From IMG/VR virus record IMGVR_UViG_3300032282_001564, positions 1 to 64,000 of that record: a DNA stretch of 64,000 nucleotides; one strand, given 5' to 3'. The notes under the pieces were generated by a model, which made no database searches, was not told where the DNA came from, and saw nothing but the letters and a program-made list of their open reading frames with translations. Position 1 is the first letter of the stretch, and the number at the start of each line of letters is the position of its first letter. Positions 1 through 64,000 of the stretch are shown here, piece by piece. The position numbers were made by a program, and so were the translations under genes. Origin of the DNA: a virus.

Positions 1-38
1 AGAAGTTCGAGACGGATCTCGTAAGGTGTTTTGCTCAT
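1..38 (-). CDS. 5' end of small conserved phage hypothetical protein (MSKTPYEIRLEL...), truncated by window edge
   Basis: ATG at 38 on minus strand preceded by AAGGAG (45-50) and a TAAATA box (100-105); frame open to position 1. Confidence 0.7.
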   Translation of the reverse strand, partial: MSKTPYEIRLEL

Positions 39-116
39 ATTTTTCTCCTTTAATGTGTGTATGTGTGTTAAACACGAGCTGTAGCTGTTGCTACAAAAAT
101 ATTTATCTTATGTATC

Positions 117-1364
117 TCACCGCCAACAAAAAAGGCTCCGAAGAGCCTTTTTGTTCCTTCCCATCCCTGGGTTGGTATTCCGATATTTCTGGAATGATAG
201 GTTAGATACAGCGATCTCACCAACGTAGTCGCCAGCGTTACCTAGAGACGATGCTGTGTTTGTTAACTCAACATAGCCGTAACGTGTCATAAACGAAACT
301 ACTGGTTCGAATGTGCTTGGATCTAGAACAACGCCAGAGCTCATCAATGGAATGTATGGGCAATAGAACGCGGCTGCATCAGCCTCGCTAGAACCTTTGT
401 ATCCAACTAGAACAGCTTGGCTGTCGTTTGCATAACCGTCAACATAAATCTTCATAGCACCGTTCAATGTACCAACAAACTTAGTGTTTGTAGGAGCTTC
501 GAATGTACCTTCTGTTGTACGAGCAAATGCAGAAGTTGTAGCACTTTGTAGTACTGTTAAAGAAGCTGGAGAAACAACAGCCCAGTTACCAGCACCGCGA
601 CGTGTACGTTGAGCGATCAAGTTAGCTGTACGGTTGATTAGAACTGCCAATGCGGCGTGTTCGTCACCAACGAATGTAGCTGTACCTGAAACTGCTGACT
701 GGTCATATGTGTAGTCAGTAGCGGCCAATGCACGTAGAGAACCTAGGATCTCTTGGTCAATTTCAACTGTAATTTCTTGAGCTAAAGCAGCCATGATTTC
801 TGCTTCAACATCCAAACCGTGCATAGACTGTGCGTCTTGAGCGGCTTCGAATGTCCAGCGAGCACTTAGCTTACGTGTTTTAGCTTCAACAACTTGTTTC
901 AAGATTTGAACGTTGATACGGTTACCTGCAACGCCTTCTAATGTGGCTGTGCTAGTAGCTTGACCAGTAGATGAACTACCAGAGTATGCAACGGCGATCT
1001 TAAATGGTGATAATGCCTCGTCACCTGCTGTTGTTGGAGTTGCGTAGCTAGAACCGTCAGCTGTAGTGTCAGCATAGCGAACACGTAAAGTGTGGATCTG
1101 TGCAACTGGGCCAGTCATTGGTTGTACGCCAACGATTTCGTTAGCGATAACTGTAGGCATAACACGACGGATAACTGGTAGAATTACACGGTTAAGTGTA
1201 GCTACGTTACCGGCTTGTGTTGAACCGCCAGTTGCGTTTTCTGCCAACATCTTGCGAGTGTTTTCTAGAATAACGCCCATTGTGGTTCTCTTAGAACCAT
1301 TCAAGCCTTCTAACAGGGCTTCTTTGGTCTCGCCCCAACGGCTTTCTAATAATGCTTGTGTCAT
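117..1364 (-). CDS. gp23: Major capsid protein, T4 gp23-like
   Basis: Motifs VGVQPMTGP, TRKLSARWTFEAAQD, GLDVEAEI..ALAQEI..EID, FYCPYIPL, TRYG; SD AAAGGAAAGAGG; follows scaffold and protease genes. Confidence 0.95.
   Translation of the reverse strand: MTQALLESRWGETKEALLEGLNGSKRTTMGVILENTRKMLAENATGGSTQAGNVATLNRVILPVIRRVMPTVIANEIVGVQPMTGPVAQIHTLRVRYADTTADGSSYATPTTAGDEALSPFKIAVAYSGSSSTGQATSTATLEGVAGNRINVQILKQVVEAKTRKLSARWTFEAAQDAQSMHGLDVEAEIMAALAQEITVEIDQEILGSLRALAATDYTYDQSAVSGTATFVGDEHAALAVLINRTANLIAQRTRRGAGNWAVVSPASLTVLQSATTSAFARTTEGTFEAPTNTKFVGTLNGAMKIYVDGYANDSQAVLVGYKGSSEADAAAFYCPYIPLMSSGVVLDPSTFEPVVSFMTRYGYVELTNTASSLGNAGDYVGEIAVSNLSFQKYRNTNPGMGRNKKALRSLFCWR
125..155 (-). terminator. Rho-independent terminator after major capsid gene (possibly bidirectional)
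   Basis: Minus strand AACAAAAAGGCTC-TTCG-GAGCCTTTTTTGTT: C(UUCG)G tetraloop stem with U-tract. Confidence 0.85.
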
Positions 1365-1389
1365 AATATTTCCTCTTTCCTTTTAGGGT

Positions 1390-2502
1390 TTAATTAAGCC
1401 CTGCTAAACGTTTAATCTCAAATACATTGTTCAAAGACTCTGTATTTGTGGTTTCAACGGCAGTTTTAGCAGTTTTATCACCAGTTACTTCTACACGCGA
1501 CTCTGTTAAAGCTACTTTTGGAGTAGACTTAGCAACAGGAGTGTTGTTTAGAACTGCTGGTAGATACTTTTCGTATGCGTTCTGAAGACGATCAGTTTGC
1601 ACACCTTCGAGTAAATCACGCATGATTGCTGATTTCTCTTTATTTAAAGGCTTCAACATTTCTGCAAGTTTTTCCTTGCGTTCTGCTGATTCCTTAATAA
1701 TACGAATTTCTGTTTCCTTTGATTCAACTAAAGCCTTTTTGTCTTCAATTGCCTTCACTGCTTCGGACAACTTCTGAGTTACTAGATCAACTTGACCTTG
1801 TAATTCGCGGATCTGTTTGTTCTCATTTAAATGAGTAACTGCAAATTCGCTTGCAAATGCTTCGTACAGACGACGACCAAACATGTTCTCGCGAGCAACT
1901 TGGATGTCTTCTTTTAGTTGAGTCAATTCTGACTCTAACGAACTGGTTACGGCCTCTTTAACAGCGGTAGCAGACTGTTCAATGAATTTCTTCTGGATTT
2001 CAGCTAGTTTAGCTTTACCTTCAGCAACTAAACGAACCTTAGTTTCCACTACGGCTTGTTTGTCTGCTTCAAATTCTTTGATTTCTTCTGCTAGAGCACG
2101 GATTGTAAACTGTTCAAGTTTGCTAATAGCATTCTCGTAAGTCTTACGATCTGCACGTAGTTCTTTGATTTCTTCTGTTAGCTTGCTAACCATAAAATCG
2201 TTAAACTTACCTGCACTTTCAACCATGTGTGTTTTAAACTTAACACGGTCTTCCGCTAATTGTTGTTTTTCGTCTGCGAACTCTTGTAGTTCAGCAGTGA
2301 GAGACTCAGTTACCATTTTGTCTAGAGCTTCAACCATAACTTGTTTGTCATGTTGGTAACGTTGTGCGAATTCCTCACGTAGTTCAGCACGTACTTGCTC
2401 TTTTGCTTCAGTGATTCTGGTTTCCCAGGCTTCAGCGATAGCAGTACGAGTTTCCTCGTTAATAATTCCGTTATCCAACAATGGTTTGATAGCATCTAAC
2501 AT
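1390..2502 (-). CDS. Prohead core scaffold protein, gp22-like
   Basis: Coiled-coil Glu/Lys-rich protein between protease and capsid genes, ends RLAGL; SD AGGAG. Confidence 0.8.
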   Translation of the reverse strand: MLDAIKPLLDNGIINEETRTAIAEAWETRITEAKEQVRAELREEFAQRYQHDKQVMVEALDKMVTESLTAELQEFADEKQQLAEDRVKFKTHMVESAGKFNDFMVSKLTEEIKELRADRKTYENAISKLEQFTIRALAEEIKEFEADKQAVVETKVRLVAEGKAKLAEIQKKFIEQSATAVKEAVTSSLESELTQLKEDIQVARENMFGRRLYEAFASEFAVTHLNENKQIRELQGQVDLVTQKLSEAVKAIEDKKALVESKETEIRIIKESAERKEKLAEMLKPLNKEKSAIMRDLLEGVQTDRLQNAYEKYLPAVLNNTPVAKSTPKVALTESRVEVTGDKTAKTAVETTNTESLNNVFEIKRLAGLN

Positions 2503-2514
2503 TGGATATTTCTC

Positions 2515-3147
2515 CTATAGTTTTAATTCTTTGATAAAGCCTTTAACAGCTTCTCTCAGGTACTTCTGTACTTTTTGATCTTGGCTGGCTTCACGTGCCA
2601 TTTCAAATACCTGCTGTCCACCACGCATATTCATCAAGCCTTCATAAATGGCTTTAGGGTATGCATGAGGGGCACTAGGTTGTGCCACAATGTCAACGGT
2701 AATGATTTCAAAATCACTAACGTGTCCACTACTTTCGTTTACCTGACCTGATCCACGTGAGCTAACACCTAGTTTAACGCCGGATGTAACCATTGCTTCA
2801 ACTAGCTGACCCATTGGGGTAGGCAATACTTTTAGTTTTCCAAAACCTGCAGGGCCGTCCATCCACATTTTGTCAATCATGTGGCTTACACGGTCTAGGT
2901 TAATTTTTAAGTCATCTGGATGGTCCACTTCACCTAGGACTGAATAGCCTTCGGAGATCTGTTGATTAACAGTATTAACAGCTTTTTCAATTTCGTGAAC
3001 GGGATAAACACGTTCGTTAGCGTTTTTAACGCCTCCTTCGATGAATATCCCTTTCATATAGAGACTCTTTTTACCATTCTCGTCGGCCGATTCAATTACG
3101 ATACCGGCCCGATCAAATGTGAGACTCTCTCTTAGGTACAAAGCCAT
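2515..3147 (-). CDS. gp21: Prohead protease, T4 gp21-like
   Basis: KGIF..G..KNAN.RVYP, GEVDHP, VSH, GVSSRGSG, DIVAQPSAP motifs. Confidence 0.93.
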   Translation of the reverse strand: MALYLRESLTFDRAGIVIESADENGKKSLYMKGIFIEGGVKNANERVYPVHEIEKAVNTVNQQISEGYSVLGEVDHPDDLKINLDRVSHMIDKMWMDGPAGFGKLKVLPTPMGQLVEAMVTSGVKLGVSSRGSGQVNESSGHVSDFEIITVDIVAQPSAPHAYPKAIYEGLMNMRGGQQVFEMAREASQDQKVQKYLREAVKGFIKELKL

Positions 3148-3160
3148 TTGTGGTTCCTAA

Positions 3161-4177
3161 TTACTTCTTGCCAGTGTTTTGCACTTGCACAGATTTCTTA
3201 GCTACTGGAACTGAACCATCGGTAGTTTTACCTTCAGCGCCTTTAGCATCTTTTGTATACTCGTGGCCTGTAGACTCTGGGCTACCAGCTTTACCACCTG
3301 GAACGTTACGGTTACCAGACTTGATATCTTGTGGCTTTGGTGAGCTTGGAGCACTTGTACCGTCTTGGTTCTGTTCACCGCCGTGTGCCATATTAGCATC
3401 ACCGCCGAAATCGTTACCAGGACCTACTGAGCCAGGTTTTGTGTTAACACTAGTTTTCTTACCAGCGGCGCCAACAGCGTCACCTTCAGAAGCACCAGTT
3501 AAATTCATGTCTTGAATCTTGTCAACATATTCACGCATTAATTCTGTTGTAGACTTTTTGCTTTCAAATGGCTTGCCGCTTGCACCAGACTTGGCACTAC
3601 CGCTTTTGCCAGAGGCTGCGGAACCAGACTTGCCAGAACCTTTCTTAGCAAATGGGTTACCAGAACCTTCTTTAGCTTCAGCAAATTCTTCTGGTTGATC
3701 CATTGCAGGCTCTTCAGCGCCGGCCATTGGGTCTGCTTCAACGCCGTCATCAGCACCGCCAGTCATGTCGTCACCGCCCATGATTTCGTCAAACTTAGCT
3801 AATAGCTCGTCTAACTTAGCATCAATATTCATTACTTGGTCTTCAATTTCTTGGTGCTCACCAGCTTCAGCGCCAGCGTCAGCAGGGAAATCACCGCTTA
3901 CTTCGCCGTCGTCTTCGCCATCAGCATCAAGACTAAATTCTTCTTCGCCTTCTTCGTCGTCTTCACCAACAGCTTCTTCGCCGCTGATTTCGTCAACCAT
4001 ATTTTCTACTTGGTTTCCAGCTACAGGACCGCCCAAGTTTTCTTCAACTTGTTCTTCGTCCATAATGGATTCATAGATGTCGCGAGATTTTTCTACTACG
4101 ATATCGTGAAATAATTCACGTGCTTTTTGATCTTCATCATTAATGATGTATTCAATTAATTTTTCAAACTTGTTCAT
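3161..4177 (-). CDS. Acidic low-complexity head protein (prohead core, gp67/68-like position)
   Basis: Very Asp/Glu-rich, SGKSGSA repeats, located between portal and protease; SD AAGGAG. Confidence 0.6.
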   Translation of the reverse strand: MNKFEKLIEYIINDEDQKARELFHDIVVEKSRDIYESIMDEEQVEENLGGPVAGNQVENMVDEISGEEAVGEDDEEGEEEFSLDADGEDDGEVSGDFPADAGAEAGEHQEIEDQVMNIDAKLDELLAKFDEIMGGDDMTGGADDGVEADPMAGAEEPAMDQPEEFAEAKEGSGNPFAKKGSGKSGSAASGKSGSAKSGASGKPFESKKSTTELMREYVDKIQDMNLTGASEGDAVGAAGKKTSVNTKPGSVGPGNDFGGDANMAHGGEQNQDGTSAPSSPKPQDIKSGNRNVPGGKAGSPESTGHEYTKDAKGAEGKTTDGSVPVAKKSVQVQNTGKK

Positions 4178-4273
4178 AAGAACTCCTTAATAAGTGGCTT
4201 TGTAAAGTTATTTAACAAAACTGCGTATATTAAGGGTTAAATGGGTAGTTTTTGAAGGTTTTTGATGAAATAA

Positions 4274-4507
4274 TTATACAGGACCAGGTAATGCACCAGG
4301 CTCTGCGGGAGGAGTGTACTGTTTAGCTACAGCTTCTAACTTCTTTTCATGCTCTAACTTACGCACATCGTGGCTTTGTCTTAGCTGATTTAGGTGTGCT
4401 AGTGTTAGTCTAGTAGAACGACTATTAGACATTTTAGCCACACTTTGATCGTCTTTTTCATCGTGATAGCCCTTGGGTGCTGGGTCAAATAGTTCAAAAA
4501 TGTTCAT
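4274..4507 (-). CDS. Small hypothetical head-module protein
   Basis: 77-aa ORF co-oriented in head module, TAAATA box 5 nt upstream of ATG. Confidence 0.7.
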   Translation of the reverse strand: MNIFELFDPAPKGYHDEKDDQSVAKMSNSRSTRLTLAHLNQLRQSHDVRKLEHEKKLEAVAKQYTPPAEPGALPGPV

Positions 4508-4528
4508 ACTACTATTTAACCTTTTTAC

Positions 4529-6232
4529 TTAAAGTCCGGGCACTGGAGCACCGGCAGCTCCGCCTGGACCACCTGCGGCACCAGCCATATCAGGACCTGC
4601 TGGGGCACCTGTATCTGCACCTGCTTCAGGGCCTAAGTCTGTTAGCTCGTTATCAATACGCCCTGGGGTAATATTAACACCGCCTAAGCTAGGTGCATCA
4701 GGTTGTGCTAATTCTGTATCGCCACGCTCTTCGGCCCAAGCTGTTTCGTTTTCACTCAACTCTTGCTCAGTCATACCTAAGTAACGTTTCATTAACCAAC
4801 GCTTACTAAAGTAAGGGAAAGCTTCTAGCTGTGTAAATGTAGCAATACGAGCAGAGTCAATGTCTGCTTGACGGTATTGTGCAAAGTTTTGTGGCTCATT
4901 AAATGCTAGATCAAATAAAGATCCATCAATGTTAAAGCCTCTCCAACGCATAAACAACTTAAACTCTGCATCCAATTTGTCTGCAATCATAGCTTGTAAG
5001 CGTTGGCAATATTGGTTAAAGCGCCATTCTTGGATAAGTGCTGTGCCTACACGACCGTCTGTGTATGCTTGGCTTCCGTCCTCAGCTGTAGTAGGCAAGT
5101 AGCTACTAGGAATACGCAAACCACGGAATAACTTGTTAGTAAAGAAGCGTAAGTCTGTAATTTCACCTAGGTTTTGACCACCTGGGAATACGTCTACACT
5201 AGAACCACGTCCATCTGCTGTAACAGGGAAGAAGTAGTCTTCGTTTTGGCTTAATGGATTATAAGTAGCATCCATCATGTTAGCACCGCCACTGCCTGTT
5301 TGTGTAGGAATACGACGTTGATGGATTTCGTTTTTAATACGCTCAACAAATGCCATAGCCATGTGACTTGGCATGTTGCCTACGTCGATCTTAAACACAC
5401 GACGCTCAGGAGCACGTTGTACACGATAGATAATGATACTATCTTCAAGCAATTCTTTTTGCTTGAATACTTTAAAAATGTTTTCTAATACTGAATTACC
5501 AAATGGCCAATATACATCCAAGCCTTCAGTTAATGATACGTGCATTACATGTTCAGCATTAATAACTGCTTCATTCTTACTGTGACTAAAACGACTGCCA
5601 CCACCAAATGGGCTTTGTGGTTGTGTATAACTACCACTTGGGCCACCAACTTGTGGGTGGTTCATGTAAGTGTCTGATGTTGCTACTGCTGTAACTGTTA
5701 GGTTTTCAAAGTTTGGATTTAAATCTTTAATCAAATACTGCTCGGGCTTTTTGCCTTCGCCTTCGTTGACAATAACTTTAGTAACCTTAGACATTTCTGT
5801 CCAAAACAATTTAAAGTTTTCTGGGTCGCGGATAAACACTTGATCGCCGTACTTGAATACATTACGTACAATCTTAAAGATACGTCTGTTAAATTCATTT
5901 AGTGCAACCCACTGCTGTAGTTGCTCTTTGATAATCTTAACTTCGTTGTCTGATGGTTGTTCTTTAAACTTAATAGTGAACGCTGTGTGGTTTTCTAAGT
6001 TCTTTTGTGTACAGAACTCAGCAAGAATGTCCAATGCGGCATTGACTTCTGAGTCCATATCCATTTGCTCATATTGGTTGTAACGCTCAATACGGTTTGG
6101 CTGTCCTGTGTAAACTTCAGGTAGCTGACTTTGATAATTGCGATATCCAGCATCTGGTAACCGGCCACTACCCAAAGGGCTTACGTTGCTTGGTAAATTA
6201 CTAGTTTTAAAATATTTTTTCCAACCGGCCAT
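4529..6232 (-). CDS. gp20: Portal protein, T4 gp20-like
   Basis: LLEDSIIIYRVQRAPERRVFKIDVGNMP, EDYFFP, LRIPSSYL motifs. Confidence 0.95.
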   Translation of the reverse strand: MAGWKKYFKTSNLPSNVSPLGSGRLPDAGYRNYQSQLPEVYTGQPNRIERYNQYEQMDMDSEVNAALDILAEFCTQKNLENHTAFTIKFKEQPSDNEVKIIKEQLQQWVALNEFNRRIFKIVRNVFKYGDQVFIRDPENFKLFWTEMSKVTKVIVNEGEGKKPEQYLIKDLNPNFENLTVTAVATSDTYMNHPQVGGPSGSYTQPQSPFGGGSRFSHSKNEAVINAEHVMHVSLTEGLDVYWPFGNSVLENIFKVFKQKELLEDSIIIYRVQRAPERRVFKIDVGNMPSHMAMAFVERIKNEIHQRRIPTQTGSGGANMMDATYNPLSQNEDYFFPVTADGRGSSVDVFPGGQNLGEITDLRFFTNKLFRGLRIPSSYLPTTAEDGSQAYTDGRVGTALIQEWRFNQYCQRLQAMIADKLDAEFKLFMRWRGFNIDGSLFDLAFNEPQNFAQYRQADIDSARIATFTQLEAFPYFSKRWLMKRYLGMTEQELSENETAWAEERGDTELAQPDAPSLGGVNITPGRIDNELTDLGPEAGADTGAPAGPDMAGAAGGPGGAAGAPVPGL

Positions 6233-6266
6233 ATATGTTCTCTGTTATGCTATATTTACCGACATA

Positions 6267-8777
6267 TTAGGTCTGTGCTAATATATGTTCCGAAACTTCT
6301 TTGTGCTCGTCGACTTTTCTAGCAATTAAGTCTAGTTTTTGCACCATTTCGCTAAAGATCTTGCTAGTTGCAGATGTTGATGTTGTTACTCCAGCACCTG
6401 AAACAATTTCTGGACCATCTTCACCAACGATGGTTGTATCGTCTGAACCCATTTTACCACCTAATCGTTTAGTTTGTATATGGATATGATCTCCGGTTGA
6501 TACTTTACCATTGGCATTCTTTTGACCTGCTTTTTCAAACTGTGCAAACTCAAGTCCGTATTTGTCTCTTATTTCCTGAGCTAGTTTATCACTCATGTTT
6601 GACAATACAATATCAGCCGCTTTACCCAACGGGTGTTTAGATTTATCACCAGCGTGAAATTTATCATTCAATGAAGTAATTTGAATTCCAGGATATTCAT
6701 CAATAATTTTTTCAAGTATCAATGAAAAGTTTTCATTGATGTCACCGTTGTCGCTTGCATTTCCTTTTAGTTTTGATCTAATTTTTTCTGATAAAAACTG
6801 CCTCATATCAATTGGAGTATTTTTTGTAACAGTTCCATTTAATATTGACTCTATAAATTCTTTACCTCCCCAGCGGCCGTAATTAGCGTAACGAGCCTTA
6901 CCCTCTTCTTGAGCGACTTCGGCGTATCTTCTAGCTTCAGCTTTTTTTGCTGGATCAGCAGACAATGCATTCATTCTAGCGTTTATTGCTTGTCCTTGAT
7001 TTATACCTGTACCAATTACAGCACCGGGGTTAGAATTTTTACCTGGTGTAACATTACTACTGACGTCATCTTTATTATTTCTACCCGGAGTCATGCCTGC
7101 TTTATCTAGTAGCTCTGCGACCCATTGACCAAATTTATCAACTGCTGTACTAAAGTCGCCAAAATTTTCAATTAACAACATGTTGATTTTATGTAGTGTA
7201 GCTGCCAAATCACCCATGTTTTTTAAATTTTGTTCAGCCCACTCATCCATTTTTTGCTCAACGCCTATTTTTGCGTCAAGAGCTTTCCGATACCCTTTGT
7301 CGCCATCTAATTCAGCTTTCTTTCTTCTATTTTCAATTGCCTTTGCATTATCTGCATAATTTTGTATAACAGAATTATTAGCAATAACATACGATTTAAT
7401 ACCAGCAATAGTGTCAACAAAATCTGCTACACCTTTATTTTGGAAACTGTCCAGTGAGGTTCTGACTGTACTTAAAGACGTTCCGGTTTCTTTTATAAGT
7501 GTTTCAAATAGTCTATCTCTTTCTGGTCCAGGTACCATTGTTTGTATTTGTAGCATACCGTCAGCTAACTTACGTAGCTCTGGAGAGTTTGCTAACAAGG
7601 CTATAGATTTTTCGTCTATCACATTTCCTGAGCCACCACGACCAAGAACTTCTGTTACTAATTTTGCTGCCTCAGGGCTAAAGAATTTTGAAATGGTAGA
7701 CATTTTGCGTTCTTGGTCTTCTGCCATTTTTGCAAACATCTCTGCGCCAGCCTGTGGGCCGTATTTTTTTATCAATGCGGCCTGCAGATCTTGCATTTTT
7801 TGTTGATATAAAAGATTGTTTTGTCGTTCACGAACTTCTTTTAGGTGTTGTTCGGCTGACATACCAGTTAGCTCTGTTAGTTCTTTTAATTTCCATAGAT
7901 AGTTGCCACTGGATGCACTCAAGGCATTTTGATTTTTTGCAAGGTCAACACCAAAGCCTGTCATTATTCTTGAATAACCAATTAAAGCCGCATTCATATC
8001 TTCTTGGGTACCGTAGGCTACCAATAATGTGGCAGAACTATTTTTAGCCACTTTACCCATTTGAGCAACTGCATTTGCACTTCCAATTATACCTAGACCC
8101 AACTCGCCTAGACCTGATGCATTTTCTGTTATAAATCTTTGCATCCTCATCATCGATAAGCCCATTGCAACAGACGCCTGTCTGGCTTGGTCAAGTGATC
8201 CACCAAAACTAGCACCTGCCTTTGATAATGCTTGATAGCTATTAAAATACTTTTGTACCTGCTCAAGTTGCATTGCTGTTACTTGTACAGTTAAATCTGT
8301 AACAGCCTGCATAGCCGCATTTGCCGCACCAAACAATGCACCAACATAAGGTATACCAGATAATGCTGAAGACAATGCACTAGATATAGCCTTCATTGCA
8401 TTACCCATTAGTTGTAATGTAGGTATTGCACTTGAATATACTTCTGCAGAATTAGCGCCTGCTGACGCCGCGGCTGTTGCACCGGCTACGAAACTTTTTA
8501 AACCGCCTACAGCTTGACTAATACCTTCAGCTAATGCTCTGTTTCTATTAGCCTGGTAGTCCGCTTGTTTTTCTTCATCGCTTAATTTTTTAGCTAATGC
8601 CTTAGATTCGGTTTCAGATAATTTTAATTTACGTTCTAAACTTTTGGCTAATTGGTCTTCGGCTAAACGTAGTGCAGTTTGTGATTTGGAACCTTTACCC
8701 CATGAGGCCGCAAGGGTTTCGGACACTTGCCCAAGTCTGATCAGTTTGTCTTGTAATTCCTGTGGAATGTCTGCCAT
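6267..8777 (-). CDS. Tape-measure-like protein with C-terminal LAS/M15-type metallopeptidase motif
   Basis: Long Ala/Leu/Gln-rich helical N-terminus; SKHPLGKAAD...HIH motif; terminal VGEDGPEIV motif common in tail proteins; adjacent to frameshifted chaperone-like pair. Confidence 0.6.
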   Translation of the reverse strand: MADIPQELQDKLIRLGQVSETLAASWGKGSKSQTALRLAEDQLAKSLERKLKLSETESKALAKKLSDEEKQADYQANRNRALAEGISQAVGGLKSFVAGATAAASAGANSAEVYSSAIPTLQLMGNAMKAISSALSSALSGIPYVGALFGAANAAMQAVTDLTVQVTAMQLEQVQKYFNSYQALSKAGASFGGSLDQARQASVAMGLSMMRMQRFITENASGLGELGLGIIGSANAVAQMGKVAKNSSATLLVAYGTQEDMNAALIGYSRIMTGFGVDLAKNQNALSASSGNYLWKLKELTELTGMSAEQHLKEVRERQNNLLYQQKMQDLQAALIKKYGPQAGAEMFAKMAEDQERKMSTISKFFSPEAAKLVTEVLGRGGSGNVIDEKSIALLANSPELRKLADGMLQIQTMVPGPERDRLFETLIKETGTSLSTVRTSLDSFQNKGVADFVDTIAGIKSYVIANNSVIQNYADNAKAIENRRKKAELDGDKGYRKALDAKIGVEQKMDEWAEQNLKNMGDLAATLHKINMLLIENFGDFSTAVDKFGQWVAELLDKAGMTPGRNNKDDVSSNVTPGKNSNPGAVIGTGINQGQAINARMNALSADPAKKAEARRYAEVAQEEGKARYANYGRWGGKEFIESILNGTVTKNTPIDMRQFLSEKIRSKLKGNASDNGDINENFSLILEKIIDEYPGIQITSLNDKFHAGDKSKHPLGKAADIVLSNMSDKLAQEIRDKYGLEFAQFEKAGQKNANGKVSTGDHIHIQTKRLGGKMGSDDTTIVGEDGPEIVSGAGVTTSTSATSKIFSEMVQKLDLIARKVDEHKEVSEHILAQT

Positions 8778-8807
8778 AATTTTAATCTACGCCGTTAATT
8801 AATAAGC

Positions 8808-8829
8808 TAAGTACTTATATCAATATTTA
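8808..8829. promoter_or_regulatory. Divergent late-promoter region
   Basis: Palindrome TAAGTACTTA (8808-8817) gives TAAGTA on both strands; TAAATA on minus at 8824-8829; lies between divergent genes. Confidence 0.5.
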
Positions 8830-8842
8830 TGGAGTTCAATAT

Positions 8843-9688
8843 ATGAGTAGTTTATCTCAAAACCCATTAGCAAAGCATTTTAGACAACCACAGATTTACT
8901 TAAAGTTACCTAGCGAAGGTAGATGGTGGGCCGAAGGTTCTTTAGATTTACCTATCACCGGTGAATTACCAGTGTACGCAATGACGGCCAAAGACGAAAT
9001 TACAATGAAGACCCCGGATGCGTTAATGAACGGAACTAGCACAGTTAATGTAGTTCAAAGTTGTTGCCCAAATATCAAAGATGCTTGGAAAATGCCAGCA
9101 ATCGATTTGGATCCTATTTTAATTGCTATAAGAATTGCTACATATGGCAACGAAATGGAATTTACTAGTATATGCCCGCATTGTACTAACAAGAACGAAT
9201 CTGCAATTGATTTAACTGTCCTGCTAGATAAAGTTAAACCTATTGACTATAGCAAAACTGTTAAAAATGAAGATTTTGAAATTATCTTAAAGCCACAAAA
9301 TTTTGAAGAGTTTAATAAAAATAATCGACTAGCATTCGAAGAGCAACGCATAATCAAATTAGTGCAATCCGAATCTTTAGATGATGATGAAAAGTTAACA
9401 AAGTTTAATGAATTGTTTCAACAATTAATTGACACAGGTATTGGACAAGTTAGCAAAAGTATTGCCGGAATTAAAATGTCAGATGGTACCGTAGTTGATA
9501 ACCCGGAATTCATTAGAGAATTTTTAGATAATTGCGAAAGAGAAATTTGGGACGGTTTGAAAGAAACTCTTGACGGAATTAGAGCACAATCTAAATTTAA
9601 CGAAATTACTATCACCTGCGACAATACTGATTGTAAAAAAGAATATATAACACCTTTTGCATTTGAACAAACAAATTTTTTCGCATAA
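8843..9688 (+). CDS. Baseplate hub / tail assembly chaperone, gp26-like
   Basis: LPS.G, MTAKDE, IAIRIATYG, two CxxC-type Cys pairs (CPHC, CDNTDC), ends NFFA. Confidence 0.7.
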   Translation: MSSLSQNPLAKHFRQPQIYLKLPSEGRWWAEGSLDLPITGELPVYAMTAKDEITMKTPDALMNGTSTVNVVQSCCPNIKDAWKMPAIDLDPILIAIRIATYGNEMEFTSICPHCTNKNESAIDLTVLLDKVKPIDYSKTVKNEDFEIILKPQNFEEFNKNNRLAFEEQRIIKLVQSESLDDDEKLTKFNELFQQLIDTGIGQVSKSIAGIKMSDGTVVDNPEFIREFLDNCEREIWDGLKETLDGIRAQSKFNEITITCDNTDCKKEYITPFAFEQTNFFA

Positions 9689-9693
9689 GGCTT

Positions 9694-9912
9694 TTGACGT
9701 TAAGTAACGAGGAAATTGTCGAGTACATTAAAGAACTCGAACAAGAAGCAAAAGCCTTAAAAGAAGAACTCCTCAATGTATGCTGGTATATGCGTGGTAG
9801 TATCTCTTACGATGATGCTATTATGTTATCATATGATGATCGTCATATAATTAGTAAAATTATCAAGCATAACCTAGAGACAACAGAAAAGTCGGGCCTA
9901 CCATTTTTCTAA
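9694..9912 (+). CDS. gp51-like small protein; probably expressed as a -1 frameshift extension of the upstream gene
   Basis: WYMRGSISYDDA..LS..DR motif; TTG start without SD; open -1 frame back through TTTTTTC at 9676-9682. Confidence 0.65.
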   Translation: MTLSNEEIVEYIKELEQEAKALKEELLNVCWYMRGSISYDDAIMLSYDDRHIISKIIKHNLETTEKSGLPFF

Positions 9913-9988
9913 TGGTACTATAAGTATCCCCGATTGTGTATGAATTATAGTAGTCTACTATAGTTTAAAACCATGGCCTAAATATTTT

Positions 9989-10010
9989 ACCGATAGCGAT
10001 ATCGGTTTTT
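9989..10010 (+). terminator. GNRA hairpin with T-run (terminator or 5' stabilising hairpin)
   Basis: ACCGATA-GCGA-TATCGGT followed by TTTT; TAAATA box immediately upstream (9979-9984). Confidence 0.5.
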
Positions 10011-10025
10011 AAAGGAGAACACAAG

Positions 10026-10259
10026 ATGGAAATTCTTGCAACTATAAAAAAATGGGCTAATACTTTGTCTGAAGTAGGACTTAGCGTCATTGCTTTAGCA
10101 ATCGTATTAGAAGTTTTATTTAAGGGTGTAGCTATCCCTTTCTTCCCAGCAGTCTCAGTAACAGCTAATGTTACATCAATCATTGCCGCAATTGGCAGTC
10201 AAGGGCTAGTAGGACTTGTAGCAATTTGGGTCTTATACGCTATTTGGAAAAACAAATAA
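10026..10259 (+). CDS. Small membrane protein with two hydrophobic segments
   Basis: SD AAGGAG; hydrophobic stretches VGLSVIALAIVLEVLF and GLVGLVAIWVLYAIW; basic C-terminus. Confidence 0.75.
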   Translation: MEILATIKKWANTLSEVGLSVIALAIVLEVLFKGVAIPFFPAVSVTANVTSIIAAIGSQGLVGLVAIWVLYAIWKNK

Positions 10260-10273
10260 TCAATATCAACTAG

Positions 10274-10334
10274 AAGAAAAGAAAAGTATGCATTTGCTCA
10301 GATGTATGTCTACCTGTGTATACTTTTTCTTTTC
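10274..10334. terminator. Long A/T-flanked inverted repeat between convergent transcription units
   Basis: GAAAAGAAAAGTATGCA ... TGTATACTTTTTCTTTTC arms. Confidence 0.5.
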
Positions 10335-10340
10335 ATTTCA

Positions 10341-10760
10341 AGACTTACTACGTAAGTCTATTGATTCGCTATCGCTCATCAATATGTTTTTCTTAGTATC
10401 ATCCAGATTAATCAGTCACACTTTGCCCGCTAAAGGGGCAAAATGAAATTGGCATCATCCGAGTAGCACAATCACTTAGCGTTACAACATTACAGAGGCG
10501 GTCGTCCGGTACCTCGAGTTGCGTCTTTATACGACGGCGGCACATATTCATACGCTAACACAAATATGTACGTAGGGTTTTTCTCCCTTCTTTTAGCCTT
10601 TATTAAAATTTTTCAAATAGCAAAACCGGTTCCGTAGGCGTATCCGATCATCGTCCTGTTAAGGATAGTTGCTAAGTGCTCTTTACAGCGAAGAGTCTTC
10701 CGTCCCTGCGATCCGCGATCCAGTTGTCATAGGCACACGAGTTTGACCTGTGCTAGTCTA
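10341..10760 (-). ncRNA. Candidate large structured ncRNA (or structured origin element) directly downstream of GIY-YIG-like gene
   Basis: No listed ORF; at least 10 stems; a 12-bp stem with four G-U pairs valid only on the minus strand; its loop TTAGCGT is complementary to ACGCTAA ~70 nt downstream. Confidence 0.6.
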
Positions 10761-11204
10761 TTACTGTGGACTTGGTGTCAGTTTGTTTTTGATGTGGGAG
10801 CCATGGACACGGACTTGAATATGTCCGTTATAGTAGTTGTCTGATTCTAATACTTTGTGTATGAATTGTTCACGAGCCTCAATATAGCTACATTCCGATT
10901 TACTGTTGCAATAAAATAATATTTCTCTGATAAAATTTTCTTTGCCTAGTGTTTCAACATCTTTGTTAAGTTCAATGTTTGAGCCATAATATTCTTGCCA
11001 GTCGCTGTCAACTTTGCTTCTGATCTTTTTCTTTTTCTTCTTACCATTTTTTAGTTTAACCATTTTATAAGTGGTTTTACTAAACTTAGCAAGTTTTTTG
11101 CCAATATACATCCTACCGGATACTTTATTTGTTATCAAATAAACAAATCCGATACAGTCTTCTGGTAATGTTTCTACTTGAGTGTGTTTGTAATGCCATG
11201 TCAT
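10761..11204 (-). CDS. GIY-YIG-like endonuclease
   Basis: GFVYLITN...MYIGKK, YYGS, FIREIL, conserved Glu and YYN; Lys-rich insertion. Confidence 0.75.
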   Translation of the reverse strand: MTWHYKHTQVETLPEDCIGFVYLITNKVSGRMYIGKKLAKFSKTTYKMVKLKNGKKKKKKIRSKVDSDWQEYYGSNIELNKDVETLGKENFIREILFYCNSKSECSYIEAREQFIHKVLESDNYYNGHIQVRVHGSHIKNKLTPSPQ

Positions 11205-11233
11205 GCATAACTAGTTATGACTTTTGACATAGA

Positions 11234-11677
11234 TTACAAATTTTTCTCGTAGATCCAACCTAAATTCTGTGTACGGTGTATCCAAGTAAATATTGGAGTT
11301 TCAAATTCTAATACCCATTCGCCGTTCCATCCCAAGTAATTACTTTTTAAAGGTAATCTATCAATTGGGTAATATGTTGCTTGATGCATAAAATCGTCTA
11401 ATTTATATCCTTCAATTTCAATTGGGTGTATATAAATTGCTTTGTCTTTGGTAATACTACCGTTTTCTACTACAGTATCTGCGTCAGTTTTGTTAACTAG
11501 ACCCACTTGTAATTTGTGTAATCCGTCGTCTAAATCGACGTCAAAGTGATAGGTTAACTGTTCGCGTAGTGAGCCTTGATCCTGTAGCTCGCCGTCAATT
11601 TTAATATAAAATACGGGCCATACATCATCGTACCCTTTAGGCTCAACAGTTAAATCAAATTTTAATTTAGTAGCCAT
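11234..11677 (-). CDS. Hypothetical protein coupled to radical SAM gene
   Basis: 147-aa ORF overlapping the end of upstream rSAM gene. Confidence 0.7.
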   Translation of the reverse strand: MATKLKFDLTVEPKGYDDVWPVFYIKIDGELQDQGSLREQLTYHFDVDLDDGLHKLQVGLVNKTDADTVVENGSITKDKAIYIHPIEIEGYKLDDFMHQATYYPIDRLPLKSNYLGWNGEWVLEFETPIFTWIHRTQNLGWIYEKNL

Positions 11678-12971
11678 ATTTTTTAAAATAGTCAGTTAGC
11701 ATGGGAAAAGCATTGATTACGCTAGTACCACGTAGTTTGTCTAGCTGTTTAAATTTTGTAACAGATTCCTGTGCTAGTTGTTCATCAATAGTGCAGGCAT
11801 TTAAACTATTAATTGCCGCTTGTATTTCTTTTACTAGATTTTCTAATACGTATGTTTTGTTTCTAAAGTTAGTTAATCCAACTGTGCGATTTTCTAACAA
11901 TGGTTTATAACGAGCTAGTTGTTTTTTAAACTTGTCCTGTAACTCTGCTTTGATATCATTGGGCAACAATTTAATTTGTTGCCACGTTGGATCTGTAGCA
12001 AAATAACTGTTTAACAAAAAGTTATTATCATAGCACCAGTCTATTATACGGTCGTATTCGGTAATAGTCAAAAGCGTAGGTACAGTACGGATAACAAAAT
12101 CAACATTATCCGGAGCCGATGTTCTAAATGTATCTATGTTGCTGAGTATAGTATCTATGTTACCGCCATAGCGTACATAGTTGTTTGACTTACTGAGTGT
12201 TTCGACACTCATACCAATTTCAACTCGCTTAAACTTAGATAACTTTAACCACAAATGATCCAGTGAGTGCATACAGTTAGTGGTAAAACTAAAACTAAAA
12301 TCTGTATGATGTTTTAAAAAGAACATGTCAATTAACTGACCAAATCGTTTGTTAATTGCTGGCTCTCCGCCAATAATATGTAAACTAACTAATTTTGTTT
12401 TTAGTATAGTTTCACAAAACGTTTGCCATATAGCATCATCATCGGTCCAGTTAAGTCTACGAGCATCAGATGCCCAACCTAGATCCTTATAGTCACGTGC
12501 TAACTTATAACTAGCGTTTGGACTACACATAATACAGGCCATGTCGCATTCGTTGCCTAGGCTCAAATGATAACTAACTGGCCGTGTTACAGTAGCACCA
12601 TCATTGGCTAGGCTGTATTCAAATGCGGCTCTGTGAGGGCTTTGTTCAAAGCTCTTGTTAAAGTTACGATCGTAAAAGATAACACTCTTTAGGTTTTCTT
12701 TAATACGCTTACTATGATTACCTATCGAGTCTTGATACTGACATACCCCGCAGGCAGGATTAGGCACGTCTGACATTTTGCTTAATCGCTCATCACGTAG
12801 TCTGCGACTTTGCCAGTAATCATCGATAGGGTAGTTGCGTATGTTCCATTCTTTGGCGTCTTCAGTTTGTGTAATTAAACTACTCATACAGCCGCAGAGA
12901 TCGTAGCTACCATCGTGATTGATGTGTAGCTCGTACCAGGGTATGTTACAAAATATATCTTTATTCGGCAT
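11667..12971 (-). CDS. Radical SAM protein with N-terminal twitch/SPASM-like Cys cluster
   Basis: CDMACIMC, GGEP; N-terminal C..PW...CGC...CGVC. Confidence 0.9.
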   Translation of the reverse strand: MPNKDIFCNIPWYELHINHDGSYDLCGCMSSLITQTEDAKEWNIRNYPIDDYWQSRRLRDERLSKMSDVPNPACGVCQYQDSIGNHSKRIKENLKSVIFYDRNFNKSFEQSPHRAAFEYSLANDGATVTRPVSYHLSLGNECDMACIMCSPNASYKLARDYKDLGWASDARRLNWTDDDAIWQTFCETILKTKLVSLHIIGGEPAINKRFGQLIDMFFLKHHTDFSFSFTTNCMHSLDHLWLKLSKFKRVEIGMSVETLSKSNNYVRYGGNIDTILSNIDTFRTSAPDNVDFVIRTVPTLLTITEYDRIIDWCYDNNFLLNSYFATDPTWQQIKLLPNDIKAELQDKFKKQLARYKPLLENRTVGLTNFRNKTYVLENLVKEIQAAINSLNACTIDEQLAQESVTKFKQLDKLRGTSVINAFPMLTDYFKKYGY

Positions 12972-13950
12972 TTTTACACTTTAGTTTACAAATGTCCAAT
13001 GGTGCTATTTCAAAACGTGTGTACATTTCTGCCCACAGTGGATCATCTAATATTTCTGTTAATGTACGTGACTTAATGTTTAATCGTTCTCGGTGCTTTT
13101 CAAAGAAATCGTTTTCCAGGTAGCCCGAGTTAAACCAAGGACAAGGAAACACATAGCCATCTACATTAATAAACATTGGTATGTCCCAATTAGCACAGCG
13201 AGCCCATTCATGTCGATCGCGTTTATTGTAGAATACTACAGGAATACGACTGTTTAATTTTTCCTGTAGTACTTGGTACTTGCCTATGGCTACATAGCCG
13301 CCTACAGGTTTTAGTGGATCTACGCCGTTGATGGTGTACTGATTATCAAACTTTGTACTCAGCACAGCTTCAAATGTATCAAAGCCTAAGTCACGTGCTA
13401 GATCTTGCATCCATGGCATCTTATCTTCGTTAAATTTAAAATAAATTGCCGACCAATTCATTTGTGCTTTTGTGACACGTCTTAATGCACGAGCCCCTGC
13501 AACGATACTATTAAAATCGCTATTAACTCTGTACTGTTCGTTGCTGGCTTGATCCCATCCGTCGACACTAAATGTAATCTTATCGTTGGTACGCAAATAC
13601 ATACCTAATTCTTGCCACCATGCTTCGGGCTTGTAACTACCATTGGTAACGATCACTAGGCTAACATTAAATCTAGCTCGTTTAATATATTCTATAATAG
13701 GCAAAAAGTCTCGAGCGTATATAGGATCACCTATGTCGCCACAGAAAGTTATTTCCTGTATTTCTTTTAGTAGTTCGGGGCTAAAGGCACGCTGAAACTC
13801 TAGTAAACTAATTTCTCTATTAAGATTATCTGGATTTAATTCCGTACGAGGACAACGTGGACATTTTAGTGTACACTTAGAACTTAGCTCAATGTGTATA
13901 CGCTTGTGGCTAAGTAATTTCGATGTCGGTGTTGTAACTTGTAAATCCAT
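12961..13950 (-). CDS. Radical SAM protein with C-terminal SPASM/twitch-like domain (start uncertain)
   Basis: CTLKCPRC, CGDIGDP, TNGS, SVDG; C-terminal C...G.VFPCPW...C...C. Confidence 0.88.
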   Translation of the reverse strand: MDLQVTTPTSKLLSHKRIHIELSSKCTLKCPRCPRTELNPDNLNREISLLEFQRAFSPELLKEIQEITFCGDIGDPIYARDFLPIIEYIKRARFNVSLVIVTNGSYKPEAWWQELGMYLRTNDKITFSVDGWDQASNEQYRVNSDFNSIVAGARALRRVTKAQMNWSAIYFKFNEDKMPWMQDLARDLGFDTFEAVLSTKFDNQYTINGVDPLKPVGGYVAIGKYQVLQEKLNSRIPVVFYNKRDRHEWARCANWDIPMFINVDGYVFPCPWFNSGYLENDFFEKHRERLNIKSRTLTEILDDPLWAEMYTRFEIAPLDICKLKCKNAE

Positions 13951-15679
13951 TTTCTTTAACTACGTGTAGTGTATTGTTTACACGACCCGCTAGTTCATCT
14001 TTGTGCGATACTAACCATACACTCTTGTTAGATTCGCGACTCATCTTTTTAAGGACAGCCAACGAGTTTTCTACACCTGAGCTATCCATACCAGAATCTA
14101 CTAGTTCGTCAATGAACAACAAGTTAATAGGTTGATAAAGACTTTCCCATACATCACGGAAAGCCCATGATAAACTTAAGATAAGTCTATTACGTTCACC
14201 ACGCGATAGGTTATCAAAGTCTAAATCTCTGCCTAGTTCAGTAATGGCTACAGTCAAGTCGTTGTTAAACTTAACGGTGTGTGGTAAGCCAATACGATCT
14301 AGGTACTGCCCTAAACGTGCATTTAAGTAACTTAAATTTTGATCAATAATACGTTTACGAATAAACGAATCTTTGTTGGTTAATAGTTTTAGTAGGAAGT
14401 CTTGGTGTTCTTTTAAATTAGTTAAATCGTTCATTTCGCTATAACTAATTTCTTCGAGTCCTTTTTCCTGCATCTCAACAATTTGTTCGGCATAAGGATC
14501 TGCTTCGGCAACCTTTAGCTCAATTTGCTGTTGTAAATTTGTTACTGTACTACGATGATGGATAGCATCTTCTTCTTTGTCGTAGAACGTTTCAGGTTTA
14601 GTACCTAATTCGCCTAGCTCTCGTAATGCATCAGTTAACTCCATCCACTGACCATTAGTAGCCAGTGCTTGTAATGCGGCTTCCTGTAGCTCTTTCTTTT
14701 TGCCGGTTAAAACAGATTCGTGTTTTTCGTCGTGCAGTTCCTGCCCACAGGCGTGACACTTATGGTCCTCAAGTGCCGCGATTTCTTTTTTGAGCTTTTC
14801 AATAAGTTTAGTTTCACGTACTTCGTCCTGTTCGCATCGTGAAATATAGGATGATAAATCAGTGATATCTTTCTTCTTTGACTTATATTCAGCAAGAGCC
14901 TTATGTGCCGCAATTTCTGCATCAATATCAATTTTGAGTAACTGATCGAGAGCGGTTTGTAACTTCCCTGTATCTTCAGCATGTTTTTTAACCCATTGTT
15001 CTTGTCTACGTTTTAAACTTTCAATTTGTTCTTCAATGCGTTTGTTAGCATCACCAACTGCTTTAATACGAAACTCTTCTTTGGTAATAGCATCCTTAGT
15101 GGCTTTGTTTAATTCTTTTAGTCGTTCAGCTTTTTCACTAAGCAATGTAATGCCCAATAGCTGTTCAATGATAGTACGCTGATCATTAGCTTTAAGTGCC
15201 AGAAACGGTTCTGTGTAGGTGTTAAGTGCTACAATATGTTTGAACATATCGTGACTCATACCCAACATACGTTCAATGTCTTGTTGTGTTTCTCTGCTGT
15301 CGCCCTGTGCGTCGTCGGTAATTTCTTTTTCTTGATCACCGACCCAAAACTTCATAATGCCGGGCTTGCGGCCACGTTCAATACGATAAGTTTCTCCGTC
15401 CTTTTCAAAATCAATAGTAACCATCATGTTCTTTTGGTTAGTCTTATTGATTAAGTTATCCTTCTTGATATTAGTAAGAGCATTGCCGTACATAGCATAG
15501 CTAAGGGCATTGATAATAGTAGTCTTACCTGTGCCGTTACGAGCACCAGAGTCGTCACCACCTAAGTCTAAGTTTTCACCCAGAACTAAAGTTAAATCGC
15601 GCCGATCAAAATCAATTGCTTGTGTAGTGTTACCTACACTCATAAAGTTTTTAACGGTTAGAGTTTTTATTTTGAACAT
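13910..15679 (-). CDS. gp46: Recombination endonuclease ATPase subunit (gp46 / SbcC / Rad50-like)
   Basis: Walker A NGTGKTT, zinc hook CHAC, signature LSRGE, Walker B LLFIDE, SH switch. Confidence 0.95.
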   Translation of the reverse strand: MFKIKTLTVKNFMSVGNTTQAIDFDRRDLTLVLGENLDLGGDDSGARNGTGKTTIINALSYAMYGNALTNIKKDNLINKTNQKNMMVTIDFEKDGETYRIERGRKPGIMKFWVGDQEKEITDDAQGDSRETQQDIERMLGMSHDMFKHIVALNTYTEPFLALKANDQRTIIEQLLGITLLSEKAERLKELNKATKDAITKEEFRIKAVGDANKRIEEQIESLKRRQEQWVKKHAEDTGKLQTALDQLLKIDIDAEIAAHKALAEYKSKKKDITDLSSYISRCEQDEVRETKLIEKLKKEIAALEDHKCHACGQELHDEKHESVLTGKKKELQEAALQALATNGQWMELTDALRELGELGTKPETFYDKEEDAIHHRSTVTNLQQQIELKVAEADPYAEQIVEMQEKGLEEISYSEMNDLTNLKEHQDFLLKLLTNKDSFIRKRIIDQNLSYLNARLGQYLDRIGLPHTVKFNNDLTVAITELGRDLDFDNLSRGERNRLILSLSWAFRDVWESLYQPINLLFIDELVDSGMDSSGVENSLAVLKKMSRESNKSVWLVSHKDELAGRVNNTLHVVKENGFTSYNTDIEIT

Positions 15680-15687
15680 AGATTTTT

Positions 15688-15716
15688 ATTATACACTAGT
15701 TACCACAATGATGCAA
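15688..15716 (-). promoter_or_regulatory. sigma70-like promoter for gp46
   Basis: TTGCAT-17 bp-TATAAT, 8 nt before ATG. Confidence 0.6.
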
Positions 15717-16556
15717 ACAAACTGGTCTTGGTTGATTGCCTAATTCCTCTTTGATATTTGGTAAGTTAGCAAAGTTACTTTCTGATAAACGAGTATTCAT
15801 GTAACAGCAAATAGATACGCTTCCGTTGGCGTTAATATAATAACTAGACTGTGTTAAGTGCTGGCAATTAGATTCTTGTACTTGTGTACGATTCTTTTCG
15901 TATTTGTTTACAATTTGATCACGACTCCACGGCTCAATTGAATATGCAGTACCATTCTTATAATTACGTGGTGTAAAGTTTTTCCTTACTCCTCGAATGA
16001 GTTCAAATCGTTTAAAACCCAACTGCTGACTCATTCGAATACAATCCTTAATTTGATGCTCGTTGTGTGCCCAAGGAATAAACTGCCAAACAGCATGTCC
16101 ACCTGCTCCAATAAAAGCCTGAGCATTTTTAATAATTGTATCAAAGTCCGTTGCTTGCCTGTAGATACTGTGTGTATCAGCTAAGCCATCAAGACAAAAC
16201 CAAACTTCATGATCTGTGCCACGCAAAAAATTAGCATAATCTTTCCACCAAGCAGTGGTACGTAAACTGCCATTGGTTCTTACAATGATCTTTTTAGCAT
16301 ACCGTTTGGTTATCTGTGTAAGCTCAAGAATGTTTGCGGCCGCTATAGCATCTCCATAAGTGCCACAAAAATCTACAGTGGTTAAATTTTTAAAATTCTC
16401 TAATAATTGTTGATATCGGTTGGTATCTAAATCTTCGACTACTAAATCATCGGCTAACTCATACCCGCCCTTGTTTCTTCCGCAACCCGGACACCAAGCA
16501 TTACATTTGGTTGTAGCTTCTACTTGCAACCATTTGACATTGTCTTGATTGAGCAA
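15696..16556 (-). CDS. Radical SAM protein inserted between gp47 and gp46
   Basis: CNAWCPGC, CGTYGD, TNGS, LDG; C-terminal CQH...ICC...CLHHC. Confidence 0.88.
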   Translation of the reverse strand: MLNQDNVKWLQVEATTKCNAWCPGCGRNKGGYELADDLVVEDLDTNRYQQLLENFKNLTTVDFCGTYGDAIAAANILELTQITKRYAKKIIVRTNGSLRTTAWWKDYANFLRGTDHEVWFCLDGLADTHSIYRQATDFDTIIKNAQAFIGAGGHAVWQFIPWAHNEHQIKDCIRMSQQLGFKRFELIRGVRKNFTPRNYKNGTAYSIEPWSRDQIVNKYEKNRTQVQESNCQHLTQSSYYINANGSVSICCYMNTRLSESNFANLPNIKEELGNQPRPVCLHHCGN

Positions 16557-17573
16557 TTACAAGTTCCTATATATGTCCAGTAGTAGGTTTTTGTTAAACT
16601 GTTGACTATCAATACTGTTAAGTTGACCAAATACAATTTGATCCACAGATTCAAAATTGATATTGCCTTGTATTTCGTAATCAGTTAAGTCTGTTACTTT
16701 GGCTGGAATAAGTGTAATTTCACGTAGCTTATACGTGTCAATAAATGTTTCTTTAATAAAGGTAGCTTCTTCATAGCTGATATCAATATCTAAATTAACC
16801 CTTACGTGCATATTGGGTTTAAGCATGACTTCAGTATGCTTTAGCACATCACTTAATTGGAACACACGATACATAGGTTGATCAGGCCAAGCATAATATA
16901 CTGGTGCTTTGCCCCATTCAATAATAGCCAGACCCCTGTCGTCATCGCCGGCGTCGGCATAGTTGTGCGGGAAACAATTACCGATATAGGTAATGTTTCT
17001 TTGAGTTTGTCGTTTGTGGAAATGGCCTGTAAATACATGCTCAAATCCCTGCATATCGTTGCCGGTAATTTCACCGTGATCCGGCATAGCAACCATAGCG
17101 TTCATTAAATAGCCGGGCAATTCAAAATGCCCAAACATATACTTGCCTTTGAGCTTCTTTAGCTTTTTATGGTCGTCTCCGACAAGCCACGGAGCAATAG
17201 TGACATCGCCAATAGTAGTCCAATCGTTACAGATATGGATGTTAGTAAGGTGTTTGGCCCACTCCACACTTTGTACATCACGCTTGTCACGATAATACAA
17301 ATCATGGTTACCTGGAATAAAGAATGTTTGACTAAAGTTTTCATTGAGATGCTCCAACGCCTGTAAGCTATATTGTAGTGTTAAGATATTAATACTAGCA
17401 CGATTATTATGCCAGTCACCCAGAAACAATGCAGTTTCGCATCCTTCTTCTCGGGCTTTGGCAGTAGCCCATTTAACAAAATTTAGACAATCGTCGTTAT
17501 GGGCTTGGCTATTAGATTTTAGGCCGAAATGTATGTCTGTAAAGACAGCGGCCTTCTTAAAAAGGTTAGTCAT
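16557..17573 (-). CDS. gp47: Recombination endonuclease nuclease subunit (gp47 / SbcD / Mre11-like)
   Basis: Metallophosphoesterase motifs DIHFG, LGDW, GNHD, GH, GHFH. Confidence 0.95.
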   Translation of the reverse strand: MTNLFKKAAVFTDIHFGLKSNSQAHNDDCLNFVKWATAKAREEGCETALFLGDWHNNRASINILTLQYSLQALEHLNENFSQTFFIPGNHDLYYRDKRDVQSVEWAKHLTNIHICNDWTTIGDVTIAPWLVGDDHKKLKKLKGKYMFGHFELPGYLMNAMVAMPDHGEITGNDMQGFEHVFTGHFHKRQTQRNITYIGNCFPHNYADAGDDDRGLAIIEWGKAPVYYAWPDQPMYRVFQLSDVLKHTEVMLKPNMHVRVNLDIDISYEEATFIKETFIDTYKLREITLIPAKVTDLTDYEIQGNINFESVDQIVFGQLNSIDSQQFNKNLLLDIYRNL

Positions 17574-17579
17574 CGTTCT

Positions 17580-17608
17580 AGTATAGAGAGTTTATTGGAA
17601 AAACTCAA
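17580..17608 (-). promoter_or_regulatory. sigma70-like promoter for gp47 (likely leaderless transcript)
   Basis: TTGAGT-17 bp-TATACT, 6 nt before ATG, no SD. Confidence 0.55.
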
Positions 17609-17620
17609 ACGACAATTTGC

Positions 17621-18508
17621 TCAATCGTCGTAACCACCATCGCTTGTAGATGGGCCTCGACTCATACCCTGACGTGTATAAGATGGAGTTAGGTTGTTCA
17701 TTTCTAAAATATCATCTCGCAAATTTTGATTGCGTTTCTCGATGTTAAGAACACGAGTGAAGCTATTAGTAATAGCGGCAGTATAGTATGCAAATGGATT
17801 TTGACTTTTAGACTCATCAAACTGTAGACCTATTTGTGATAATTGTAGTAGTGCTTGACTACGCATTTCGTCATTATAAGTATAACCACGCCAGTTTGAA
17901 CGGGTAGCATAACGCTCACAGAGTTTGATAAACATATGAGCTAGTTTTGGAGTCATCTTACCGTGGTCACGACTAAACTGTCCAGTTTTGATATCTCCCC
18001 TCCAATGGCTACGTCCTACGCAAATAGGATTGCCTTCTTCGTCAACTTTGTAGTGTTCAAATGGAGGAAAGTTTACTTTGACATATTTGGTGTTTTGGCT
18101 AATATCAACTACGCTGTCAGGGTCATCATATTCAGAAGTTGGAATACCTTCTTCTTCCATGGCCTTTAAAGCGGCTTTGCGTGATTTAGCATCGTCGACG
18201 GGAATATGATCCCATGTCATTACACGAAATACTACTTCGGTATCTTTGACGTCTTTGAGTTTGATTTCAAATTCATCTAGTTTTTGTTTAATACCAGTTT
18301 CAGCTAATGCGGCTTCGTGTGCCAATTTAGCTAAACGCTCAGCTCGATTTTTTCGAGCTTGCAATATATTTTTTTTGTTTATTTTAGCAACGTCCGGGAC
18401 AATCATGTCATAATCGGAGTCTTTAATATCTGAAAAATAGCAGTATGTTGTTTTGCTTTTGTGAATCTCTTTGAGAATGTCTTTGTTGTTAAGATAATTA
18501 TGGCGCAC
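17621..18508 (-). CDS. gp55: Late-transcription sigma factor, T4 gp55-like
   Basis: NYLNNKD, NWRGYTYNDEM, FDESKSQNPFAYYT motifs; upstream of gp47/gp46 as in T4-like phages. Confidence 0.9.
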   Translation of the reverse strand: MRHNYLNNKDILKEIHKSKTTYCYFSDIKDSDYDMIVPDVAKINKKNILQARKNRAERLAKLAHEAALAETGIKQKLDEFEIKLKDVKDTEVVFRVMTWDHIPVDDAKSRKAALKAMEEEGIPTSEYDDPDSVVDISQNTKYVKVNFPPFEHYKVDEEGNPICVGRSHWRGDIKTGQFSRDHGKMTPKLAHMFIKLCERYATRSNWRGYTYNDEMRSQALLQLSQIGLQFDESKSQNPFAYYTAAITNSFTRVLNIEKRNQNLRDDILEMNNLTPSYTRQGMSRGPSTSDGGYDD

Positions 18509-18533
18509 CTTTAATTCCTTGTTAAGTTAGCAC

Positions 18534-18563
18534 ATACTAACATATTTAATCAAGTATGGTCAA
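18534..18563 (-). promoter_or_regulatory. sigma70-like promoter for gp55 with embedded TAAATA box
   Basis: TTGACC-18 bp-TAGTAT with TGn extension; TAAATA at 18543-18548. Confidence 0.45.
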
Positions 18564-18620
18564 CCTCTTTTTAAAACTTGTTAATTATCTACCCATATTA
18601 TTATAGTAATAAATACTGTT

Positions 18621-19613
18621 ATGCCAATACTACCTAACGCCGCATTACCCGGGAACAACTTAGCAGGTTCCTTTGGAGAAAATCTTAAATCAACTGTGGT
18701 CTCGGGACTATACGGTTCCGTGAACCAAAGTTCAGCTGGTTCACGTATGAACTTAGCACAGCAGTTCGCTGGCGGTAGGAATTCGCAATTACCAATGCCA
18801 AAATTTATATATCCTGACGCCGCACAAGATTGGCGTGTACGTATTAGCTTGGCTCCTTATAGCGATTATTTTTATAACGACAAAAATAATTCTTTATTAA
18901 AACCTTTAATTAATGAATCATCAGGCTCAGGTGGCGGAAGTGACAATGGTTTTATTTCTATGTTTGGCGGATCTGGCAAACGAATTGGTGTAATATTTCC
19001 ATATACACCAACTTTGTCGGTCACGCATACAGCAAACTACGAATCACAAAAACCCATGCACAATAACTATACTAATTATTTTTACAATAACAGTGAAGTT
19101 AGTGCAATTAGTATAGCTGGAGAGTTTACAGTACAAAACGTGCAAGAAGGCCAGTATCTATTAGCAACAATTTATTTTTTACGTGCTTGTTCTAAAATGT
19201 TTTATGGTAGCGGCCCTAACAGCGGACAGCCTCCTCCTATAGTATTCTTAAACGGCTACGGTCAATACTACTTGCCTAATGTACCTTGTGTATTAACTAG
19301 CGTACAACATACTATGCCAGCTGATATGGACTATATGGATGTGCCAGAGCCAGGATTACCTGGATACAATCCGCAAAATCAAAACTACAGAATGAACAGC
19401 ACACGACTACCTACGCAGAGTACTATCACAGTAAATCTACAACCAGTCTACAGTCGCGTTGCACAGAGCCAAGGCTTTGACCTAAACGATTTTGCCAATG
19501 GCGCATTAGTTAATGCCACAGGTGTTGGTAACGCCGGGGTTACTGCAACTAAGTTTGGAGCTAGTAAAGCCGCAAGAAATGTTGGTACACCACCTGTTGG
19601 AGGATTCCTATAA
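18621..19613 (+). CDS. Baseplate / tail tube initiator-like protein
   Basis: FPYTP, G.PPPIVFLNGYG...PNVPCV motifs; first gene of baseplate cluster; TAAATA 5 nt upstream. Confidence 0.6.
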   Translation: MPILPNAALPGNNLAGSFGENLKSTVVSGLYGSVNQSSAGSRMNLAQQFAGGRNSQLPMPKFIYPDAAQDWRVRISLAPYSDYFYNDKNNSLLKPLINESSGSGGGSDNGFISMFGGSGKRIGVIFPYTPTLSVTHTANYESQKPMHNNYTNYFYNNSEVSAISIAGEFTVQNVQEGQYLLATIYFLRACSKMFYGSGPNSGQPPPIVFLNGYGQYYLPNVPCVLTSVQHTMPADMDYMDVPEPGLPGYNPQNQNYRMNSTRLPTQSTITVNLQPVYSRVAQSQGFDLNDFANGALVNATGVGNAGVTATKFGASKAARNVGTPPVGGFL

Positions 19614-19915
19614 TGACAGCAGTATATTCACGTACTAGTCCATATTATGGAACTACAGCATGGGGACAGTTTTTAGATGTATGGACACCTAAATACGTTT
19701 CACCTAGTGTTACAGACATGGTATATCAAATTGATCCACCATACAACTATCGTCCAGATTTGTTAGCACAGGATCTATATCAAAATGTAAACTTTTGGTG
19801 GGTGTTTGCTGTACGCAATCCCGACATCCTTAAAGATCCTCTATACGATTTTGTGGCGCCAACAATAATATACATACCAACAAAAGAGAATTTACTTAGT
19901 TCTCTAGGATTGTAA
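19613..19915 (+). CDS. Baseplate wedge protein, gp53/LysM-like
   Basis: YRPDLLA.DLY....WWVFA.RNP motif. Confidence 0.75.
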   Translation: MTAVYSRTSPYYGTTAWGQFLDVWTPKYVSPSVTDMVYQIDPPYNYRPDLLAQDLYQNVNFWWVFAVRNPDILKDPLYDFVAPTIIYIPTKENLLSSLGL

Positions 19916-19916
19916 T

Positions 19917-22103
19917 ATGGCAGGAGAAACCCCATCACAAACTTCAACGGAAATACGTGAAAGAGCCACAGTAACGTTATCGCCACTGAGCTTGACAGAC
20001 GTAAACACATTACCAGTTGTTAGGCCAGTTGAAATTCCACGCCCTGTTTACCCTACGTCTGACGTTAGGTCGTTGGGAAATCCTACAACAACTACATCAA
20101 CAACAACTACTACAACAACAGTACCTGCCAGCACAGTTAAAAAAATAGCCAAAACAAGTATAGTAGGAAACCCACTACACAAATATGCCAGCTGGACTTA
20201 TAATATTAGCTTCTGGTGGTTGGGGTTAAAAGATTATAATGATATTACGGAATCTAAAGATCCAGCTGCCGCCATATCAATGGCAATGTCTAACAGCTAT
20301 GTTATTGCCGAACAAGGCGGAATGTATAATGGGTATAAACCTGGCGGTGTTGACCCATGGAGACTACCAAGTACCTACGGTTTAGATTATTTGGTTGGCG
20401 ATGTTGAATTTACAACCACCGCTGGACTTAATGGTACCACAAAAAGTAGCAACCTAAACACTGGCTCACTACAAATCATTGAGCCATACGGTATTAGTTT
20501 ACTTGATTGTTTAATTACGGCTAGTAGAAACGCCAATAGCGGTGTATACGAAAATTATGCTGATAGAGTTTATATGCTACAGATAGATTTTCAAGGTTGG
20601 GACGATCAAGGCAAGCCAATGCCAAAATCTGAAAACGACAAATTAAGAAAACGATTCCCTATTAGACTTACTAAAGTCAAACTTGACATGTCTAATAAAG
20701 GCGCTGTATATACTATCAATTTTAGTTCTGCTAGTATGCAGGCCATGGATCAAAACATTATTACAACACCACAGGCATTTAAAATAACAGCTGGAACAGT
20801 TAAAGAGTTTTTTGACGACTTAGCTAAAAAATGGAATGACGTGTTAATAGGACAATTAAGACAAGGTGTACAGTTTGCCGATACTTACGCATTTGAATTT
20901 GATCCTGCAATTGGTAATAGCCCAATTATATCCGACAAGAAAACGTCGTTGTCGGAAATGGCCGACAATAAAGTAACTTTAGATGAAAAGCAAAAAACAT
21001 TTAATATACCGCAAGGATCAAATATTGTACAGATTCTTGACAAAGTAATGGCTCAATCTAAATATCTACAAACTCAACTAACACAGCAAAACGCCGATCA
21101 AACTAATATTATGAACGCATTTAAATTAACATCTCGTGTTACGTTTGTTGGTAGAACAGGACCGTCAACAGAAACATTAACACAACACGATGATGCTATG
21201 CAACGGTATCCAAAAAAATATGTTTATAAAGTAAGTGAGTTTCCGTCATTTAATACCAATAGTCCTAGAACATCTCAGCTATTAGAGGCAACAAACTATA
21301 CCTGCAAAACTTATAATTATTTGTACACGGGCCTTAATACAGATGTACTAGAGTTAAGAATAAATTTTGATATGACCTACTTTACATCAGCTTTAGGTTA
21401 TAACAGCTCATTTGCTGCCACAACGCCCACGGCCACTACGGCACTAGATGAGTTTGCAACTAATACTCCAAGTCTATTATTAACACAAGGTAGAATTTTT
21501 AGTCTTACTGGATTAAGTCAGTTGAGAAACGGAACGCCAATGCGTACTACCATTACTCCGTTTAATCAAGGAGCTACCATTGGTCTAGGCGGTATTAAAA
21601 ATCCAAATGCACAAATAGCATTAGACTATTTAAATTCTATATACACTAATTTATCCGGTGGCGACATGCTTAAACCAACACTTAAAATTGTTGGCGACCC
21701 GACATTGCTCAAACAAGACGATTGGTTATACGTAACAGATCCAAATAAAATATCAGACTACAACAATTGGAATACAATGAGCCAAGCAGAGTACTCGGAC
21801 AAATACGGTCATGTAAGATTTGATGCTGGTGATATAGTAATGAGATTAGTAATAAACTCTCCGCTTGACATAGACACAGATATTACAGCACAAGGCGGAG
21901 TATATCCTCCCCCATACACACAACCAAATATGTTTAATGGTCGTTATAGACTACTAACAGTCAAGAGCGAATTTAAAACAGGTAAGTTTGAACAAATGAT
22001 AACAATGACTAGAATTAACAACGATGGTCCCGTAGCATCATATTCTGACGCTATTCAAAAGTTTCAAACTAACGCCGGCGCCGCAGGTGCAACAAACAGA
22101 TAA
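19917..22103 (+). CDS. Baseplate hub protein (gp27/GpD-like)
   Basis: I.EPYG, LKIVGDP, G.YRLLTVKSEF..GKFEQ motifs; position between gp53-like and gp5-like genes. Confidence 0.55.
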   Translation: MAGETPSQTSTEIRERATVTLSPLSLTDVNTLPVVRPVEIPRPVYPTSDVRSLGNPTTTTSTTTTTTTVPASTVKKIAKTSIVGNPLHKYASWTYNISFWWLGLKDYNDITESKDPAAAISMAMSNSYVIAEQGGMYNGYKPGGVDPWRLPSTYGLDYLVGDVEFTTTAGLNGTTKSSNLNTGSLQIIEPYGISLLDCLITASRNANSGVYENYADRVYMLQIDFQGWDDQGKPMPKSENDKLRKRFPIRLTKVKLDMSNKGAVYTINFSSASMQAMDQNIITTPQAFKITAGTVKEFFDDLAKKWNDVLIGQLRQGVQFADTYAFEFDPAIGNSPIISDKKTSLSEMADNKVTLDEKQKTFNIPQGSNIVQILDKVMAQSKYLQTQLTQQNADQTNIMNAFKLTSRVTFVGRTGPSTETLTQHDDAMQRYPKKYVYKVSEFPSFNTNSPRTSQLLEATNYTCKTYNYLYTGLNTDVLELRINFDMTYFTSALGYNSSFAATTPTATTALDEFATNTPSLLLTQGRIFSLTGLSQLRNGTPMRTTITPFNQGATIGLGGIKNPNAQIALDYLNSIYTNLSGGDMLKPTLKIVGDPTLLKQDDWLYVTDPNKISDYNNWNTMSQAEYSDKYGHVRFDAGDIVMRLVINSPLDIDTDITAQGGVYPPPYTQPNMFNGRYRLLTVKSEFKTGKFEQMITMTRINNDGPVASYSDAIQKFQTNAGAAGATNR

Positions 22104-22129
22104 TTCAATTTAACAAGGAAATTCAATAA

Positions 22130-23602
22130 ATGGGAAATAATGCAGTAAGACGATTTGGATCACACCCCGACGCCAAAGCTACGGGTAAAAATTCAGGACT
22201 TACAGTAGATCCGGGCCCATATGAAGCAGTTGTTCTAGCACACGTTAAAAGTTCTCGTATGGGCGAACTACGAGTTAGTATTGCCGATTTTAATGCCCCT
22301 GGTGTAGACGCAAAAGATGGAATCAGAGTTTCTTATGCAAGTCCTTTTTACGGAGCAACATTTGGTGTAGACACACAGTTAGCACCTAACACCCCAGTTG
22401 CCGCTGGACAGAGCTATGGTATGTGGATGGTACCACCCGACATTGGCAATACTGTGCTAGTTACATTTGCCGCTGGCGACTTAAACAGAGGTTACTGGTT
22501 TGCCTGCGTATACGATAGCCCTAGCCATCATATGGTACCGGGCATAGCAAGAAACATTGGCGGTAAAGATAAAACAATGGTTCCCAGTGATGCTGTTGGT
22601 GCTAGCCTATCAAATAATAGTGTTGTTCCTGTAATTGAATACGATACTGCCGACCCAGACGCCTACAGTCCAGACGCACTTACAAATACCAAGCGTTATC
22701 CGCATGAATATCAGACACAAGTGTTAGCGGTACAGGGACTTGACAGAGATCCTATACGCGGTGCTATTAGCTCTAGTAGTCTAAGAGAATGTCCAAGTAA
22801 TGTATATGGTATTAGTACTCCCGGTGCTAGAGGAACACGAACACAACAAAGCTCAGTTGATCCTGACATTGTTATTTTCCGCAAAGGTGGACACCAGTTT
22901 GTCATGGACGATGGCGCCGAAGATGGAACAGATCAATTAATTCGCCTACGCACAACAGGTGGACATCAAATACTAATGAATGACACAGAACACATACTGT
23001 ACATTGCCAGTGATACCGGCAACCAGTGGTTAGAGTTTAGTAAAAACGGAGCAATAAACGTCTACGGTCGCGGCGGCATTAATATGCGATCGGAAGGCCC
23101 GATGAACTTTCACAGTGATTCAAGTTTAACTATGCAAGGTGCAACTATAAATTTAATATCACAAGGCGGCAAAGGTATAGCAGGTTTAACCAATGGTATT
23201 TCTTTAAAAAGTATGGGTGGCATAGCAATGACAGCAATAACAACATTTGGTATTAGATCAAATGCTACGTTGTCGTTGACTTGTATGGGACTAACTACTT
23301 TAGCTGGTGGCGTAAGTGTAGACATTGGGTCACTTGGTAAAACATCCATTGGCGGAAGTATGTTACTATTAAACACACCACCTGGCCCAGGAAAAGCAAT
23401 ACCATTACCAGCATTGCCTCCAGCATCAGGTACACACCAAGACACAGAATACAATGGGTCGGCCTGGGTAATCAACAGAGGAGCATTAACTAGCTCGTGT
23501 ACAATAGTTCCAGCACACGAACCTTGGGTAGATGATTCAGGTAATAGACCAAAACCAAATACAGCAACATTAGCGGCTAGCATAGTATCGGGCGTATTAT
23601 AA
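22130..23602 (+). CDS. Baseplate hub/spike protein, gp5/VgrG OB-fold-like
   Basis: RMGELRV, GMWMVPPDIGNTVLVTF, GHQFVMDD, RT.GGHQILMND, beta-repeat C-terminus, P.HEPW. Confidence 0.75.
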   Translation: MGNNAVRRFGSHPDAKATGKNSGLTVDPGPYEAVVLAHVKSSRMGELRVSIADFNAPGVDAKDGIRVSYASPFYGATFGVDTQLAPNTPVAAGQSYGMWMVPPDIGNTVLVTFAAGDLNRGYWFACVYDSPSHHMVPGIARNIGGKDKTMVPSDAVGASLSNNSVVPVIEYDTADPDAYSPDALTNTKRYPHEYQTQVLAVQGLDRDPIRGAISSSSLRECPSNVYGISTPGARGTRTQQSSVDPDIVIFRKGGHQFVMDDGAEDGTDQLIRLRTTGGHQILMNDTEHILYIASDTGNQWLEFSKNGAINVYGRGGINMRSEGPMNFHSDSSLTMQGATINLISQGGKGIAGLTNGISLKSMGGIAMTAITTFGIRSNATLSLTCMGLTTLAGGVSVDIGSLGKTSIGGSMLLLNTPPGPGKAIPLPALPPASGTHQDTEYNGSAWVINRGALTSSCTIVPAHEPWVDDSGNRPKPNTATLAASIVSGVL

Positions 23603-24789
23603 TGGAAGATGTAGGAATTAATAATTCTCTAGGACAAGCCATAACAAACCCAGTACCACAAGCGTGGATGGGCAGAGCTGATGCGCCTGCACCTACGCCA
23701 ATGTGGGTTACTATTGGCCCAATGTCTTCTACACAGGTAAGACAGCTACAGGCACAAATTGGATATGATCATAGTGCATGGGATTATCGTAAGATTGGCC
23801 CATTTAACGAATTAGGCAGATATCAAATTAATTCACGCACACTAGAGTACTATGGATTAATCTCCACAGGATCTAATGCCGAATACGGCTACGACTGTGT
23901 AAACTATCAGCATTGCTGGAACCCAATATACATAAAAAATACAACAAATCCTTATTCAAATTATTTTTATAACAACGATAGTTTAAGTTCATTCTTATCG
24001 TCGCCAATTGGACAGGATCATTTGTGCTATCAGATATTAAGCGATCTATATACAGAGTTGTATAAAATTGGTGCAATATTAGATACTGATTCTGCAGACG
24101 TAGTCAGCGGTATGCTGTACGTAGCATGGAACTTGGGTGTAGGGACACCAACTGGAGTATTAGATAATCCTATTGGATCGGGTGCCTATGCGTGGAGATA
24201 CTTTGGACTTGGTAACGGGACTAAAAGTTTTAATAGCGGTCGTTATGCATCTACTCAATTGATGAATTCTTTTAACCCAACATCAACTAATAATGTAAAA
24301 CAATATTTTGTAAAAATAACAGGAACAACTATTACAGGCAATACTATATCTATAGTAACTCCTATAGCCGGACCAGCTACGGTAACTAATATTTCTACAG
24401 CAGTTAGTGCCGCATCTGCACAGCTAACAGATATGGCAACAGCAACAAATTTTTCTCTAGTACAGCAACCCACCGGGACTGATACTACAGAATTAGTAGT
24501 CACTACCATTGATGATCAAAATAATCCCACAATTGATCCTTTAATGTCGGGTATTTCAAGCCCAACAAAACTAATTCAACAAACTACCCCTTTAACTTCT
24601 ACTGTATTATCAACATTCTCTTCGGGAGTAGTTGGAGGAATCGCTAAAAACATTGGTGCTGGTGGATCTGTCACTGTTGGTAGCGTTGCCAGCATAATTG
24701 CTGAACCAAAAACAACAGTACAGGCTGTAGAAAACATGGCAGTAGTATACGGAATACTGGCTAAATTTGCCAGCTCGCAAACACAATAA
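23602..24789 (+). CDS. Baseplate-associated protein, possible lysozyme-like N-terminal domain
   Basis: GRYQI motif; between gp5-like and gp25-like genes; Thr/Ser-rich C-terminus. Confidence 0.4.
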   Translation: MEDVGINNSLGQAITNPVPQAWMGRADAPAPTPMWVTIGPMSSTQVRQLQAQIGYDHSAWDYRKIGPFNELGRYQINSRTLEYYGLISTGSNAEYGYDCVNYQHCWNPIYIKNTTNPYSNYFYNNDSLSSFLSSPIGQDHLCYQILSDLYTELYKIGAILDTDSADVVSGMLYVAWNLGVGTPTGVLDNPIGSGAYAWRYFGLGNGTKSFNSGRYASTQLMNSFNPTSTNNVKQYFVKITGTTITGNTISIVTPIAGPATVTNISTAVSAASAQLTDMATATNFSLVQQPTGTDTTELVVTTIDDQNNPTIDPLMSGISSPTKLIQQTTPLTSTVLSTFSSGVVGGIAKNIGAGGSVTVGSVASIIAEPKTTVQAVENMAVVYGILAKFASSQTQ

Positions 24790-24796
24790 ATACAAT

Positions 24797-25174
24797 ATGG
24801 CTATTATATATCGCGGATTCAGCACCCTGGTTAACCAAAAAAAGTTTAATCTAACAGACTTTGAATTGGCACGACAGGACTTGTTAAACTACTTTGGCAT
24901 TCGCAAAGGCGAAAAGCTAATGCAACCTGACTTTGGCACAATCATTTGGGATATGCTGTTTGAACCATTAACTGAAGATACTCAGCAGACTATTACAGCG
25001 GACATAACACGTATTGTCAGCTATGATCCACGATTATCAGTAGGACAAGTAGAAGTATTACAAAGAGACAACGGTTTCTTAGTGCAACTTACTTTAGCCT
25101 ACGTGCCAACAGATCAAACAGCTACGATTAATTTAAATTTTGATCGAAATAGACAAAAACTCGGCTTTAATTAA
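24797..25174 (+). CDS. gp25: Baseplate wedge subunit, gp25-like
   Basis: RKGEKLMQPDFGTIIWDMLFEP, YDPR; ATG 4 nt after TAAATA box preferred to upstream TTG at 24767. Confidence 0.85.
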   Translation: MAIIYRGFSTLVNQKKFNLTDFELARQDLLNYFGIRKGEKLMQPDFGTIIWDMLFEPLTEDTQQTITADITRIVSYDPRLSVGQVEVLQRDNGFLVQLTLAYVPTDQTATINLNFDRNRQKLGFN

Positions 25175-25221
25175 CTGACCATATAATTAACCTAAATAAA
25201 TATAGAATATAGGTAAAAAAT

Positions 25222-28200
25222 ATGGCACAAACTACTCGTCAAACCAATCTGTTAATTGAACAAGATTGGACTAAGGTTTATCAAGCATTTACTAACGCAG
25301 ACTTCACAAGCTACGACTTTGAGACTCTGCGTAATAGTATGATTGGTTACATCAAGACGTACTATCCTGAAACATTTAACGACTTCTTAGAAAGCTCAGA
25401 ATATCTAGCCTTAATAGATACTATTTGTTTCTTGGGACAAAGCCTAGCATTCCGCACCGACTTAAACGCTCGCGAAAACTTTTTAGACACGGCACAACGC
25501 AAAGACAGTATTTTAAAATTAGCTCGTATGTTGAGCTACAATCCACAGCGTAATACCGGTGCCAGCGGCCTAATCAAAATTGACAGTATCAGTACTACAG
25601 AATCTGTTTACGATAGTAACAGTACAAATTTAGCCAACACAGTTATACATTGGAACGATCTTTCAAATGATAACTGGTTAGAGCAATTCAACACAGTATT
25701 AAATACCGCACTAATTACTAACCAAACAATTGGTAAGCCTGGCAACAGCCAAAAGATCACTGGCATACAAACTGATGAGTATGCTATTTCGTTAAACACA
25801 AACACCATGCCTGTTGCAGGATTTGATGTAAGCGTTAATGGTACTCCTACACATTTTGAAGCGGTGAGTGCAACTACCATTGGACAAAGTTACATCTACG
25901 AAGAAGACCCAACTGTTAGTGGTAAGTTTAATATTTTATATCGCAACGACAACAATGGTAACGGTAGCGTAAACACCGGTTTCTTCTTTTACTTCAAGCA
26001 AGGAACACTACAAGGTACTGCCTTTAACATTCAGAACAGCATACCTAACAACTATATTACTGTAGACACTAAAAATATCAACAACACAGACCATTGGTTA
26101 TATGCATTGAGTGTAAACAATGCACCACAGACAAAATGGAAAGCTGTACCTGCACTTGCTGGTAGCAATGTAATTTACAATCAATTGACTGATAAGAATT
26201 TGTATCAGATTAATACTCTAGACAATGACCGAGTTAATTTAATATTTGGTGACGGATCATTCTCAAATATTCCACAAGGTAATTTTAGATTTTACTATCG
26301 TGTTGGCAATGGTTTAGCTTATACTATTACCCCTGATGACTTTGCACAGGTTATTATTGCATTACCTTACATTGGTAAAAACGGAAACTTAGAAACTCTA
26401 ACATTTACCGCTAGTTTAAAATACACAGTGACCAATGCCGCTGGCAGTCAAACAATGGCCAGCATTAAGGCAAGTGCTCCACAACAGTACTACACACAAA
26501 ATCGTATGATCACCGGGGAAGATTATAATATCTTCCCAATGACTAGCTTTAATAGTATTCAGAAAATTAAAGCAGTTAACCGTACTAGCTCAGGTGTAAG
26601 TTTGTACTTAGACGCTATTGATCCAACTGGCAGTTACTCAACTACAAACATCTTTGGCGATGACGGTAACCTACACGTTACTGGTTCATCTGTCGCAGAT
26701 TATAATACTGACGAGTTTGACTTTTTAACTACTAACGACATTTATGCAACCTTGTACAATGACGTTATTCCTATTGTAAACTCAACAGAAATGCGTAATT
26801 ACTATTACGCCAACTACACACGCTACAACGTGATAGCCGACTCACGTCCGGTAAAGTTTTTACAAACTGACGCATCTACTAGAACTAGTTCTGGGTACTT
26901 GCAAGGTAACATTTCCTATCAAGGTCCAACTGGCTCTACACTATACCACGACATAACACAACAAATTGGCTATGGTATTAACGGTAACTTAAAATATGTT
27001 ACTACAGGATCAACACTACAGTTTGTAGCACCAGAGGGATTCCACTTTAGTCCTGAACACGCTATGTTACCTGGTGGCCCACAGTTACCCGGTGACAGCA
27101 TAAACTTCTGGGCATCGGTACAGTCAGTGGTCAGCAACAACGATCCAAATACACCAAGTCTAGTAACATTTAATACAGTAGTGCCTTCAGGTGCTATATT
27201 AAGTGATTTAGATCTAACTGGCAATCATGCTGTTATTCCTGCTTACAAAAATGACTTTAACAATACACTAATTTCTACTATTGTCGGACAGGTAAAAGCA
27301 AAACTAAACTTTGGTCTACGCTACGATCAAACTAATCAAGTTTGGACAAACATATTACCTAGCGAACTTGGAGCTTCAACAGATTGGTTGTTACGCTTTA
27401 GATACTTCCAAGGTTTATATTATGTAGACTACAGAAGTTTAACCTATAGATTTTCCAGTGCGTCTGGAACTAAGTTCTATTATGATCCAACTAGCACAGT
27501 TTACAGTAGTGCTACCGGTACAAATATTAACGACATTATTAAAGTTTTAAAAATTAATACCCCACCCGAGAATCCACTGGGATTTACTTCTAATGACGTT
27601 GTTTGGCAAATTTACAATAACGTAACAGAAACTGATGGCTATGTTAATAACTCATCTGTATTAGTTAAGTCTCCAGAAACACAAATGGAGTTAGTGCCAG
27701 ACAATCCTGATTTATACAAAACAGTTGTTGGACTAACATCTTCATATCGTCCTGACTTGTACTTTCAATACAAACATAACACACCTAGTCGCAATCGTAT
27801 TGATCCTACTCCTGTTAACTTAATTGACTTATATGTACTAACAGCGGATTATACATCTAGCTATTTTAATTGGCTACGAGATTTAACAGGTACTGTAACA
27901 GAACCAAGTGCCCCAAGTTCATCAAGTTTAGAATTGGCCTATAGTGATTTAAACAATTACAAAACTGTAAGCGACAGTTTAATTTTTAATGCCGCTAAGT
28001 TTAAACCATTGTTTGGTGCAAAAGCTAATCGTGCGTTCCAGGCCAAGTTCCAAATTGTTACAAACCCAAGTATACGTGTAACAGATAACGAAATTAAGAG
28101 TCAAGTAATTACTGCCATTAATGCGTTCTTTGACATAGCAAACTGGGACTTTGGTGATACATTCTATTTTAGTGAATTAGCCGCATACTTACATTCTACA

Positions 28201-28392
28201 TTGGCTCCAAACATTGCCAGCGTATTAATTATACCTGCGGATGCTACACTAGTATTTGGTAACTATTTCCAAATAGATGCAGAACCGTGGGAAATCATCA
28301 CAAGTGCCGCAACAGTAAATGATATTGAAATAGTTTCAGCTATTACTGCGGCAACATTAAATCTCGGTAATCCGTTATTAGGAATTCGTTAA
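25222..28392 (+). CDS. gp6: Baseplate wedge subunit, gp6-like
   Basis: DF.SYDFETLR, NDF.ESSE, RENFLDTA...SILKLA..L.Y, FGDG, QNRMITGEDY. Confidence 0.85.
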   Translation: MAQTTRQTNLLIEQDWTKVYQAFTNADFTSYDFETLRNSMIGYIKTYYPETFNDFLESSEYLALIDTICFLGQSLAFRTDLNARENFLDTAQRKDSILKLARMLSYNPQRNTGASGLIKIDSISTTESVYDSNSTNLANTVIHWNDLSNDNWLEQFNTVLNTALITNQTIGKPGNSQKITGIQTDEYAISLNTNTMPVAGFDVSVNGTPTHFEAVSATTIGQSYIYEEDPTVSGKFNILYRNDNNGNGSVNTGFFFYFKQGTLQGTAFNIQNSIPNNYITVDTKNINNTDHWLYALSVNNAPQTKWKAVPALAGSNVIYNQLTDKNLYQINTLDNDRVNLIFGDGSFSNIPQGNFRFYYRVGNGLAYTITPDDFAQVIIALPYIGKNGNLETLTFTASLKYTVTNAAGSQTMASIKASAPQQYYTQNRMITGEDYNIFPMTSFNSIQKIKAVNRTSSGVSLYLDAIDPTGSYSTTNIFGDDGNLHVTGSSVADYNTDEFDFLTTNDIYATLYNDVIPIVNSTEMRNYYYANYTRYNVIADSRPVKFLQTDASTRTSSGYLQGNISYQGPTGSTLYHDITQQIGYGINGNLKYVTTGSTLQFVAPEGFHFSPEHAMLPGGPQLPGDSINFWASVQSVVSNNDPNTPSLVTFNTVVPSGAILSDLDLTGNHAVIPAYKNDFNNTLISTIVGQVKAKLNFGLRYDQTNQVWTNILPSELGASTDWLLRFRYFQGLYYVDYRSLTYRFSSASGTKFYYDPTSTVYSSATGTNINDIIKVLKINTPPENPLGFTSNDVVWQIYNNVTETDGYVNNSSVLVKSPETQMELVPDNPDLYKTVVGLTSSYRPDLYFQYKHNTPSRNRIDPTPVNLIDLYVLTADYTSSYFNWLRDLTGTVTEPSAPSSSSLELAYSDLNNYKTVSDSLIFNAAKFKPLFGAKANRAFQAKFQIVTNPSIRVTDNEIKSQVITAINAFFDIANWDFGDTFYFSELAAYLHSTLAPNIASVLIIPADATLVFGNYFQIDAEPWEIITSAATVNDIEIVSAITAATLNLGNPLLGIR

Positions 28393-31300
28393 TGGCAAAA
28401 GTAAGATCGATTAATTTTTTACCACAGGTATTTAGATCTGACGCTAACCAAAGGTTCTTTAGTTCTACGGTTGACCAATTAGTCACAGACAGTACTAACC
28501 GTGTCATTGATGGATACATAGGTCGTAAGTTTAGCCCAACATATAAACTTGGCGATAACTATACACCTGAATCAACAACAAGTCGTAAAGCATATCAACT
28601 TGAACCTGGCGTAGTTATTAAGGATGATGATAAAAATATTATCTTTAGTTCTGGCTATGCTGATCTTTTGACTACACTAAACACTAATAGAAGTAGTACA
28701 AAAAATCATCAACGACTATTTGCCGCTGACTACTATAACTACGATGGTCGTTTTGACTACGATAAGTTTATTAACTATACCAATTACTATTGGTTACCTG
28801 ATGGTCCCGAGTCAGTTGAAGTAACAGCAGGCTCTGTACCGTTCCAGAGAACATTTGTTGTAACAAAGAATACCGCAGTAGGCGGATATACTTTTAGCGA
28901 CCTAGACGGTCATCCAAATACACAAATTACTCTTGCACGTGGAGGTACTTACCAATTCATAGTTGATCAGCCGGGATCAAAATTCTGGATACAAAGTCAA
29001 CTTGGCTTGTCTGGCCGTGACCCAAATACACCAACAGTTAATACACGTGAAGTATATGGTGTTCAAAACAACGGATCTGACAGCGGAGTCGTTTTATTTT
29101 CTGTTCCGCAGAAAAACGCACAAGATTTTTATACACAAATGTCACGCGATGGTATTGTAGATATAGCAACTACAATTCCTTATACAAAAATACAAAACCG
29201 TTTGTTCAGCGATTTTATTCGCGAATATCCCGAGGGTATTGATGGCATTACTAGTTTATTAAATCGTAAGACTATTGTTTTTGTTGGTAACCAAGTAGAC
29301 AGCAGTGAGTGGACAACACCTGTATTCCCATCCGATGATGTAACTAATACAAGTCCAGTTACCGACCATGAAATAATTAATAACCCAACACGCACTGGTA
29401 TTTGGCAAATCAATTTAACAGCATTACCTAACGGTGATTCAGTAATACAAGTTAATCCATATGGCCCTGTATATCAACAGCATAGAATATATGTTCGTTC
29501 TGGCGAGACATACGGCTCAGTACACGTTTGGTTAAACAATCTATACAGATATAATGTAATTCCGGTTATTACAGCCGACGCAGACTATTTGTACTACCAA
29601 GATGGCGCCACAGGCAACTTCTGCGGAGAGATTAAATTAATTGATAATGCCAGCGAGCCAATTAATATTGATAGAGATATCATTGGCAAAAAAGGTTACA
29701 CAAGCCCTAACGGCGTTATCTTTACCAATGGTTTAAAAATTCAATTTGATAGTAATGTATCACCAGACACATACTACGGTGCGAAGTTTACAGATTTTCA
29801 AACTTGGTCTAAGGATGTTATAGCTCTTGGCGGAGTTGTGACCGGAGGCATTGCACGATTAAATGGAAAAATTATCGGCGATTGGAGTAACAACCAAGGC
29901 TGGATATACAACAACGAATATTATGTTGAAGGTGTTGGGCAAGCAATTAAATTAGTATCAACACGATTCTTGCAAGTTCCGTTACACCTAAGTGCCGATA
30001 TACAAACTGCCGGCGATTATATAACTATCAACCGAGCTAGCCAAGACAGCAACACATGGAGCTCTACAAATCGTTGGTTCCATAAAGATGTATTAGCCGC
30101 AACAGCAAAATACAATAGCCAGTCTGAAATTGACTATGGCCCTAATTTATCAGCTCGTCGTCCAATTATTGAATTTGAACCTAATCTACAACTTTGGAAC
30201 TTTGGCCGCAAAGCTAAAACAAAAGTTGAGTTATTCATTGATACAGCAACAGACGCATTTGTTGATATTGAAGGCAAGATGTCGTATACCCTTGATGGTA
30301 TATTACTAAAGCCCGGTATGCGAATTATATTTTCAAGAGACTACGACCAAAATGTAAAAAACAACATTTGGGAAGTACAAATTGAAACTATTAATTCTTC
30401 AAACTTTATTCGTTTAATACAAACAGCCGATGATCCTGTACTTGATGGCGAAAACATTTTTGTTAAATTGGGATCTAATGCCGATAAGATTTACAGATTC
30501 AACGGCACAGCTAATAGCTGGAATGAGTGTCAATACAAGAGTTCGTTTAATCAAGAACCTATGTTTGACCTAGTTGACGCCGATGGATATAGCTTTGGCG
30601 ATACAACAATTTACCCAGGCACTACATTTGCTGGCACTAGATTCTTTGGTTATGCACATGGTAGCGGAAACAATGACGTTGTACTTGGGTTTCCATTAAA
30701 GTATCAAAACTTTAATAACATTGGCGATATTGTTTTTGACAACTACTACGATACACAAACATTTAACTATACCGGTAGCACAGTTGAGTGCAGTTCTGGT
30801 TATCTATATAAAGATGTTGGATTAGCTACAGAAGCTAAAGTTAATAACTGGGTAAGCGGTGTAGAACCAACTTTACAGTATCAACTATTAACAACATTCT
30901 ACGAAGGTCGTGTAATTACAGACGCAACATCAACTGAATTTGCCTATGTACAAATAGATACATTACCTAATAAATCAGCAACAGTTTCTTATTTTAAAGT
31001 ATATCTAAACAACACATTATTAACCAACGGCGTTGATTATGATGTTACTAAGTACGGTGTTTATAACATTATATTGTTTACCAATGATGAAAATAAAAAT
31101 ATAAAATTATCAGTTGGTGATAAAATTGATGTGGCTATCTACAGCGACACACCAAGTACTAACACAGAGAGTTATTACGAAATACCTAATAACCTTGAAT
31201 ATAATCCATTAAATGAAACATTCAAGACAATAACACTAGGGCAGTTGCGTACACACTACAACACATTGATTGAAAATACAGCTCAATCTGTTGCTAGTTC

Positions 31301-34300
31301 ACGTCCAATTCAAGACAGTTATCTAAAGAAACAAGGCGGAACATTACTACAACAAAGTAGTCCGCTTGTTTACGCAATGGCATTTTTAAATGATCCAGAT
31401 GCTAATTTTATTGACTCAATTAACTTAGCCAGAAAAGAATACGGAAAATTTAAAAACAAGTTCTTAAATCTTTGCGAAACTTTAACTACAATAGATTATA
31501 ACGATCCAGTTATTGGCGTTGATACTATTTTACAAAATATTAATGCCATTAAAAATAGCAGTTTCTCTTGGTACTATTCAGATATGGTACCACAAGGCAA
31601 GAATTATAATTCTGTTGTATACACAGTATTAAATGCTCGTCAGACTAATTACGAAATTAGTTCAATATTTGATTATACACAATTAAGCAATCGTGCGGTG
31701 TTAGTATATGTAAACGGAGAACAGAAAGTATTAGGCCCGGACTATACTTTTAGTTTAGTAAGTCCTGCTATTATATTCTCTACAACATTAACTATTGGTG
31801 ACACAATTGAAATTCGCGATTACTTTGATACTGACGGAAACTATATCCCTGAAACTCCAACTAAGTTAGGATTATATCCAAAGTTTGAGCCAGAGATTTA
31901 TACAGATATTACATATCAGATTCCTGTACAGGTAATTAGAGGACACGATGGTAGTATTACTCCAGCGTTTGGTGACTTTAGAGATCAGTACATATTAGAA
32001 CTTGAAAAACGTATCTATAATAACATCAAGGCTGATTATAAACAAAACATGATGGAATTATATGATATAATTCCTGGCCGATTCCGTACAACAGATTACT
32101 CGGCAATTGAATGGGCAAGACTATTATCACACAGCTTCCTACAATGGACTGGCGCAAATAATCTTGACTACTTAACCAATACTTGGTACGAACCTGACAA
32201 CCATTGGACGTGGAACTATTCACTTGGATTCAAAGATGTAGTCGATGGTTCTAACTTACGTGGATCATGGCGAGCAATTTATGAGTACTGGTTTGACACT
32301 GACACACCTAACCTAACTCCTTGGGAAATGTTAGGCTTTGGTAGTAAGCCCAGCTGGTGGGAAGACCGTTATGGTCCCGCACCATATACACAAGGCAACG
32401 CTGTTCTATGGGACGACCTTGAGGCCGGCTACATCTGGAACAATGGCAATCCTTATACAGACACACGTTTTGCCCGTCCTGGGTTAAGTAACTTTATTCC
32501 AGTTAACAATGAAGGTAACTTACTGTCACCAACAGAAATACCTTTAACAAAACAATATACAACTACCAATGCCGGTAAACCTTATTCACCAGGCGAGCGT
32601 GGCCCTGTTGAACAAGCATGGGTACGTAGCAGTGATTATCCTTTTGCAATACAAGTTGCATTGGCAGTTGCAAAGCCAGCAAAATATTTTAGTACACAAA
32701 TAGACATTAGTCGTTTTTATACAAACCCAGTAACTGGACATTTATCAACTGCGGCAAATAAAAAATTAGCACCAGGTCTAGTTGTAGTCAATGGCGATAC
32801 CACTTTGGGTACAACTAAACGAGCCAGCGGATATTTAAACTGGATCGCAGATAACATTAAACACTTTGGTATTGATCCAGTTACTACTCTTAACGGTTTC
32901 TTTAGAAACTTTAATGTACAACTAACACACAAGGTTGGTGGATTTACAGATCAAAAGTTAATTACTGTAACAGCCGAGCAAACAAGCCCTGGTACTAAAA
33001 ATGCCAGCGTATTAATTCCTAACGAAAACTATCATTTATATCTTAATAAATCAGTACCTCAGGCAATAATATCCTACAGCGGAGTTATTGTTGAACGAGT
33101 ACAAAATGGTTATAGCGTAACTGGATACGATAACAGTGATCCATTCTTTAATGTATTGCTAAGTCGTTCTAGTAACAACAAAGAAGTAATTCGTGTTAAC
33201 GCAGTTGATATTACTATCCTAAAAGATACAAATAATACAGTTATACAAATACCATACGGAACAGTCTTTACTTCCATTAATCAAGTAGTTGACTTTTTAG
33301 TTAGCTATCAACGATTCTTAGAACGCCAGGGTTTCAAATTTGATCAATGGGATCAAGATTTACAAAAACAACGAGACTTTGTTTTAAGTGCTCAAGAGTT
33401 TGCCTATTGGAGTCAGCAAGGATTTGATATTGGTAGCGTTATTGTATTATCTCCAGTATCGCAAAAAATTGAAGTAAACTCAATACAATCTATTGTTGGT
33501 AGCATTACAAACTTACCTGGTCAAGGTCGATTATTTGACCAAAACTTTAAGCCAATTAAGCCAACAGCATTTAATATAGTACGTCAGCCAGGCGATGCCG
33601 GCGAGTTTAATACAACTACAATTTCAACAGTTGACGGATCGGTTATTGCGTTTGCTAAATTAAATCTAGTACAGTTTGAACATGTGCTAATATTTGACAA
33701 CGTTGATAACTTTAACGACATTATATACCTACCACACCTAGGTAATCGCCAATTCCGTTTAGGAATCAAAGGACGAGCCACAGGTAATTGGAACGGAACA
33801 ATGAGTACCGATGGATACGTATATAACGATCCTATTATTGACTCATGGAAGCAAGGCACAGATTATAACACTGGCGATCTTGTTAAATTTAATAACGCTT
33901 ATTACACAGCAACTACAAATATTCCAGCAAGTGAAAAATTTGGTAATAACTTATGGAAGCAGATTAATCCTACTGATATACAAACAGGCCTATTACCTAG
34001 CTTAGGCACTAACGCACAGGTGTTTGAGAAAATATACGACATGGATAACCCACCAGACGCACATGACCTGCAGATGTTTAGTGCTGGTTTAATTGGATTC
34101 CGTGAACGCCCATTCTTAACGGATCTTGGATTAAGCATATCAAACCAAGCTAAATTCTATCAAGGTTATGTCAAAGAAAAAGGTACTATTAATGCTATTA
34201 ACGCATTAACCAGAGCTAAGTTTAACAACGTCAATGGCGAACTTAATACCTATGAAGAATGGGCTTTCCAAGTTGGTGCGTATGGTGATATAGATAATAA

Positions 34301-37300
34301 TAAATTTGCAGAGTTTGTACTTGATCAAAGTGTATTCACAGTAAACCCTGTGACTGTCTTATTAACAGATCATTATAAAGATGGCAACGCTATTGTTAAC
34401 CTAGCCGTTACTGGTAACACATTAACTTCTAATGTTTATAACTCTAACGATCTATTAAGCACGAGTACAAAGATGTACGATAATAGATTGCCTAACGCCA
34501 AGGTAATGACAGATTTGCCAACTGCGGGCTTTGTAAACATTAACGACATCGACGATACTATTTTTGATCTGAGCACTATTGATCAATCACAAGATACAAA
34601 CTATTCGATTGGCAATAAAATTTGGGTAGCAAAGGATTCAAATAAAAAGTGGAATGTATTCCGTGTTTGTGAAACAGGAATACTAGCTAAAAAATTAACT
34701 TATACACTTGACGATTATGTACAAGTTGATTTTGATAATCCGCACAATTTCTTAGTTGACGATTATCTAGTATTGAAAAACTTTAACAAGAAATGGGATG
34801 GTTTATATAAAATTGTAAACATACCAAATCGTGTATCTGTTACTATACAACTTAAAGATAAAACAAAATTAGGATATCTAATATCAGTTAGCCCATTTTC
34901 GGGTTCAGGATTAGTACATAAGCTATCATCCGTTGTACTAGATTCTGTCAAGGAACTACCTGATGTTCGTCCATTGTACGACTGGGACGACGGCGAACAC
35001 GTTTGGATTGAAAATTCTTCACCATTGGGCTGGGGAACATTTACTGTTAAAAGACCTTGGCTGGCAAATACAGTACAGTCAAGAACCAGTGCCACTCCTG
35101 GAGTACGTGGAAACTATGGCGCGGCAACAGCATCTAGTTTAGATAACAATTGGTTATATGTTGGCGCACCTGGTACAAGCACAGTAGAGATTTTATCTAA
35201 TGTAAATTATGTTTATAGTTCTGCTAACGTAATTAATAGTGCAGACAATAACTTTGGTTATAGCATTGCAACATCAAAGGACTTTGTTGTTATTAGTTCT
35301 CCTGATGCAGGAAATGTACGTGTATACACACACGGATCTACAACACCATTACAGGTAATTACATCAGCTAATGCCAATGGTAAGTTTGGATCAAGCGTCG
35401 ACATCAGCAATGACGGACATTGGTTATATGTGTCTGAACCTGCTACTGGTGTAGTACACGCTTATACCACAGTAGCAAACACAGCCGCTAATTTAAACTA
35501 TGTTAAAGTATCAACTAAAACTGTAAACAGTAGCATTATTAAAACCAATGCCAGCGGTACACGATTATTTGTCGGTGCACCAAACGACTTTAACGGATAC
35601 AACCAAGGCGGTAATGTTTATGTATACACTAGAACTGCTAACACAGTTTCATCTGCACAGACAATTTCTGGTGTATTTAAAAACGATAACGCAAGATTTG
35701 GTACAAGTTTAGACATTGATAAAACTGGTAATAACTTGTTTGTTGGTGTGCCTAACTCAACTATTTCTACTTACGCAAACGGATTGGTAGAACGTTGGAT
35801 ATACAACGGATCACAGTTTGTGCATCAAGCAAATATCGCACACCCTGGCAATACACCGGGCACATTTGGTAGTAGTATCAGTGTAACAGCAGATGCAAAA
35901 TTATTAGCGGTTGGTAGTGCTGGTAGCCAAGGCGAAGAAAGTACTACATTTGATAATGATGCAACACAAATTGACAAGCACACAACTAAATTCATTGATT
36001 ATATTATGAACAGTGGTGTGGTCTATATGTTTGATTCATTAATAGACTACAAAGTAGCCAATGATCCTGGTACATATATCTACGGACAAGAACTATCTGC
36101 ACAATTAACTAGCGGAGACCAATTTGGTACTAGTATAGTTGCAACTAGAGATGTTGTTGTAGTTGGCGCACCGGGCGTAACTGTTGATGAATATGTTAGT
36201 GCTGGTGAATCACACGTTTATGTAAATGCAAACAAAACGCCAATGTGGGATCGTACCAGAGAACAACAACCTGTTGTAGACATTGACAGTATTAACAGAA
36301 CTTTTGTATTTGATAAAACAAACAACAACATTCTAGCCGCACTAGATTATTTTGATCCAAACAAGGGCAAAATATTAAATTCTGTTGCTAGTGATGTTGA
36401 TTATCAACGTATTGGCGATCCAGCATTATACAACGCTGGTAGCACATCATCGGTTATTGATCTGCATTGGGGGCCAGACCAAGTTGGAAAAATTTGGTGG
36501 GACCTTGACCACATCCGATTTATTGATTATGAACAGGATGATTTATACTATAGATTGAACCACTGGGGTAAACGATTCCCGGGCAGTCAAGTACTAGTTT
36601 ACGAATGGGTTGAAAGTGATGTACCGCCAAGCAAGTACGAAGGCGATGGTACGCCATTGTACATGGACGATAGCAAATATTCTACTTATGGATTTGTTGA
36701 CCCAGCTGGCGCAATCAAATTGAAATACTATTTCTGGGTATCAGAAAAAACAACAATTAATGTCGATGCTGGAAAATCTAACAGCGCCTACAGCATTGCG
36801 GCTTCAATTGAAAATCCACAAAGTCAGGGAGTTGCATACGCAACAGTATTGCGTGATGATTGTTTAGCATTATACAATGTTAGCCAAGTATTGTCAGGTA
36901 AAAATGCAGTTCTACACATTACTAGCCGTAGCACAAACGCTGGGTTGATACACAGTGAATATGCACTGGTACAAGAAGGTAACCCTGCAAGTTTAATCCC
37001 GGGTTCTATTAAAGATAAGTTTATTGACAGTTTAGCCGGTCAGGATAAAATTGGTAATCCGGTTCCTGATCCTACACTAACACCAGCACAGGCCTATGGT
37101 ATAAACATTCGACCAAGACAAAGTATGTTTGTAAGCCATGACTTGGCATTGTCTAACTATCTTGAACTAGTTAACAATATTATGGCTACATACCAAGTAG
37201 CACGCCGAAAAGTTTTAACATTATTAAACAGCGAAGAATCTGCACCAAATATTAACACAGGCTTATACAGCCAGATTGTTAATAACGATACAGAATTGGG

Positions 37301-40300
37301 CTATATTAATACAACCAGCCTCGCTACAGGTTACAGCATCCTGGTAGTCAGTGATGAAACTCAAATGGGTAAATGGGCAATTTATACTTGGGACGGCGAT
37401 GCATGGGCAATATCTCGAGTACAGGATTATAAAACCAATTTATACTGGAACTATGCTGACTGGTACACATCAGACTATGATGTTACACGAGCCCCGGACT
37501 TAACTGTAGCAACAGCATTGGAGTTAGGAAAATATACTCTAGTGGCTGAAACTTATGTTAAAGTAACAGATGCTGGTAATGGCGATTTTGAAATTTATTA
37601 TATAGATGCCGATCTTAATAAGACTCTAGTAGGCATCCAAAACGGTACAGTTCAAATATCCACTGGCAGTATTCCTAAAATGGAATTACGTCAACTTTTA
37701 ATTGCAATGCAAGAAGAAATTTTTGTTGATGATTTAGCATTAGACTATAATAAGATTTTCTTTGCGTTAATTAAATTTGCTCTGACTGAGCAAAAAAATC
37801 CTGACTGGGTATTTAAAACCAGCTTCTTGACTGCTACACAATACCTACGTAAGTTAGAGCAATTCCCTAGCTATATTGCTGACAACCAGGATTTCTACAA
37901 AGAATATATTAACGAAGTTAAACCATATCGCACAGTACTACGTGAGTTTGTTGTAGATTATTTACGTAATGATAGCTATAGCGGTGACGTTACTGACTTT
38001 GATTTACCACCATACTGGGATTCAACATTAACTGTGTATCGTAGTCCAAGTGGCGAACAGGCATATGACACTACTTTGCTAACACAAGGCAAATACAATG
38101 CGTGGTCAGACAACTACAAATATAAGTTAATCGGAATACAAGTTAACCATGCAGGTACTGGATATACATTACCTCCGCAGATTGTTATTATTGATGAAGG
38201 CGGCCATGGAGCTGAAGCATACGCAACTCTTGATGGTAATGGCGGCGTCGGTGAAATTATAGTTACTAATCCAGGCGAAGGATTTGTTATAGCACCTAAG
38301 ATTATTATTAACGGTAGCGGAACTGGCGCAGTTGCAAGCCCAATATTACGTAATGTCTATCTAGATGACATGAGCGGTTACAACCTAGTGCGTAGTTTGT
38401 CTACTACTATCAAATTTGATAGAACTAGTTACACAAATCCAAATACCTTTGTATTTTGGGACACATTAACATCGGCAAACGTTGGACAACAAATACCAGA
38501 TGGTACAATCTTACGTACTGATGATATACTACGTAAATTAGTTATTAACAATTGGGTAGCAAATACTTCTGCTAACCTAGGTTCATTGATGTACCGCGGC
38601 GGTAACACATATACTGTCACCGGCAATGTATACCAAGCTGTGTTTAACAGTAACGTATTGTCTAACTTGGCATTAATAACAGCAAACGCTAGATCGTTAA
38701 CTGTGGACGCTAATATTACATTCCCGTATGCAAGTGTTACATCATTGACAGCCAAAGACTTTGACAATGCAAATGATCGTATTGTAGCCTTTAATGGTAA
38801 TATTGATCTTTCCAACGTAACAGATGGCATTGACTACATGGGCGTTATTGTTGATGGTAATGAATATATTCCATATGCCGAAAATGATAGCGTAATTGAA
38901 AGTCGTTATACTGACTCTTTAGGTGTTGATCCAAGTGGCATAGATATTGACGGTGGTGGTTACGTTGACGTTTACAGTAGTCATGCACCACAGGAACTAG
39001 TACCCGGTCGTATGTATGACAGTTTGAATATGTCGGTGTACACAGCCGGTGATAACCAATCGTTGGCCTATCGTATATTCAACGACATGAATCATAATAT
39101 TAACTATTATAGAATTTCATCTGATTACACTACAACATTGTCTGCTAACTTGTCATTGACTGATGAGTATATGTATGTTGACGATGCAACAAAATTACCT
39201 ACACCAGATACTGTAAGAGGTTATCCTGGCGTAGTATTTGTCAACGGTGAAAAAATTACCTACTGGAGAAACTATGCAAAAGAAACTCCAACAGCATGGG
39301 TAGCAAACCTAAGGGTTGGGATCGGCGAATTAATTTCGTACCAAAGCAATACATACATCACTACTGGAAATGTATTTGCTCGTTATTTTGCCAACATATC
39401 ATCGCATACCAATAATTCATCAAACATTGATATTTCTGGCAATGCTAATGTGCGTCTGGTAACAAACATAAACACTATAACGCGACTACGTAGAGCAGTT
39501 GAGGGCACCGGTCCAAGTAACGTTCATTTAGCTGGGTCAAGAGTTGTTGCTTCAAACTTTGAGCAGGCTGTTCCTGGTACTACAATTACAACAAAAACTA
39601 TTGCATCTGAAACATCTTATCAGACTACAGATGTTGCCAGTGTAGTGTTGGCAATGGATTTAACTAACCCTATTAGTGCTAACCTTGGCGACAATCTACA
39701 ACAACAAATTGTAGTTGATGATTGGCGTAACGGTGAATACTCTGTTGGTAGCTTTGTTTACTGGGACGGTGACACATACCAAACTACAGCAAATATATTT
39801 GTTCGTACAGTGGGATGGCAGTCTAATACAGTTTATCCTACCGGTTCATACGTAACACAAAATGGTAACACCTATGTTACTACTGGAAACGCATGGGCAC
39901 AAAACAAATCGTGGACAGCCAATACTGTATTTGCAACTAATTCCAATATCTATATTGGTTCAAACAGTTACTACACAACAACAGGTAACGTTTATGTAAG
40001 TATACCTACCTGGACCAGCAATACCGTATTTGCTACTAACACATCTATCTATCACAATGGTAATGTGTATCGAGTAACCGGCAACGTTTATGCACCAAAT
40101 GTAACCTGGGCTCCAGGATTGATTGTTCCTACTGGTAGTTACATTAACTATCAAGGTAGTACATATCAAACTATGGGCAACGTTGGTTATATTACCCGTG
40201 GCAATATAACTTATGCTAACGGAAACATTATCAGCTATGGTACAACATCATTGGCATCATGGAATAAATTGGCCTGGCGTGTAATACCAGTCGACAATAC

Positions 40301-41069
40301 TCCTGATTCAGGATTCTTTACTGCAAGTGCTAATTTAGTCAACACCGGATCTATTTTACAATTTGCAAATATTAATGCAAACGTACAATTCTTGTATCGT
40401 GGTATCAACGCCGGCTTTAACAGCATTAAGTCAAACGTTCAATACTTACCAACTGCTAATATTGCATGGCAACCAAACACTTGCTACACAGTGGGTGACT
40501 ATATTTCCTACAACAGCAATGTCTACATAATTGGTGGCAATATTTGCGGTAACAGTTTTGCTAACATTTCTGCTAACTTGGTCTATAACGGTCCTTTACA
40601 AACTCCAGACCAAAGCAAATTTGCTAGTATTGTAAACTCACACAAAGTAGTACAGGCGTTTACTGGAAATGCTATTACCAGCGTAACATTAAAAGTTATG
40701 GATACTGTAAGTAACGTATCACGTGTTCCAGTAATTATTACTGTTGGTAGTATTACTGCCCTACCGGAGATTTTTGACGGCCCATCTGGCTTTGACATTG
40801 AATCGTTTGATAACAACCCAGGTTCTCTGTACATCAACGGCAACGCCGCTTATAGCTTTGTTGAAGCCGCTGGCGTATTGGGTAACGTATCATTGTACGG
40901 AACTTCAAACGTTAGCCCGGGTACTGTTGTTAATACTGAGCGTGTTTGGTACAACCGCGGGCTTACAAGTGCAGTTGATGGCTACGGATTATACAATAGC
41001 ATAACAGCACAAGCAACATTCTTAAAAGATAAGCCAGGCTTTCTGCCTGATCCAGGAGTAACGCCATGA
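28392..41069 (+). CDS. Giant (4225 aa) baseplate wedge/virion protein with beta-propeller and Trp-led repeats
   Basis: Follows gp6-like gene; FG.S....L.VGAP propeller repeats (~35100-36200); YINEVKPYRT; G.GY..PP.I.I.G.G.GA repeats; W..NT.Y..G..V.Y.GN.Y repeats. Confidence 0.75.
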   Translation: MAKVRSINFLPQVFRSDANQRFFSSTVDQLVTDSTNRVIDGYIGRKFSPTYKLGDNYTPESTTSRKAYQLEPGVVIKDDDKNIIFSSGYADLLTTLNTNRSSTKNHQRLFAADYYNYDGRFDYDKFINYTNYYWLPDGPESVEVTAGSVPFQRTFVVTKNTAVGGYTFSDLDGHPNTQITLARGGTYQFIVDQPGSKFWIQSQLGLSGRDPNTPTVNTREVYGVQNNGSDSGVVLFSVPQKNAQDFYTQMSRDGIVDIATTIPYTKIQNRLFSDFIREYPEGIDGITSLLNRKTIVFVGNQVDSSEWTTPVFPSDDVTNTSPVTDHEIINNPTRTGIWQINLTALPNGDSVIQVNPYGPVYQQHRIYVRSGETYGSVHVWLNNLYRYNVIPVITADADYLYYQDGATGNFCGEIKLIDNASEPINIDRDIIGKKGYTSPNGVIFTNGLKIQFDSNVSPDTYYGAKFTDFQTWSKDVIALGGVVTGGIARLNGKIIGDWSNNQGWIYNNEYYVEGVGQAIKLVSTRFLQVPLHLSADIQTAGDYITINRASQDSNTWSSTNRWFHKDVLAATAKYNSQSEIDYGPNLSARRPIIEFEPNLQLWNFGRKAKTKVELFIDTATDAFVDIEGKMSYTLDGILLKPGMRIIFSRDYDQNVKNNIWEVQIETINSSNFIRLIQTADDPVLDGENIFVKLGSNADKIYRFNGTANSWNECQYKSSFNQEPMFDLVDADGYSFGDTTIYPGTTFAGTRFFGYAHGSGNNDVVLGFPLKYQNFNNIGDIVFDNYYDTQTFNYTGSTVECSSGYLYKDVGLATEAKVNNWVSGVEPTLQYQLLTTFYEGRVITDATSTEFAYVQIDTLPNKSATVSYFKVYLNNTLLTNGVDYDVTKYGVYNIILFTNDENKNIKLSVGDKIDVAIYSDTPSTNTESYYEIPNNLEYNPLNETFKTITLGQLRTHYNTLIENTAQSVASSRPIQDSYLKKQGGTLLQQSSPLVYAMAFLNDPDANFIDSINLARKEYGKFKNKFLNLCETLTTIDYNDPVIGVDTILQNINAIKNSSFSWYYSDMVPQGKNYNSVVYTVLNARQTNYEISSIFDYTQLSNRAVLVYVNGEQKVLGPDYTFSLVSPAIIFSTTLTIGDTIEIRDYFDTDGNYIPETPTKLGLYPKFEPEIYTDITYQIPVQVIRGHDGSITPAFGDFRDQYILELEKRIYNNIKADYKQNMMELYDIIPGRFRTTDYSAIEWARLLSHSFLQWTGANNLDYLTNTWYEPDNHWTWNYSLGFKDVVDGSNLRGSWRAIYEYWFDTDTPNLTPWEMLGFGSKPSWWEDRYGPAPYTQGNAVLWDDLEAGYIWNNGNPYTDTRFARPGLSNFIPVNNEGNLLSPTEIPLTKQYTTTNAGKPYSPGERGPVEQAWVRSSDYPFAIQVALAVAKPAKYFSTQIDISRFYTNPVTGHLSTAANKKLAPGLVVVNGDTTLGTTKRASGYLNWIADNIKHFGIDPVTTLNGFFRNFNVQLTHKVGGFTDQKLITVTAEQTSPGTKNASVLIPNENYHLYLNKSVPQAIISYSGVIVERVQNGYSVTGYDNSDPFFNVLLSRSSNNKEVIRVNAVDITILKDTNNTVIQIPYGTVFTSINQVVDFLVSYQRFLERQGFKFDQWDQDLQKQRDFVLSAQEFAYWSQQGFDIGSVIVLSPVSQKIEVNSIQSIVGSITNLPGQGRLFDQNFKPIKPTAFNIVRQPGDAGEFNTTTISTVDGSVIAFAKLNLVQFEHVLIFDNVDNFNDIIYLPHLGNRQFRLGIKGRATGNWNGTMSTDGYVYNDPIIDSWKQGTDYNTGDLVKFNNAYYTATTNIPASEKFGNNLWKQINPTDIQTGLLPSLGTNAQVFEKIYDMDNPPDAHDLQMFSAGLIGFRERPFLTDLGLSISNQAKFYQGYVKEKGTINAINALTRAKFNNVNGELNTYEEWAFQVGAYGDIDNNKFAEFVLDQSVFTVNPVTVLLTDHYKDGNAIVNLAVTGNTLTSNVYNSNDLLSTSTKMYDNRLPNAKVMTDLPTAGFVNINDIDDTIFDLSTIDQSQDTNYSIGNKIWVAKDSNKKWNVFRVCETGILAKKLTYTLDDYVQVDFDNPHNFLVDDYLVLKNFNKKWDGLYKIVNIPNRVSVTIQLKDKTKLGYLISVSPFSGSGLVHKLSSVVLDSVKELPDVRPLYDWDDGEHVWIENSSPLGWGTFTVKRPWLANTVQSRTSATPGVRGNYGAATASSLDNNWLYVGAPGTSTVEILSNVNYVYSSANVINSADNNFGYSIATSKDFVVISSPDAGNVRVYTHGSTTPLQVITSANANGKFGSSVDISNDGHWLYVSEPATGVVHAYTTVANTAANLNYVKVSTKTVNSSIIKTNASGTRLFVGAPNDFNGYNQGGNVYVYTRTANTVSSAQTISGVFKNDNARFGTSLDIDKTGNNLFVGVPNSTISTYANGLVERWIYNGSQFVHQANIAHPGNTPGTFGSSISVTADAKLLAVGSAGSQGEESTTFDNDATQIDKHTTKFIDYIMNSGVVYMFDSLIDYKVANDPGTYIYGQELSAQLTSGDQFGTSIVATRDVVVVGAPGVTVDEYVSAGESHVYVNANKTPMWDRTREQQPVVDIDSINRTFVFDKTNNNILAALDYFDPNKGKILNSVASDVDYQRIGDPALYNAGSTSSVIDLHWGPDQVGKIWWDLDHIRFIDYEQDDLYYRLNHWGKRFPGSQVLVYEWVESDVPPSKYEGDGTPLYMDDSKYSTYGFVDPAGAIKLKYYFWVSEKTTINVDAGKSNSAYSIAASIENPQSQGVAYATVLRDDCLALYNVSQVLSGKNAVLHITSRSTNAGLIHSEYALVQEGNPASLIPGSIKDKFIDSLAGQDKIGNPVPDPTLTPAQAYGINIRPRQSMFVSHDLALSNYLELVNNIMATYQVARRKVLTLLNSEESAPNINTGLYSQIVNNDTELGYINTTSLATGYSILVVSDETQMGKWAIYTWDGDAWAISRVQDYKTNLYWNYADWYTSDYDVTRAPDLTVATALELGKYTLVAETYVKVTDAGNGDFEIYYIDADLNKTLVGIQNGTVQISTGSIPKMELRQLLIAMQEEIFVDDLALDYNKIFFALIKFALTEQKNPDWVFKTSFLTATQYLRKLEQFPSYIADNQDFYKEYINEVKPYRTVLREFVVDYLRNDSYSGDVTDFDLPPYWDSTLTVYRSPSGEQAYDTTLLTQGKYNAWSDNYKYKLIGIQVNHAGTGYTLPPQIVIIDEGGHGAEAYATLDGNGGVGEIIVTNPGEGFVIAPKIIINGSGTGAVASPILRNVYLDDMSGYNLVRSLSTTIKFDRTSYTNPNTFVFWDTLTSANVGQQIPDGTILRTDDILRKLVINNWVANTSANLGSLMYRGGNTYTVTGNVYQAVFNSNVLSNLALITANARSLTVDANITFPYASVTSLTAKDFDNANDRIVAFNGNIDLSNVTDGIDYMGVIVDGNEYIPYAENDSVIESRYTDSLGVDPSGIDIDGGGYVDVYSSHAPQELVPGRMYDSLNMSVYTAGDNQSLAYRIFNDMNHNINYYRISSDYTTTLSANLSLTDEYMYVDDATKLPTPDTVRGYPGVVFVNGEKITYWRNYAKETPTAWVANLRVGIGELISYQSNTYITTGNVFARYFANISSHTNNSSNIDISGNANVRLVTNINTITRLRRAVEGTGPSNVHLAGSRVVASNFEQAVPGTTITTKTIASETSYQTTDVASVVLAMDLTNPISANLGDNLQQQIVVDDWRNGEYSVGSFVYWDGDTYQTTANIFVRTVGWQSNTVYPTGSYVTQNGNTYVTTGNAWAQNKSWTANTVFATNSNIYIGSNSYYTTTGNVYVSIPTWTSNTVFATNTSIYHNGNVYRVTGNVYAPNVTWAPGLIVPTGSYINYQGSTYQTMGNVGYITRGNITYANGNIISYGTTSLASWNKLAWRVIPVDNTPDSGFFTASANLVNTGSILQFANINANVQFLYRGINAGFNSIKSNVQYLPTANIAWQPNTCYTVGDYISYNSNVYIIGGNICGNSFANISANLVYNGPLQTPDQSKFASIVNSHKVVQAFTGNAITSVTLKVMDTVSNVSRVPVIITVGSITALPEIFDGPSGFDIESFDNNPGSLYINGNAAYSFVEAAGVLGNVSLYGTSNVSPGTVVNTERVWYNRGLTSAVDGYGLYNSITAQATFLKDKPGFLPDPGVTP
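39723..40200 (+). repeat. Five tandem ~31-33 aa Trp-led repeats (CBM5/12-like pattern)
   Basis: Trp codons at 39723, 39816, 39912, 40011, 40107 (spacing 93-99 nt); dispersed copies near 33846, 38553, 39297, 40467 and 43154. Confidence 0.75.
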
Positions 41070-41119
41070 TAAATACTAACAATAGACAGCCCGTCGAAGA
41101 AAATTTAGAGGAAAAAGCA

Positions 41120-41764
41120 GTGGAAAATACACAAAAACGCCCAGACGAAAGCTCTGGCATTTACGCCCGTGGGCATATTAAGATCTTTGATCCAGAAACT
41201 CAAGAAGTTTTTGTAGACAAATCAAACGCAATTCACTATGAAAACCTTAGTATTGCGTTGGCCAGTTCCATTGCTAATAAAAGTCAAAACTTTATCTATG
41301 AAATGAATTTTGGTAACGGTGGTACTAGTGTAGATACTACTGGTATTATTACCTATTTGCCAACTAACACAACTGGACAAAAGAGTAACTTATACAATCC
41401 TACTTACAGTAAAGTAGTTGACGATACTGCCATTACAAATTTAAATCCTCTAAATAACAAAATGACAGTAACACACATTCCTGGTACTGTTTATACTGAT
41501 ATTCTAGTTAGTTGCTTATTAGACTACGGTGAGCCAAGTGGTCAAGCACTTTTTGATAACAGTCAAAATTTATCAAGTGAATATGTATTTGATGAACTAG
41601 GCTTACGTGGTCGTAGTACTGATGGTACAAGTGGACTAACATCAACAGGCCTGTTACTAACACACGTGGTATTCCACCCTGTGCAAAAAGCTCTTAATCG
41701 ATTGATTCAAATTGACTATACTGTGCGTATTCAAACATTAACCAACCTAAGCTCGAACGGATAA
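41120..41764 (+). CDS. Virion structural (baseplate) protein
   Basis: GHIKIFD, NAIH, FGNGG, FDELGL, THVVFHPVQK; GTG at 41120 has GAGGA SD and lies downstream of TAAATA (41070-41075), so preferred to ATG 41066. Confidence 0.7.
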   Translation: MENTQKRPDESSGIYARGHIKIFDPETQEVFVDKSNAIHYENLSIALASSIANKSQNFIYEMNFGNGGTSVDTTGIITYLPTNTTGQKSNLYNPTYSKVVDDTAITNLNPLNNKMTVTHIPGTVYTDILVSCLLDYGEPSGQALFDNSQNLSSEYVFDELGLRGRSTDGTSGLTSTGLLLTHVVFHPVQKALNRLIQIDYTVRIQTLTNLSSNG

Positions 41765-41770
41765 TAAACT

Positions 41771-43843
41771 ATGGCATATGATTTAGTTAAAACAGACGGT
41801 TCCCACTTAACAACCTTAGGTGATGGTTATATTGATACCAGCACTGGTATTAATCTAATCGGGCGTAATACCCCGAGCTATGGCGACGCACAAAACGAAA
41901 ACTTTATTCGTTTATTAGAAAATTTTTCTGGCAAGCTAGATCCAAGCCAGCGTGGCGCTATCAATGCGTTAACTGGTACACTATGGTACGACACTAACAC
42001 AAATACTCTAAGAGCATACGATGGTATAAACTGGAACACAACAAGTGGCCCAATCGTTGCAAACACCGCACCACTATTAACAGGCGGTACTGAATCATTA
42101 AAGTTTGGCGCACTATGGTATGATGTTCCTAACCAACAATTAAACACATGGACTGGTGTCGAGTGGAAATTAGTTGGACCACAAGCTAAAGCTAGCCAAG
42201 GCAAAAGCGGAAACTATGTTGAAACAATATTAGATCCAGCTGGTGTTTACCATATTGTAGTTAACCAATACATTAACAATAATTTAGTCAGCATTACTAG
42301 TTTTGATGGTGAGTTTACTCCATTGACAGCTATTGCTGGATTTACAACTATTCGTCCAGGTGTTAACTTAACAACATTAAATGTTAGTACTGTATTAAAT
42401 GGCACAGCAACTAACAGTATTAAATTTAATAACTTATTTGCCAATGCATTTGCTAGAGTTGACCAACCAACTACATTTACATCAGATGTTTCTGTCAACG
42501 GAAACTTAATTTTATCAAGTGCTAACATTTATTATAATTCTGCAAGCAAAAGTCTAACAGCATACAATTATGCACTAAATGGCAATGTTGACATTTATGT
42601 TAATAAGGCCGCAGTTAAAACTAGTGTACTACATATCAATGGCGCTACTGGTTTAGCAGAAATTAACGGCGACCCAGTTACTGATAATGGTATAGCAACA
42701 AAACACTATGTAGATCAAATTAATGACGAACTGTTTGCTAACCTAGATGTTACAACAGGTCGTTTACAATATGCCTTAGATAACTTTAATACTGATTATC
42801 TATCTAATATTAACGCAGTTATTAGTTCAACTAATGCCAACCTAAATGCTGTACAAGCAGGCATTAACTCAAACGTAACTACATTAACAACTTTAACAAA
42901 TAATAGATTAAACTATGCTAACGTCTACTTAAATTTCTTACAACAAGAAGTTGAAGTAGTAGCCTACAGTGATTCGTTAAAGGCCCCAATTGAAAGCCCA
43001 ACCTTTACTGGCAATGCAATAGCACCAAACGTAGCCGCAATGAATAATTATATTACTTCATTGGCAGGTAGTCAGTATCAAATTAGTTTAGTTAGCCCAG
43101 TAGCATCTGTAGCAAATGGCGCATTCTTAACGCAACAAATTGTATCTACTCCTTGGTCATCAAATACTGTATACAACTTAGGTTCGATTGTTTATCATGG
43201 CGGTAATAGTTATGTAGTCAACGGTAACGTGTTTGCTAATACATGGGCAAACGTAGTAACTGGTGCGGCACAATATGTATACAGCGGTTCTATATTAACA
43301 ACTGGAAACTATCGTGTAATCGCAAACGTAAATGGATCAACTACAGTCCCTGTCACTGTTATTACAAATAATTTAAACTTTACATACCCAAGCGTAGTTG
43401 AAATTAACGGCGTTGTAATTAATAATCAAATTACAGGAATAAGTTTAATTTCTCCAGGACTAAGTTACCCTGGTATTGGTGATAACAGCGGACGTATTGC
43501 AACTACAGCCTACGTTGATGCAACTGCTAACTTAGTATATGGTGACTATGATCACCGTATTAGACAAGAAATAACAAACCGTATTAATTATGTTGACACA
43601 TCAGTTGCACCAAAGGCAAATATTGCCAGCCCAACACTTACAGGAACGCCGGCCGCCCCAACAGCAACCCCATTAACTTGGTCAACAGCCGGGCACAATC
43701 CCTTAAGTGGTGACACAACTACAACTATAGCAACTACAGCATACGTAGCAACGTCAATATCAAATCAAAAATTTAACTATACAGTTTCTACACAACCTCC
43801 TAGTGGTGGTTCTGATGGGGATTTCTGGTTCCAGGTGGATTAA
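41771..43843 (+). CDS. Tail fibre / virion structural protein (paralog 1)
   Basis: N-terminal MAY....DG...DG..DTS..L.G.N...YG...NENF..LLENF, G.LWYD; SPTLTGTP.APT and IATTAYV fibre motifs. Confidence 0.75.
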   Translation: MAYDLVKTDGSHLTTLGDGYIDTSTGINLIGRNTPSYGDAQNENFIRLLENFSGKLDPSQRGAINALTGTLWYDTNTNTLRAYDGINWNTTSGPIVANTAPLLTGGTESLKFGALWYDVPNQQLNTWTGVEWKLVGPQAKASQGKSGNYVETILDPAGVYHIVVNQYINNNLVSITSFDGEFTPLTAIAGFTTIRPGVNLTTLNVSTVLNGTATNSIKFNNLFANAFARVDQPTTFTSDVSVNGNLILSSANIYYNSASKSLTAYNYALNGNVDIYVNKAAVKTSVLHINGATGLAEINGDPVTDNGIATKHYVDQINDELFANLDVTTGRLQYALDNFNTDYLSNINAVISSTNANLNAVQAGINSNVTTLTTLTNNRLNYANVYLNFLQQEVEVVAYSDSLKAPIESPTFTGNAIAPNVAAMNNYITSLAGSQYQISLVSPVASVANGAFLTQQIVSTPWSSNTVYNLGSIVYHGGNSYVVNGNVFANTWANVVTGAAQYVYSGSILTTGNYRVIANVNGSTTVPVTVITNNLNFTYPSVVEINGVVINNQITGISLISPGLSYPGIGDNSGRIATTAYVDATANLVYGDYDHRIRQEITNRINYVDTSVAPKANIASPTLTGTPAAPTATPLTWSTAGHNPLSGDTTTTIATTAYVATSISNQKFNYTVSTQPPSGGSDGDFWFQVD

Positions 43844-43846
43844 AAC

Positions 43847-44908
43847 ATGTCATATGGTCGCGGCGTCTTTGTTAAGCGAAACGGAATATGGACTGAAACA
43901 ACTCCACGAATCTTTGATTCAAATATAGCACCCGTTGATTCTGTAACAGTAACAATTACTGTAAATGGTGCTGGTGGTGGGTCGGGTGCCAGTGATGCCG
44001 CAGGTGCAGGATACACAGGAATCCCAGGTCGCCGTGTTACCGGTACTATTACACTACATCAAAATGATTTTTTACAAATAGCCTGTGGATCTGCAGGTGC
44101 CGACGGCAGTGGTGGCGGTAATGCCGCTGGCGGTACTAATCCATTGGGATTCAATGGTGGTCAGGGCGGATATCCTGGCAATGAAGGATCGTCCGGTGGT
44201 GGTGGCGGCGGCGGAGCTGCCAGTGTTGTTCTATTAAATAGAGAAGTTATTATTGTTGCTGGTGGTGGTGGTGGAGGCGGTGGCTCTGGTGCTAATTCCC
44301 CGGGACGTGCGGCCGCTAATGCAAGTCAAAATACAGGATCTAATTTAGGAACACCTGGGCAAGATAAAACCTACGGTGGTGAGCATCCAGCACCACAGGG
44401 TGGTGGTGGCGGTTGTAAGATTATCTGTACTAAGCTGTATCAGTTGGGACTACTACCAGAAGAAATATATGCGGCAGACCAAGCCTACGGAGAACAACTA
44501 CAAGAACGTATGCCTATGTTATACAATGGATATCGTGCATGGGCAGAAGTTGTTGTTGATTGGATGAGCGGAAGCGGTCCTAAGATGATGCCTTGGATGT
44601 CGGATGAAGAATTTAGTCAGGCCGCTACTAAGTGGTCAGTTAAGTGGGCAGAAGATATTGCTACACCATGGGCTGAAGAAATGGCTTATCAAATGGGATC
44701 AAGAGACCAAGGTAACTTAATTGGTAAAGCAATTATGGCTGTTGGTGTACCTATTAGTATCGTTGTTGGTGTGTGGAATAAAGTATTTGGCGAAAGCAAA
44801 CGCCCAACAGGATTTGTTAAAGGTATAGCATTAATTGGTGTATTTACATTGTTACGCAGTATTGTAGCAGTAGGAAATACTCTAAAGAAAATTAAAGGAA
44901 GCAAGTAA
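43847..44908 (+). CDS. Glycine-rich tail adhesin N-half fused to CKIICT C-terminal domain
   Basis: GAGGG polyglycine repeats to aa 189, then CKIICTKL...YNGYRAWA...IATPWAEEMAY.MG and hydrophobic/basic tail. Confidence 0.7.
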   Translation: MSYGRGVFVKRNGIWTETTPRIFDSNIAPVDSVTVTITVNGAGGGSGASDAAGAGYTGIPGRRVTGTITLHQNDFLQIACGSAGADGSGGGNAAGGTNPLGFNGGQGGYPGNEGSSGGGGGGGAASVVLLNREVIIVAGGGGGGGGSGANSPGRAAANASQNTGSNLGTPGQDKTYGGEHPAPQGGGGGCKIICTKLYQLGLLPEEIYAADQAYGEQLQERMPMLYNGYRAWAEVVVDWMSGSGPKMMPWMSDEEFSQAATKWSVKWAEDIATPWAEEMAYQMGSRDQGNLIGKAIMAVGVPISIVVGVWNKVFGESKRPTGFVKGIALIGVFTLLRSIVAVGNTLKKIKGSK

Positions 44909-46581
44909 TGGCAGACGGAGGCGGCGGAGGCGGCGGAGGCGGAGGCCACTGGGGCGGTATTGGTGGCGCAACCTACGGCGGAGATGATGGTGCGTATAGT
45001 GGAGCTTTTGGTGGCTCCTTGGCTCCTGCTGGCTTTACTACAAGCGTAGGACAAACAGGTCAAGGGTCGGTAGTAATTACATATACAGCTACACAACAAT
45101 TATTTGTTGGCGGCACAGTTACCCATAATGGTACAACGTGGACTCATACTTTTGCTCCGGGTACTACAACTTATTTTGTATCAAATTTCCCGGGACCTTA
45201 TAAACAAATTAGACGTGGATGGGCTAAACTCAATGGTACATGGAAAGATTTTTATCCTAGTACAGGTGCTGTGTCCTTTGCTTCATATGGACAGATAATA
45301 GCCAAACTACCACACCTTGATCCTTCAATGGAAGTTAGTCCCGATATTGCTGGTTTATTGTCGCAAGGTATTACTGTTACTCCGACAACTACTGGAGTAG
45401 CACCAGCGGATACTGATGCAACTAGGGAATGGTTTAACTATCAGAGTGGATTAATAGCCGCATCTGTAAAACAATATTATCTAAGTCAGGTTACTCCGTA
45501 TCCTGTAACTGCAAGTTATTTTGTAGCTCATATGCTACCTAAGCCAGATGGAAAAGTAGTAGTACAGGACTACACAGGTTCAGCAGTTAATTTTTCTAAT
45601 GTATCTAACATAGTAGGAACTGCATACACTTATATTTTTGATCCAACACATAACGCACAAAATTTAAAATACGAAGATGATTTTATAAACGCTGTAAACT
45701 CAGCAATTATGTTGAGCAACATTAATAAAGAAATAGCATGGGATAGTCCTAGCCAAAGTTTTACTTTTAAAGTACCAAGAGGCATTCATAGTGTCAGCGT
45801 TGACGTTGTCGGCGCCGGAGGCGGTGGTGGTGGGTCTGACGAAGTTGGTGTAGGATCAGCCGGAGGCGGTGGTGGGTCGGGTGGATATCAAATAAATCAA
45901 ATATTAAATGTTGTGCCAGGAGAGTACTTAACTATTACTCCGGGTAAACCTGGCTTTGGCGCACCTTTTGTAGGACGGACTACTCGAGCACCAGCCGGTG
46001 GCGCCGGTGGCGATTCTATCATTGCTGGAGAGTTTGGCAGTATAACTGCAACTGGCGGTAAAGGTGGTGCAGGTGGTGCTAGTGACGAAATACCACAACC
46101 AAGTGGCGGTGGAGGTGGCGGCTGTAAAATTATCTGTACTAAACTACATGAGTTTGGTTACTTGTCAGATCACATATACGAAGCTGACGAACGCTTTGGC
46201 GAATACTTACGAGCCAACGATCCATACGCATACTATGGATATGTTAAATGGGCGTCAGTTGTTGTTGACTGGATGGAAAAAGATGGCCCACAATGTATGT
46301 TCTGGATACGTGATAAAGAAAAGCGTAACCAAGCACAACGTACAATGGCAATTAACTGGGCAAGACGTATTGCTACACCATGGGCAGAACATATGGCCTA
46401 CATAATGGGCGTAGGAGAAAAAGACAATCGTGCAGGTAAGCTAATCATGAAAACAGGTATGTGGGTAAGTCGCATGATTGGTAAGTATACAAAAACAACA
46501 GAACCAACTAAGAGTGTAGCACTAGGTTACGTAATGTGGGCTACATTTGGTGTATTCTGGTTATTAGCGGGAGTTAAATAA
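44908..46581 (+). CDS. Glycine-rich tail protein: C-half of adhesin domain 1, linker, N-half of domain 2, CKIICT C-terminal domain
   Basis: Starts MADGGGGGGGGGG...GSVVITY; F.VP.G..SV.V.VVGAGGGGG; CKIICTKL from aa 406; hydrophobic C-terminus. Confidence 0.7.
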   Translation: MADGGGGGGGGGGHWGGIGGATYGGDDGAYSGAFGGSLAPAGFTTSVGQTGQGSVVITYTATQQLFVGGTVTHNGTTWTHTFAPGTTTYFVSNFPGPYKQIRRGWAKLNGTWKDFYPSTGAVSFASYGQIIAKLPHLDPSMEVSPDIAGLLSQGITVTPTTTGVAPADTDATREWFNYQSGLIAASVKQYYLSQVTPYPVTASYFVAHMLPKPDGKVVVQDYTGSAVNFSNVSNIVGTAYTYIFDPTHNAQNLKYEDDFINAVNSAIMLSNINKEIAWDSPSQSFTFKVPRGIHSVSVDVVGAGGGGGGSDEVGVGSAGGGGGSGGYQINQILNVVPGEYLTITPGKPGFGAPFVGRTTRAPAGGAGGDSIIAGEFGSITATGGKGGAGGASDEIPQPSGGGGGGCKIICTKLHEFGYLSDHIYEADERFGEYLRANDPYAYYGYVKWASVVVDWMEKDGPQCMFWIRDKEKRNQAQRTMAINWARRIATPWAEHMAYIMGVGEKDNRAGKLIMKTGMWVSRMIGKYTKTTEPTKSVALGYVMWATFGVFWLLAGVK

Positions 46582-46582
46582 A

Positions 46583-46996
46583 ATGGGAATTAGTTTAGAA
46601 GAGTTTTTAAAAGATAGAGAAGCTTGTGCTCATTGCGATGAAACAGGCAACCAAGAAACTTGCATTACTACATTGCTAAGTCGTGAAGATAGTTGCATTT
46701 TTTATAACGCATTAACTAAAAATGGTGACCCACACGATGATACTGATGTAGCGTATTTGCAAAACTTCCGAGCAGTAATGCCGGGGCACAAAGTACTTGA
46801 TTATTATGTTCGTGCTAGTAAGATAGTACAGGCAATCAATGATGAGCCCGGTGATCACACAGATCTATGGATGGATATTACTCGACAATATGTACATCCA
46901 ATTATTGCAGAAGTACGTTCTGGAAAAAATGAAGAAGCGTATGCCGCTATTTTGGCAATGCTTGATACATTAGAAACAGGAAAACAAGGAGAATAA
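46583..46996 (+). CDS. Stand-alone CFI-box-CTERM-like protein
   Basis: CITT...DD.....LQNFR.......DYY..A.KIV.AI pattern resembles CFI-box-CTERM domain from memory. Confidence 0.45.
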   Translation: MGISLEEFLKDREACAHCDETGNQETCITTLLSREDSCIFYNALTKNGDPHDDTDVAYLQNFRAVMPGHKVLDYYVRASKIVQAINDEPGDHTDLWMDITRQYVHPIIAEVRSGKNEEAYAAILAMLDTLETGKQGE

Positions 46997-46997
46997 T

Positions 46998-47306
46998 ATG
47001 CCAGCAGGTGGAGCAGGTGGATTACCAAACGGAAATCCTGGAGCAGACGGCGAACAAGGTAGTGTTGAGAGTAGTTCCAATACTGGTGGCGCTGGCGGCG
47101 GCACACCTTTTGGCGTAGGCGGATCTAGTAGTATTTCGTATCCTAACGGTACCAGAGGTACTGGGTATGGGGCAGGCGGCGGAGGTGCAAGTGCTCCTAA
47201 CGGTGTAGACCCTCTTAACTGGACGGGCGGCGATGGATCATTTGGGTTAATTACAGTATATTGGGGTCCTAAGTATGATCCTAACTATACTAATAAGCCC
47301 TATTAG
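46998..47306 (+). CDS. Glycine-rich protein: C-half of adhesin domain 2
   Basis: GGAGG.PNG, G.GYGAGGGGA, GGDG..GLITVYW; SD AAGGAG. Confidence 0.7.
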   Translation: MPAGGAGGLPNGNPGADGEQGSVESSSNTGGAGGGTPFGVGGSSSISYPNGTRGTGYGAGGGGASAPNGVDPLNWTGGDGSFGLITVYWGPKYDPNYTNKPY

Positions 47307-47342
47307 GAATTATGATAAGTATAGTATAAAGAGAACAGTAAT

Positions 47343-49289
47343 ATGGCATATACAATAACAAAAACAGACGGTACAACCCTAACAACTATCAATGATGGGT
47401 TCTTAGACACGAGTACCAGCCTAAGTTTACCCGGTCCAAACTATGTTGGATACGGTCAAAAACTCAACGAAAATCTAGTTTATTTGTTAGAAAATTTTGC
47501 CGGGAATAGTTCTCCAACTGGTTTAAACGTTGAAGGACAACTGTGGTATGACAAAATTAATACTACATTAAACGTCTTTACAAAATATGGATATCTTCCT
47601 GTTGCTGGTGTAGTAGTATCTGGCAGTCGTCCAGTAGTACAAAAAGTTGGCGACGTTTGGTTTAATACAGCAACTAATCAATATTACTTGTATGATGGTA
47701 CTGACTATAGATTAGTCGGGCCAGTGTACACTAAAACACAAGGCGTAAGTGGCGCGATTCCTGTAGATATTATAGAAAGCCTAGGCACACCACATAACGC
47801 ACTACAATTACAATTTGGCAATACTGTTATTGCTGTCATTAGCGAAAAACCTACATACGCAGTAGGCCCTGGTGGCGGCCCAACAGGGTTTACATATATT
47901 AATCCGGGTATTACATTTAGGAATGACATCCACGCTACCATAAACAGTAACCTGGTAGGAGACGTAACAGGTAACGTAGTAGGCTATATCACTGGTGATG
48001 TAGTTGGTAACCTTAGAGGTAATGTAGTAGCATCTACATTAGTTGGTAGCTTAACTGGTAACGTAGTAGCTACAACATTAAGAGGTAACTTAACAGGCAA
48101 TACTGTTACAACCAATAGCGTTACAACAAATTTTAGCACAGGCAATGCGGTAATTACAGGTGGTTACATAACCGGCATTTCCAATATTGGTGTAACTTCG
48201 GCAACAGTACAAAACCTTAGAGCCGCTAACGCTGTAATTACAGGTGGTTACATCAATAACATTGCTAATATCTCTGTTACATCTGCCGTAGTTAATAACA
48301 TTACTATGACCACTGGTACAATTGGCGCATTGTCAATCGGAAGTGCTCAAGTTGCATCTGGTGATTTATACAATATTGGTAATATTAACGTTACTACGAT
48401 TGAAGCTGATAACATTAGCACAGGCAACGCTGTAATTACTGGTGGCTATATCAATAACATAGTTAACCTTGGTGCAAGTACCGGTAGTTTCCAAAACTTA
48501 ACAGCATCAATCATTAACGCCCAAGGCGGTAACTTTAACGGCATCAGTAACTTTAATGCCTTCACTGCTCAAACAAATAACTTTAGTACAGGCAATGCAT
48601 GGATTACAGGTGGTAACCTTGTAAGCGTACCACTGTATAACAATACTATCACAGCCGCTAACCTGGTCAATGCTACAACCGCAACTCCTGCAACTAATAA
48701 TAGAAGTACAGCAGTAGCAACAACAGCATTTGTTCATAATGTTATGCCAACTGGTGCTATTATTATGTGGGCTGGCTCAATTAATAGCATTCCGTCGGGT
48801 TGGGCACTATGCGATGGTAGTAATGGAACTCCAGACTTGCGTGATCGCTTTATTGTTGGTGCCGGTACAGCAAACATTGGTACTACTGGTGGATCTGCTA
48901 CCACAACATTAACGCAGGCAATGTTACCTCCACACATACACTCAGTTAGTTTAACCGGTAATACCAATGCTGGTGGTACACACTCACACATTGCGTCAGT
49001 TACTGAAACAGCTCACACGCACACATACGATAGAGCTACATTAAATTCTGCCGCGTTTAACTATAACAATGCATATCCACAGAGTGGCACAGCATACACC
49101 TATAGTTTAACCAACACAAGTACTACAACTGGTACAAGATCTACGGGTCTAAGCGTTGGTGTTTCACAAGCCGCTGACCATATACACTCAATTACAATAA
49201 CAGGTAATACTGGATCTATTGGTTCTAGTACATCATTTGATACACGCCCACCATATTATACATTGTGCTTCTTACAAAAGGCGTATTAA
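47343..49289 (+). CDS. Tail fibre with collar domain and HxH tip (paralog 2)
   Basis: Shared MAY..LENF N-terminus; PTGAIIMW, GWALCDG.NGTPDLRDRFIVGAG collar; HIH, HSH, HTH motifs; RPPYY.LCFL. Confidence 0.85.
   Translation: MAYTITKTDGTTLTTINDGFLDTSTSLSLPGPNYVGYGQKLNENLVYLLENFAGNSSPTGLNVEGQLWYDKINTTLNVFTKYGYLPVAGVVVSGSRPVVQKVGDVWFNTATNQYYLYDGTDYRLVGPVYTKTQGVSGAIPVDIIESLGTPHNALQLQFGNTVIAVISEKPTYAVGPGGGPTGFTYINPGITFRNDIHATINSNLVGDVTGNVVGYITGDVVGNLRGNVVASTLVGSLTGNVVATTLRGNLTGNTVTTNSVTTNFSTGNAVITGGYITGISNIGVTSATVQNLRAANAVITGGYINNIANISVTSAVVNNITMTTGTIGALSIGSAQVASGDLYNIGNINVTTIEADNISTGNAVITGGYINNIVNLGASTGSFQNLTASIINAQGGNFNGISNFNAFTAQTNNFSTGNAWITGGNLVSVPLYNNTITAANLVNATTATPATNNRSTAVATTAFVHNVMPTGAIIMWAGSINSIPSGWALCDGSNGTPDLRDRFIVGAGTANIGTTGGSATTTLTQAMLPPHIHSVSLTGNTNAGGTHSHIASVTETAHTHTYDRATLNSAAFNYNNAYPQSGTAYTYSLTNTSTTTGTRSTGLSVGVSQAADHIHSITITGNTGSIGSSTSFDTRPPYYTLCFLQKAY
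48130..48620 (+). repeat. Four degenerate N(F/I)STGNAVITGGYI repeats in fibre shaft
   Basis: DNA copies of GC.GTAATTAC.GGTGG near 48145, 48230, 48428 and a variant near 48597. Confidence 0.7.
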
Positions 49290-49879
49290 TGATAATTGAG
49301 CTTGACAATTATGTAAATGCTGAGGACCTTGCTTATATACGTGAGCAAATTGAACCACGCATTACCGGATATGGCGAGCCAAACGAATACCATAGGGCTG
49401 GCACTACTTTAACAATAGCGAAAATTTCAGAATTAACAGATTTGAATTCTCGTTTGAGCAACATATTCCGCAATGTTAAAGTACGCATCAGAAGAGATTA
49501 CCGCCCAAGTTATAGTGGCATGGGTGATAGTGGCTACGAATTCCATAGATATCAGCCCGGGGATATTTGCAAACCCCACGGCGACAGCGAAATTGTAGCT
49601 GGGGAACCACATTTACGTTACGCCAGTGTGGTACTGCACTTAAATACAGTAGAAACTGGCGGGGAATTAATATTCCCAACCCAAGATATTCGGGTAAAAA
49701 CAAAAGCAGGAAAAATAGTAGTTTTTCCGCCCTACGGCATGTTTAATCATTACACAACCCCAAGCGAAGAAGTACGAGATGTAATAGTAACTTGGTTTAC
49801 ATATGATGGATTAAGTGTTGTTAAAAACGGCATAAATATAACGAGCAATCAAGGATTATTAAATGGCATACACAATTGA
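49289..49879 (+). CDS. 2OG-Fe(II) oxygenase (prolyl-4-hydroxylase-like)
   Basis: HGD, VLHLN...GGELIFP, G..VVFP....H, distal Arg; ATG overlaps upstream stop. Confidence 0.85.
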   Translation: MIIELDNYVNAEDLAYIREQIEPRITGYGEPNEYHRAGTTLTIAKISELTDLNSRLSNIFRNVKVRIRRDYRPSYSGMGDSGYEFHRYQPGDICKPHGDSEIVAGEPHLRYASVVLHLNTVETGGELIFPTQDIRVKTKAGKIVVFPPYGMFNHYTTPSEEVRDVIVTWFTYDGLSVVKNGINITSNQGLLNGIHN

Positions 49880-51689
49880 CCTTAGCAACGGTACCAGTCT
49901 AATTACAGGCGGTCTTTCAGACGGAACCGTAGATACTAGCCACACAAGTTTAGTTTTAATTGGTAAAAACTACGCCGGTTACGGACAGTTCCTCAATGAC
50001 AACTTTGTTCGATTGTTGGAAAACTTTGCTAACAGTACTAGCCCAGCTAATCCTTTAGCAGGACAATTATGGTGGGACACAACAAACGCGGTTATGCGTG
50101 TATACACCGGCAATAGCTGGAAAATTTCTACAGGTGCTACATCAAGCCCTGCAAGTAGTCCTCCTGGAGACCTAAGCGCCTTGGGTGGCGACCTATGGTT
50201 TGACAGTACAAACAACCAATTAAAGTTATACACTGGTAGCCAATGGTTAGTTGTTGGTCCAGTTGCAACAACAGCAACAGGTGACTCTGGTGCGTTTCCG
50301 GCTCTAATTACAGACTCGGGCGGTGCTGTGCGTACAATCGTACAACTTAAAATTAAAGGTATTGTATATGCCATATTTGCATATGAAAACTTTAACACAA
50401 GTACACCAGGCTTTGCCACAATCCGTGCAGGTTTAAACTTTAATACAAACAATACCCCAGCAATGGGCCTAAGCACACAAGATACAGCCGCTACAGCAAG
50501 TACACTAGTACAACGTGACAGCAGTGGTGGTATTACTGCCGCATCAGTAGCATCAGGGACTATTAATACCACCGGATTGATTACAAGCGGCGGTGGTTTT
50601 AGCGGATCACTAAGCGGTAACGTTGCTGGCCAATTAGTTAACTCGACTCAAGTATTAGCTACTACTGTTAGTACAGCTAGTACAGTAACAGCCGCAGGCG
50701 GTTTTGTCGGCACAATAAACACAGCCGCACAACCAAACATTACTACCTTGGGTAACGTATTCAACTTATCAACCAATGGTCAAACTAGTTTAACTGGTTA
50801 TGCTACTTATAATGGTGCTGAAATTGCTACTACTGGTGCTAATGCTAGTATTACTTTTGGCTACTTAGACAGCACTATCATTGGTTCTATTACACCACGT
50901 CTAGGTAAGTTTACAGATTTAATTGTTAGTAACGTAGCATATCCATTTGCAACTGGCGTTATTAACTTAGGACAACCCGGTGCAGTATGGAACGGTGTTT
51001 ACGCTAACGCGGCAATCACCAGCAGAATTATTAACTCTGGTAATGCATCCATTGGTGGTATATTAACTGTTACTGGTAATGCCAATATGTTGGCTAACCT
51101 AAGCATTACATCTCAAGTTAATGCAACAACGGTAATGGCGTCGGTTGCAAATATTTCAACTAGCGTTTATACTCCTTCATTAACAATAGTCAATGGTACT
51201 GTTTCTGGTAACATCAATCCTAGTGCTAACCTAGTTAGCAATTTGGGCTCAGTAACCAACTGGTACAATAACATTTATGGTACTGCTATCCATGCGTTAT
51301 ATGCTGACGTTGCAGAACGATTCCACAGCGATGCTCCATATTCACCAGGAACTGTAGTTGAATTGGGCGGTCCAGTAGAAATTACCAAAGTGAAAGACGA
51401 ATTAAGCGATAAAGTCTTTGGCGTCATAAGTACTAATGCGGCTTACTTAATGAATTCCGGTGCCGGTTCAAACGAAACACACCCACCTGTAGCAATGAGC
51501 GGACGAGTTCCAGTTAGAGTAATTGGTTTAATCGCCAAAGGTGAACGTTTAGTAAGTGCTGGAAATGGTTTAGCTCGAGCTGGAAAATCCACAGAATTAA
51601 CACCTTGGAATGTAATCGGACGTAGTTTAGTTGACAAAACGGACACCGGTGAAAGTACAATTGAAGCTATTGTAAAAATAAATTCATAA
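49863..51689 (+). CDS. Tail fibre (paralog 3) with C-terminal intramolecular-chaperone-like domain
   Basis: Shared N-terminus; YADVAERF..D..Y.PGTVV...VFGVIST...VAMSGRVPVRV.G.I.KG.RLVS (peptidase G2/IMC-like). Confidence 0.75.
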   Translation: MAYTIDLSNGTSLITGGLSDGTVDTSHTSLVLIGKNYAGYGQFLNDNFVRLLENFANSTSPANPLAGQLWWDTTNAVMRVYTGNSWKISTGATSSPASSPPGDLSALGGDLWFDSTNNQLKLYTGSQWLVVGPVATTATGDSGAFPALITDSGGAVRTIVQLKIKGIVYAIFAYENFNTSTPGFATIRAGLNFNTNNTPAMGLSTQDTAATASTLVQRDSSGGITAASVASGTINTTGLITSGGGFSGSLSGNVAGQLVNSTQVLATTVSTASTVTAAGGFVGTINTAAQPNITTLGNVFNLSTNGQTSLTGYATYNGAEIATTGANASITFGYLDSTIIGSITPRLGKFTDLIVSNVAYPFATGVINLGQPGAVWNGVYANAAITSRIINSGNASIGGILTVTGNANMLANLSITSQVNATTVMASVANISTSVYTPSLTIVNGTVSGNINPSANLVSNLGSVTNWYNNIYGTAIHALYADVAERFHSDAPYSPGTVVELGGPVEITKVKDELSDKVFGVISTNAAYLMNSGAGSNETHPPVAMSGRVPVRVIGLIAKGERLVSAGNGLARAGKSTELTPWNVIGRSLVDKTDTGESTIEAIVKINS

Positions 51690-51704
51690 TAGGAAATATA
51701 GAAT

Positions 51705-52724
51705 ATGGCGTACCAACAACTAGGACTAATACAAGCATCAGATTACAATGCTTTAGTCGATACCAACTGGAGTACATCGGCAAATACTCTTAATGCTATT
51801 TGGTCCGGTGGACAATATGACGGCGGATATGGCCAAACAGCTATTCCGCAAGTTTCAACTGCTGGTACAGTAACAGCTACACAATGGGCGTCATTAATCA
51901 ATACTTTAAACAGCGTTAAAACACACCAAACAGGTACAGGTACAGGTATTAGTGCTACAACAGCTGGTGGTACAATTAACTATCTAACTACATTACAAAG
52001 CAGTTTAAGCACAGCATGGTCAAGCCGTTTGTTGTTTAACAGCGTTCAAGGTACAACATCCACTGGTAGTACATACAGCCCTAACTACACATACACCAAT
52101 GCTCCAACTTTGCGTAGTGATACTATTGTTCGTACTATTACATTTGCATCAGCTGACCAAGCTCGTTGGTTCTTTAATGCCGGTGGTCAAATTAACTTTA
52201 TTGTTACTAGCTGTTCAAACGGCGACGGTACAAACCGTTCTGGAGATATTGTTACTTTAGTTGGTACAAACTTTGCTAGTTTAACAGCGTTCCGTGCTCA
52301 TACAAACGGCGGACGTCAGGGCACAGGTGGCACAGCTAACACCAACAACACAGCACTTGGTTATTATGAAATGACTACAAGCCCACAAACCCTTTCCCAA
52401 ATTACTAGTACAACCAGTTTATATACCGGTGACTACATGACATTAACTGCTTACACAAACGGTACACAAGGTCTATACCAAGACCGCGGTAGCGTATTGT
52501 ACATGGCCTTAACTTATGTAAGTGCATTGCGTACTGACGGTATTTACACAACCAGCGATCCACAGGGTTCACAAGGCTCACAAAAAGAAACTGGCGGTGT
52601 TAACTACAGCAACTACTGGTACTTTAACGATTCATTAAACGTAACCATTAACCATCGTGTTGACGTAGTATATCCAGAAACAACAAACATCTCCAATACT
52701 TGGGGTACTGTAACAGTTTCCTAA
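51705..52724 (+). CDS. Virion structural protein, Thr/Ser-rich
   Basis: I.A.DYN, GYGQT, VTATQW, ARWFFNAGG motifs; last gene of tail cluster. Confidence 0.65.
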   Translation: MAYQQLGLIQASDYNALVDTNWSTSANTLNAIWSGGQYDGGYGQTAIPQVSTAGTVTATQWASLINTLNSVKTHQTGTGTGISATTAGGTINYLTTLQSSLSTAWSSRLLFNSVQGTTSTGSTYSPNYTYTNAPTLRSDTIVRTITFASADQARWFFNAGGQINFIVTSCSNGDGTNRSGDIVTLVGTNFASLTAFRAHTNGGRQGTGGTANTNNTALGYYEMTTSPQTLSQITSTTSLYTGDYMTLTAYTNGTQGLYQDRGSVLYMALTYVSALRTDGIYTTSDPQGSQGSQKETGGVNYSNYWYFNDSLNVTINHRVDVVYPETTNISNTWGTVTVS

Positions 52725-52734
52725 TCCAAAGTAG

Positions 52735-52763
52735 TTGACATACCGGGTGTAGACTAGTATAAT
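52735..52763 (+). promoter_or_regulatory. Consensus sigma70 promoter heading the modification cluster
   Basis: TTGACA (52735-52740) - 17 bp - TATAAT (52758-52763). Confidence 0.85.
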
Positions 52764-52785
52764 TACTGTCTACACCTTTCTTTCT
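52746..52785 (+). terminator. Inverted repeat with T-rich tail overlapping the -10 box
   Basis: GGTGTAGAC (52746-52754) / GTCTACACC (52768-52776), then TTTCTTTCT. Confidence 0.55.
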
Positions 52786-52788
52786 ATT

Positions 52789-53103
52789 ATGAGCGAACTC
52801 GAAAAACTTACTGCCGAAATACGACAGGCCACTGATTATCAAATTAATAAACGCATCCTACGAGAAAAAATCCAAACAGATTTGCATTTACCCTATAATG
52901 GCGGATTGTTTAAAATTACACCCGAGCTATTAGCCTTTATGCAAGGTTGGCCAATTGATGATATGTATCTTGAAGATGCATATGGTAATCCTATTCAAGT
53001 TGACCGACAGGTATTTTTGATTCAAGCACAACAGCATTATCAACAAGTAATGAACAGATGGCATCAACAACATGGCGAACTTAAGAAAATCCGCAAAGTC
53101 TAG
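52789..53103 (+). CDS. Hypothetical protein
   Basis: 104-aa ORF directly after promoter; GGLFKITPEL, D.YGNPI. Confidence 0.7.
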   Translation: MSELEKLTAEIRQATDYQINKRILREKIQTDLHLPYNGGLFKITPELLAFMQGWPIDDMYLEDAYGNPIQVDRQVFLIQAQQHYQQVMNRWHQQHGELKKIRKV

Positions 53104-53887
53104 GGGCGCCGTAGTATTTGCTCTTAATAACGGGCAAACAGATTATGTAGCCATGGCGGATCAAACAAGCCGTTTGATCCAACACAACATGGGCATGCCA
53201 GTTACACTTGTTACAGATTTAACCAGCGAACCGGAGTTTGCGTATGATCGTATTGTTCGTATAGACATTGCTGGACACAATTTTAAATTAGATAATGCCA
53301 CAGTTCGTTGGCGTAATTTTGGACGCTACATGGCATACGAAGCCAGCACATATGATGAGACATTGTTGCTAGACACTGACTATCTAGTACTTGATGATAG
53401 TTTGTTAAAATTATTTGCCACGGACTTTGACTATAGACTAATGCATCACAACGTAACTGATTCTGGTCCGCTGTATGAAGAAATGGGAGAAACTAGTTTA
53501 CCATTTATCTGGGCCACAGTAGTAGCATTTAGAAAAACTGAACGCTCAAGACTATTCTTTAATCTTGTTGGACGTATACAACGTAATTACAACTACTATA
53601 GGACTTTGTTTAATGTTCGCGAAAGTAATTTTAGAAACGATTATGCATTTGCAATGGCTAATATAATTATAAGTGGTTACGACATTAACGAAGACCAAGG
53701 CATTCCTTGGCCAATGTACACATTAGAAAAACCAGTGGTGTCTATTAAACCTACTGATAATTTCTTACATGTCAAGTACGCCGATTTGGCAACAGTAGTT
53801 CCTTACCAGAATATACACGTAATGGATAAAGAATATTTGTTAAGTGACAATTTTAAAAATTTAGTAGGAGAACTCTGTGAATCATAA
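53072..53887 (+). CDS. Glycosyltransferase-like protein (GT-A fold)
   Basis: YDETLLLDTDY DxD motif, WATVV.F, RND.AF. Confidence 0.6.
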   Translation: MANLRKSAKSRGAVVFALNNGQTDYVAMADQTSRLIQHNMGMPVTLVTDLTSEPEFAYDRIVRIDIAGHNFKLDNATVRWRNFGRYMAYEASTYDETLLLDTDYLVLDDSLLKLFATDFDYRLMHHNVTDSGPLYEEMGETSLPFIWATVVAFRKTERSRLFFNLVGRIQRNYNYYRTLFNVRESNFRNDYAFAMANIIISGYDINEDQGIPWPMYTLEKPVVSIKPTDNFLHVKYADLATVVPYQNIHVMDKEYLLSDNFKNLVGELCES

Positions 53888-54695
53888 AGAACAAGCTGGC
53901 TTTGTTACTTTTGCACAGAACACAGACCAAGTTGATTATTTAGAACTGGCCGCAGTACAAGCACAAAACATTAAACTAACACAAAAGTTAAATCGTACAG
54001 CAGTAATAGTAGATAGTGCAACCAAGGAAAAAGTAAATGACGATCATCGTGGCGTTTTTGATTATATCATTGATCTTCCCCATGATTATAATGATCCTAC
54101 TAATGCTAGAAAGTTTGCTAATGAGTGGCAAGTCTTTTGGCTTACGCCTTTTAAAGAAACTGTTAAATTAGAAAGTGATTTACTGTTTACTCGTAGCATT
54201 GATCATTGGTGGACAGCATTTAGGTTACGCAACGTTTGTTTAAGCGTAGGGGCAAGAGATTATCGCGGTAATAGAAATTATAAAAATTTATACCGTAGAG
54301 AATTTCCAGAAAATGAACTACCTGATGTATACAACGGATTAATGTATTTTAGATATAGCCAAGAAGCTGTACAATTTTTTAATGTTGCCCGTGCTGTTTT
54401 TAATAATTGGGCACACATAAGAGACAACCTACTGATTAACTGTAGAGATGAAACTCCGAGCACAGATGTACTGTATGCGGTTACTGCACTTATAGTTGGA
54501 CCAGAAAATTGTACAGCACACAGTTTAGATTTTATAAACTTTACACACATGAAATCGGCATTCAATGGATGGAGTGATAACCGTATGTGGACCGACACAG
54601 TAGTCGGCGAAACAGATGGTAATATGATACGAATTAATAATTTAAATCAATACCATCCGGTACATTACTACGATAAAGATTATGTTAAAAGATGA
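53877..54695 (+). CDS. Glycosyltransferase-like protein (paralog)
   Basis: TPFKETVKLESD, YNGLMYF, FTHMK, HYY.K. Confidence 0.55.
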   Translation: MNHKEQAGFVTFAQNTDQVDYLELAAVQAQNIKLTQKLNRTAVIVDSATKEKVNDDHRGVFDYIIDLPHDYNDPTNARKFANEWQVFWLTPFKETVKLESDLLFTRSIDHWWTAFRLRNVCLSVGARDYRGNRNYKNLYRREFPENELPDVYNGLMYFRYSQEAVQFFNVARAVFNNWAHIRDNLLINCRDETPSTDVLYAVTALIVGPENCTAHSLDFINFTHMKSAFNGWSDNRMWTDTVVGETDGNMIRINNLNQYHPVHYYDKDYVKR

Positions 54696-55023
54696 AGATG
54701 TATTTGCGTTACTAACTCCTGCACCGCAAGTAGAAATAGAGTATAGGATCTACTACAACGATGCAGGCGATATTACGCATTGCTCAATGATAGAACACGC
54801 CGATGGAAATTACATTGTTGTGGATAAAGACACATACAATAATTATTTCCAATACCACATAGTCAACGGTAAGTTAAAAAAGATAGAATCGGACGCTAGA
54901 TATATCGTAAAATTGCGTAAGTCAACAAAAGGATATCCTGTAGTAGCAGGAAACGCCAGCTTAATATTAGAGCCGGGCGAAACACATGAAAATATAGAAT
55001 ACTATGAACGAACAGATAATTGA
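54682..55023 (+). CDS. Hypothetical protein
   Basis: 113-aa ORF overlapping both neighbours. Confidence 0.65.
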   Translation: MLKDEDVFALLTPAPQVEIEYRIYYNDAGDITHCSMIEHADGNYIVVDKDTYNNYFQYHIVNGKLKKIESDARYIVKLRKSTKGYPVVAGNASLILEPGETHENIEYYERTDN

Positions 55024-55900
55024 TATTGCTGATATAGATTGCATTTACCTTAGTTATGATGAACCACGTAAAGAAGAATTTTGGATTATGATTCAAAATA
55101 TGGTTCCTTGGGCTGAACGTGTTGATGGTATTAAAGGGTCAGACGCCGCACATAAAGCGGCCGCAATGACTAGTACCACTGATTGGTTTGTACTAATTGA
55201 TGGAGACAATATACCAGACCCTGACTTCTTTAATAAACAATTAATACTAACAGACGAACACCAAGGTGGTGCATTTCGTTGGCGAGCTCGTAATGTTGTT
55301 AACGGATTAATGTATGGCAACGGTGGTATGAGTGTGTGGTCAAAAGAATTTGTAATGAATATGCGTACACACGAAGCAAGTGATGGTACTGCGGCCAACG
55401 ATGTAGAGTTTTGTTTTTATCCTAACTACTACAGTATGAATGATTGTTATAGTACAACACATCCTAATGCTACTCCATTCCAGGCCTGGCGTGCCGGATT
55501 CCGCGAAGGTGTTAAGATGTCGTTAGATCGCGGAGCAAAGCCTAGTCTTGAAGAATTTGAACAGCGTGTACATAGTCGCAATTATGATCATTTGTGCATT
55601 TGGCAAAGCGTTGGCGCCGACGCAGAAAATGGCTTTTGGTCTATTTACGGAGCACGACTTGGTACTTACATGACCATGATTGAAGGATGGAATCACAAAG
55701 AAGTACAAGACTTTGATGTGCTGGCTAAACTATGGGAATCGTTTAGCCAAGACGGCGCTGACCAATGTTGTAGTGTAGGCGACACACTACGTAGAAAATT
55801 AGGCATGCCTATAGTAGATATGGATCCTGCTGAAAGTGAGTTCTTTAAACATCACTACAGATCGCAACATAAAAATTTAGGAATAATGATTCGTGAGTAA
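55004..55900 (+). CDS. Glycosyltransferase-like protein (GT2-like)
   Basis: LSYDEP, G.KGSDAAH, IDGDN DxD motif, YGNGG, AWRAGFRE. Confidence 0.6.
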   Translation: MNEQIIDIADIDCIYLSYDEPRKEEFWIMIQNMVPWAERVDGIKGSDAAHKAAAMTSTTDWFVLIDGDNIPDPDFFNKQLILTDEHQGGAFRWRARNVVNGLMYGNGGMSVWSKEFVMNMRTHEASDGTAANDVEFCFYPNYYSMNDCYSTTHPNATPFQAWRAGFREGVKMSLDRGAKPSLEEFEQRVHSRNYDHLCIWQSVGADAENGFWSIYGARLGTYMTMIEGWNHKEVQDFDVLAKLWESFSQDGADQCCSVGDTLRRKLGMPIVDMDPAESEFFKHHYRSQHKNLGIMIRE

Positions 55901-57278
55901 AAGCGATTTTATGTCTGCCGCAGAGCAGATGCAGGCAAAGCTAGGCCCAGCACTATGTTTGGCTAAATGGAAACAAGTAAGTTTACATTTACCTACAGGG
56001 TTAACTAACAGTTGTTATCATCCTCCGCTACACACAATCGATGCTGAAGAGATTAAAACAAAACCCGGAGCACTACACAACACAGCACATAAAAAGGCTC
56101 AGCGTGTTATTATGCTTAAGAATGAGCGTCCGCAAGAGTGTAGTTATTGTTGGACACAGGAAGACTTAGGTAATTTAAGCGATCGTCATTATAGGTCAGG
56201 TGAGCCTTGGGCCGCAGAAGATTATGACGTTATTAAAAACAGCAAAGGAACTGAAGATGATGTTATTCCGTCGTATGTCGAGGTTAACTTTAATCATGCG
56301 TGTAATTTGCGATGTAGTTATTGTAGCCCTCAGTTTAGCAGTAGCTGGCAAACAGAAGTGGACAAGTATGGCGGCTACCCAACAAGTGTCATTCATAATG
56401 ATCCTAGTCATTTTACTGGCAATCGTCGGCCTATACCACATTCCCACGATAATCCTTATGTTGATGCCTTCTGGGAATGGTGGCCTACACTATATCCTAA
56501 ACTAAAACATTTCCGCATGACCGGTGGTGAGCCATTGATGGACAAGAATACATACAAAGTATTTGACTATGTATTGGCCTTACCTAACCCAGAATTGCAT
56601 TTGGATGTGACCAGCAACTTCAGTGTGGAAGATAACTTGATGAATAAGTATCTTGACTATGTAAAACAATTATGTTCTACACAAATTGAACATTTTATGC
56701 AGTATGTTAGTGTAGACACCGGCAACGTCAAACATGCTGAATATATCAGGCACGGACTTGATATGAATCGACTACACGAGAATGTCAACAGATTCTTAAC
56801 AGAAATTCCATACCGTAATAGTCTAACATTTATTATTACCATGAATAATCTAAGTGTACTTGGATTACAACGACAATTAAATTGGATTCTTGAATTGCGT
56901 AAAAAGTACAGCACTACATATCAACGTGTTTGGTTTGACACTCCGTTGCTACGTACACCGACTTGGCAAAGTCTACAAATACTGCCACCTGTGTATGCCG
57001 GTGTGCTAGAACGTGTGGCCGATTGGATGGAATTACATTTAGAAACCGCAGACAAGCCATTTCAAGGTTTTAAAGACTATGAAGTACAGCGTATGCGTAG
57101 GGATATAGATTGGATGAAAGAAGGTTGTAATCTAGATCCAAAATATGTTAAACTGCAACGTGCAGATTTTTATCGTTTCTTTAATGAACACGATAAACGT
57201 CGTGGCACAGACTTTTTAGCAACATTTCCTGAAATGCGAGAATTTTGGAAAGAATGTGAGTACCATGCCAAGAATTAA
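55893..57278 (+). CDS. N-twitch radical SAM protein
   Basis: CNLRCSYC, TGGEP; N-terminal C.AKW...SCYH...CSYCW. Confidence 0.9.
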   Translation: MSKSDFMSAAEQMQAKLGPALCLAKWKQVSLHLPTGLTNSCYHPPLHTIDAEEIKTKPGALHNTAHKKAQRVIMLKNERPQECSYCWTQEDLGNLSDRHYRSGEPWAAEDYDVIKNSKGTEDDVIPSYVEVNFNHACNLRCSYCSPQFSSSWQTEVDKYGGYPTSVIHNDPSHFTGNRRPIPHSHDNPYVDAFWEWWPTLYPKLKHFRMTGGEPLMDKNTYKVFDYVLALPNPELHLDVTSNFSVEDNLMNKYLDYVKQLCSTQIEHFMQYVSVDTGNVKHAEYIRHGLDMNRLHENVNRFLTEIPYRNSLTFIITMNNLSVLGLQRQLNWILELRKKYSTTYQRVWFDTPLLRTPTWQSLQILPPVYAGVLERVADWMELHLETADKPFQGFKDYEVQRMRRDIDWMKEGCNLDPKYVKLQRADFYRFFNEHDKRRGTDFLATFPEMREFWKECEYHAKN

Positions 57279-58614
57279 TAACGAGTCAGACTTAGAATAC
57301 AAACGCCGTGTAATTGACATTAAGTCAGAAAGTTTCTGCGGTGCAAAATGGTATAACGCTACTATATGGCTAGGTTCAGGTATGACTACAAGTTGTCATC
57401 ACCCTTTACCGCATAAGGTAGAAGTAGCAGATGTCATAGCAAATCCTAAAGCATTACACAATACAACACAAAAGAAGATAGAACGCAGTCAGATGCAAAA
57501 GGGCGAACGTCCTACAGGTTGTGAATACTGCTGGAAAATCGAAGACATTGGTCGCGACAATATTAGCGACCGTGTTTATAAAACTGTTATATACCAAGAC
57601 AAGGACTTAGACTATGCATACAATCTTGACCCAACCACTGATGTGGATTTACAAACTCTTGAAATCGCCTTTGACCGCACCTGCCAGTTTGCTTGCTCTT
57701 ACTGCAACCCTGCCTTTTCTTCCACCTGGGTCAAAGATATCGATCGCAATGGCCCTTATACTGGCCTTGTCAGTGATGGCCGTAACCATTTCACTCATTC
57801 GCATGGAAGTAGCCAACTATACCGCTTTGGTGAAGAAAATCCATATGTCACAGCTTTCCACAAGTGGTGGGAATCAGATCTACATAAGACGCTTCAAGAA
57901 CTCCGTATTACAGGTGGAGAGCCACTTATGTCAGGCGAAACGTGGAAACTTATCGATTGGTTTAAGACGAACAAGGGCAAAAGCAAGACACGTCTAGCAA
58001 TTAATAGTAACCTAGGTACACAAGTAGATATTGATCGTTTGCTTGCAAGTATTGATGGTGTTGAAATAGATTTATATACCAGCAACGAAGCAATGAATCT
58101 ACAGGCCGAATATATCCGCGATGGGCTTGTATTTGATGATTGGGCAAACAATGTAGAACGACTACTAGACTCAGGTAAGTTCCGTGGGCTTCACGTTATG
58201 TGTACAATTAATGCCTTGTGTCTCGATAGCCTTGATAGTTTTCTTGAAATGGTTTATAACTGGAAACTAGAATACGGCAAAGACAGTATTAATTTTTCTC
58301 TAAATATATTACGCTTTCCTAGTTTTCAAAGTCCGCTAGTATTACCTGACTCGTCAAGAACGTACTATAGAGAAAAACTGCAAGAGTGGCTGGATCATAA
58401 CTACAGCAGTGAATTTATACACCGCTTTGAACTTGATCAGTTAAAACGATTAATAGATTATCTTGACGTAGTTAAAACTCCACATGCCGGCGCCGCAGAG
58501 CAAGAAATATTGCGTAGGGATTTTAAATTGTTTTATCAACAATACGATCAACGCCGCGGCAAAAACTTTACAGAAACATTTCCTGCATTAGCAGAATGGT
58601 ATAATACACTATGA
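57256..58614 (+). CDS. N-twitch radical SAM protein
   Basis: CQFACSYC, TGGEP; N-terminal CGAKW...SCHH...CEYCW. Confidence 0.9.
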   Translation: MSTMPRINNESDLEYKRRVIDIKSESFCGAKWYNATIWLGSGMTTSCHHPLPHKVEVADVIANPKALHNTTQKKIERSQMQKGERPTGCEYCWKIEDIGRDNISDRVYKTVIYQDKDLDYAYNLDPTTDVDLQTLEIAFDRTCQFACSYCNPAFSSTWVKDIDRNGPYTGLVSDGRNHFTHSHGSSQLYRFGEENPYVTAFHKWWESDLHKTLQELRITGGEPLMSGETWKLIDWFKTNKGKSKTRLAINSNLGTQVDIDRLLASIDGVEIDLYTSNEAMNLQAEYIRDGLVFDDWANNVERLLDSGKFRGLHVMCTINALCLDSLDSFLEMVYNWKLEYGKDSINFSLNILRFPSFQSPLVLPDSSRTYYREKLQEWLDHNYSSEFIHRFELDQLKRLIDYLDVVKTPHAGAAEQEILRRDFKLFYQQYDQRRGKNFTETFPALAEWYNTL

Positions 58615-59927
58615 GTAAAGACTTTTATAACAAAGGTTACGATTATATGGCTCGCAAGCCATATTTCATTGAACGTGAAGAACTAACACCACGCCAATGG
58701 CAATTACTAACTGAAAGCGATCGCTTCTGTATGCTTCCGTGGATGCACATGCATGCCTTTCCGGATGGTCGTGCTTATCCTTGTTGTTTAGCTGACTACT
58801 GGCATCCAGTCGGTGATTTACGCAAAGACACAATGGCGGAAGTATGGAACCAAGACGCATATAAAACAATGCGTACAAATATGTTAACTGAGCGTGAGTG
58901 CAAAGAGTGTACAAAATGTTACGAACAAGAAGCAAATGGTTTCTTTAGTATGCGTAACGATAGCAATCGTAATTATGGACATCATATAGCCGAAGTAGAA
59001 AACACCAAGCCAGATGGCACTAACCCAGAATTTAAAATTCGTTATTGGGACGTTCGCTTTAGTAACTTATGTAATTTTAGCTGTCGTAGTTGCGGTCCTA
59101 TTTTTAGCTCAAATTGGTATAACGATCATGTAAAGTTATATAATCGTAAACCTGATGTACTTGGTCGTGATATGGCTAGAGTTGAATACACTACCGGTGA
59201 CGAAGATAATATGATAGCTCAAATGATGCCACACGTACCACATCTAGAGCAAGTATACTTTGCCGGTGGCGAACCATTGATCATGAAAGAACATTACTTT
59301 CTGTTAGAAAAATTAGAAGAACTAGATAAAACAGAAGTGCGAATTCAATACAACACAAACTTTAGCGAACTACGCTACAAGGACAAGCACGTATTTGATT
59401 ACTGGCGAAAGTTTAAGAATGTCAGTGTGGGTGCAAGTCTTGATGCTAGTGGAGCCAGGGCAGAGCTAATGCGTAAAGGAACAGACTGGGCACAAGCAGT
59501 TGATAACCGTCGACGTATGCAAACAGAAGTGCCACACGTAGACTTTTATATCAGTGCCACAGTTAGTGCTATGAACATTCTACACGTACTAGACTTTCAT
59601 CAAGAGTGGACTGAATTAGGATTAATTAGAGCACAAGACTTTAATGTAAATATTTGCCAAAGTCCCGAATGGTATCGTATTGATATCTTCCCTGAATGGT
59701 TTAAGAACGATGTTATTATTCCTGCATATGAACGACATATTGCTTGGTTGGAGCCACAGGATAATCTTAAACGTGCCACTAACGGATTTAAGTCAGCCTT
59801 GAACTTTTTACGTTCCGGAGATCAAAGTCATCACTGGCCACGCTTTGTAGAAGAAATACGTAAGTTAGATGAAATACGTGGCGAAGATTTTTGGGCAACT
59901 TTCCCAGAGCTTGCTAGTTTAAAATGA
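58611..59927 (+). CDS. N-twitch radical SAM protein
   Basis: CNFSCRSC, AGGEP; N-terminal CMLPW...PCC...CTKC. Confidence 0.9.
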   Translation: MSKDFYNKGYDYMARKPYFIEREELTPRQWQLLTESDRFCMLPWMHMHAFPDGRAYPCCLADYWHPVGDLRKDTMAEVWNQDAYKTMRTNMLTERECKECTKCYEQEANGFFSMRNDSNRNYGHHIAEVENTKPDGTNPEFKIRYWDVRFSNLCNFSCRSCGPIFSSNWYNDHVKLYNRKPDVLGRDMARVEYTTGDEDNMIAQMMPHVPHLEQVYFAGGEPLIMKEHYFLLEKLEELDKTEVRIQYNTNFSELRYKDKHVFDYWRKFKNVSVGASLDASGARAELMRKGTDWAQAVDNRRRMQTEVPHVDFYISATVSAMNILHVLDFHQEWTELGLIRAQDFNVNICQSPEWYRIDIFPEWFKNDVIIPAYERHIAWLEPQDNLKRATNGFKSALNFLRSGDQSHHWPRFVEEIRKLDEIRGEDFWATFPELASLK

Positions 59928-60925
59928 TAAACTATAAAGATATACGTAGCGTACATTTTGAGATTAGTACTAGATGTAATAGTACTTGTCCTGATTGTCC
60001 ACGCAACTTTCGCGGGGTAGACTTAGTAGATACATATCCAGTTACTGATATGAGTCTTGCTGATGCTAAACGTGTGTTTACTGTTGATTTCCTACAACAG
60101 TTAAATCATATTACTATCAATGGTAACTTTGGTGACTTTGTTACTGCACGTGATGGATTAGAAATTGTAAAGTATTTTAAATCGGCTAACCCTGGTTTGT
60201 ATATAGAAATTAGTACCAACGGTAGTGCTCGCCCGGACATCTGGGATCCATTAGGTCGACTAGGTGTTAAAGTTTATTTTAGGCTTGATGGATTAAAAGA
60301 CACACATCATCTATATAGACAGGGAACAGACTTTGAGTTTATACTAGATAATGCCAGCAAATTTATTGCCGCCGGTGGCAATGCAGTTTGGTCTATGATT
60401 GTATTTGATCACAATCGCTACCAAATTGAAGAAGCCAGAGCAATGAGCCAAACTTTGGGTTTTCAAGAGTTTGATGAAGTATACGCAGGGAGAGATGTAA
60501 TGCCTGTGTTTACTAGAGATAAAAAATTAAGTCATGTAATTGGTGACTATCGCGGTAGCACAGATTTTGATCAACTATTCAATGCCTATAACTATTATAA
60601 AGTAGATCCTACTGTAGCGGTAAAGGCAGAAAAGACAAATTATAAAATTGATTGTTACGCTAAACGTAATCAAGAAATATACATCTGTGCCAATGGCGAA
60701 GTTTATCCTTGCTGTTGGATTGGCAACTATCCACGACATAGTTGTGCTCGCCCTAGTAACTATCAACTACAGCCGTTAATTAAAGACAACAACGCAATTG
60801 AACATGGAATAGAAACAGCCATTACATGGTTCAACCAAATAGAAAAAACTTGGGATATAGATGGAGTCCCAAATGGTAAAATATATGAATGCAACGAAAC
60901 CTGCGGAATTAAAAATGCTTCCTAA
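59924..60925 (+). CDS. Radical SAM protein with C-terminal SPASM/twitch-like domain
   Basis: CNSTCPDC, NGNFGD, TNGS, LDG; C...GEVYPCCW...CNETC. Confidence 0.9.
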   Translation: MINYKDIRSVHFEISTRCNSTCPDCPRNFRGVDLVDTYPVTDMSLADAKRVFTVDFLQQLNHITINGNFGDFVTARDGLEIVKYFKSANPGLYIEISTNGSARPDIWDPLGRLGVKVYFRLDGLKDTHHLYRQGTDFEFILDNASKFIAAGGNAVWSMIVFDHNRYQIEEARAMSQTLGFQEFDEVYAGRDVMPVFTRDKKLSHVIGDYRGSTDFDQLFNAYNYYKVDPTVAVKAEKTNYKIDCYAKRNQEIYICANGEVYPCCWIGNYPRHSCARPSNYQLQPLIKDNNAIEHGIETAITWFNQIEKTWDIDGVPNGKIYECNETCGIKNAS

Positions 60926-62129
60926 GACTATCTGTATGCTACCTTGGATTAGTGTTGAAACTAGCCCAATGGGTACAGTACGCCCGTGCTGTATGGCACA
61001 TGATGAGATAGTAGATGACAATGGAAAGAAATACGACTTAAATGAAACAACGATTGAAGAAGCGTACCATAGTACTTATATGCAAAAATTGCGACAGGAG
61101 TTCCGTGATGGAAACAGACCGGGAACCTGTAACCGCTGTTGGGAGGAAGAGGCAGCGGGCCGAGACAGCAAACGAATCCACAGTCAAGTTCGTCTTAAAG
61201 AACTGTTTAAAAAAGTAGACTGGGATAATAACAATCCTGACCAACTTTGGTTTGTTGATTTAAAACTAGGTAATATCTGTAACTTAAAATGTCGTATATG
61301 TGGCTCGTGGTCCAGCTCAAGTTGGGCTACAGAAGAAATGGCCTACTTAGAACCTGGACGCAACAAGAAAGAACACATTGCCTACACTTGGTTAAAACAA
61401 GGCGCATGGCCACGTAAGACAACAACGTTCTGGGATAATATGCGTGAGCTTATTCCTAACATCAGATACTTTGAGTTTACTGGCGGTGAGCCTTGGATGA
61501 TTCAGGAGCACTGGGACCTATTAAAATTTGCCGCAGATAATAGATACAGTCAAAACATTGACATACATTACAACACCAATGCCACACAAGAGCTAGGCGA
61601 ACATACTGCGGTATGGAGCAAATTTGGTCGGGTAGACATTGCCTTCAGCGTTGACAATGTGGAAGAACGTTTTGAATATGAACGTTACGGTGCTGATTGG
61701 GTGTTGGCAAATAAAATCATCGACGATGTGCATTTTGCCAAAGAAGTGGATAGCCCTAACATAACCACACAACTTTGTTTTACTATCAATATTCAGAATG
61801 TTTACTACCTAGATGAATTACTTGCGTGGGCAAACACTAAAAACTTTGGTGACATATATTTTAATATGCTACACAGTCCAGACCATATGAGCATACAGCA
61901 TATGACTCCGCAAGCACAAGAATTAGTCTTAAACAAACTTAAAACTACATTTTGGACTAGCCGTAAGTATCAAGAAGAAATCAATAGTGTCATTAATTTT
62001 ATCGAAGCGGGCCCAGGTAGTGATGGTCAAGAGTTCTTACGTAAAATGAAACAAACAGATGCGTATCGCAAACAAGACTTTAGAGATACACATAGAGAAA
62101 TAGCTATTGCTATGGGTTATGAAGATTAA
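60915..62129 (+). CDS. N-twitch radical SAM protein
   Basis: CNLKCRIC, TGGEP; CMLPW...PCC...CNRCW; ATG 60915 preferred to 60861 to limit overlap. Confidence 0.9.
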   Translation: MLPKTICMLPWISVETSPMGTVRPCCMAHDEIVDDNGKKYDLNETTIEEAYHSTYMQKLRQEFRDGNRPGTCNRCWEEEAAGRDSKRIHSQVRLKELFKKVDWDNNNPDQLWFVDLKLGNICNLKCRICGSWSSSSWATEEMAYLEPGRNKKEHIAYTWLKQGAWPRKTTTFWDNMRELIPNIRYFEFTGGEPWMIQEHWDLLKFAADNRYSQNIDIHYNTNATQELGEHTAVWSKFGRVDIAFSVDNVEERFEYERYGADWVLANKIIDDVHFAKEVDSPNITTQLCFTINIQNVYYLDELLAWANTKNFGDIYFNMLHSPDHMSIQHMTPQAQELVLNKLKTTFWTSRKYQEEINSVINFIEAGPGSDGQEFLRKMKQTDAYRKQDFRDTHREIAIAMGYED

Positions 62130-63060
62130 ACTAGTTCACTTCAACAATGAATTTGGTAAATTTGTTTACCCAGCGTTTGCTGATTGTTTTTCTAACTACT
62201 TTGAATTAGAAGAATATGATACTACAAAAACGTACGATAAAGCCAGTACTGTATTTGTAATTAACACGCATCAATATATTTTTGTTAATCATTTAGTAAA
62301 CGATGGATACAAAGTTTTAGTAGAAAATCTACAGGAAAATTCTATTAACACACCATTGTCAGGCGAGCGAGTACAGCATATGATTTGTGTACACGATACT
62401 CGCATTACTGATATGATTACTGTACCTTTGTATTTTTGGTACAAAGAAAGTCGGCAGTTTGACTACAGGTCTTTACCAAGAACTAACACAGCCGATCTTA
62501 AATTTTTATTAATGATGAATTACCAAAGGGGTTTTAGAGATGCAATACATTATGTGTTTGACGACATACGTAATGAAGGCCTATATAGCTATGTTAGCCA
62601 CGGCATACAAATGCCCAGAGACATTAGGCAAAGCCAACCCCATTGGGATAGATACATTAACGCCGAATGGTATAACCGTACACAATTTAGTGTAGTAGTA
62701 GAAACGGCAATGACCCGTGGCCCAAGGGAAGTTTTTATAACAGAAAAAACAACAAAGCCGTTGGCAATGCGGCATCCGTTTATTACTTTGGCTTGTCCCG
62801 AAACACTAGCATTACTTAGAGCCGCAGGATTTGAAACGTACAATAACTTATTTGACGAAACATATGATACGGTCTTAGATGAACATGAAAGAATTAGAAA
62901 CGTATATCAACAAGTAAAAAATTACAACCATAATGGTTACGATAAAATTACACAAGATAAAATAGACTATAACTATAATTACTTTTACGATTATAATCAA
63001 GTAAACAAAAGATTTACACAAGACATAGTAACACCAATATTAGAATTTGCCAATGAATAA
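62119..63060 (+). CDS. Glycosyltransferase-like protein (GT10-like C-terminal motif)
   Basis: FSVVVET.....FITEKT.KP....HPFI...GF.T....FDE.YD. Confidence 0.5.
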   Translation: MKIKLVHFNNEFGKFVYPAFADCFSNYFELEEYDTTKTYDKASTVFVINTHQYIFVNHLVNDGYKVLVENLQENSINTPLSGERVQHMICVHDTRITDMITVPLYFWYKESRQFDYRSLPRTNTADLKFLLMMNYQRGFRDAIHYVFDDIRNEGLYSYVSHGIQMPRDIRQSQPHWDRYINAEWYNRTQFSVVVETAMTRGPREVFITEKTTKPLAMRHPFITLACPETLALLRAAGFETYNNLFDETYDTVLDEHERIRNVYQQVKNYNHNGYDKITQDKIDYNYNYFYDYNQVNKRFTQDIVTPILEFANE

Positions 63061-64000
63061 ACCCGAAACACTATGTATGGCTCCATGGGTACATACTTAC
63101 CTAAGCCCGCAAACTGAAAGACGTATGTGCTGTGCGTCTAGAGAGCCTGCACAAAACTTTCAACAGTATATTGACACTAGTTCGGGTACTGGAAAGTACA
63201 TACCTATTACGTTAGATAAGCATTGGAATAGTGAACACATGCGTAGTGTACGTCGACGCATGATGGCCGGAGAAACATTACCAGAATGCGAAGTGTGTAA
63301 TGACAAACTTTTAAACACAGACGTTTACCGTAGTTATTTTGAACGCCTGTTTGGGCATAAGTATTTACAAGTAGTAGAAAATACAGATTCTACAGGCTAT
63401 ACAACAATGAAGCCTGTTTCGTGGGATTACCGTTTCAGTAATCTTTGTAACTTCAAATGTCGTATGTGCGGTGATATGTTATCCAGTGCTTGGGAAACAG
63501 AACAACGTCAACATAATATGATCGACTGGAAAGATCCAAACACACACTGGATGAAACCTGAAGTCAAAGAGCAAATAACGAAGTTTCAAGACACCCAGGT
63601 AGAGCAAGAGTTTGCTACTGCTGTTGAAGAGCACCGAATAGAAGAGGTGTATTGGGTGGGAGGTGAACCGCTAATGTACGAACAACATTGGAAGTATATG
63701 CGGCGCATCATTGAACTTGGAGATGGAAAAAATGTTTATGCTAGGTATAACACAAATCTTAGTCGCGTTAATTATCGTGGTATTAATCTCTATCGGGACA
63801 TACTATCTGGGTTACGTGACTGGCAAATCTGTGCAAGCATCGACGGAACGGGCAGAATTGGAGAGTATATTAGATCAGGTCTTAATTTTGATTCGTGGCT
63901 TGAGAATCTCCGCGAGGGACTTAACTACAACCGTAGCCGCCGCCAAATCCGTTTGGATTTCACTCTTACTACACCAGGACTCTTTGAAGTACAAAAGATA
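63053..64000 (+). CDS. N-twitch radical SAM protein, truncated at window end (not in ORF track)
   Basis: Reads MNKPETLCMAPWVH...MCC...CEVC...CNFKCRMC...VGGEP; frame appears open to 64000. Confidence 0.88.
   Translation, partial: MNKPETLCMAPWVHTYLSPQTERRMCCASREPAQNFQQYIDTSSGTGKYIPITLDKHWNSEHMRSVRRRMMAGETLPECEVCNDKLLNTDVYRSYFERLFGHKYLQVVENTDSTGYTTMKPVSWDYRFSNLCNFKCRMCGDMLSSAWETEQRQHNMIDWKDPNTHWMKPEVKEQITKFQDTQVEQEFATAVEEHRIEEVYWVGGEPLMYEQHWKYMRRIIELGDGKNVYARYNTNLSRVNYRGINLYRDILSGLRDWQICASIDGTGRIGEYIRSGLNFDSWLENLREGLNYNRSRRQIRLDFTLTTPGLFEVQKI

What the first reader, a model, noticed from the sequence alone, without database searches (positions are those of the whole stretch)
10341..11204. GIY-YIG-like nuclease gene followed immediately by a ~420-nt pseudoknotted ncRNA candidate
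Seen: the largest non-coding gap in a gene-dense window begins at the nuclease stop codon and looks more GC-rich than its flanks. Stems (plus coordinates): 10733-37/10749-53, 10706-13/10717-23, 10679-83/10691-95, a multiloop closed by 10618-23/10669-74 with two inner stems, 10574-77/10585-88, 10541-52/10559-70, 10522-25/10533-36, 10484-88/10518-22 enclosing 10495-99/10511-15, and 10422-28/10436-42. The 10541-10570 stem has four G-U pairs on the minus strand that would be A-C mismatches on plus, favouring a minus-strand RNA. Its loop (10552-10558) is exactly complementary to 10476-10482, a 7-bp pseudoknot. GGATGAT recurs at 10398-10404 and 10454-10460. The nuclease has a KLKNGKKKKKKIRSK insert. 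Known: HEARO/OMEGA systems pair compact nucleases with large RNAs, and phages carry large ornate RNAs. Inference: an uncharacterised nuclease-RNA complex, a ribozyme, or a replication-primer RNA.
Basis: partly seen in the sequence, partly recalled or inferred. Interest (0 to 1): 0.8.

Follow-up and report, generated by a model that had tools for sequence, protein, structure and literature searches.

The report
Extended Polynucleobacter-1 phage RNA
The gap behind a small DNA-cutting enzyme gene of this uncultured freshwater T4-like phage encodes a real, doubly knotted RNA of about 420 bases. Its first third is an orphan motif catalogued in 2010, its job is still unknown, and it probably does not guide the neighbouring enzyme.

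Summary
Window 10342-10758 (minus strand) encodes a conserved, structured non-coding RNA directly after a 147-aa GIY-YIG nuclease gene.

It is not uncharacterised. Bases 10615-10758 are a full-length match to Rfam RF01718, Polynucleobacter-1 RNA (111 bits; cut-off 37). Weinberg 2010's own alignment already carries the 3' tail with a pseudoknot. That paper also notes the position downstream of a gene family related to PSSM2_218, which I show is this nuclease family.

On 75 diverse phage copies:
- 88 pairs in 17 helices and two pseudoknots are supported by covariation.
- The two GGAUGAU copies are "twin boxes": identical within 88 of 92 RNAs, with at least 10 different words between RNAs. No partner was found.

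The nuclease-RNA complex reading is weakened by four results:
- The protein family occurs without the RNA in about 500 isolate phages.
- The RNA occurs without the nuclease in about 27 betaproteobacterial genomes.
- A PD-(D/E)XK nuclease replaces the GIY-YIG gene in 4 loci.
- Extra ORFs can sit between the nuclease gene and the RNA.

The scan has noted this RNA before on other DNA (88 notes in at least 77 genomes), with the same conclusion. Function is unknown, so interest is moderate.

The parts
10761..11204 (-). 147-aa stand-alone GIY-YIG nuclease gene (SegE-type catalytic domain only; family phrog_447 / T4-GC213, often mislabelled 'NAD synthetase')
   Evidence: Pfam PF19835 at 4.7e-31, covering residues 3-129. 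phrog_447 at 7e-36. 37% identity to PSSM2_218. The GIY/YIG tyrosines, R93, E109 and N126 are invariant. The AF2 model has pLDDT 89.8 and best matches the I-TevI catalytic domain, probability 0.94-0.96.
10615..10758 (-). 5' domain of the RNA: full-length Polynucleobacter-1 motif (RF01718). Helices: P1 10749-53/10733-37; P2 10717-23/10706-13; P3 10692-95/10679-82; P4 10670-74/10618-22 enclosing P4a and P4b.
   Evidence: cmscan gives 111.1 bits against a gathering score of 37, over model positions 1-141. The helices are 94-100% paired, with compensatory changes.
10342..10614 (-). 3' 'tail' domain of the same RNA. It is not in the Rfam model but is present in the 2010 alignment. It contains hairpins T1 and T2, helices B and C, hairpin H, a UGAUGAG...CGAA hairpin and a terminal hairpin.
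   Evidence: Conservation continues to about 420-430 nt after the stop codon and then falls to background. Covariation is shown. The tail alone is found in 48 of 49 related loci reached through gp46.
10552..10558 (-). Pseudoknot 1, 5' strand (loop of hairpin T2). It pairs with 10476-10482.
   Evidence: 7 of 7 pairs show changes on both sides; 93.8% of cells are paired.
10476..10482 (-). Pseudoknot 1, 3' strand
10531..10535 (-). Pseudoknot 2, 5' strand (GUCGU). It pairs with ACGAC at 10501-10505, in the loop of hairpin C.
   Evidence: 97.8% of cells are paired and 3 pairs show compensatory changes.
10501..10505 (-). Pseudoknot 2, 3' strand
10454..10460 (-). Twin box 1 (GGAUGAU, after ACUC)
   Evidence: It is identical to box 2 in 88 of 92 unique RNAs, with at least 10 words across phages. 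Bacterial copies use other words, for example AGCGAAA.
10398..10404 (-). Twin box 2 (GGAUGAU, after AUCU)
   Evidence: As for box 1. Column pairs 10460/10404, 10456/10400 and 10454/10398 hold the same letter in 97-99% of sequences.
10342..10358 (-). Terminal hairpin, the probable 3' end of the RNA
   Evidence: 5 of 5 inner pairs show compensatory changes. Conservation ends here. No canonical U-tract terminator was found.
10260..10341 (.). Unconserved remainder of the gap. It holds a long hairpin between the convergent genes and is not part of the conserved RNA.
   Evidence: The fold of either strand shows the hairpin. Identity to relatives is at background level.

Best explanation
Window 10342-10758 (minus strand) is a full-length phage copy of the extended Polynucleobacter-1 RNA. 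It is a stand-alone structured non-coding RNA of about 420 nt. It consists of the RF01718 5' domain plus a doubly pseudoknotted tail.

Shown:
- It is a member of RF01718.
- The fold is supported by covariation.
- It occupies a fixed site in a clade of freshwater T4-like, often giant, phages. That site is at the end of the gp46-side transcription unit, directly after a small nuclease gene and convergent with the gp51/gp26-like baseplate genes.
- The same RNA lives in islands of freshwater Betaproteobacteria without any such nuclease.

Inferred:
- In the phage it is made as the 3' part of the nuclease operon transcript, since no separate promoter is seen.
- It acts in trans. The rigid knotted scaffold displays two identical 7-nt single-stranded words (the twin boxes). 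These are read by one partner with two equivalent sites, or by two copies of a partner. That partner would be a nucleic acid or a dimeric protein encoded elsewhere.
- The nuclease is a neighbour, not an obligate partner. The slot just upstream of this conserved RNA gene collects exchangeable free-standing, homing-type nuclease genes and cargo ORFs, much as seg and mob genes sit beside conserved genes in T4.
For: Identity: RF01718 at 111 bits over model positions 1-141. The tail, the pseudoknot and the upstream gene family are in Weinberg 2010's supplement. PSSM2_218 belongs to the same protein family.

Fold: 88 pairs were tested. 87.3% of cells are paired, against 72.4% in shuffles (0 of 500 reach it) and 32-45% when partners are slid. 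68 pairs change on both sides.

Fixed site: 48 of 49 loci reached through gp46 have the RNA, and 49 of 49 have a nuclease gene upstream.

Independence of the two parts:
- Six isolate phages with the protein have no RNA and no room for it.
- About 27 bacterial contigs have the RNA at 86-104 bits, with neither nuclease but with a DUF6641 gene.
- A PD-(D/E)XK nuclease replaces the GIY-YIG gene in L057, L095, L187 and L210.
- The nuclease types (about 75, 57 and 41% identity) do not follow gp46 identity and combine with different RNA 5' domains.
- ORFs are inserted between the nuclease gene and the RNA in 8 loci.

Trans reading: the boxes are identical in 88 of 92 RNAs. No internal complementary partner rises above the shuffle control.
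Against: No transcript data exist, so the ends, processing and abundance of the RNA are unknown.

The partner of the twin boxes was not found. It is not in the RNA itself, not in the 2-kb flanks (24 hits against 33.7 in controls) and not in the 113 kb held of this genome.

Some facts leave room for a functional link with the nuclease:
- 100% of the phage loci have a nuclease gene upstream.
- The protein is more conserved (about 75% identity) than gp46 (about 59%).
- The protein lacks a DNA-binding domain.
- The protein has a lysine-rich beta-hairpin.

The homing-slot idea predicts empty sites, and none was seen.
Confidence: 0.6

Rival explanations
1. Nuclease-RNA partnership. The RNA binds the domain-only GIY-YIG (or PD-(D/E)XK) nuclease and supplies targeting, scaffolding or control, as omega-RNAs do for IscB and TnpB.
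For: - The RNA is adjacent to the nuclease gene in about 103 of 109 loci, starting -64 to +10 nt from the stop codon.
- A nuclease gene lies upstream in 49 of 49 loci.
- The protein is a catalytic domain only, with a conserved lysine-rich beta-hairpin.
- Two unrelated nuclease families occupy the same slot.
- The twin boxes are short variable words.
Against: - Same-length homologues exist without the RNA in about 500 isolate phages.
- The RNA exists without the nuclease in bacteria.
- Nuclease type and RNA 5'-domain type assort independently.
- ORFs are inserted between the two.
- There is no terminal guide segment.
- The box word is not enriched in the flanks or the genome.
Confidence: 0.12
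2. Cis-acting 3'-UTR element. The RNA is a structured operon end that stabilises the upstream mRNA, stops transcription, or insulates it from the convergent baseplate genes.
For: - The RNA always starts within about 0-40 nt of the stop codon of whatever ORF is upstream.
- No promoter signal lies before it.
- It always sits at the convergent junction.
- It ends in a hairpin.
Against: - About 420 nt with two pseudoknots and invariant single-stranded segments is far more than a stabiliser or terminator needs.
- In bacteria the RNA is transcribed divergently from the DUF6641 gene, about 200 nt from any ORF, so it is a gene of its own.
- The identical twin boxes are not explained.
Confidence: 0.13
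3. Ribozyme. The RNA is a large catalytic RNA, for example one that processes itself or acts on DNA or RNA.
For: The size, the number of helices, the two pseudoknots and the many invariant unpaired nucleotides are typical of ribozymes and other large ornate RNAs.
Against: There is no match to any ribozyme family in Rfam, even at E up to 10. No substrate or cleavage site is evident. Nothing here tests catalysis.
Confidence: 0.06

Closest known systems
Polynucleobacter-1 RNA motif (Rfam RF01718; Weinberg et al. 2010, Genome Biol 11:R31, PMC2864571)
   Same: The 5' 144 nt match the whole model at 111 bits. The same tail with pseudoknot is in the authors' alignment. The position is the same, downstream of the GOS11034/PSSM2_218 gene family. 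Both come from freshwater sources.
   Different: In 2010 the authors found no copy in any purified phage, and the upstream gene was not recognised as a GIY-YIG nuclease. I read only parts of the 2010 supplement, and one full-text search on the motif name found no later paper.
HEARO / omega-RNA with IscB, and TnpB reRNA (OMEGA systems)
   Same: A large structured RNA encoded right next to a compact nuclease gene on a mobile genome. HEARO was first reported in the same 2010 survey.
   Different: There is no RuvC/HNH protein. There is no variable guide at an RNA end. The RNA and the protein each occur widely without the other. The nuclease family is exchangeable.
Free-standing homing endonucleases of T4-like phages (seg and mob genes, e.g. 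SegE; segB in the tRNA cluster)
   Same: A SegE-type GIY-YIG catalytic domain. The gene sits in an intergenic slot beside a conserved (RNA) gene. Different nuclease families replace one another at one site. The nuclease type is incongruent with core-gene phylogeny.
   Different: The protein lacks the C-terminal DNA-binding domain of Seg proteins and I-TevI. The slot was occupied in 49 of 49 loci, with no empty allele seen. The protein is more conserved than neighbouring core genes.
IS110/IS1111 bridge (seek) RNAs
   Same: A structured RNA of a mobile element that carries two short programmable segments.
   Different: There is no DEDD recombinase. The boxes here are identical 7-mers in single-stranded linkers, not split guides inside internal loops. 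No matching DNA sites were found.
Large ornate phage-associated RNAs (GOLLD, ROOL)
   Same: RNAs of several hundred nucleotides, multiply pseudoknotted, function unknown, carried by phages.
   Different: There is no sequence or model match. The size and genomic context differ: those RNAs lie near tRNA genes.

Membership tests
Rfam RF01718 Polynucleobacter-1 RNA | Covariance-model score at or above the gathering score, over the full model | tested here: met
   111.1 bits against 37, model positions 1-141 of 141, minus strand
Rfam RF01718 Polynucleobacter-1 RNA | Model helices kept by compensatory changes in relatives | tested here: met
   Helices 1-6 are 94-100% paired, and 19 of 29 pairs change on both sides.
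Rfam RF01718 Polynucleobacter-1 RNA | Published context: downstream of a GOS11034 / PSSM2_218-like gene, with a 3' tail and pseudoknot | tested here: met
   The upstream ORF is 37% identical to PSSM2_218, E 3e-21. The tail and pseudoknot are present.
GIY-YIG nuclease, SegE type (Pfam PF19835) | Profile match above the cut-off, with conserved GIY/YIG tyrosines, Arg, Glu and Asn | tested here: met
   108 bits against 25. Y22, Y33, R93, E109 and N126 are invariant. The fold matches the I-TevI catalytic domain.
Free-standing homing endonuclease (Seg / I-TevI type) | Separate C-terminal DNA-binding domain | tested here: not met
   The protein is 147 aa. The catalytic domain covers residues 3-129 and the last residues are disordered.
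Free-standing homing endonuclease (Seg / I-TevI type) | Sporadic presence or absence among related genomes | tested here: not met
   49 of 49 loci spanning gp46 to gp51 carry a nuclease gene. However, four types alternate and do not follow gp46 identity.
Free-standing homing endonuclease (Seg / I-TevI type) | Site-specific DNA cleavage and gene conversion | not testable with these tools
   This needs cleavage assays and co-infection crosses.
RNA-guided nuclease system (OMEGA / HEARO-like) | Obligate co-occurrence of the RNA and the nuclease | tested here: not met
   The protein occurs without the RNA. The RNA occurs without the protein.
RNA-guided nuclease system (OMEGA / HEARO-like) | A variable guide segment matching target DNA | tested here: not met
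   Only 7-nt twin boxes vary. They show no enrichment in the flanks or the genome. The 5' end is conserved, and the alignment degenerates beyond the terminal hairpin.
Group I intron carrying a homing endonuclease gene | Match to the intron core model and flanking exons | tested here: not met
   No Intron_gpI match at E up to 10. Only 29 nt lie upstream of the nuclease gene. There is no same-strand ORF downstream, where the next gene is convergent.

The most novel reading that the evidence does not exclude
The twin boxes are programmable specificity words. In this reading the knotted RNA recognises two identical 7-nt sites in DNA or RNA. It would lend that specificity to DNA-acting enzymes that lack their own DNA-binding domains: the GIY-YIG or PD-(D/E)XK nucleases in phages, and the 190-aa tyrosine recombinase in bacterial islands. 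That would be a new kind of RNA-guided system with exchangeable effectors.
Probability: 0.06. Interest if true: 0.9.

Novelty: new member of a known kind. Interest (0 to 1): 0.45.

Why it matters
Polynucleobacter-1 has been an orphan RNA since 2010. This window firmly places a full-length copy in a T4-like phage. It identifies the long-noted upstream gene as a domain-only GIY-YIG nuclease. It shows the RNA is about three times longer than the Rfam model, with two pseudoknots.

The twin boxes are always the same word twice within an RNA, and the word changes between lineages. That is a clear signature of a trans-acting reader, and it gives a concrete handle for experiments. Cultured strains carry the RNA (Polynucleobacter rarus MT-CBb6A5, Limnohabitans sp. 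Bal53), so the question is testable.

For annotation, the result also corrects the widespread 'NAD synthetase' label on this nuclease family.

Tried and rejected
- Group I intron, HEARO or any other Rfam family over the gap: only RF01718 matches. The other hits are far below their cut-offs (U4 at 21 bits, cow-rumen-2 at 19 bits).
- tRNA or tmRNA: none in the window.
- Coding potential: the 47-aa ORF at 10408-10551 has no Pfam match. Relatives have indels in its span that are not multiples of three. The longest sense ORFs in the RNA region are unremarkable, median 41 codons.
- DNA similarity to isolate phages: none.
- RNA next to the protein's homologues in Melnitz, phiN3, a Variovorax phage, ACP17, P-HM1 and S-SRM01: none.
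- Internal partner for the boxes: the only complementary site (AUUGUUU, around 10610-10625) is invariant and scores the same with shuffled words (34 against 35.8).
- Box word or its complement elsewhere in the 113-kb genome: 11 7-mer hits against about 14.6 expected.
- Box word or its complement in the 2-kb flanks of 74 loci: no enrichment.
- Anticodon-loop, CsrA-site, C/D-box and stop-codon/bypass readings of the boxes: considered from the sequence and dropped, because the observed variants break each consensus.
- Promoter and terminator scan: nothing above chance.
- Defence-system profiles (PADLOC) for the bacterial neighbours: none.
- PDB sequence search with the nuclease: nothing. The fold search was needed.

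Full report
**What is there**

The window is part of a 113-kb IMG/VR virus record. Around the finding, the minus strand carries these genes in order:
- a gp46-like SbcC-type gene (13910-15679);
- two ORFs with radical-SAM-type cysteine triads;
- a 147-aa ORF of unknown function (11234-11677);
- the 147-aa nuclease gene (10761-11204).

A 501-nt ORF-free stretch follows (10260-10760). The stretch is the largest ORF-free gap of the window. It is richer in G+C than its flanks.

**Identity of the RNA**

An Rfam scan of the whole window gives one hit. 10615-10758 (minus strand) matches the complete Polynucleobacter-1 model RF01718 at 111.1 bits, against a gathering score of 37. It is the only copy in the genome.

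The source paper is Weinberg et al. 2010 (PMC2864571). Its supplement says the following:
- The motif comes from environmental samples and from Polynucleobacter.
- The 3' half is not always detected.
- Most copies lie downstream of genes of family GOS11034, with possible homology to PSSM2_218 of cyanophage P-SSM2.
- No copy was found in a purified phage.

The authors' Stockholm file holds sequences that run on into the same tail as here. It also annotates a 'tail' subfamily with a pseudoknot. A full-text search found no later paper on the motif.

**The upstream gene**

The ORF at 10761-11204 is a SegE-type GIY-YIG domain (PF19835, 4.7e-31, residues 3-129). It belongs to phrog_447.
- It is 37% identical to PSSM2_218 (T4-GC213), so the 2010 gene association is this same family.
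- tblastn finds homologues at 36-50% identity in 498 isolate phage records. These include cyanomyoviruses, Methylophilales phage Melnitz, Sinorhizobium phiN3/phiM12 and Acidovorax ACP17. Many are labelled 'NAD synthetase'.
- The catalytic residues are invariant.
- An AlphaFold model (pLDDT 89.8) best matches the I-TevI catalytic domain. It places the lysine-rich stretch in a long beta-hairpin at residues 40-66.
- There is no separate DNA-binding domain.

**Relatives and structure**

A pattern from the motif core found at least 120 IMG/VR contigs. Conservation runs for about 420-430 nt after the stop codon and then drops to background.

I took 75 copies that are less than 88% identical to each other (alignment A1). 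On these, mutual information and pair counts support 17 helices with 88 pairs:

| Measure | This structure | Shuffled columns | 3' partners slid |
|---|---|---|---|
| Cells paired | 87.3% | 72.4% (0 of 500 reach it) | 32-45% |
| Covariation score | 0.405 | 0.155 | at most 0.109 |

Sixty-eight of the 88 pairs change on both sides.

Two hairpins score poorly: H at 10422-42, and the UGAUGAG...CGAA hairpin at 10359-84. The cause is register shifts in the MAFFT alignment. Their stems are visible in the sequences.

**Twin boxes**

The two GGAUGAU copies are the variable cores of a longer direct repeat, GUGAC...AYUC(U)-N7. In 88 of 92 unique RNAs the two 7-mers are identical. The other four are register shifts or a gap.

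At least ten words occur in phages, including AGAUAAU, GGAUAAU, GGAUGAA, AGAUGAG and GCAUAAU. Bacterial copies keep the rule with other words, AGCGAAA and AUCAAAA. Two bacterial copies differ at one position.

The word differs in about half of RNA pairs at 70-75% scaffold identity. It never differs at 90% identity or above.

I found no partner:
- none inside the RNA above a shuffle control;
- none in the 2-kb flanks;
- none in the genome.

Identical, rather than complementary, co-variation points to an outside reader with two equivalent sites. Its nature is not shown.

**Is the nuclease a partner?**

Points for a link:
- In about 103 of 109 loci the RNA starts -64 to +10 nt from the stop codon of a 72-82% identical homologue.
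- I also started from gp46, independently of the RNA. All 49 loci that span gp46 to gp51/gp26 have a small nuclease gene in front of the RNA, and 48 of 49 have the RNA tail.

Points against a link:
- Six isolate phages with the protein have no RNA and no room for one.
- About 27 genome contigs of freshwater Betaproteobacteria carry RF01718 at 86-104 bits without either nuclease. They include Limnohabitans sp. Bal53 (twice) and Polynucleobacter rarus. In these, a DUF6641 gene lies divergently upstream in 23 of 24 loci, and a 190-aa tyrosine recombinase lies downstream in 7 of about 13.
- A PD-(D/E)XK nuclease (PF24608) takes the slot in L057, L095, L187 and L210.
- GIY-YIG types of about 75, 57 and 41% identity are distributed without regard to gp46 identity.
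- Eight loci have a 151-334-aa ORF between the nuclease gene and the RNA.

**Alternative 5' domains**

In 31 loci only the tail is recognisable. The 95-190 nt in front of it form different conserved 5' domains, and 12 of these loci gave no Rfam match. The tail is thus the constant part in phages. RF01718 is one of at least three 5' domains.

**Reading**

The RNA is an autonomous gene of mobile genomes. Its position behind a nuclease gene is best explained by genome architecture. An exchangeable slot for homing-type nuclease genes and cargo ORFs lies next to a conserved RNA gene. The nuclease gene and the RNA are probably co-transcribed, because no promoter or terminator signal stands out.

How the RNA works is inferred only: a rigid, doubly knotted scaffold that presents two identical words to a trans partner. 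The rivals (nuclease partnership, 3'-UTR element, ribozyme) are not excluded and are scored in their own sections.

**Earlier notes of this scan**

After my own analysis I found 88 earlier notes on this RNA in at least 77 other genomes. Follow-up reports reached the same conclusions: an extended Polynucleobacter-1 'twin-box' RNA, probably not a guide for the nuclease. Two further notes cover the bacterial island context. They agree with what I tested here and did not change my reading.

Noticed in passing
L181:3757-3975, L233, L239, L208 and about 25 more loci; L179/L191/L197 hold a third type: Related phages have the same RNA tail behind the nuclease gene, but with different conserved 5' domains of about 95-190 nt. 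Twelve of these loci gave no Rfam match. RF01718 is one of at least three 5' modules.
   Followed up: partly
L006:10375-11148, L029:10623-11402, L032:240-926, L036:5687-6487, L039:529-1533, L079:4678-5133, L099:10743-11588: Single cargo ORFs of 151-334 aa, with no Pfam match above the cut-offs, are inserted exactly between the nuclease gene and the RNA. Each ends within about 0-36 nt of the RNA start. This looks like a gene-swapping slot.
   Followed up: partly
L057:1666-2184, L095:13755-14273, L187, L210: A 172-aa PD-(D/E)XK nuclease (PF24608; phrog_244, 'RusA-like resolvase') replaces the GIY-YIG gene directly upstream of the RNA.
   Followed up: partly
L130, L139, L140, L162, L129, L166, L141 (bacterial contigs): In Betaproteobacteria the RNA lies between a divergent DUF6641 gene and, in about half of the loci, a 190-aa tyrosine recombinase that is a catalytic domain only (PF00589). 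The Limnohabitans group (L133, L149, L163) seems to have the 5' domain without the tail.
   Followed up: partly
GenBank records (e.g. PSSM2_218, PHM1_182, PHIN3_314): This GIY-YIG family (T4-GC213 / phrog_447) is widely annotated as 'NAD synthetase'. That label looks like a propagated mislabel.
   Followed up: partly
window 11667-12971 and 12961-13950 (minus strand): Two adjacent ORFs (434 and 329 aa) each contain a C-x3-C-x2-C triad typical of radical SAM enzymes. Relatives occur in only 6 and 35 of the related loci, so this is part of the variable region between gp46 and the nuclease gene.
   Followed up: no
window 10270-10335: A long, A/T-rich, nearly perfect hairpin lies between the end of the conserved RNA and the convergent 77-aa gene. 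It is not conserved in relatives and may be a two-way terminator.
   Followed up: no

Follow-up and report, generated by a model that had tools for sequence, protein, structure and literature searches.

Organization of the locus

The DNA analysed (the window) is a stretch of 64,000 nucleotides from an uncultured cyanophage-like virus, positions 1 to 64,000 of the IMG/VR record IMGVR_UViG_3300032282_001564. Four consecutive open reading frames (ORFs A to D) encode two glycine-rich tail-fibre domains, each as two pieces. The features are as follows, with their basis in brackets.

43847-44908, plus strand: ORF A, 353 aa
43847-44413, plus strand: ORF A residues 1-189, front ~70% of Gly-rich domain 1, with a Pro-containing linker and GGGGG at its end (Pfam; colinearity with P0024)
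44414-44905, plus strand: KIIC module 1, 164 aa, the C-terminal part of ORF A (AF2; related clusters; hydropathy)
44895-44910, plus strand: restart signals of ORF B, AAGGA followed by a TAATG stop/start overlap (read from the sequence)
44908-46581, plus strand: ORF B, 557 aa
44908-45087, plus strand: ORF B residues 1-60, closing part of Gly-rich domain 1, from a Gly run to a G.VVITY strand (colinearity with P0024)
45088-45750, plus strand: ORF B residues 61-281, middle domain without family match (Pfam null; orthologue P0153)
45751-46122, plus strand: ORF B residues 282-405, front half of Gly-rich domain 2 (Gly_rich_2, PHROG 863, P0155)
46123-46578, plus strand: KIIC module 2, 152 aa, the C-terminal part of ORF B (identity to module 1, P0153, P0058)
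46583-46996, plus strand: ORF C, 137 aa, small and helical, four Cys invariant; belongs to the second cassette (homologues, AF2)
46998-47306, plus strand: ORF D, 102 aa, the half that closes Gly-rich domain 2 (PHROG 863, P0155, co-fold)

The initial annotation had described the same architecture as occurring twice, a Gly-rich front followed by a Gly run and a module of ~150-165 aa. This is confirmed by the ORFs, by the TGT codons at 44414 and 46123, each after a Gly run, and by the identity between the two modules (45-46% over ~160 aa, well above chance).

Each restart is equipped with a Shine-Dalgarno-like sequence and an ATG of its own (AAGGA at 44895-44899, GGAG at 46570-46573 and, for ORF D, AAGGAG at 46986-46991), so that the pieces are separate cistrons and not frameshift artefacts. 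Translational bypassing was rejected, since the gaps (0.5-0.9 kb) consist of conserved coding sequence. A search of positions 43000-48000 against Rfam gave no group I or group II intron or other RNA element (a single chance match, E 0.35), and in promoter and terminator scans sites were no commoner than in shuffled sequence. Relatives at the DNA level among cultured phages are limited to a single 71-nt match. The same layout is found in SynMITS9220M01 (genes 028-030), as the only cultured phage, and it recurs in several IMG/VR contigs.

Two split glycine-rich domains and their unsplit relatives

Both Gly-rich domains are truly split, and later genes supply the rest. The apparently missing halves had been proposed to open the later genes, and the starts of ORF B and ORF D do complete the domains, in profile coordinates as well as by comparison with unsplit relatives. 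The Pfam family Gly_rich_2 (PF21722) matches ORF B over profile positions 3-114 of 226 (E 8e-11, 42.8 bits vs a cut-off of 24.3). The corresponding match on ORF A (positions 10-167 of 226) is weak at 16.6 bits, below the cut-off of 24.3, and that of ALK_LTK_GRD (positions 12-153 of 243) is likewise below cut-off; ORF A is colinear with P0024 and P0058, both of which exceed the Gly_rich_2 cut-off. No single polypeptide here carries the whole Gly_rich_2 domain, the remainder being located in ORF D and at the start of ORF B. For the second domain, PHROG 863 gives exactly complementary matches: residues 266-404 of ORF B align with profile positions 392-519, and residues 4-89 of ORF D with positions 519-603.

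A search for unsplit homologues was successful for both junctions, and in both cases the break lies inside a folded domain. P0155 combines the B half and the D half in a single Gly_rich_2 domain (profile 2-224 of 226, E 3e-16); its residues 320-370 match the ORF B front half of Gly-rich domain 2, and its residues 401-482 match residues 10-89 of ORF D. P0024 carries the A half and the B start within a single chain: the front of ORF A is colinear with its residues 1-129 (41% identity, E 1e-10) and ORF B 26-124 with its residues 196-321 (E 1e-10). A tblastn search with ORF D gave no match in phages, probably as a result of the low-complexity filter. Close relatives in viral contigs were found neither for the front half of ORF A nor for the ORF B middle domain, which is also without a Pfam match.

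Polyglycine-II domains (Gly_rich_2, PF21722; the ALK/LTK glycine-rich domain, PF12810) are known as single chains, as in the gp38 adhesin of phage S16. The carriers described here match these profiles, P0155 over nearly the whole length, but in the window the domain is encoded on two polypeptides.

The KIIC module

The sequence that follows each break belongs to a large family. Relatives of the KIIC module fall into 858 protein clusters (50% identity). The module is always C-terminal and preceded by a flexible linker. All matches are viral; a survey of prokaryotic genomes with a few exact motifs gave no true match, only two pattern matches outside open frames. The carriers contain domains of the virion or surface kind (Gly_rich_2, DUF4815, LamG, fn3, CBM), and many virion-type proteins that are not split also end in the module as a plain C-terminal domain. 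It has no counterpart in Pfam, NCBIfam or the PDB, and a literature search yielded no paper on it.

The AF2 model of module 1 consists of six helices without strands (pLDDT 95.1, pTM 0.86). The last two helices are hydrophobic and are followed by a basic tail; the maximum 19-residue hydropathy is 2.15. The hydrophobic last helix is conserved in the relatives, with a median hydropathy of 1.82 and a value of at least 1.6 in 73%. In module 2 the first hydrophobic helix contains Lys and Arg. The basic loop between the hydrophobic helices and the compact, confidently predicted fold are also compatible with a module that is soluble or oligomeric and not membrane-inserted. Our best guess for its role is membrane tethering or help in assembly.

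A Foldseek search of the PDB with the module returned nothing at E <= 0.001 (best E 1.3). Likeness to the NEL E3 ligases, enzymes with a catalytic Cys, was considered (best VIA-align matches SspH1, Z 5.7, and SlrP, Z 5.3) and rejected, these values lying well under the noise level for helical bundles. Among polar residues, Cys5, Asp22 and Tyr40 alone are invariant in a conservation profile of 135 domains.

Other C-terminal domains resemble the module in general design. A second kind, beginning GGG-CCVISSAL and present in L014 and P0151, shows no homology to it (hhalign probability 5%). The CFI-box-CTERM domain (NF041770), for which no paper was found in a literature search, is also C-terminal and helical, with a Cys-hydrophobic-Ile start after a linker, and in locus L031 a KIIC protein is followed by a standalone copy (E 7.5e-12). 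Homology between the two is undetectable (hhalign probability 0.3%), and neither the window's two modules nor that of SynMITS9220M01 matched NCBIfam, NF041770 included, at E up to 10. Peptidase_S74 is an intramolecular chaperone of ~150 aa, strictly C-terminal on phage fibres and tailspikes, which is released after assembly by means of a Ser-Lys dyad. The KIIC module shares its size, its strictly C-terminal position and its occurrence on phage fibre proteins; it differs in having no Pfam match and no invariant Ser or Lys, a distinction drawn from sequence only.

The junction cysteine and Hint domains

The Gly-Cys junction had been put forward as the cleavage site, but it is not the conserved processing site: position 1 of the module is Cys in 27 of 136 relatives, Gly in 52 and Ser in 15, whereas Cys5 of K-I-I-C, four residues after the junction position, is invariant (136/136). 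Self-cleavage may conceivably take place between Ile4 and Cys5.

The module does share with Hint domains (inteins, bacterial intein-like and Hedgehog C-terminal domains; PF01079, PF05203, PF14623) a position after a Gly-rich junction and a start at or near a Cys. The view that it is itself non-Hint nevertheless holds. The Pfam Hint, Hom_end_hint, Vint and Intein_splicing models give no match in it, the predicted fold is all-helical, the junction Cys is not conserved, and the block B TxxH and C-terminal His-Asn motifs are absent, no His or Asn being invariant among the 135 domains. The Pfam Hint models do detect true Hint domains in P0024, P0058, P0071 and P0108; the +1 residue is Lys in the P0058 type and Cys in the P0108 type. 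The question whether Hint domains occupy the same site in relatives can be answered with a partial yes: in ~5% of them a true Hint domain is inserted between the first Cys and KIIC, but it is added to the module and does not replace it.

Ligation to the next polypeptide was also suggested. The downstream pieces begin M-x-x-Gly. With neither a nucleophile (Cys, Ser or Thr) nor an IntC-like segment in them, ligation of the intein type has no basis. Split-intein trans-splicing, which calls for an IntC segment and a +1 nucleophile, was rejected on the same grounds.

Cassette behaviour and ORF C

The position of the break within Gly_rich_2 varies between lineages: ~31 in P0024, ~112 in ORF B, L004 and L014, ~167 in ORF A and P0058, and ~217 in SynMITS9220M01. 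Module types are shuffled with respect to their carriers. At the same break, ORF B and L004/P0154 are 66-68% identical in the Gly-rich half and only 41-42% in the module. The ORF B module is 95% identical to that of P0153 and 85% to that of P0058, despite the A-like carrier of the latter. A Gly-rich restart follows the module in about 8 of 16 cases with a Gly-rich carrier vs 1 of 45 with other carriers. With breaks at varied positions and modules shuffled among carriers, the module and its restart look like an exchangeable cassette. The split at profile position ~112 is common to several divergent phages (the window, L004, L014, P0153, P0154) and hence is both old and stable; a selected design would account for this as well as a tolerated insertion. 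Searches of Pfam, NCBIfam and PHROG revealed no mobility enzyme (nuclease, integrase) in the module or in ORF C, and fold searches were uninformative.

ORF C has 30 homologue clusters, none with a name, and homologues occupy the equivalent place in L014 and SynMITS9220M01. Its invariant cysteines are C15, C18, C27 and C38. The AF2 model is helical (pLDDT 75), and a fold search with it was uninformative (best Z 6.0).

Predicted reassembly of the halves

Co-folding of ORF B residues 266-405 with ORF D gave an ipSAE of 0.81 in the best run (0.80-0.81 over three runs), compared with 0.00 for the best of three controls. Among solved complexes 58 of 80 attain this mark of 0.81, and among mismatched pairs 2 of 110; these counts apply only roughly here, the alignments for the co-fold having been supplied by the analyst. 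Agreement between the runs is at least 77% of contacts, partner pLDDT is at least 73, and the tightest contacts link B 296-307 to D 83-88. When paired with an unrelated protein, D falls to a pLDDT of 40 and the B half to 58-62. The co-fold score may partly mirror similarity to solved single-chain Gly-rich domains.

The proposal that the halves assemble in trans is plausible in the light of the unsplit homologues and of the B:D model, which passed its controls. The likeliest outcome predicted by such modelling is noncovalent reassembly, with neither cleavage nor ligation.

Discussion

A related situation is known from Aeromonas phage Aeh1, in which the endonuclease mobE splits nrdA; the two fragments of the gene are each translated, and their products come together again noncovalently (Crona et al. 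2011, PMC3045599). There, as here, inserted DNA divides a gene of a T4-like phage into two cistrons, with new terminal sequences at the break. Reassembly is established for Aeh1, whereas in the window association of the halves is predicted by modelling. The insert described here also differs in having no nuclease, in being translated in frame as a conserved 150-aa domain fused to the upstream half, and in recurring at several positions in one domain type; moreover, its module is an ordinary C-terminal domain on unsplit proteins.

The explanation that we consider reasonably probable is that an exchangeable in-frame cassette splits Gly-rich fibre domains whose halves join noncovalently, the KIIC module being a virus-specific C-terminal, tail-anchor-like domain. 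The cassette would have entered two fibre domains of the glycine-rich, polyglycine-II type at their poly-Gly tracts, keeping the reading frame and bringing with it a flexible linker, the 150-aa helical module, and a ribosome-binding site and ATG for the remaining host gene. Some cassettes would add a protein like ORF C, small and helical. Each Gly-rich domain would then consist of two polypeptides, the first domain of A and the N-terminal part of B, the second of B and D. In each, the upstream piece would offer its opening strand to the closing strand of the downstream piece, and the Gly-rich domain would form noncovalently, so that A, B and D would be linked one to the next as parts of the fibre. 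Neither ligation nor a cut at Gly|Cys would be required. The module may keep or assist its carrier at the membrane or assembly site, and the finished fibre could do without it or have lost it, in some relatives through the Hint domain at the junction.

The initial annotation favoured a new non-Hint autoprocessing domain, which would cut at Gly|Cys or at Cys5 and leave a free or modified adhesin C-terminus or ligate it. The invariance of Cys5 and the linker ahead of every module are in keeping with this; the Hint domains found exactly at the junction indicate that processing occurs within the family, and a module without known fold could have any function. However, the junction Cys is present in a minority of relatives, no His, Ser or Thr accompanies Cys5, Asp22 and Tyr40 as invariant residues, and every N-to-S acyl-shift domain known to us differs from an all-helical fold. 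An added Hint domain would be redundant if the module cut itself, the downstream pieces lack a ligation nucleophile and an IntC segment, and the co-fold points to a noncovalent fit as sufficient. Autoprocessing thus appears improbable. No more credit is due to a colicin-like pore former that would stay on the virion and insert its hydrophobic helical hairpin into the host envelope after adhesin binding. Such a role would suit a bundle of helices, the two at the C-terminus hydrophobic, that always adjoins receptor-binding-type domains, and the compact, confidently predicted fold would resemble a soluble pre-insertion state; but no colicin or Bcl-2-type fold matches above noise, and the Lys and Arg in the first hydrophobic helix of module 2 speak against it, making this reading very unlikely as well.

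A selfish cassette deserves somewhat more weight, although it too is rather unlikely. It would spread by recombination at GGN repeats, be carried by late fibre gene expression and be tolerated as the halves assemble, while the module would serve the cassette itself or an unrelated trait, for example superinfection exclusion at the membrane. Variable breaks, the shuffling of modules among carriers, the unsplit relatives and the restart signals carried along are all compatible with such an element, and nrdA of Aeh1, split by mobE with halves that reassemble (PMC3045599), offers an analogue. Against it stand the lack of a mobility enzyme in searches of the module and ORF C, the strong conservation of the module over the 858 clusters, and its presence on many unsplit virion-type proteins, which points to a carrier-linked role.

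A bolder extension of the preferred reading, the exchangeable cassette with noncovalently joined halves, is doubtful but worth stating. KIIC cassettes might represent a new nuclease-free, in-frame gene-splitting module that targets poly-Gly tracts and converts one-chain polyglycine-II adhesin domains into plug-and-socket connectors of two pieces, whose receptor-binding tips could be swapped via the downstream pieces in aquatic phages; the module would then be a new membrane-tethering or self-releasing assembly domain with a chemically active Cys5.

The KIIC module is a large and well-folded family with only viral matches found, and it is a marker of fibre and adhesin genes in many phages, marine as well as freshwater. 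The consistent location of Hint domains at its front edge provides a handle on its possible removal during fibre maturation. If the two-chain assembly is true, the locus would represent a natural split-domain connector, a possible part for protein engineering, with a bearing on the shuffling of phage host-range determinants.

Split Gly-rich domains in the fibre block

The window comprises the opening 64 kb of an IMG/VR viral contig of 113 kb and includes a tightly packed, same-strand block of fibre-type genes. Besides the features below, the block encodes two fibre proteins starting MAY(T/D)..K.DG..L and a phage collar-domain protein.

28392-41069, same strand: single ORF for a 4225-aa protein, immediately upstream of the fibre genes
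43847-44908, same strand: ORF A, 353 aa
44908-46581, same strand: ORF B, 557 aa
46583-46996, same strand: ORF C, 137 aa
46998-47306, same strand: ORF D, 102 aa
49265-49879, same strand: 2OG-Fe(II) oxygenase (PF13640, E 6.5e-9), between two fibre genes and overlapping the end of the preceding one

The layout of ORFs A-D agrees with the initial annotation: TGT codons at 44414 and 46123 each follow a Gly run, and the same architecture occurs twice, with C-terminal helical domains (KIIC modules, ~150-165 aa) 45-46% identical to each other. The Pfam Gly_rich_2 match of ORF A is weak and spans just positions 10-167 of the 226-position profile, while that of ORF B is restricted to positions 3-114 (E 8e-11). 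In PHROG 863, B 266-404 aligns with profile positions 392-519 and D 4-89 with 519-603; since these coordinates adjoin, the match of D starts at the very point where that of B ends. A Shine-Dalgarno-like site precedes the ATG of each restart by 7-10 nt, with stop and start codons overlapping or 1-2 nt apart, and no intron-like RNA was found in the region of ORFs A-D. The split of the Gly-rich domains and their complementation by the downstream pieces are well supported.

Unsplit homologues were found for both junctions. P0155 (482 aa), corresponding to B and D, carries one Gly_rich_2 domain spanning profile positions 2-224 (E 3e-16); its residues 320-370 are aligned by residues 64-114 of the B front half and 401-482 by D 10-89, and in the multiple alignment it continues uninterrupted where the split proteins change to the KIIC module. 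Because A and B segments both align to the single chain of P0024 (662 aa; residues 1-129 with A 1-139, 196-321 with B 26-124), this protein represents an unsplit A+B. Its second Gly-rich domain is broken after only ~31 profile positions, by a Hint domain and a KIIC module. P0153, an orthologue of ORF B, has ~40 extra N-terminal residues ahead of the Gly run (MSKYYSRRELYALGEPLG…), so a closing half need not open the protein that carries it.

The proposal that the halves assemble in trans is supported by structure prediction. Co-folding of B 266-405 with D, using our own small alignments, gave an ipSAE of 0.80-0.81 over three runs; the best of three controls gave 0.00. Of 80 solved complexes, 58 score at least as high as the B-D pair, as do 2 of 110 mismatched pairs, although these counts are rough because of the alignments used. 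The runs agreed in at least 77% of contacts, with partner pLDDT of at least 73, and the contacts defined most sharply are those between the closing D strand (83-88) and the opening B strand (296-303). When the partner was an unrelated protein, pLDDT fell to 40 for D and 58-62 for the B half, which in these models speaks against either half forming a whole domain by itself. Noncovalent reassembly is predicted as probable, on model confidence that may partly reflect likeness to Gly-rich domains solved as single chains.

The KIIC module family

Searching for the module among 1.84 billion representative proteins yielded 858 clusters (E <= 1e-3); in the best 150 of these the module is always C-terminal, in proteins of 73 to 5287 aa. 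AF2 predicts a six-helix domain (pLDDT 95.1, pTM 0.86). Foldseek returned nothing from the PDB at E <= 0.001 (top match E 1.3) and, from BFVD, only further members of this family, all unnamed phage proteins; VIA-align matches (best Z 5.7) fell under the level quoted as noise for helical bundles. Pfam, NCBIfam and literature searches gave no match. Invariant among 135 domains are Ile4, Cys5 (of K-I-I-C), Leu8, Gly12, Asp22, Gly26, Gly39, Tyr40, Trp43, Ala44, Pro85, Trp86, Met90, Ala91, Gly104 and Gly111, and the last helix is hydrophobic family-wide (median 19-residue hydropathy 1.82), followed by Lys/Arg.

Matches are viral only in the data searched: IMG/VR holds 180 confirmed stretches, the Atlas clusters belong to viral taxa, and a motif scan of 185,579 prokaryote genomes found no module. 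The sole cultured relative is Synechococcus phage SynMITS9220M01 (Kyanoviridae). In its gene 028 (L001:3669-5516) the pre-module linker consists of ~35 Pro and then 8 Arg, a spacer of extremely low complexity for a phage that replicates.

Carriers, linkers and following genes

The protein parts preceding the module include Gly_rich_2 (16 of 107), DUF4815, LamG, fn3, CBM_5_12 and chitobiase-type domains; linkers are Gly runs, poly-Pro, poly-Pro then poly-Arg (SynMITS9220M01), Asn-Cys repeats or hydrophobic segments. A Gly-rich restart lies within the next two ORFs for ~8 of 16 modules with a Gly-rich carrier, to which SynMITS9220M01, under the counting threshold, is additional, versus 1 of 45 others. 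As restarts are largely limited to Gly-rich carriers, the module is a general C-terminal domain, and the split is the outcome of its sitting inside a Gly-rich domain.

Of 60 distinct loci, 36 have a small non-Gly ORF (<=145 aa) directly after the module. The helical family of ORF C (30 clusters, four invariant Cys) is one example; a fold search with ORF C gave no known fold. Its C15, C18, C27 and C38 fall within the first 40 residues, which are modelled poorly, suggesting a candidate small metal-binding knuckle preceding a helical bundle.

In a large group of ~300-aa phage proteins (L008, L012, L015-L020, L023-L034, L039-L045, L081), an Asn-Cys repeat tract (…NCNCS) stands directly ahead of the module; downstream are two small ORFs and a conserved ~235-aa protein (…DRDRYHWYQNAQNMFW…). 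The 108-aa standalone ORF right after one KIIC protein (L031:1261-1584) matches NCBIfam CFI_box_CTERM (E 7.5e-12). ORF D homologues in L014:4939-5682 and P0151 run on into a different C-terminal module of analogous layout, beginning GGG-CCVISSAL and ending in a hydrophobic helix; its homology to KIIC is not detectable (hhalign probability 5%).

Hint domains and the role of the module

The initial annotation regarded the Gly|Cys junction as a candidate cleavage or ligation site. A Pfam-recognised Hint domain occurs in 5 of 107 relatives and also in the locus L055. In P0058 the order is an A-like front part (profile 2-167), ...GGGC, CFDP...VHN and KKIICTKL; the equivalent stretch of ORF A is ...GGGGGC then KIICTKL. 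Comparison of the two places the Hint domain between the junction Cys and K-I-I-C. Most of these Hint domains have Lys directly after the His-Asn, whereas P0108 has Cys there. Hint domains thus use the site in question, but alongside the module rather than replacing it, an arrangement more easily explained if the module lacks self-cleavage. Their placement also suggests that the junction Cys is part of the linker or of the Hint site, not of the module. Only 27 of 136 relatives have Cys at position 1. The junction Cys is not conserved, and autoprocessing there is highly improbable. Any self-cleavage by the module, for example at the invariant Cys5, also seems improbable.

Across lineages the Gly_rich_2 profile is broken at ~31, 112, 167 and 217 of its 226 positions, always at a Gly run; in L005 an A/B-type domain is broken earlier than in the window. 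At the shared break near 112, ORF B and L004/P0154 are 66-68% identical in their Gly-rich halves but only 41-42% in their modules. The ORF B module is 95% identical to that of P0153 and 85% to that of P0058, though the P0058 carrier is A-like, and the ORF A module is nearer to those of L004, L005 and L014 (61-66%). Module identities do not follow carrier identities, indicating that modules have been swapped between carriers. No mobility enzyme was found in the cassette (linker, module, sometimes a small protein such as ORF C, and restart signal). Since both cassette edges are Gly-coding, GGN-repeat recombination would be a plausible route of movement.

That the module is a selfish passenger is unlikely, and a virion-borne membrane-insertion device is less likely still. 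Our tentative preference, at somewhat less than even confidence, is that the module may tether its carrier to a membrane or help assembly, and that the mature fibre can do without it.
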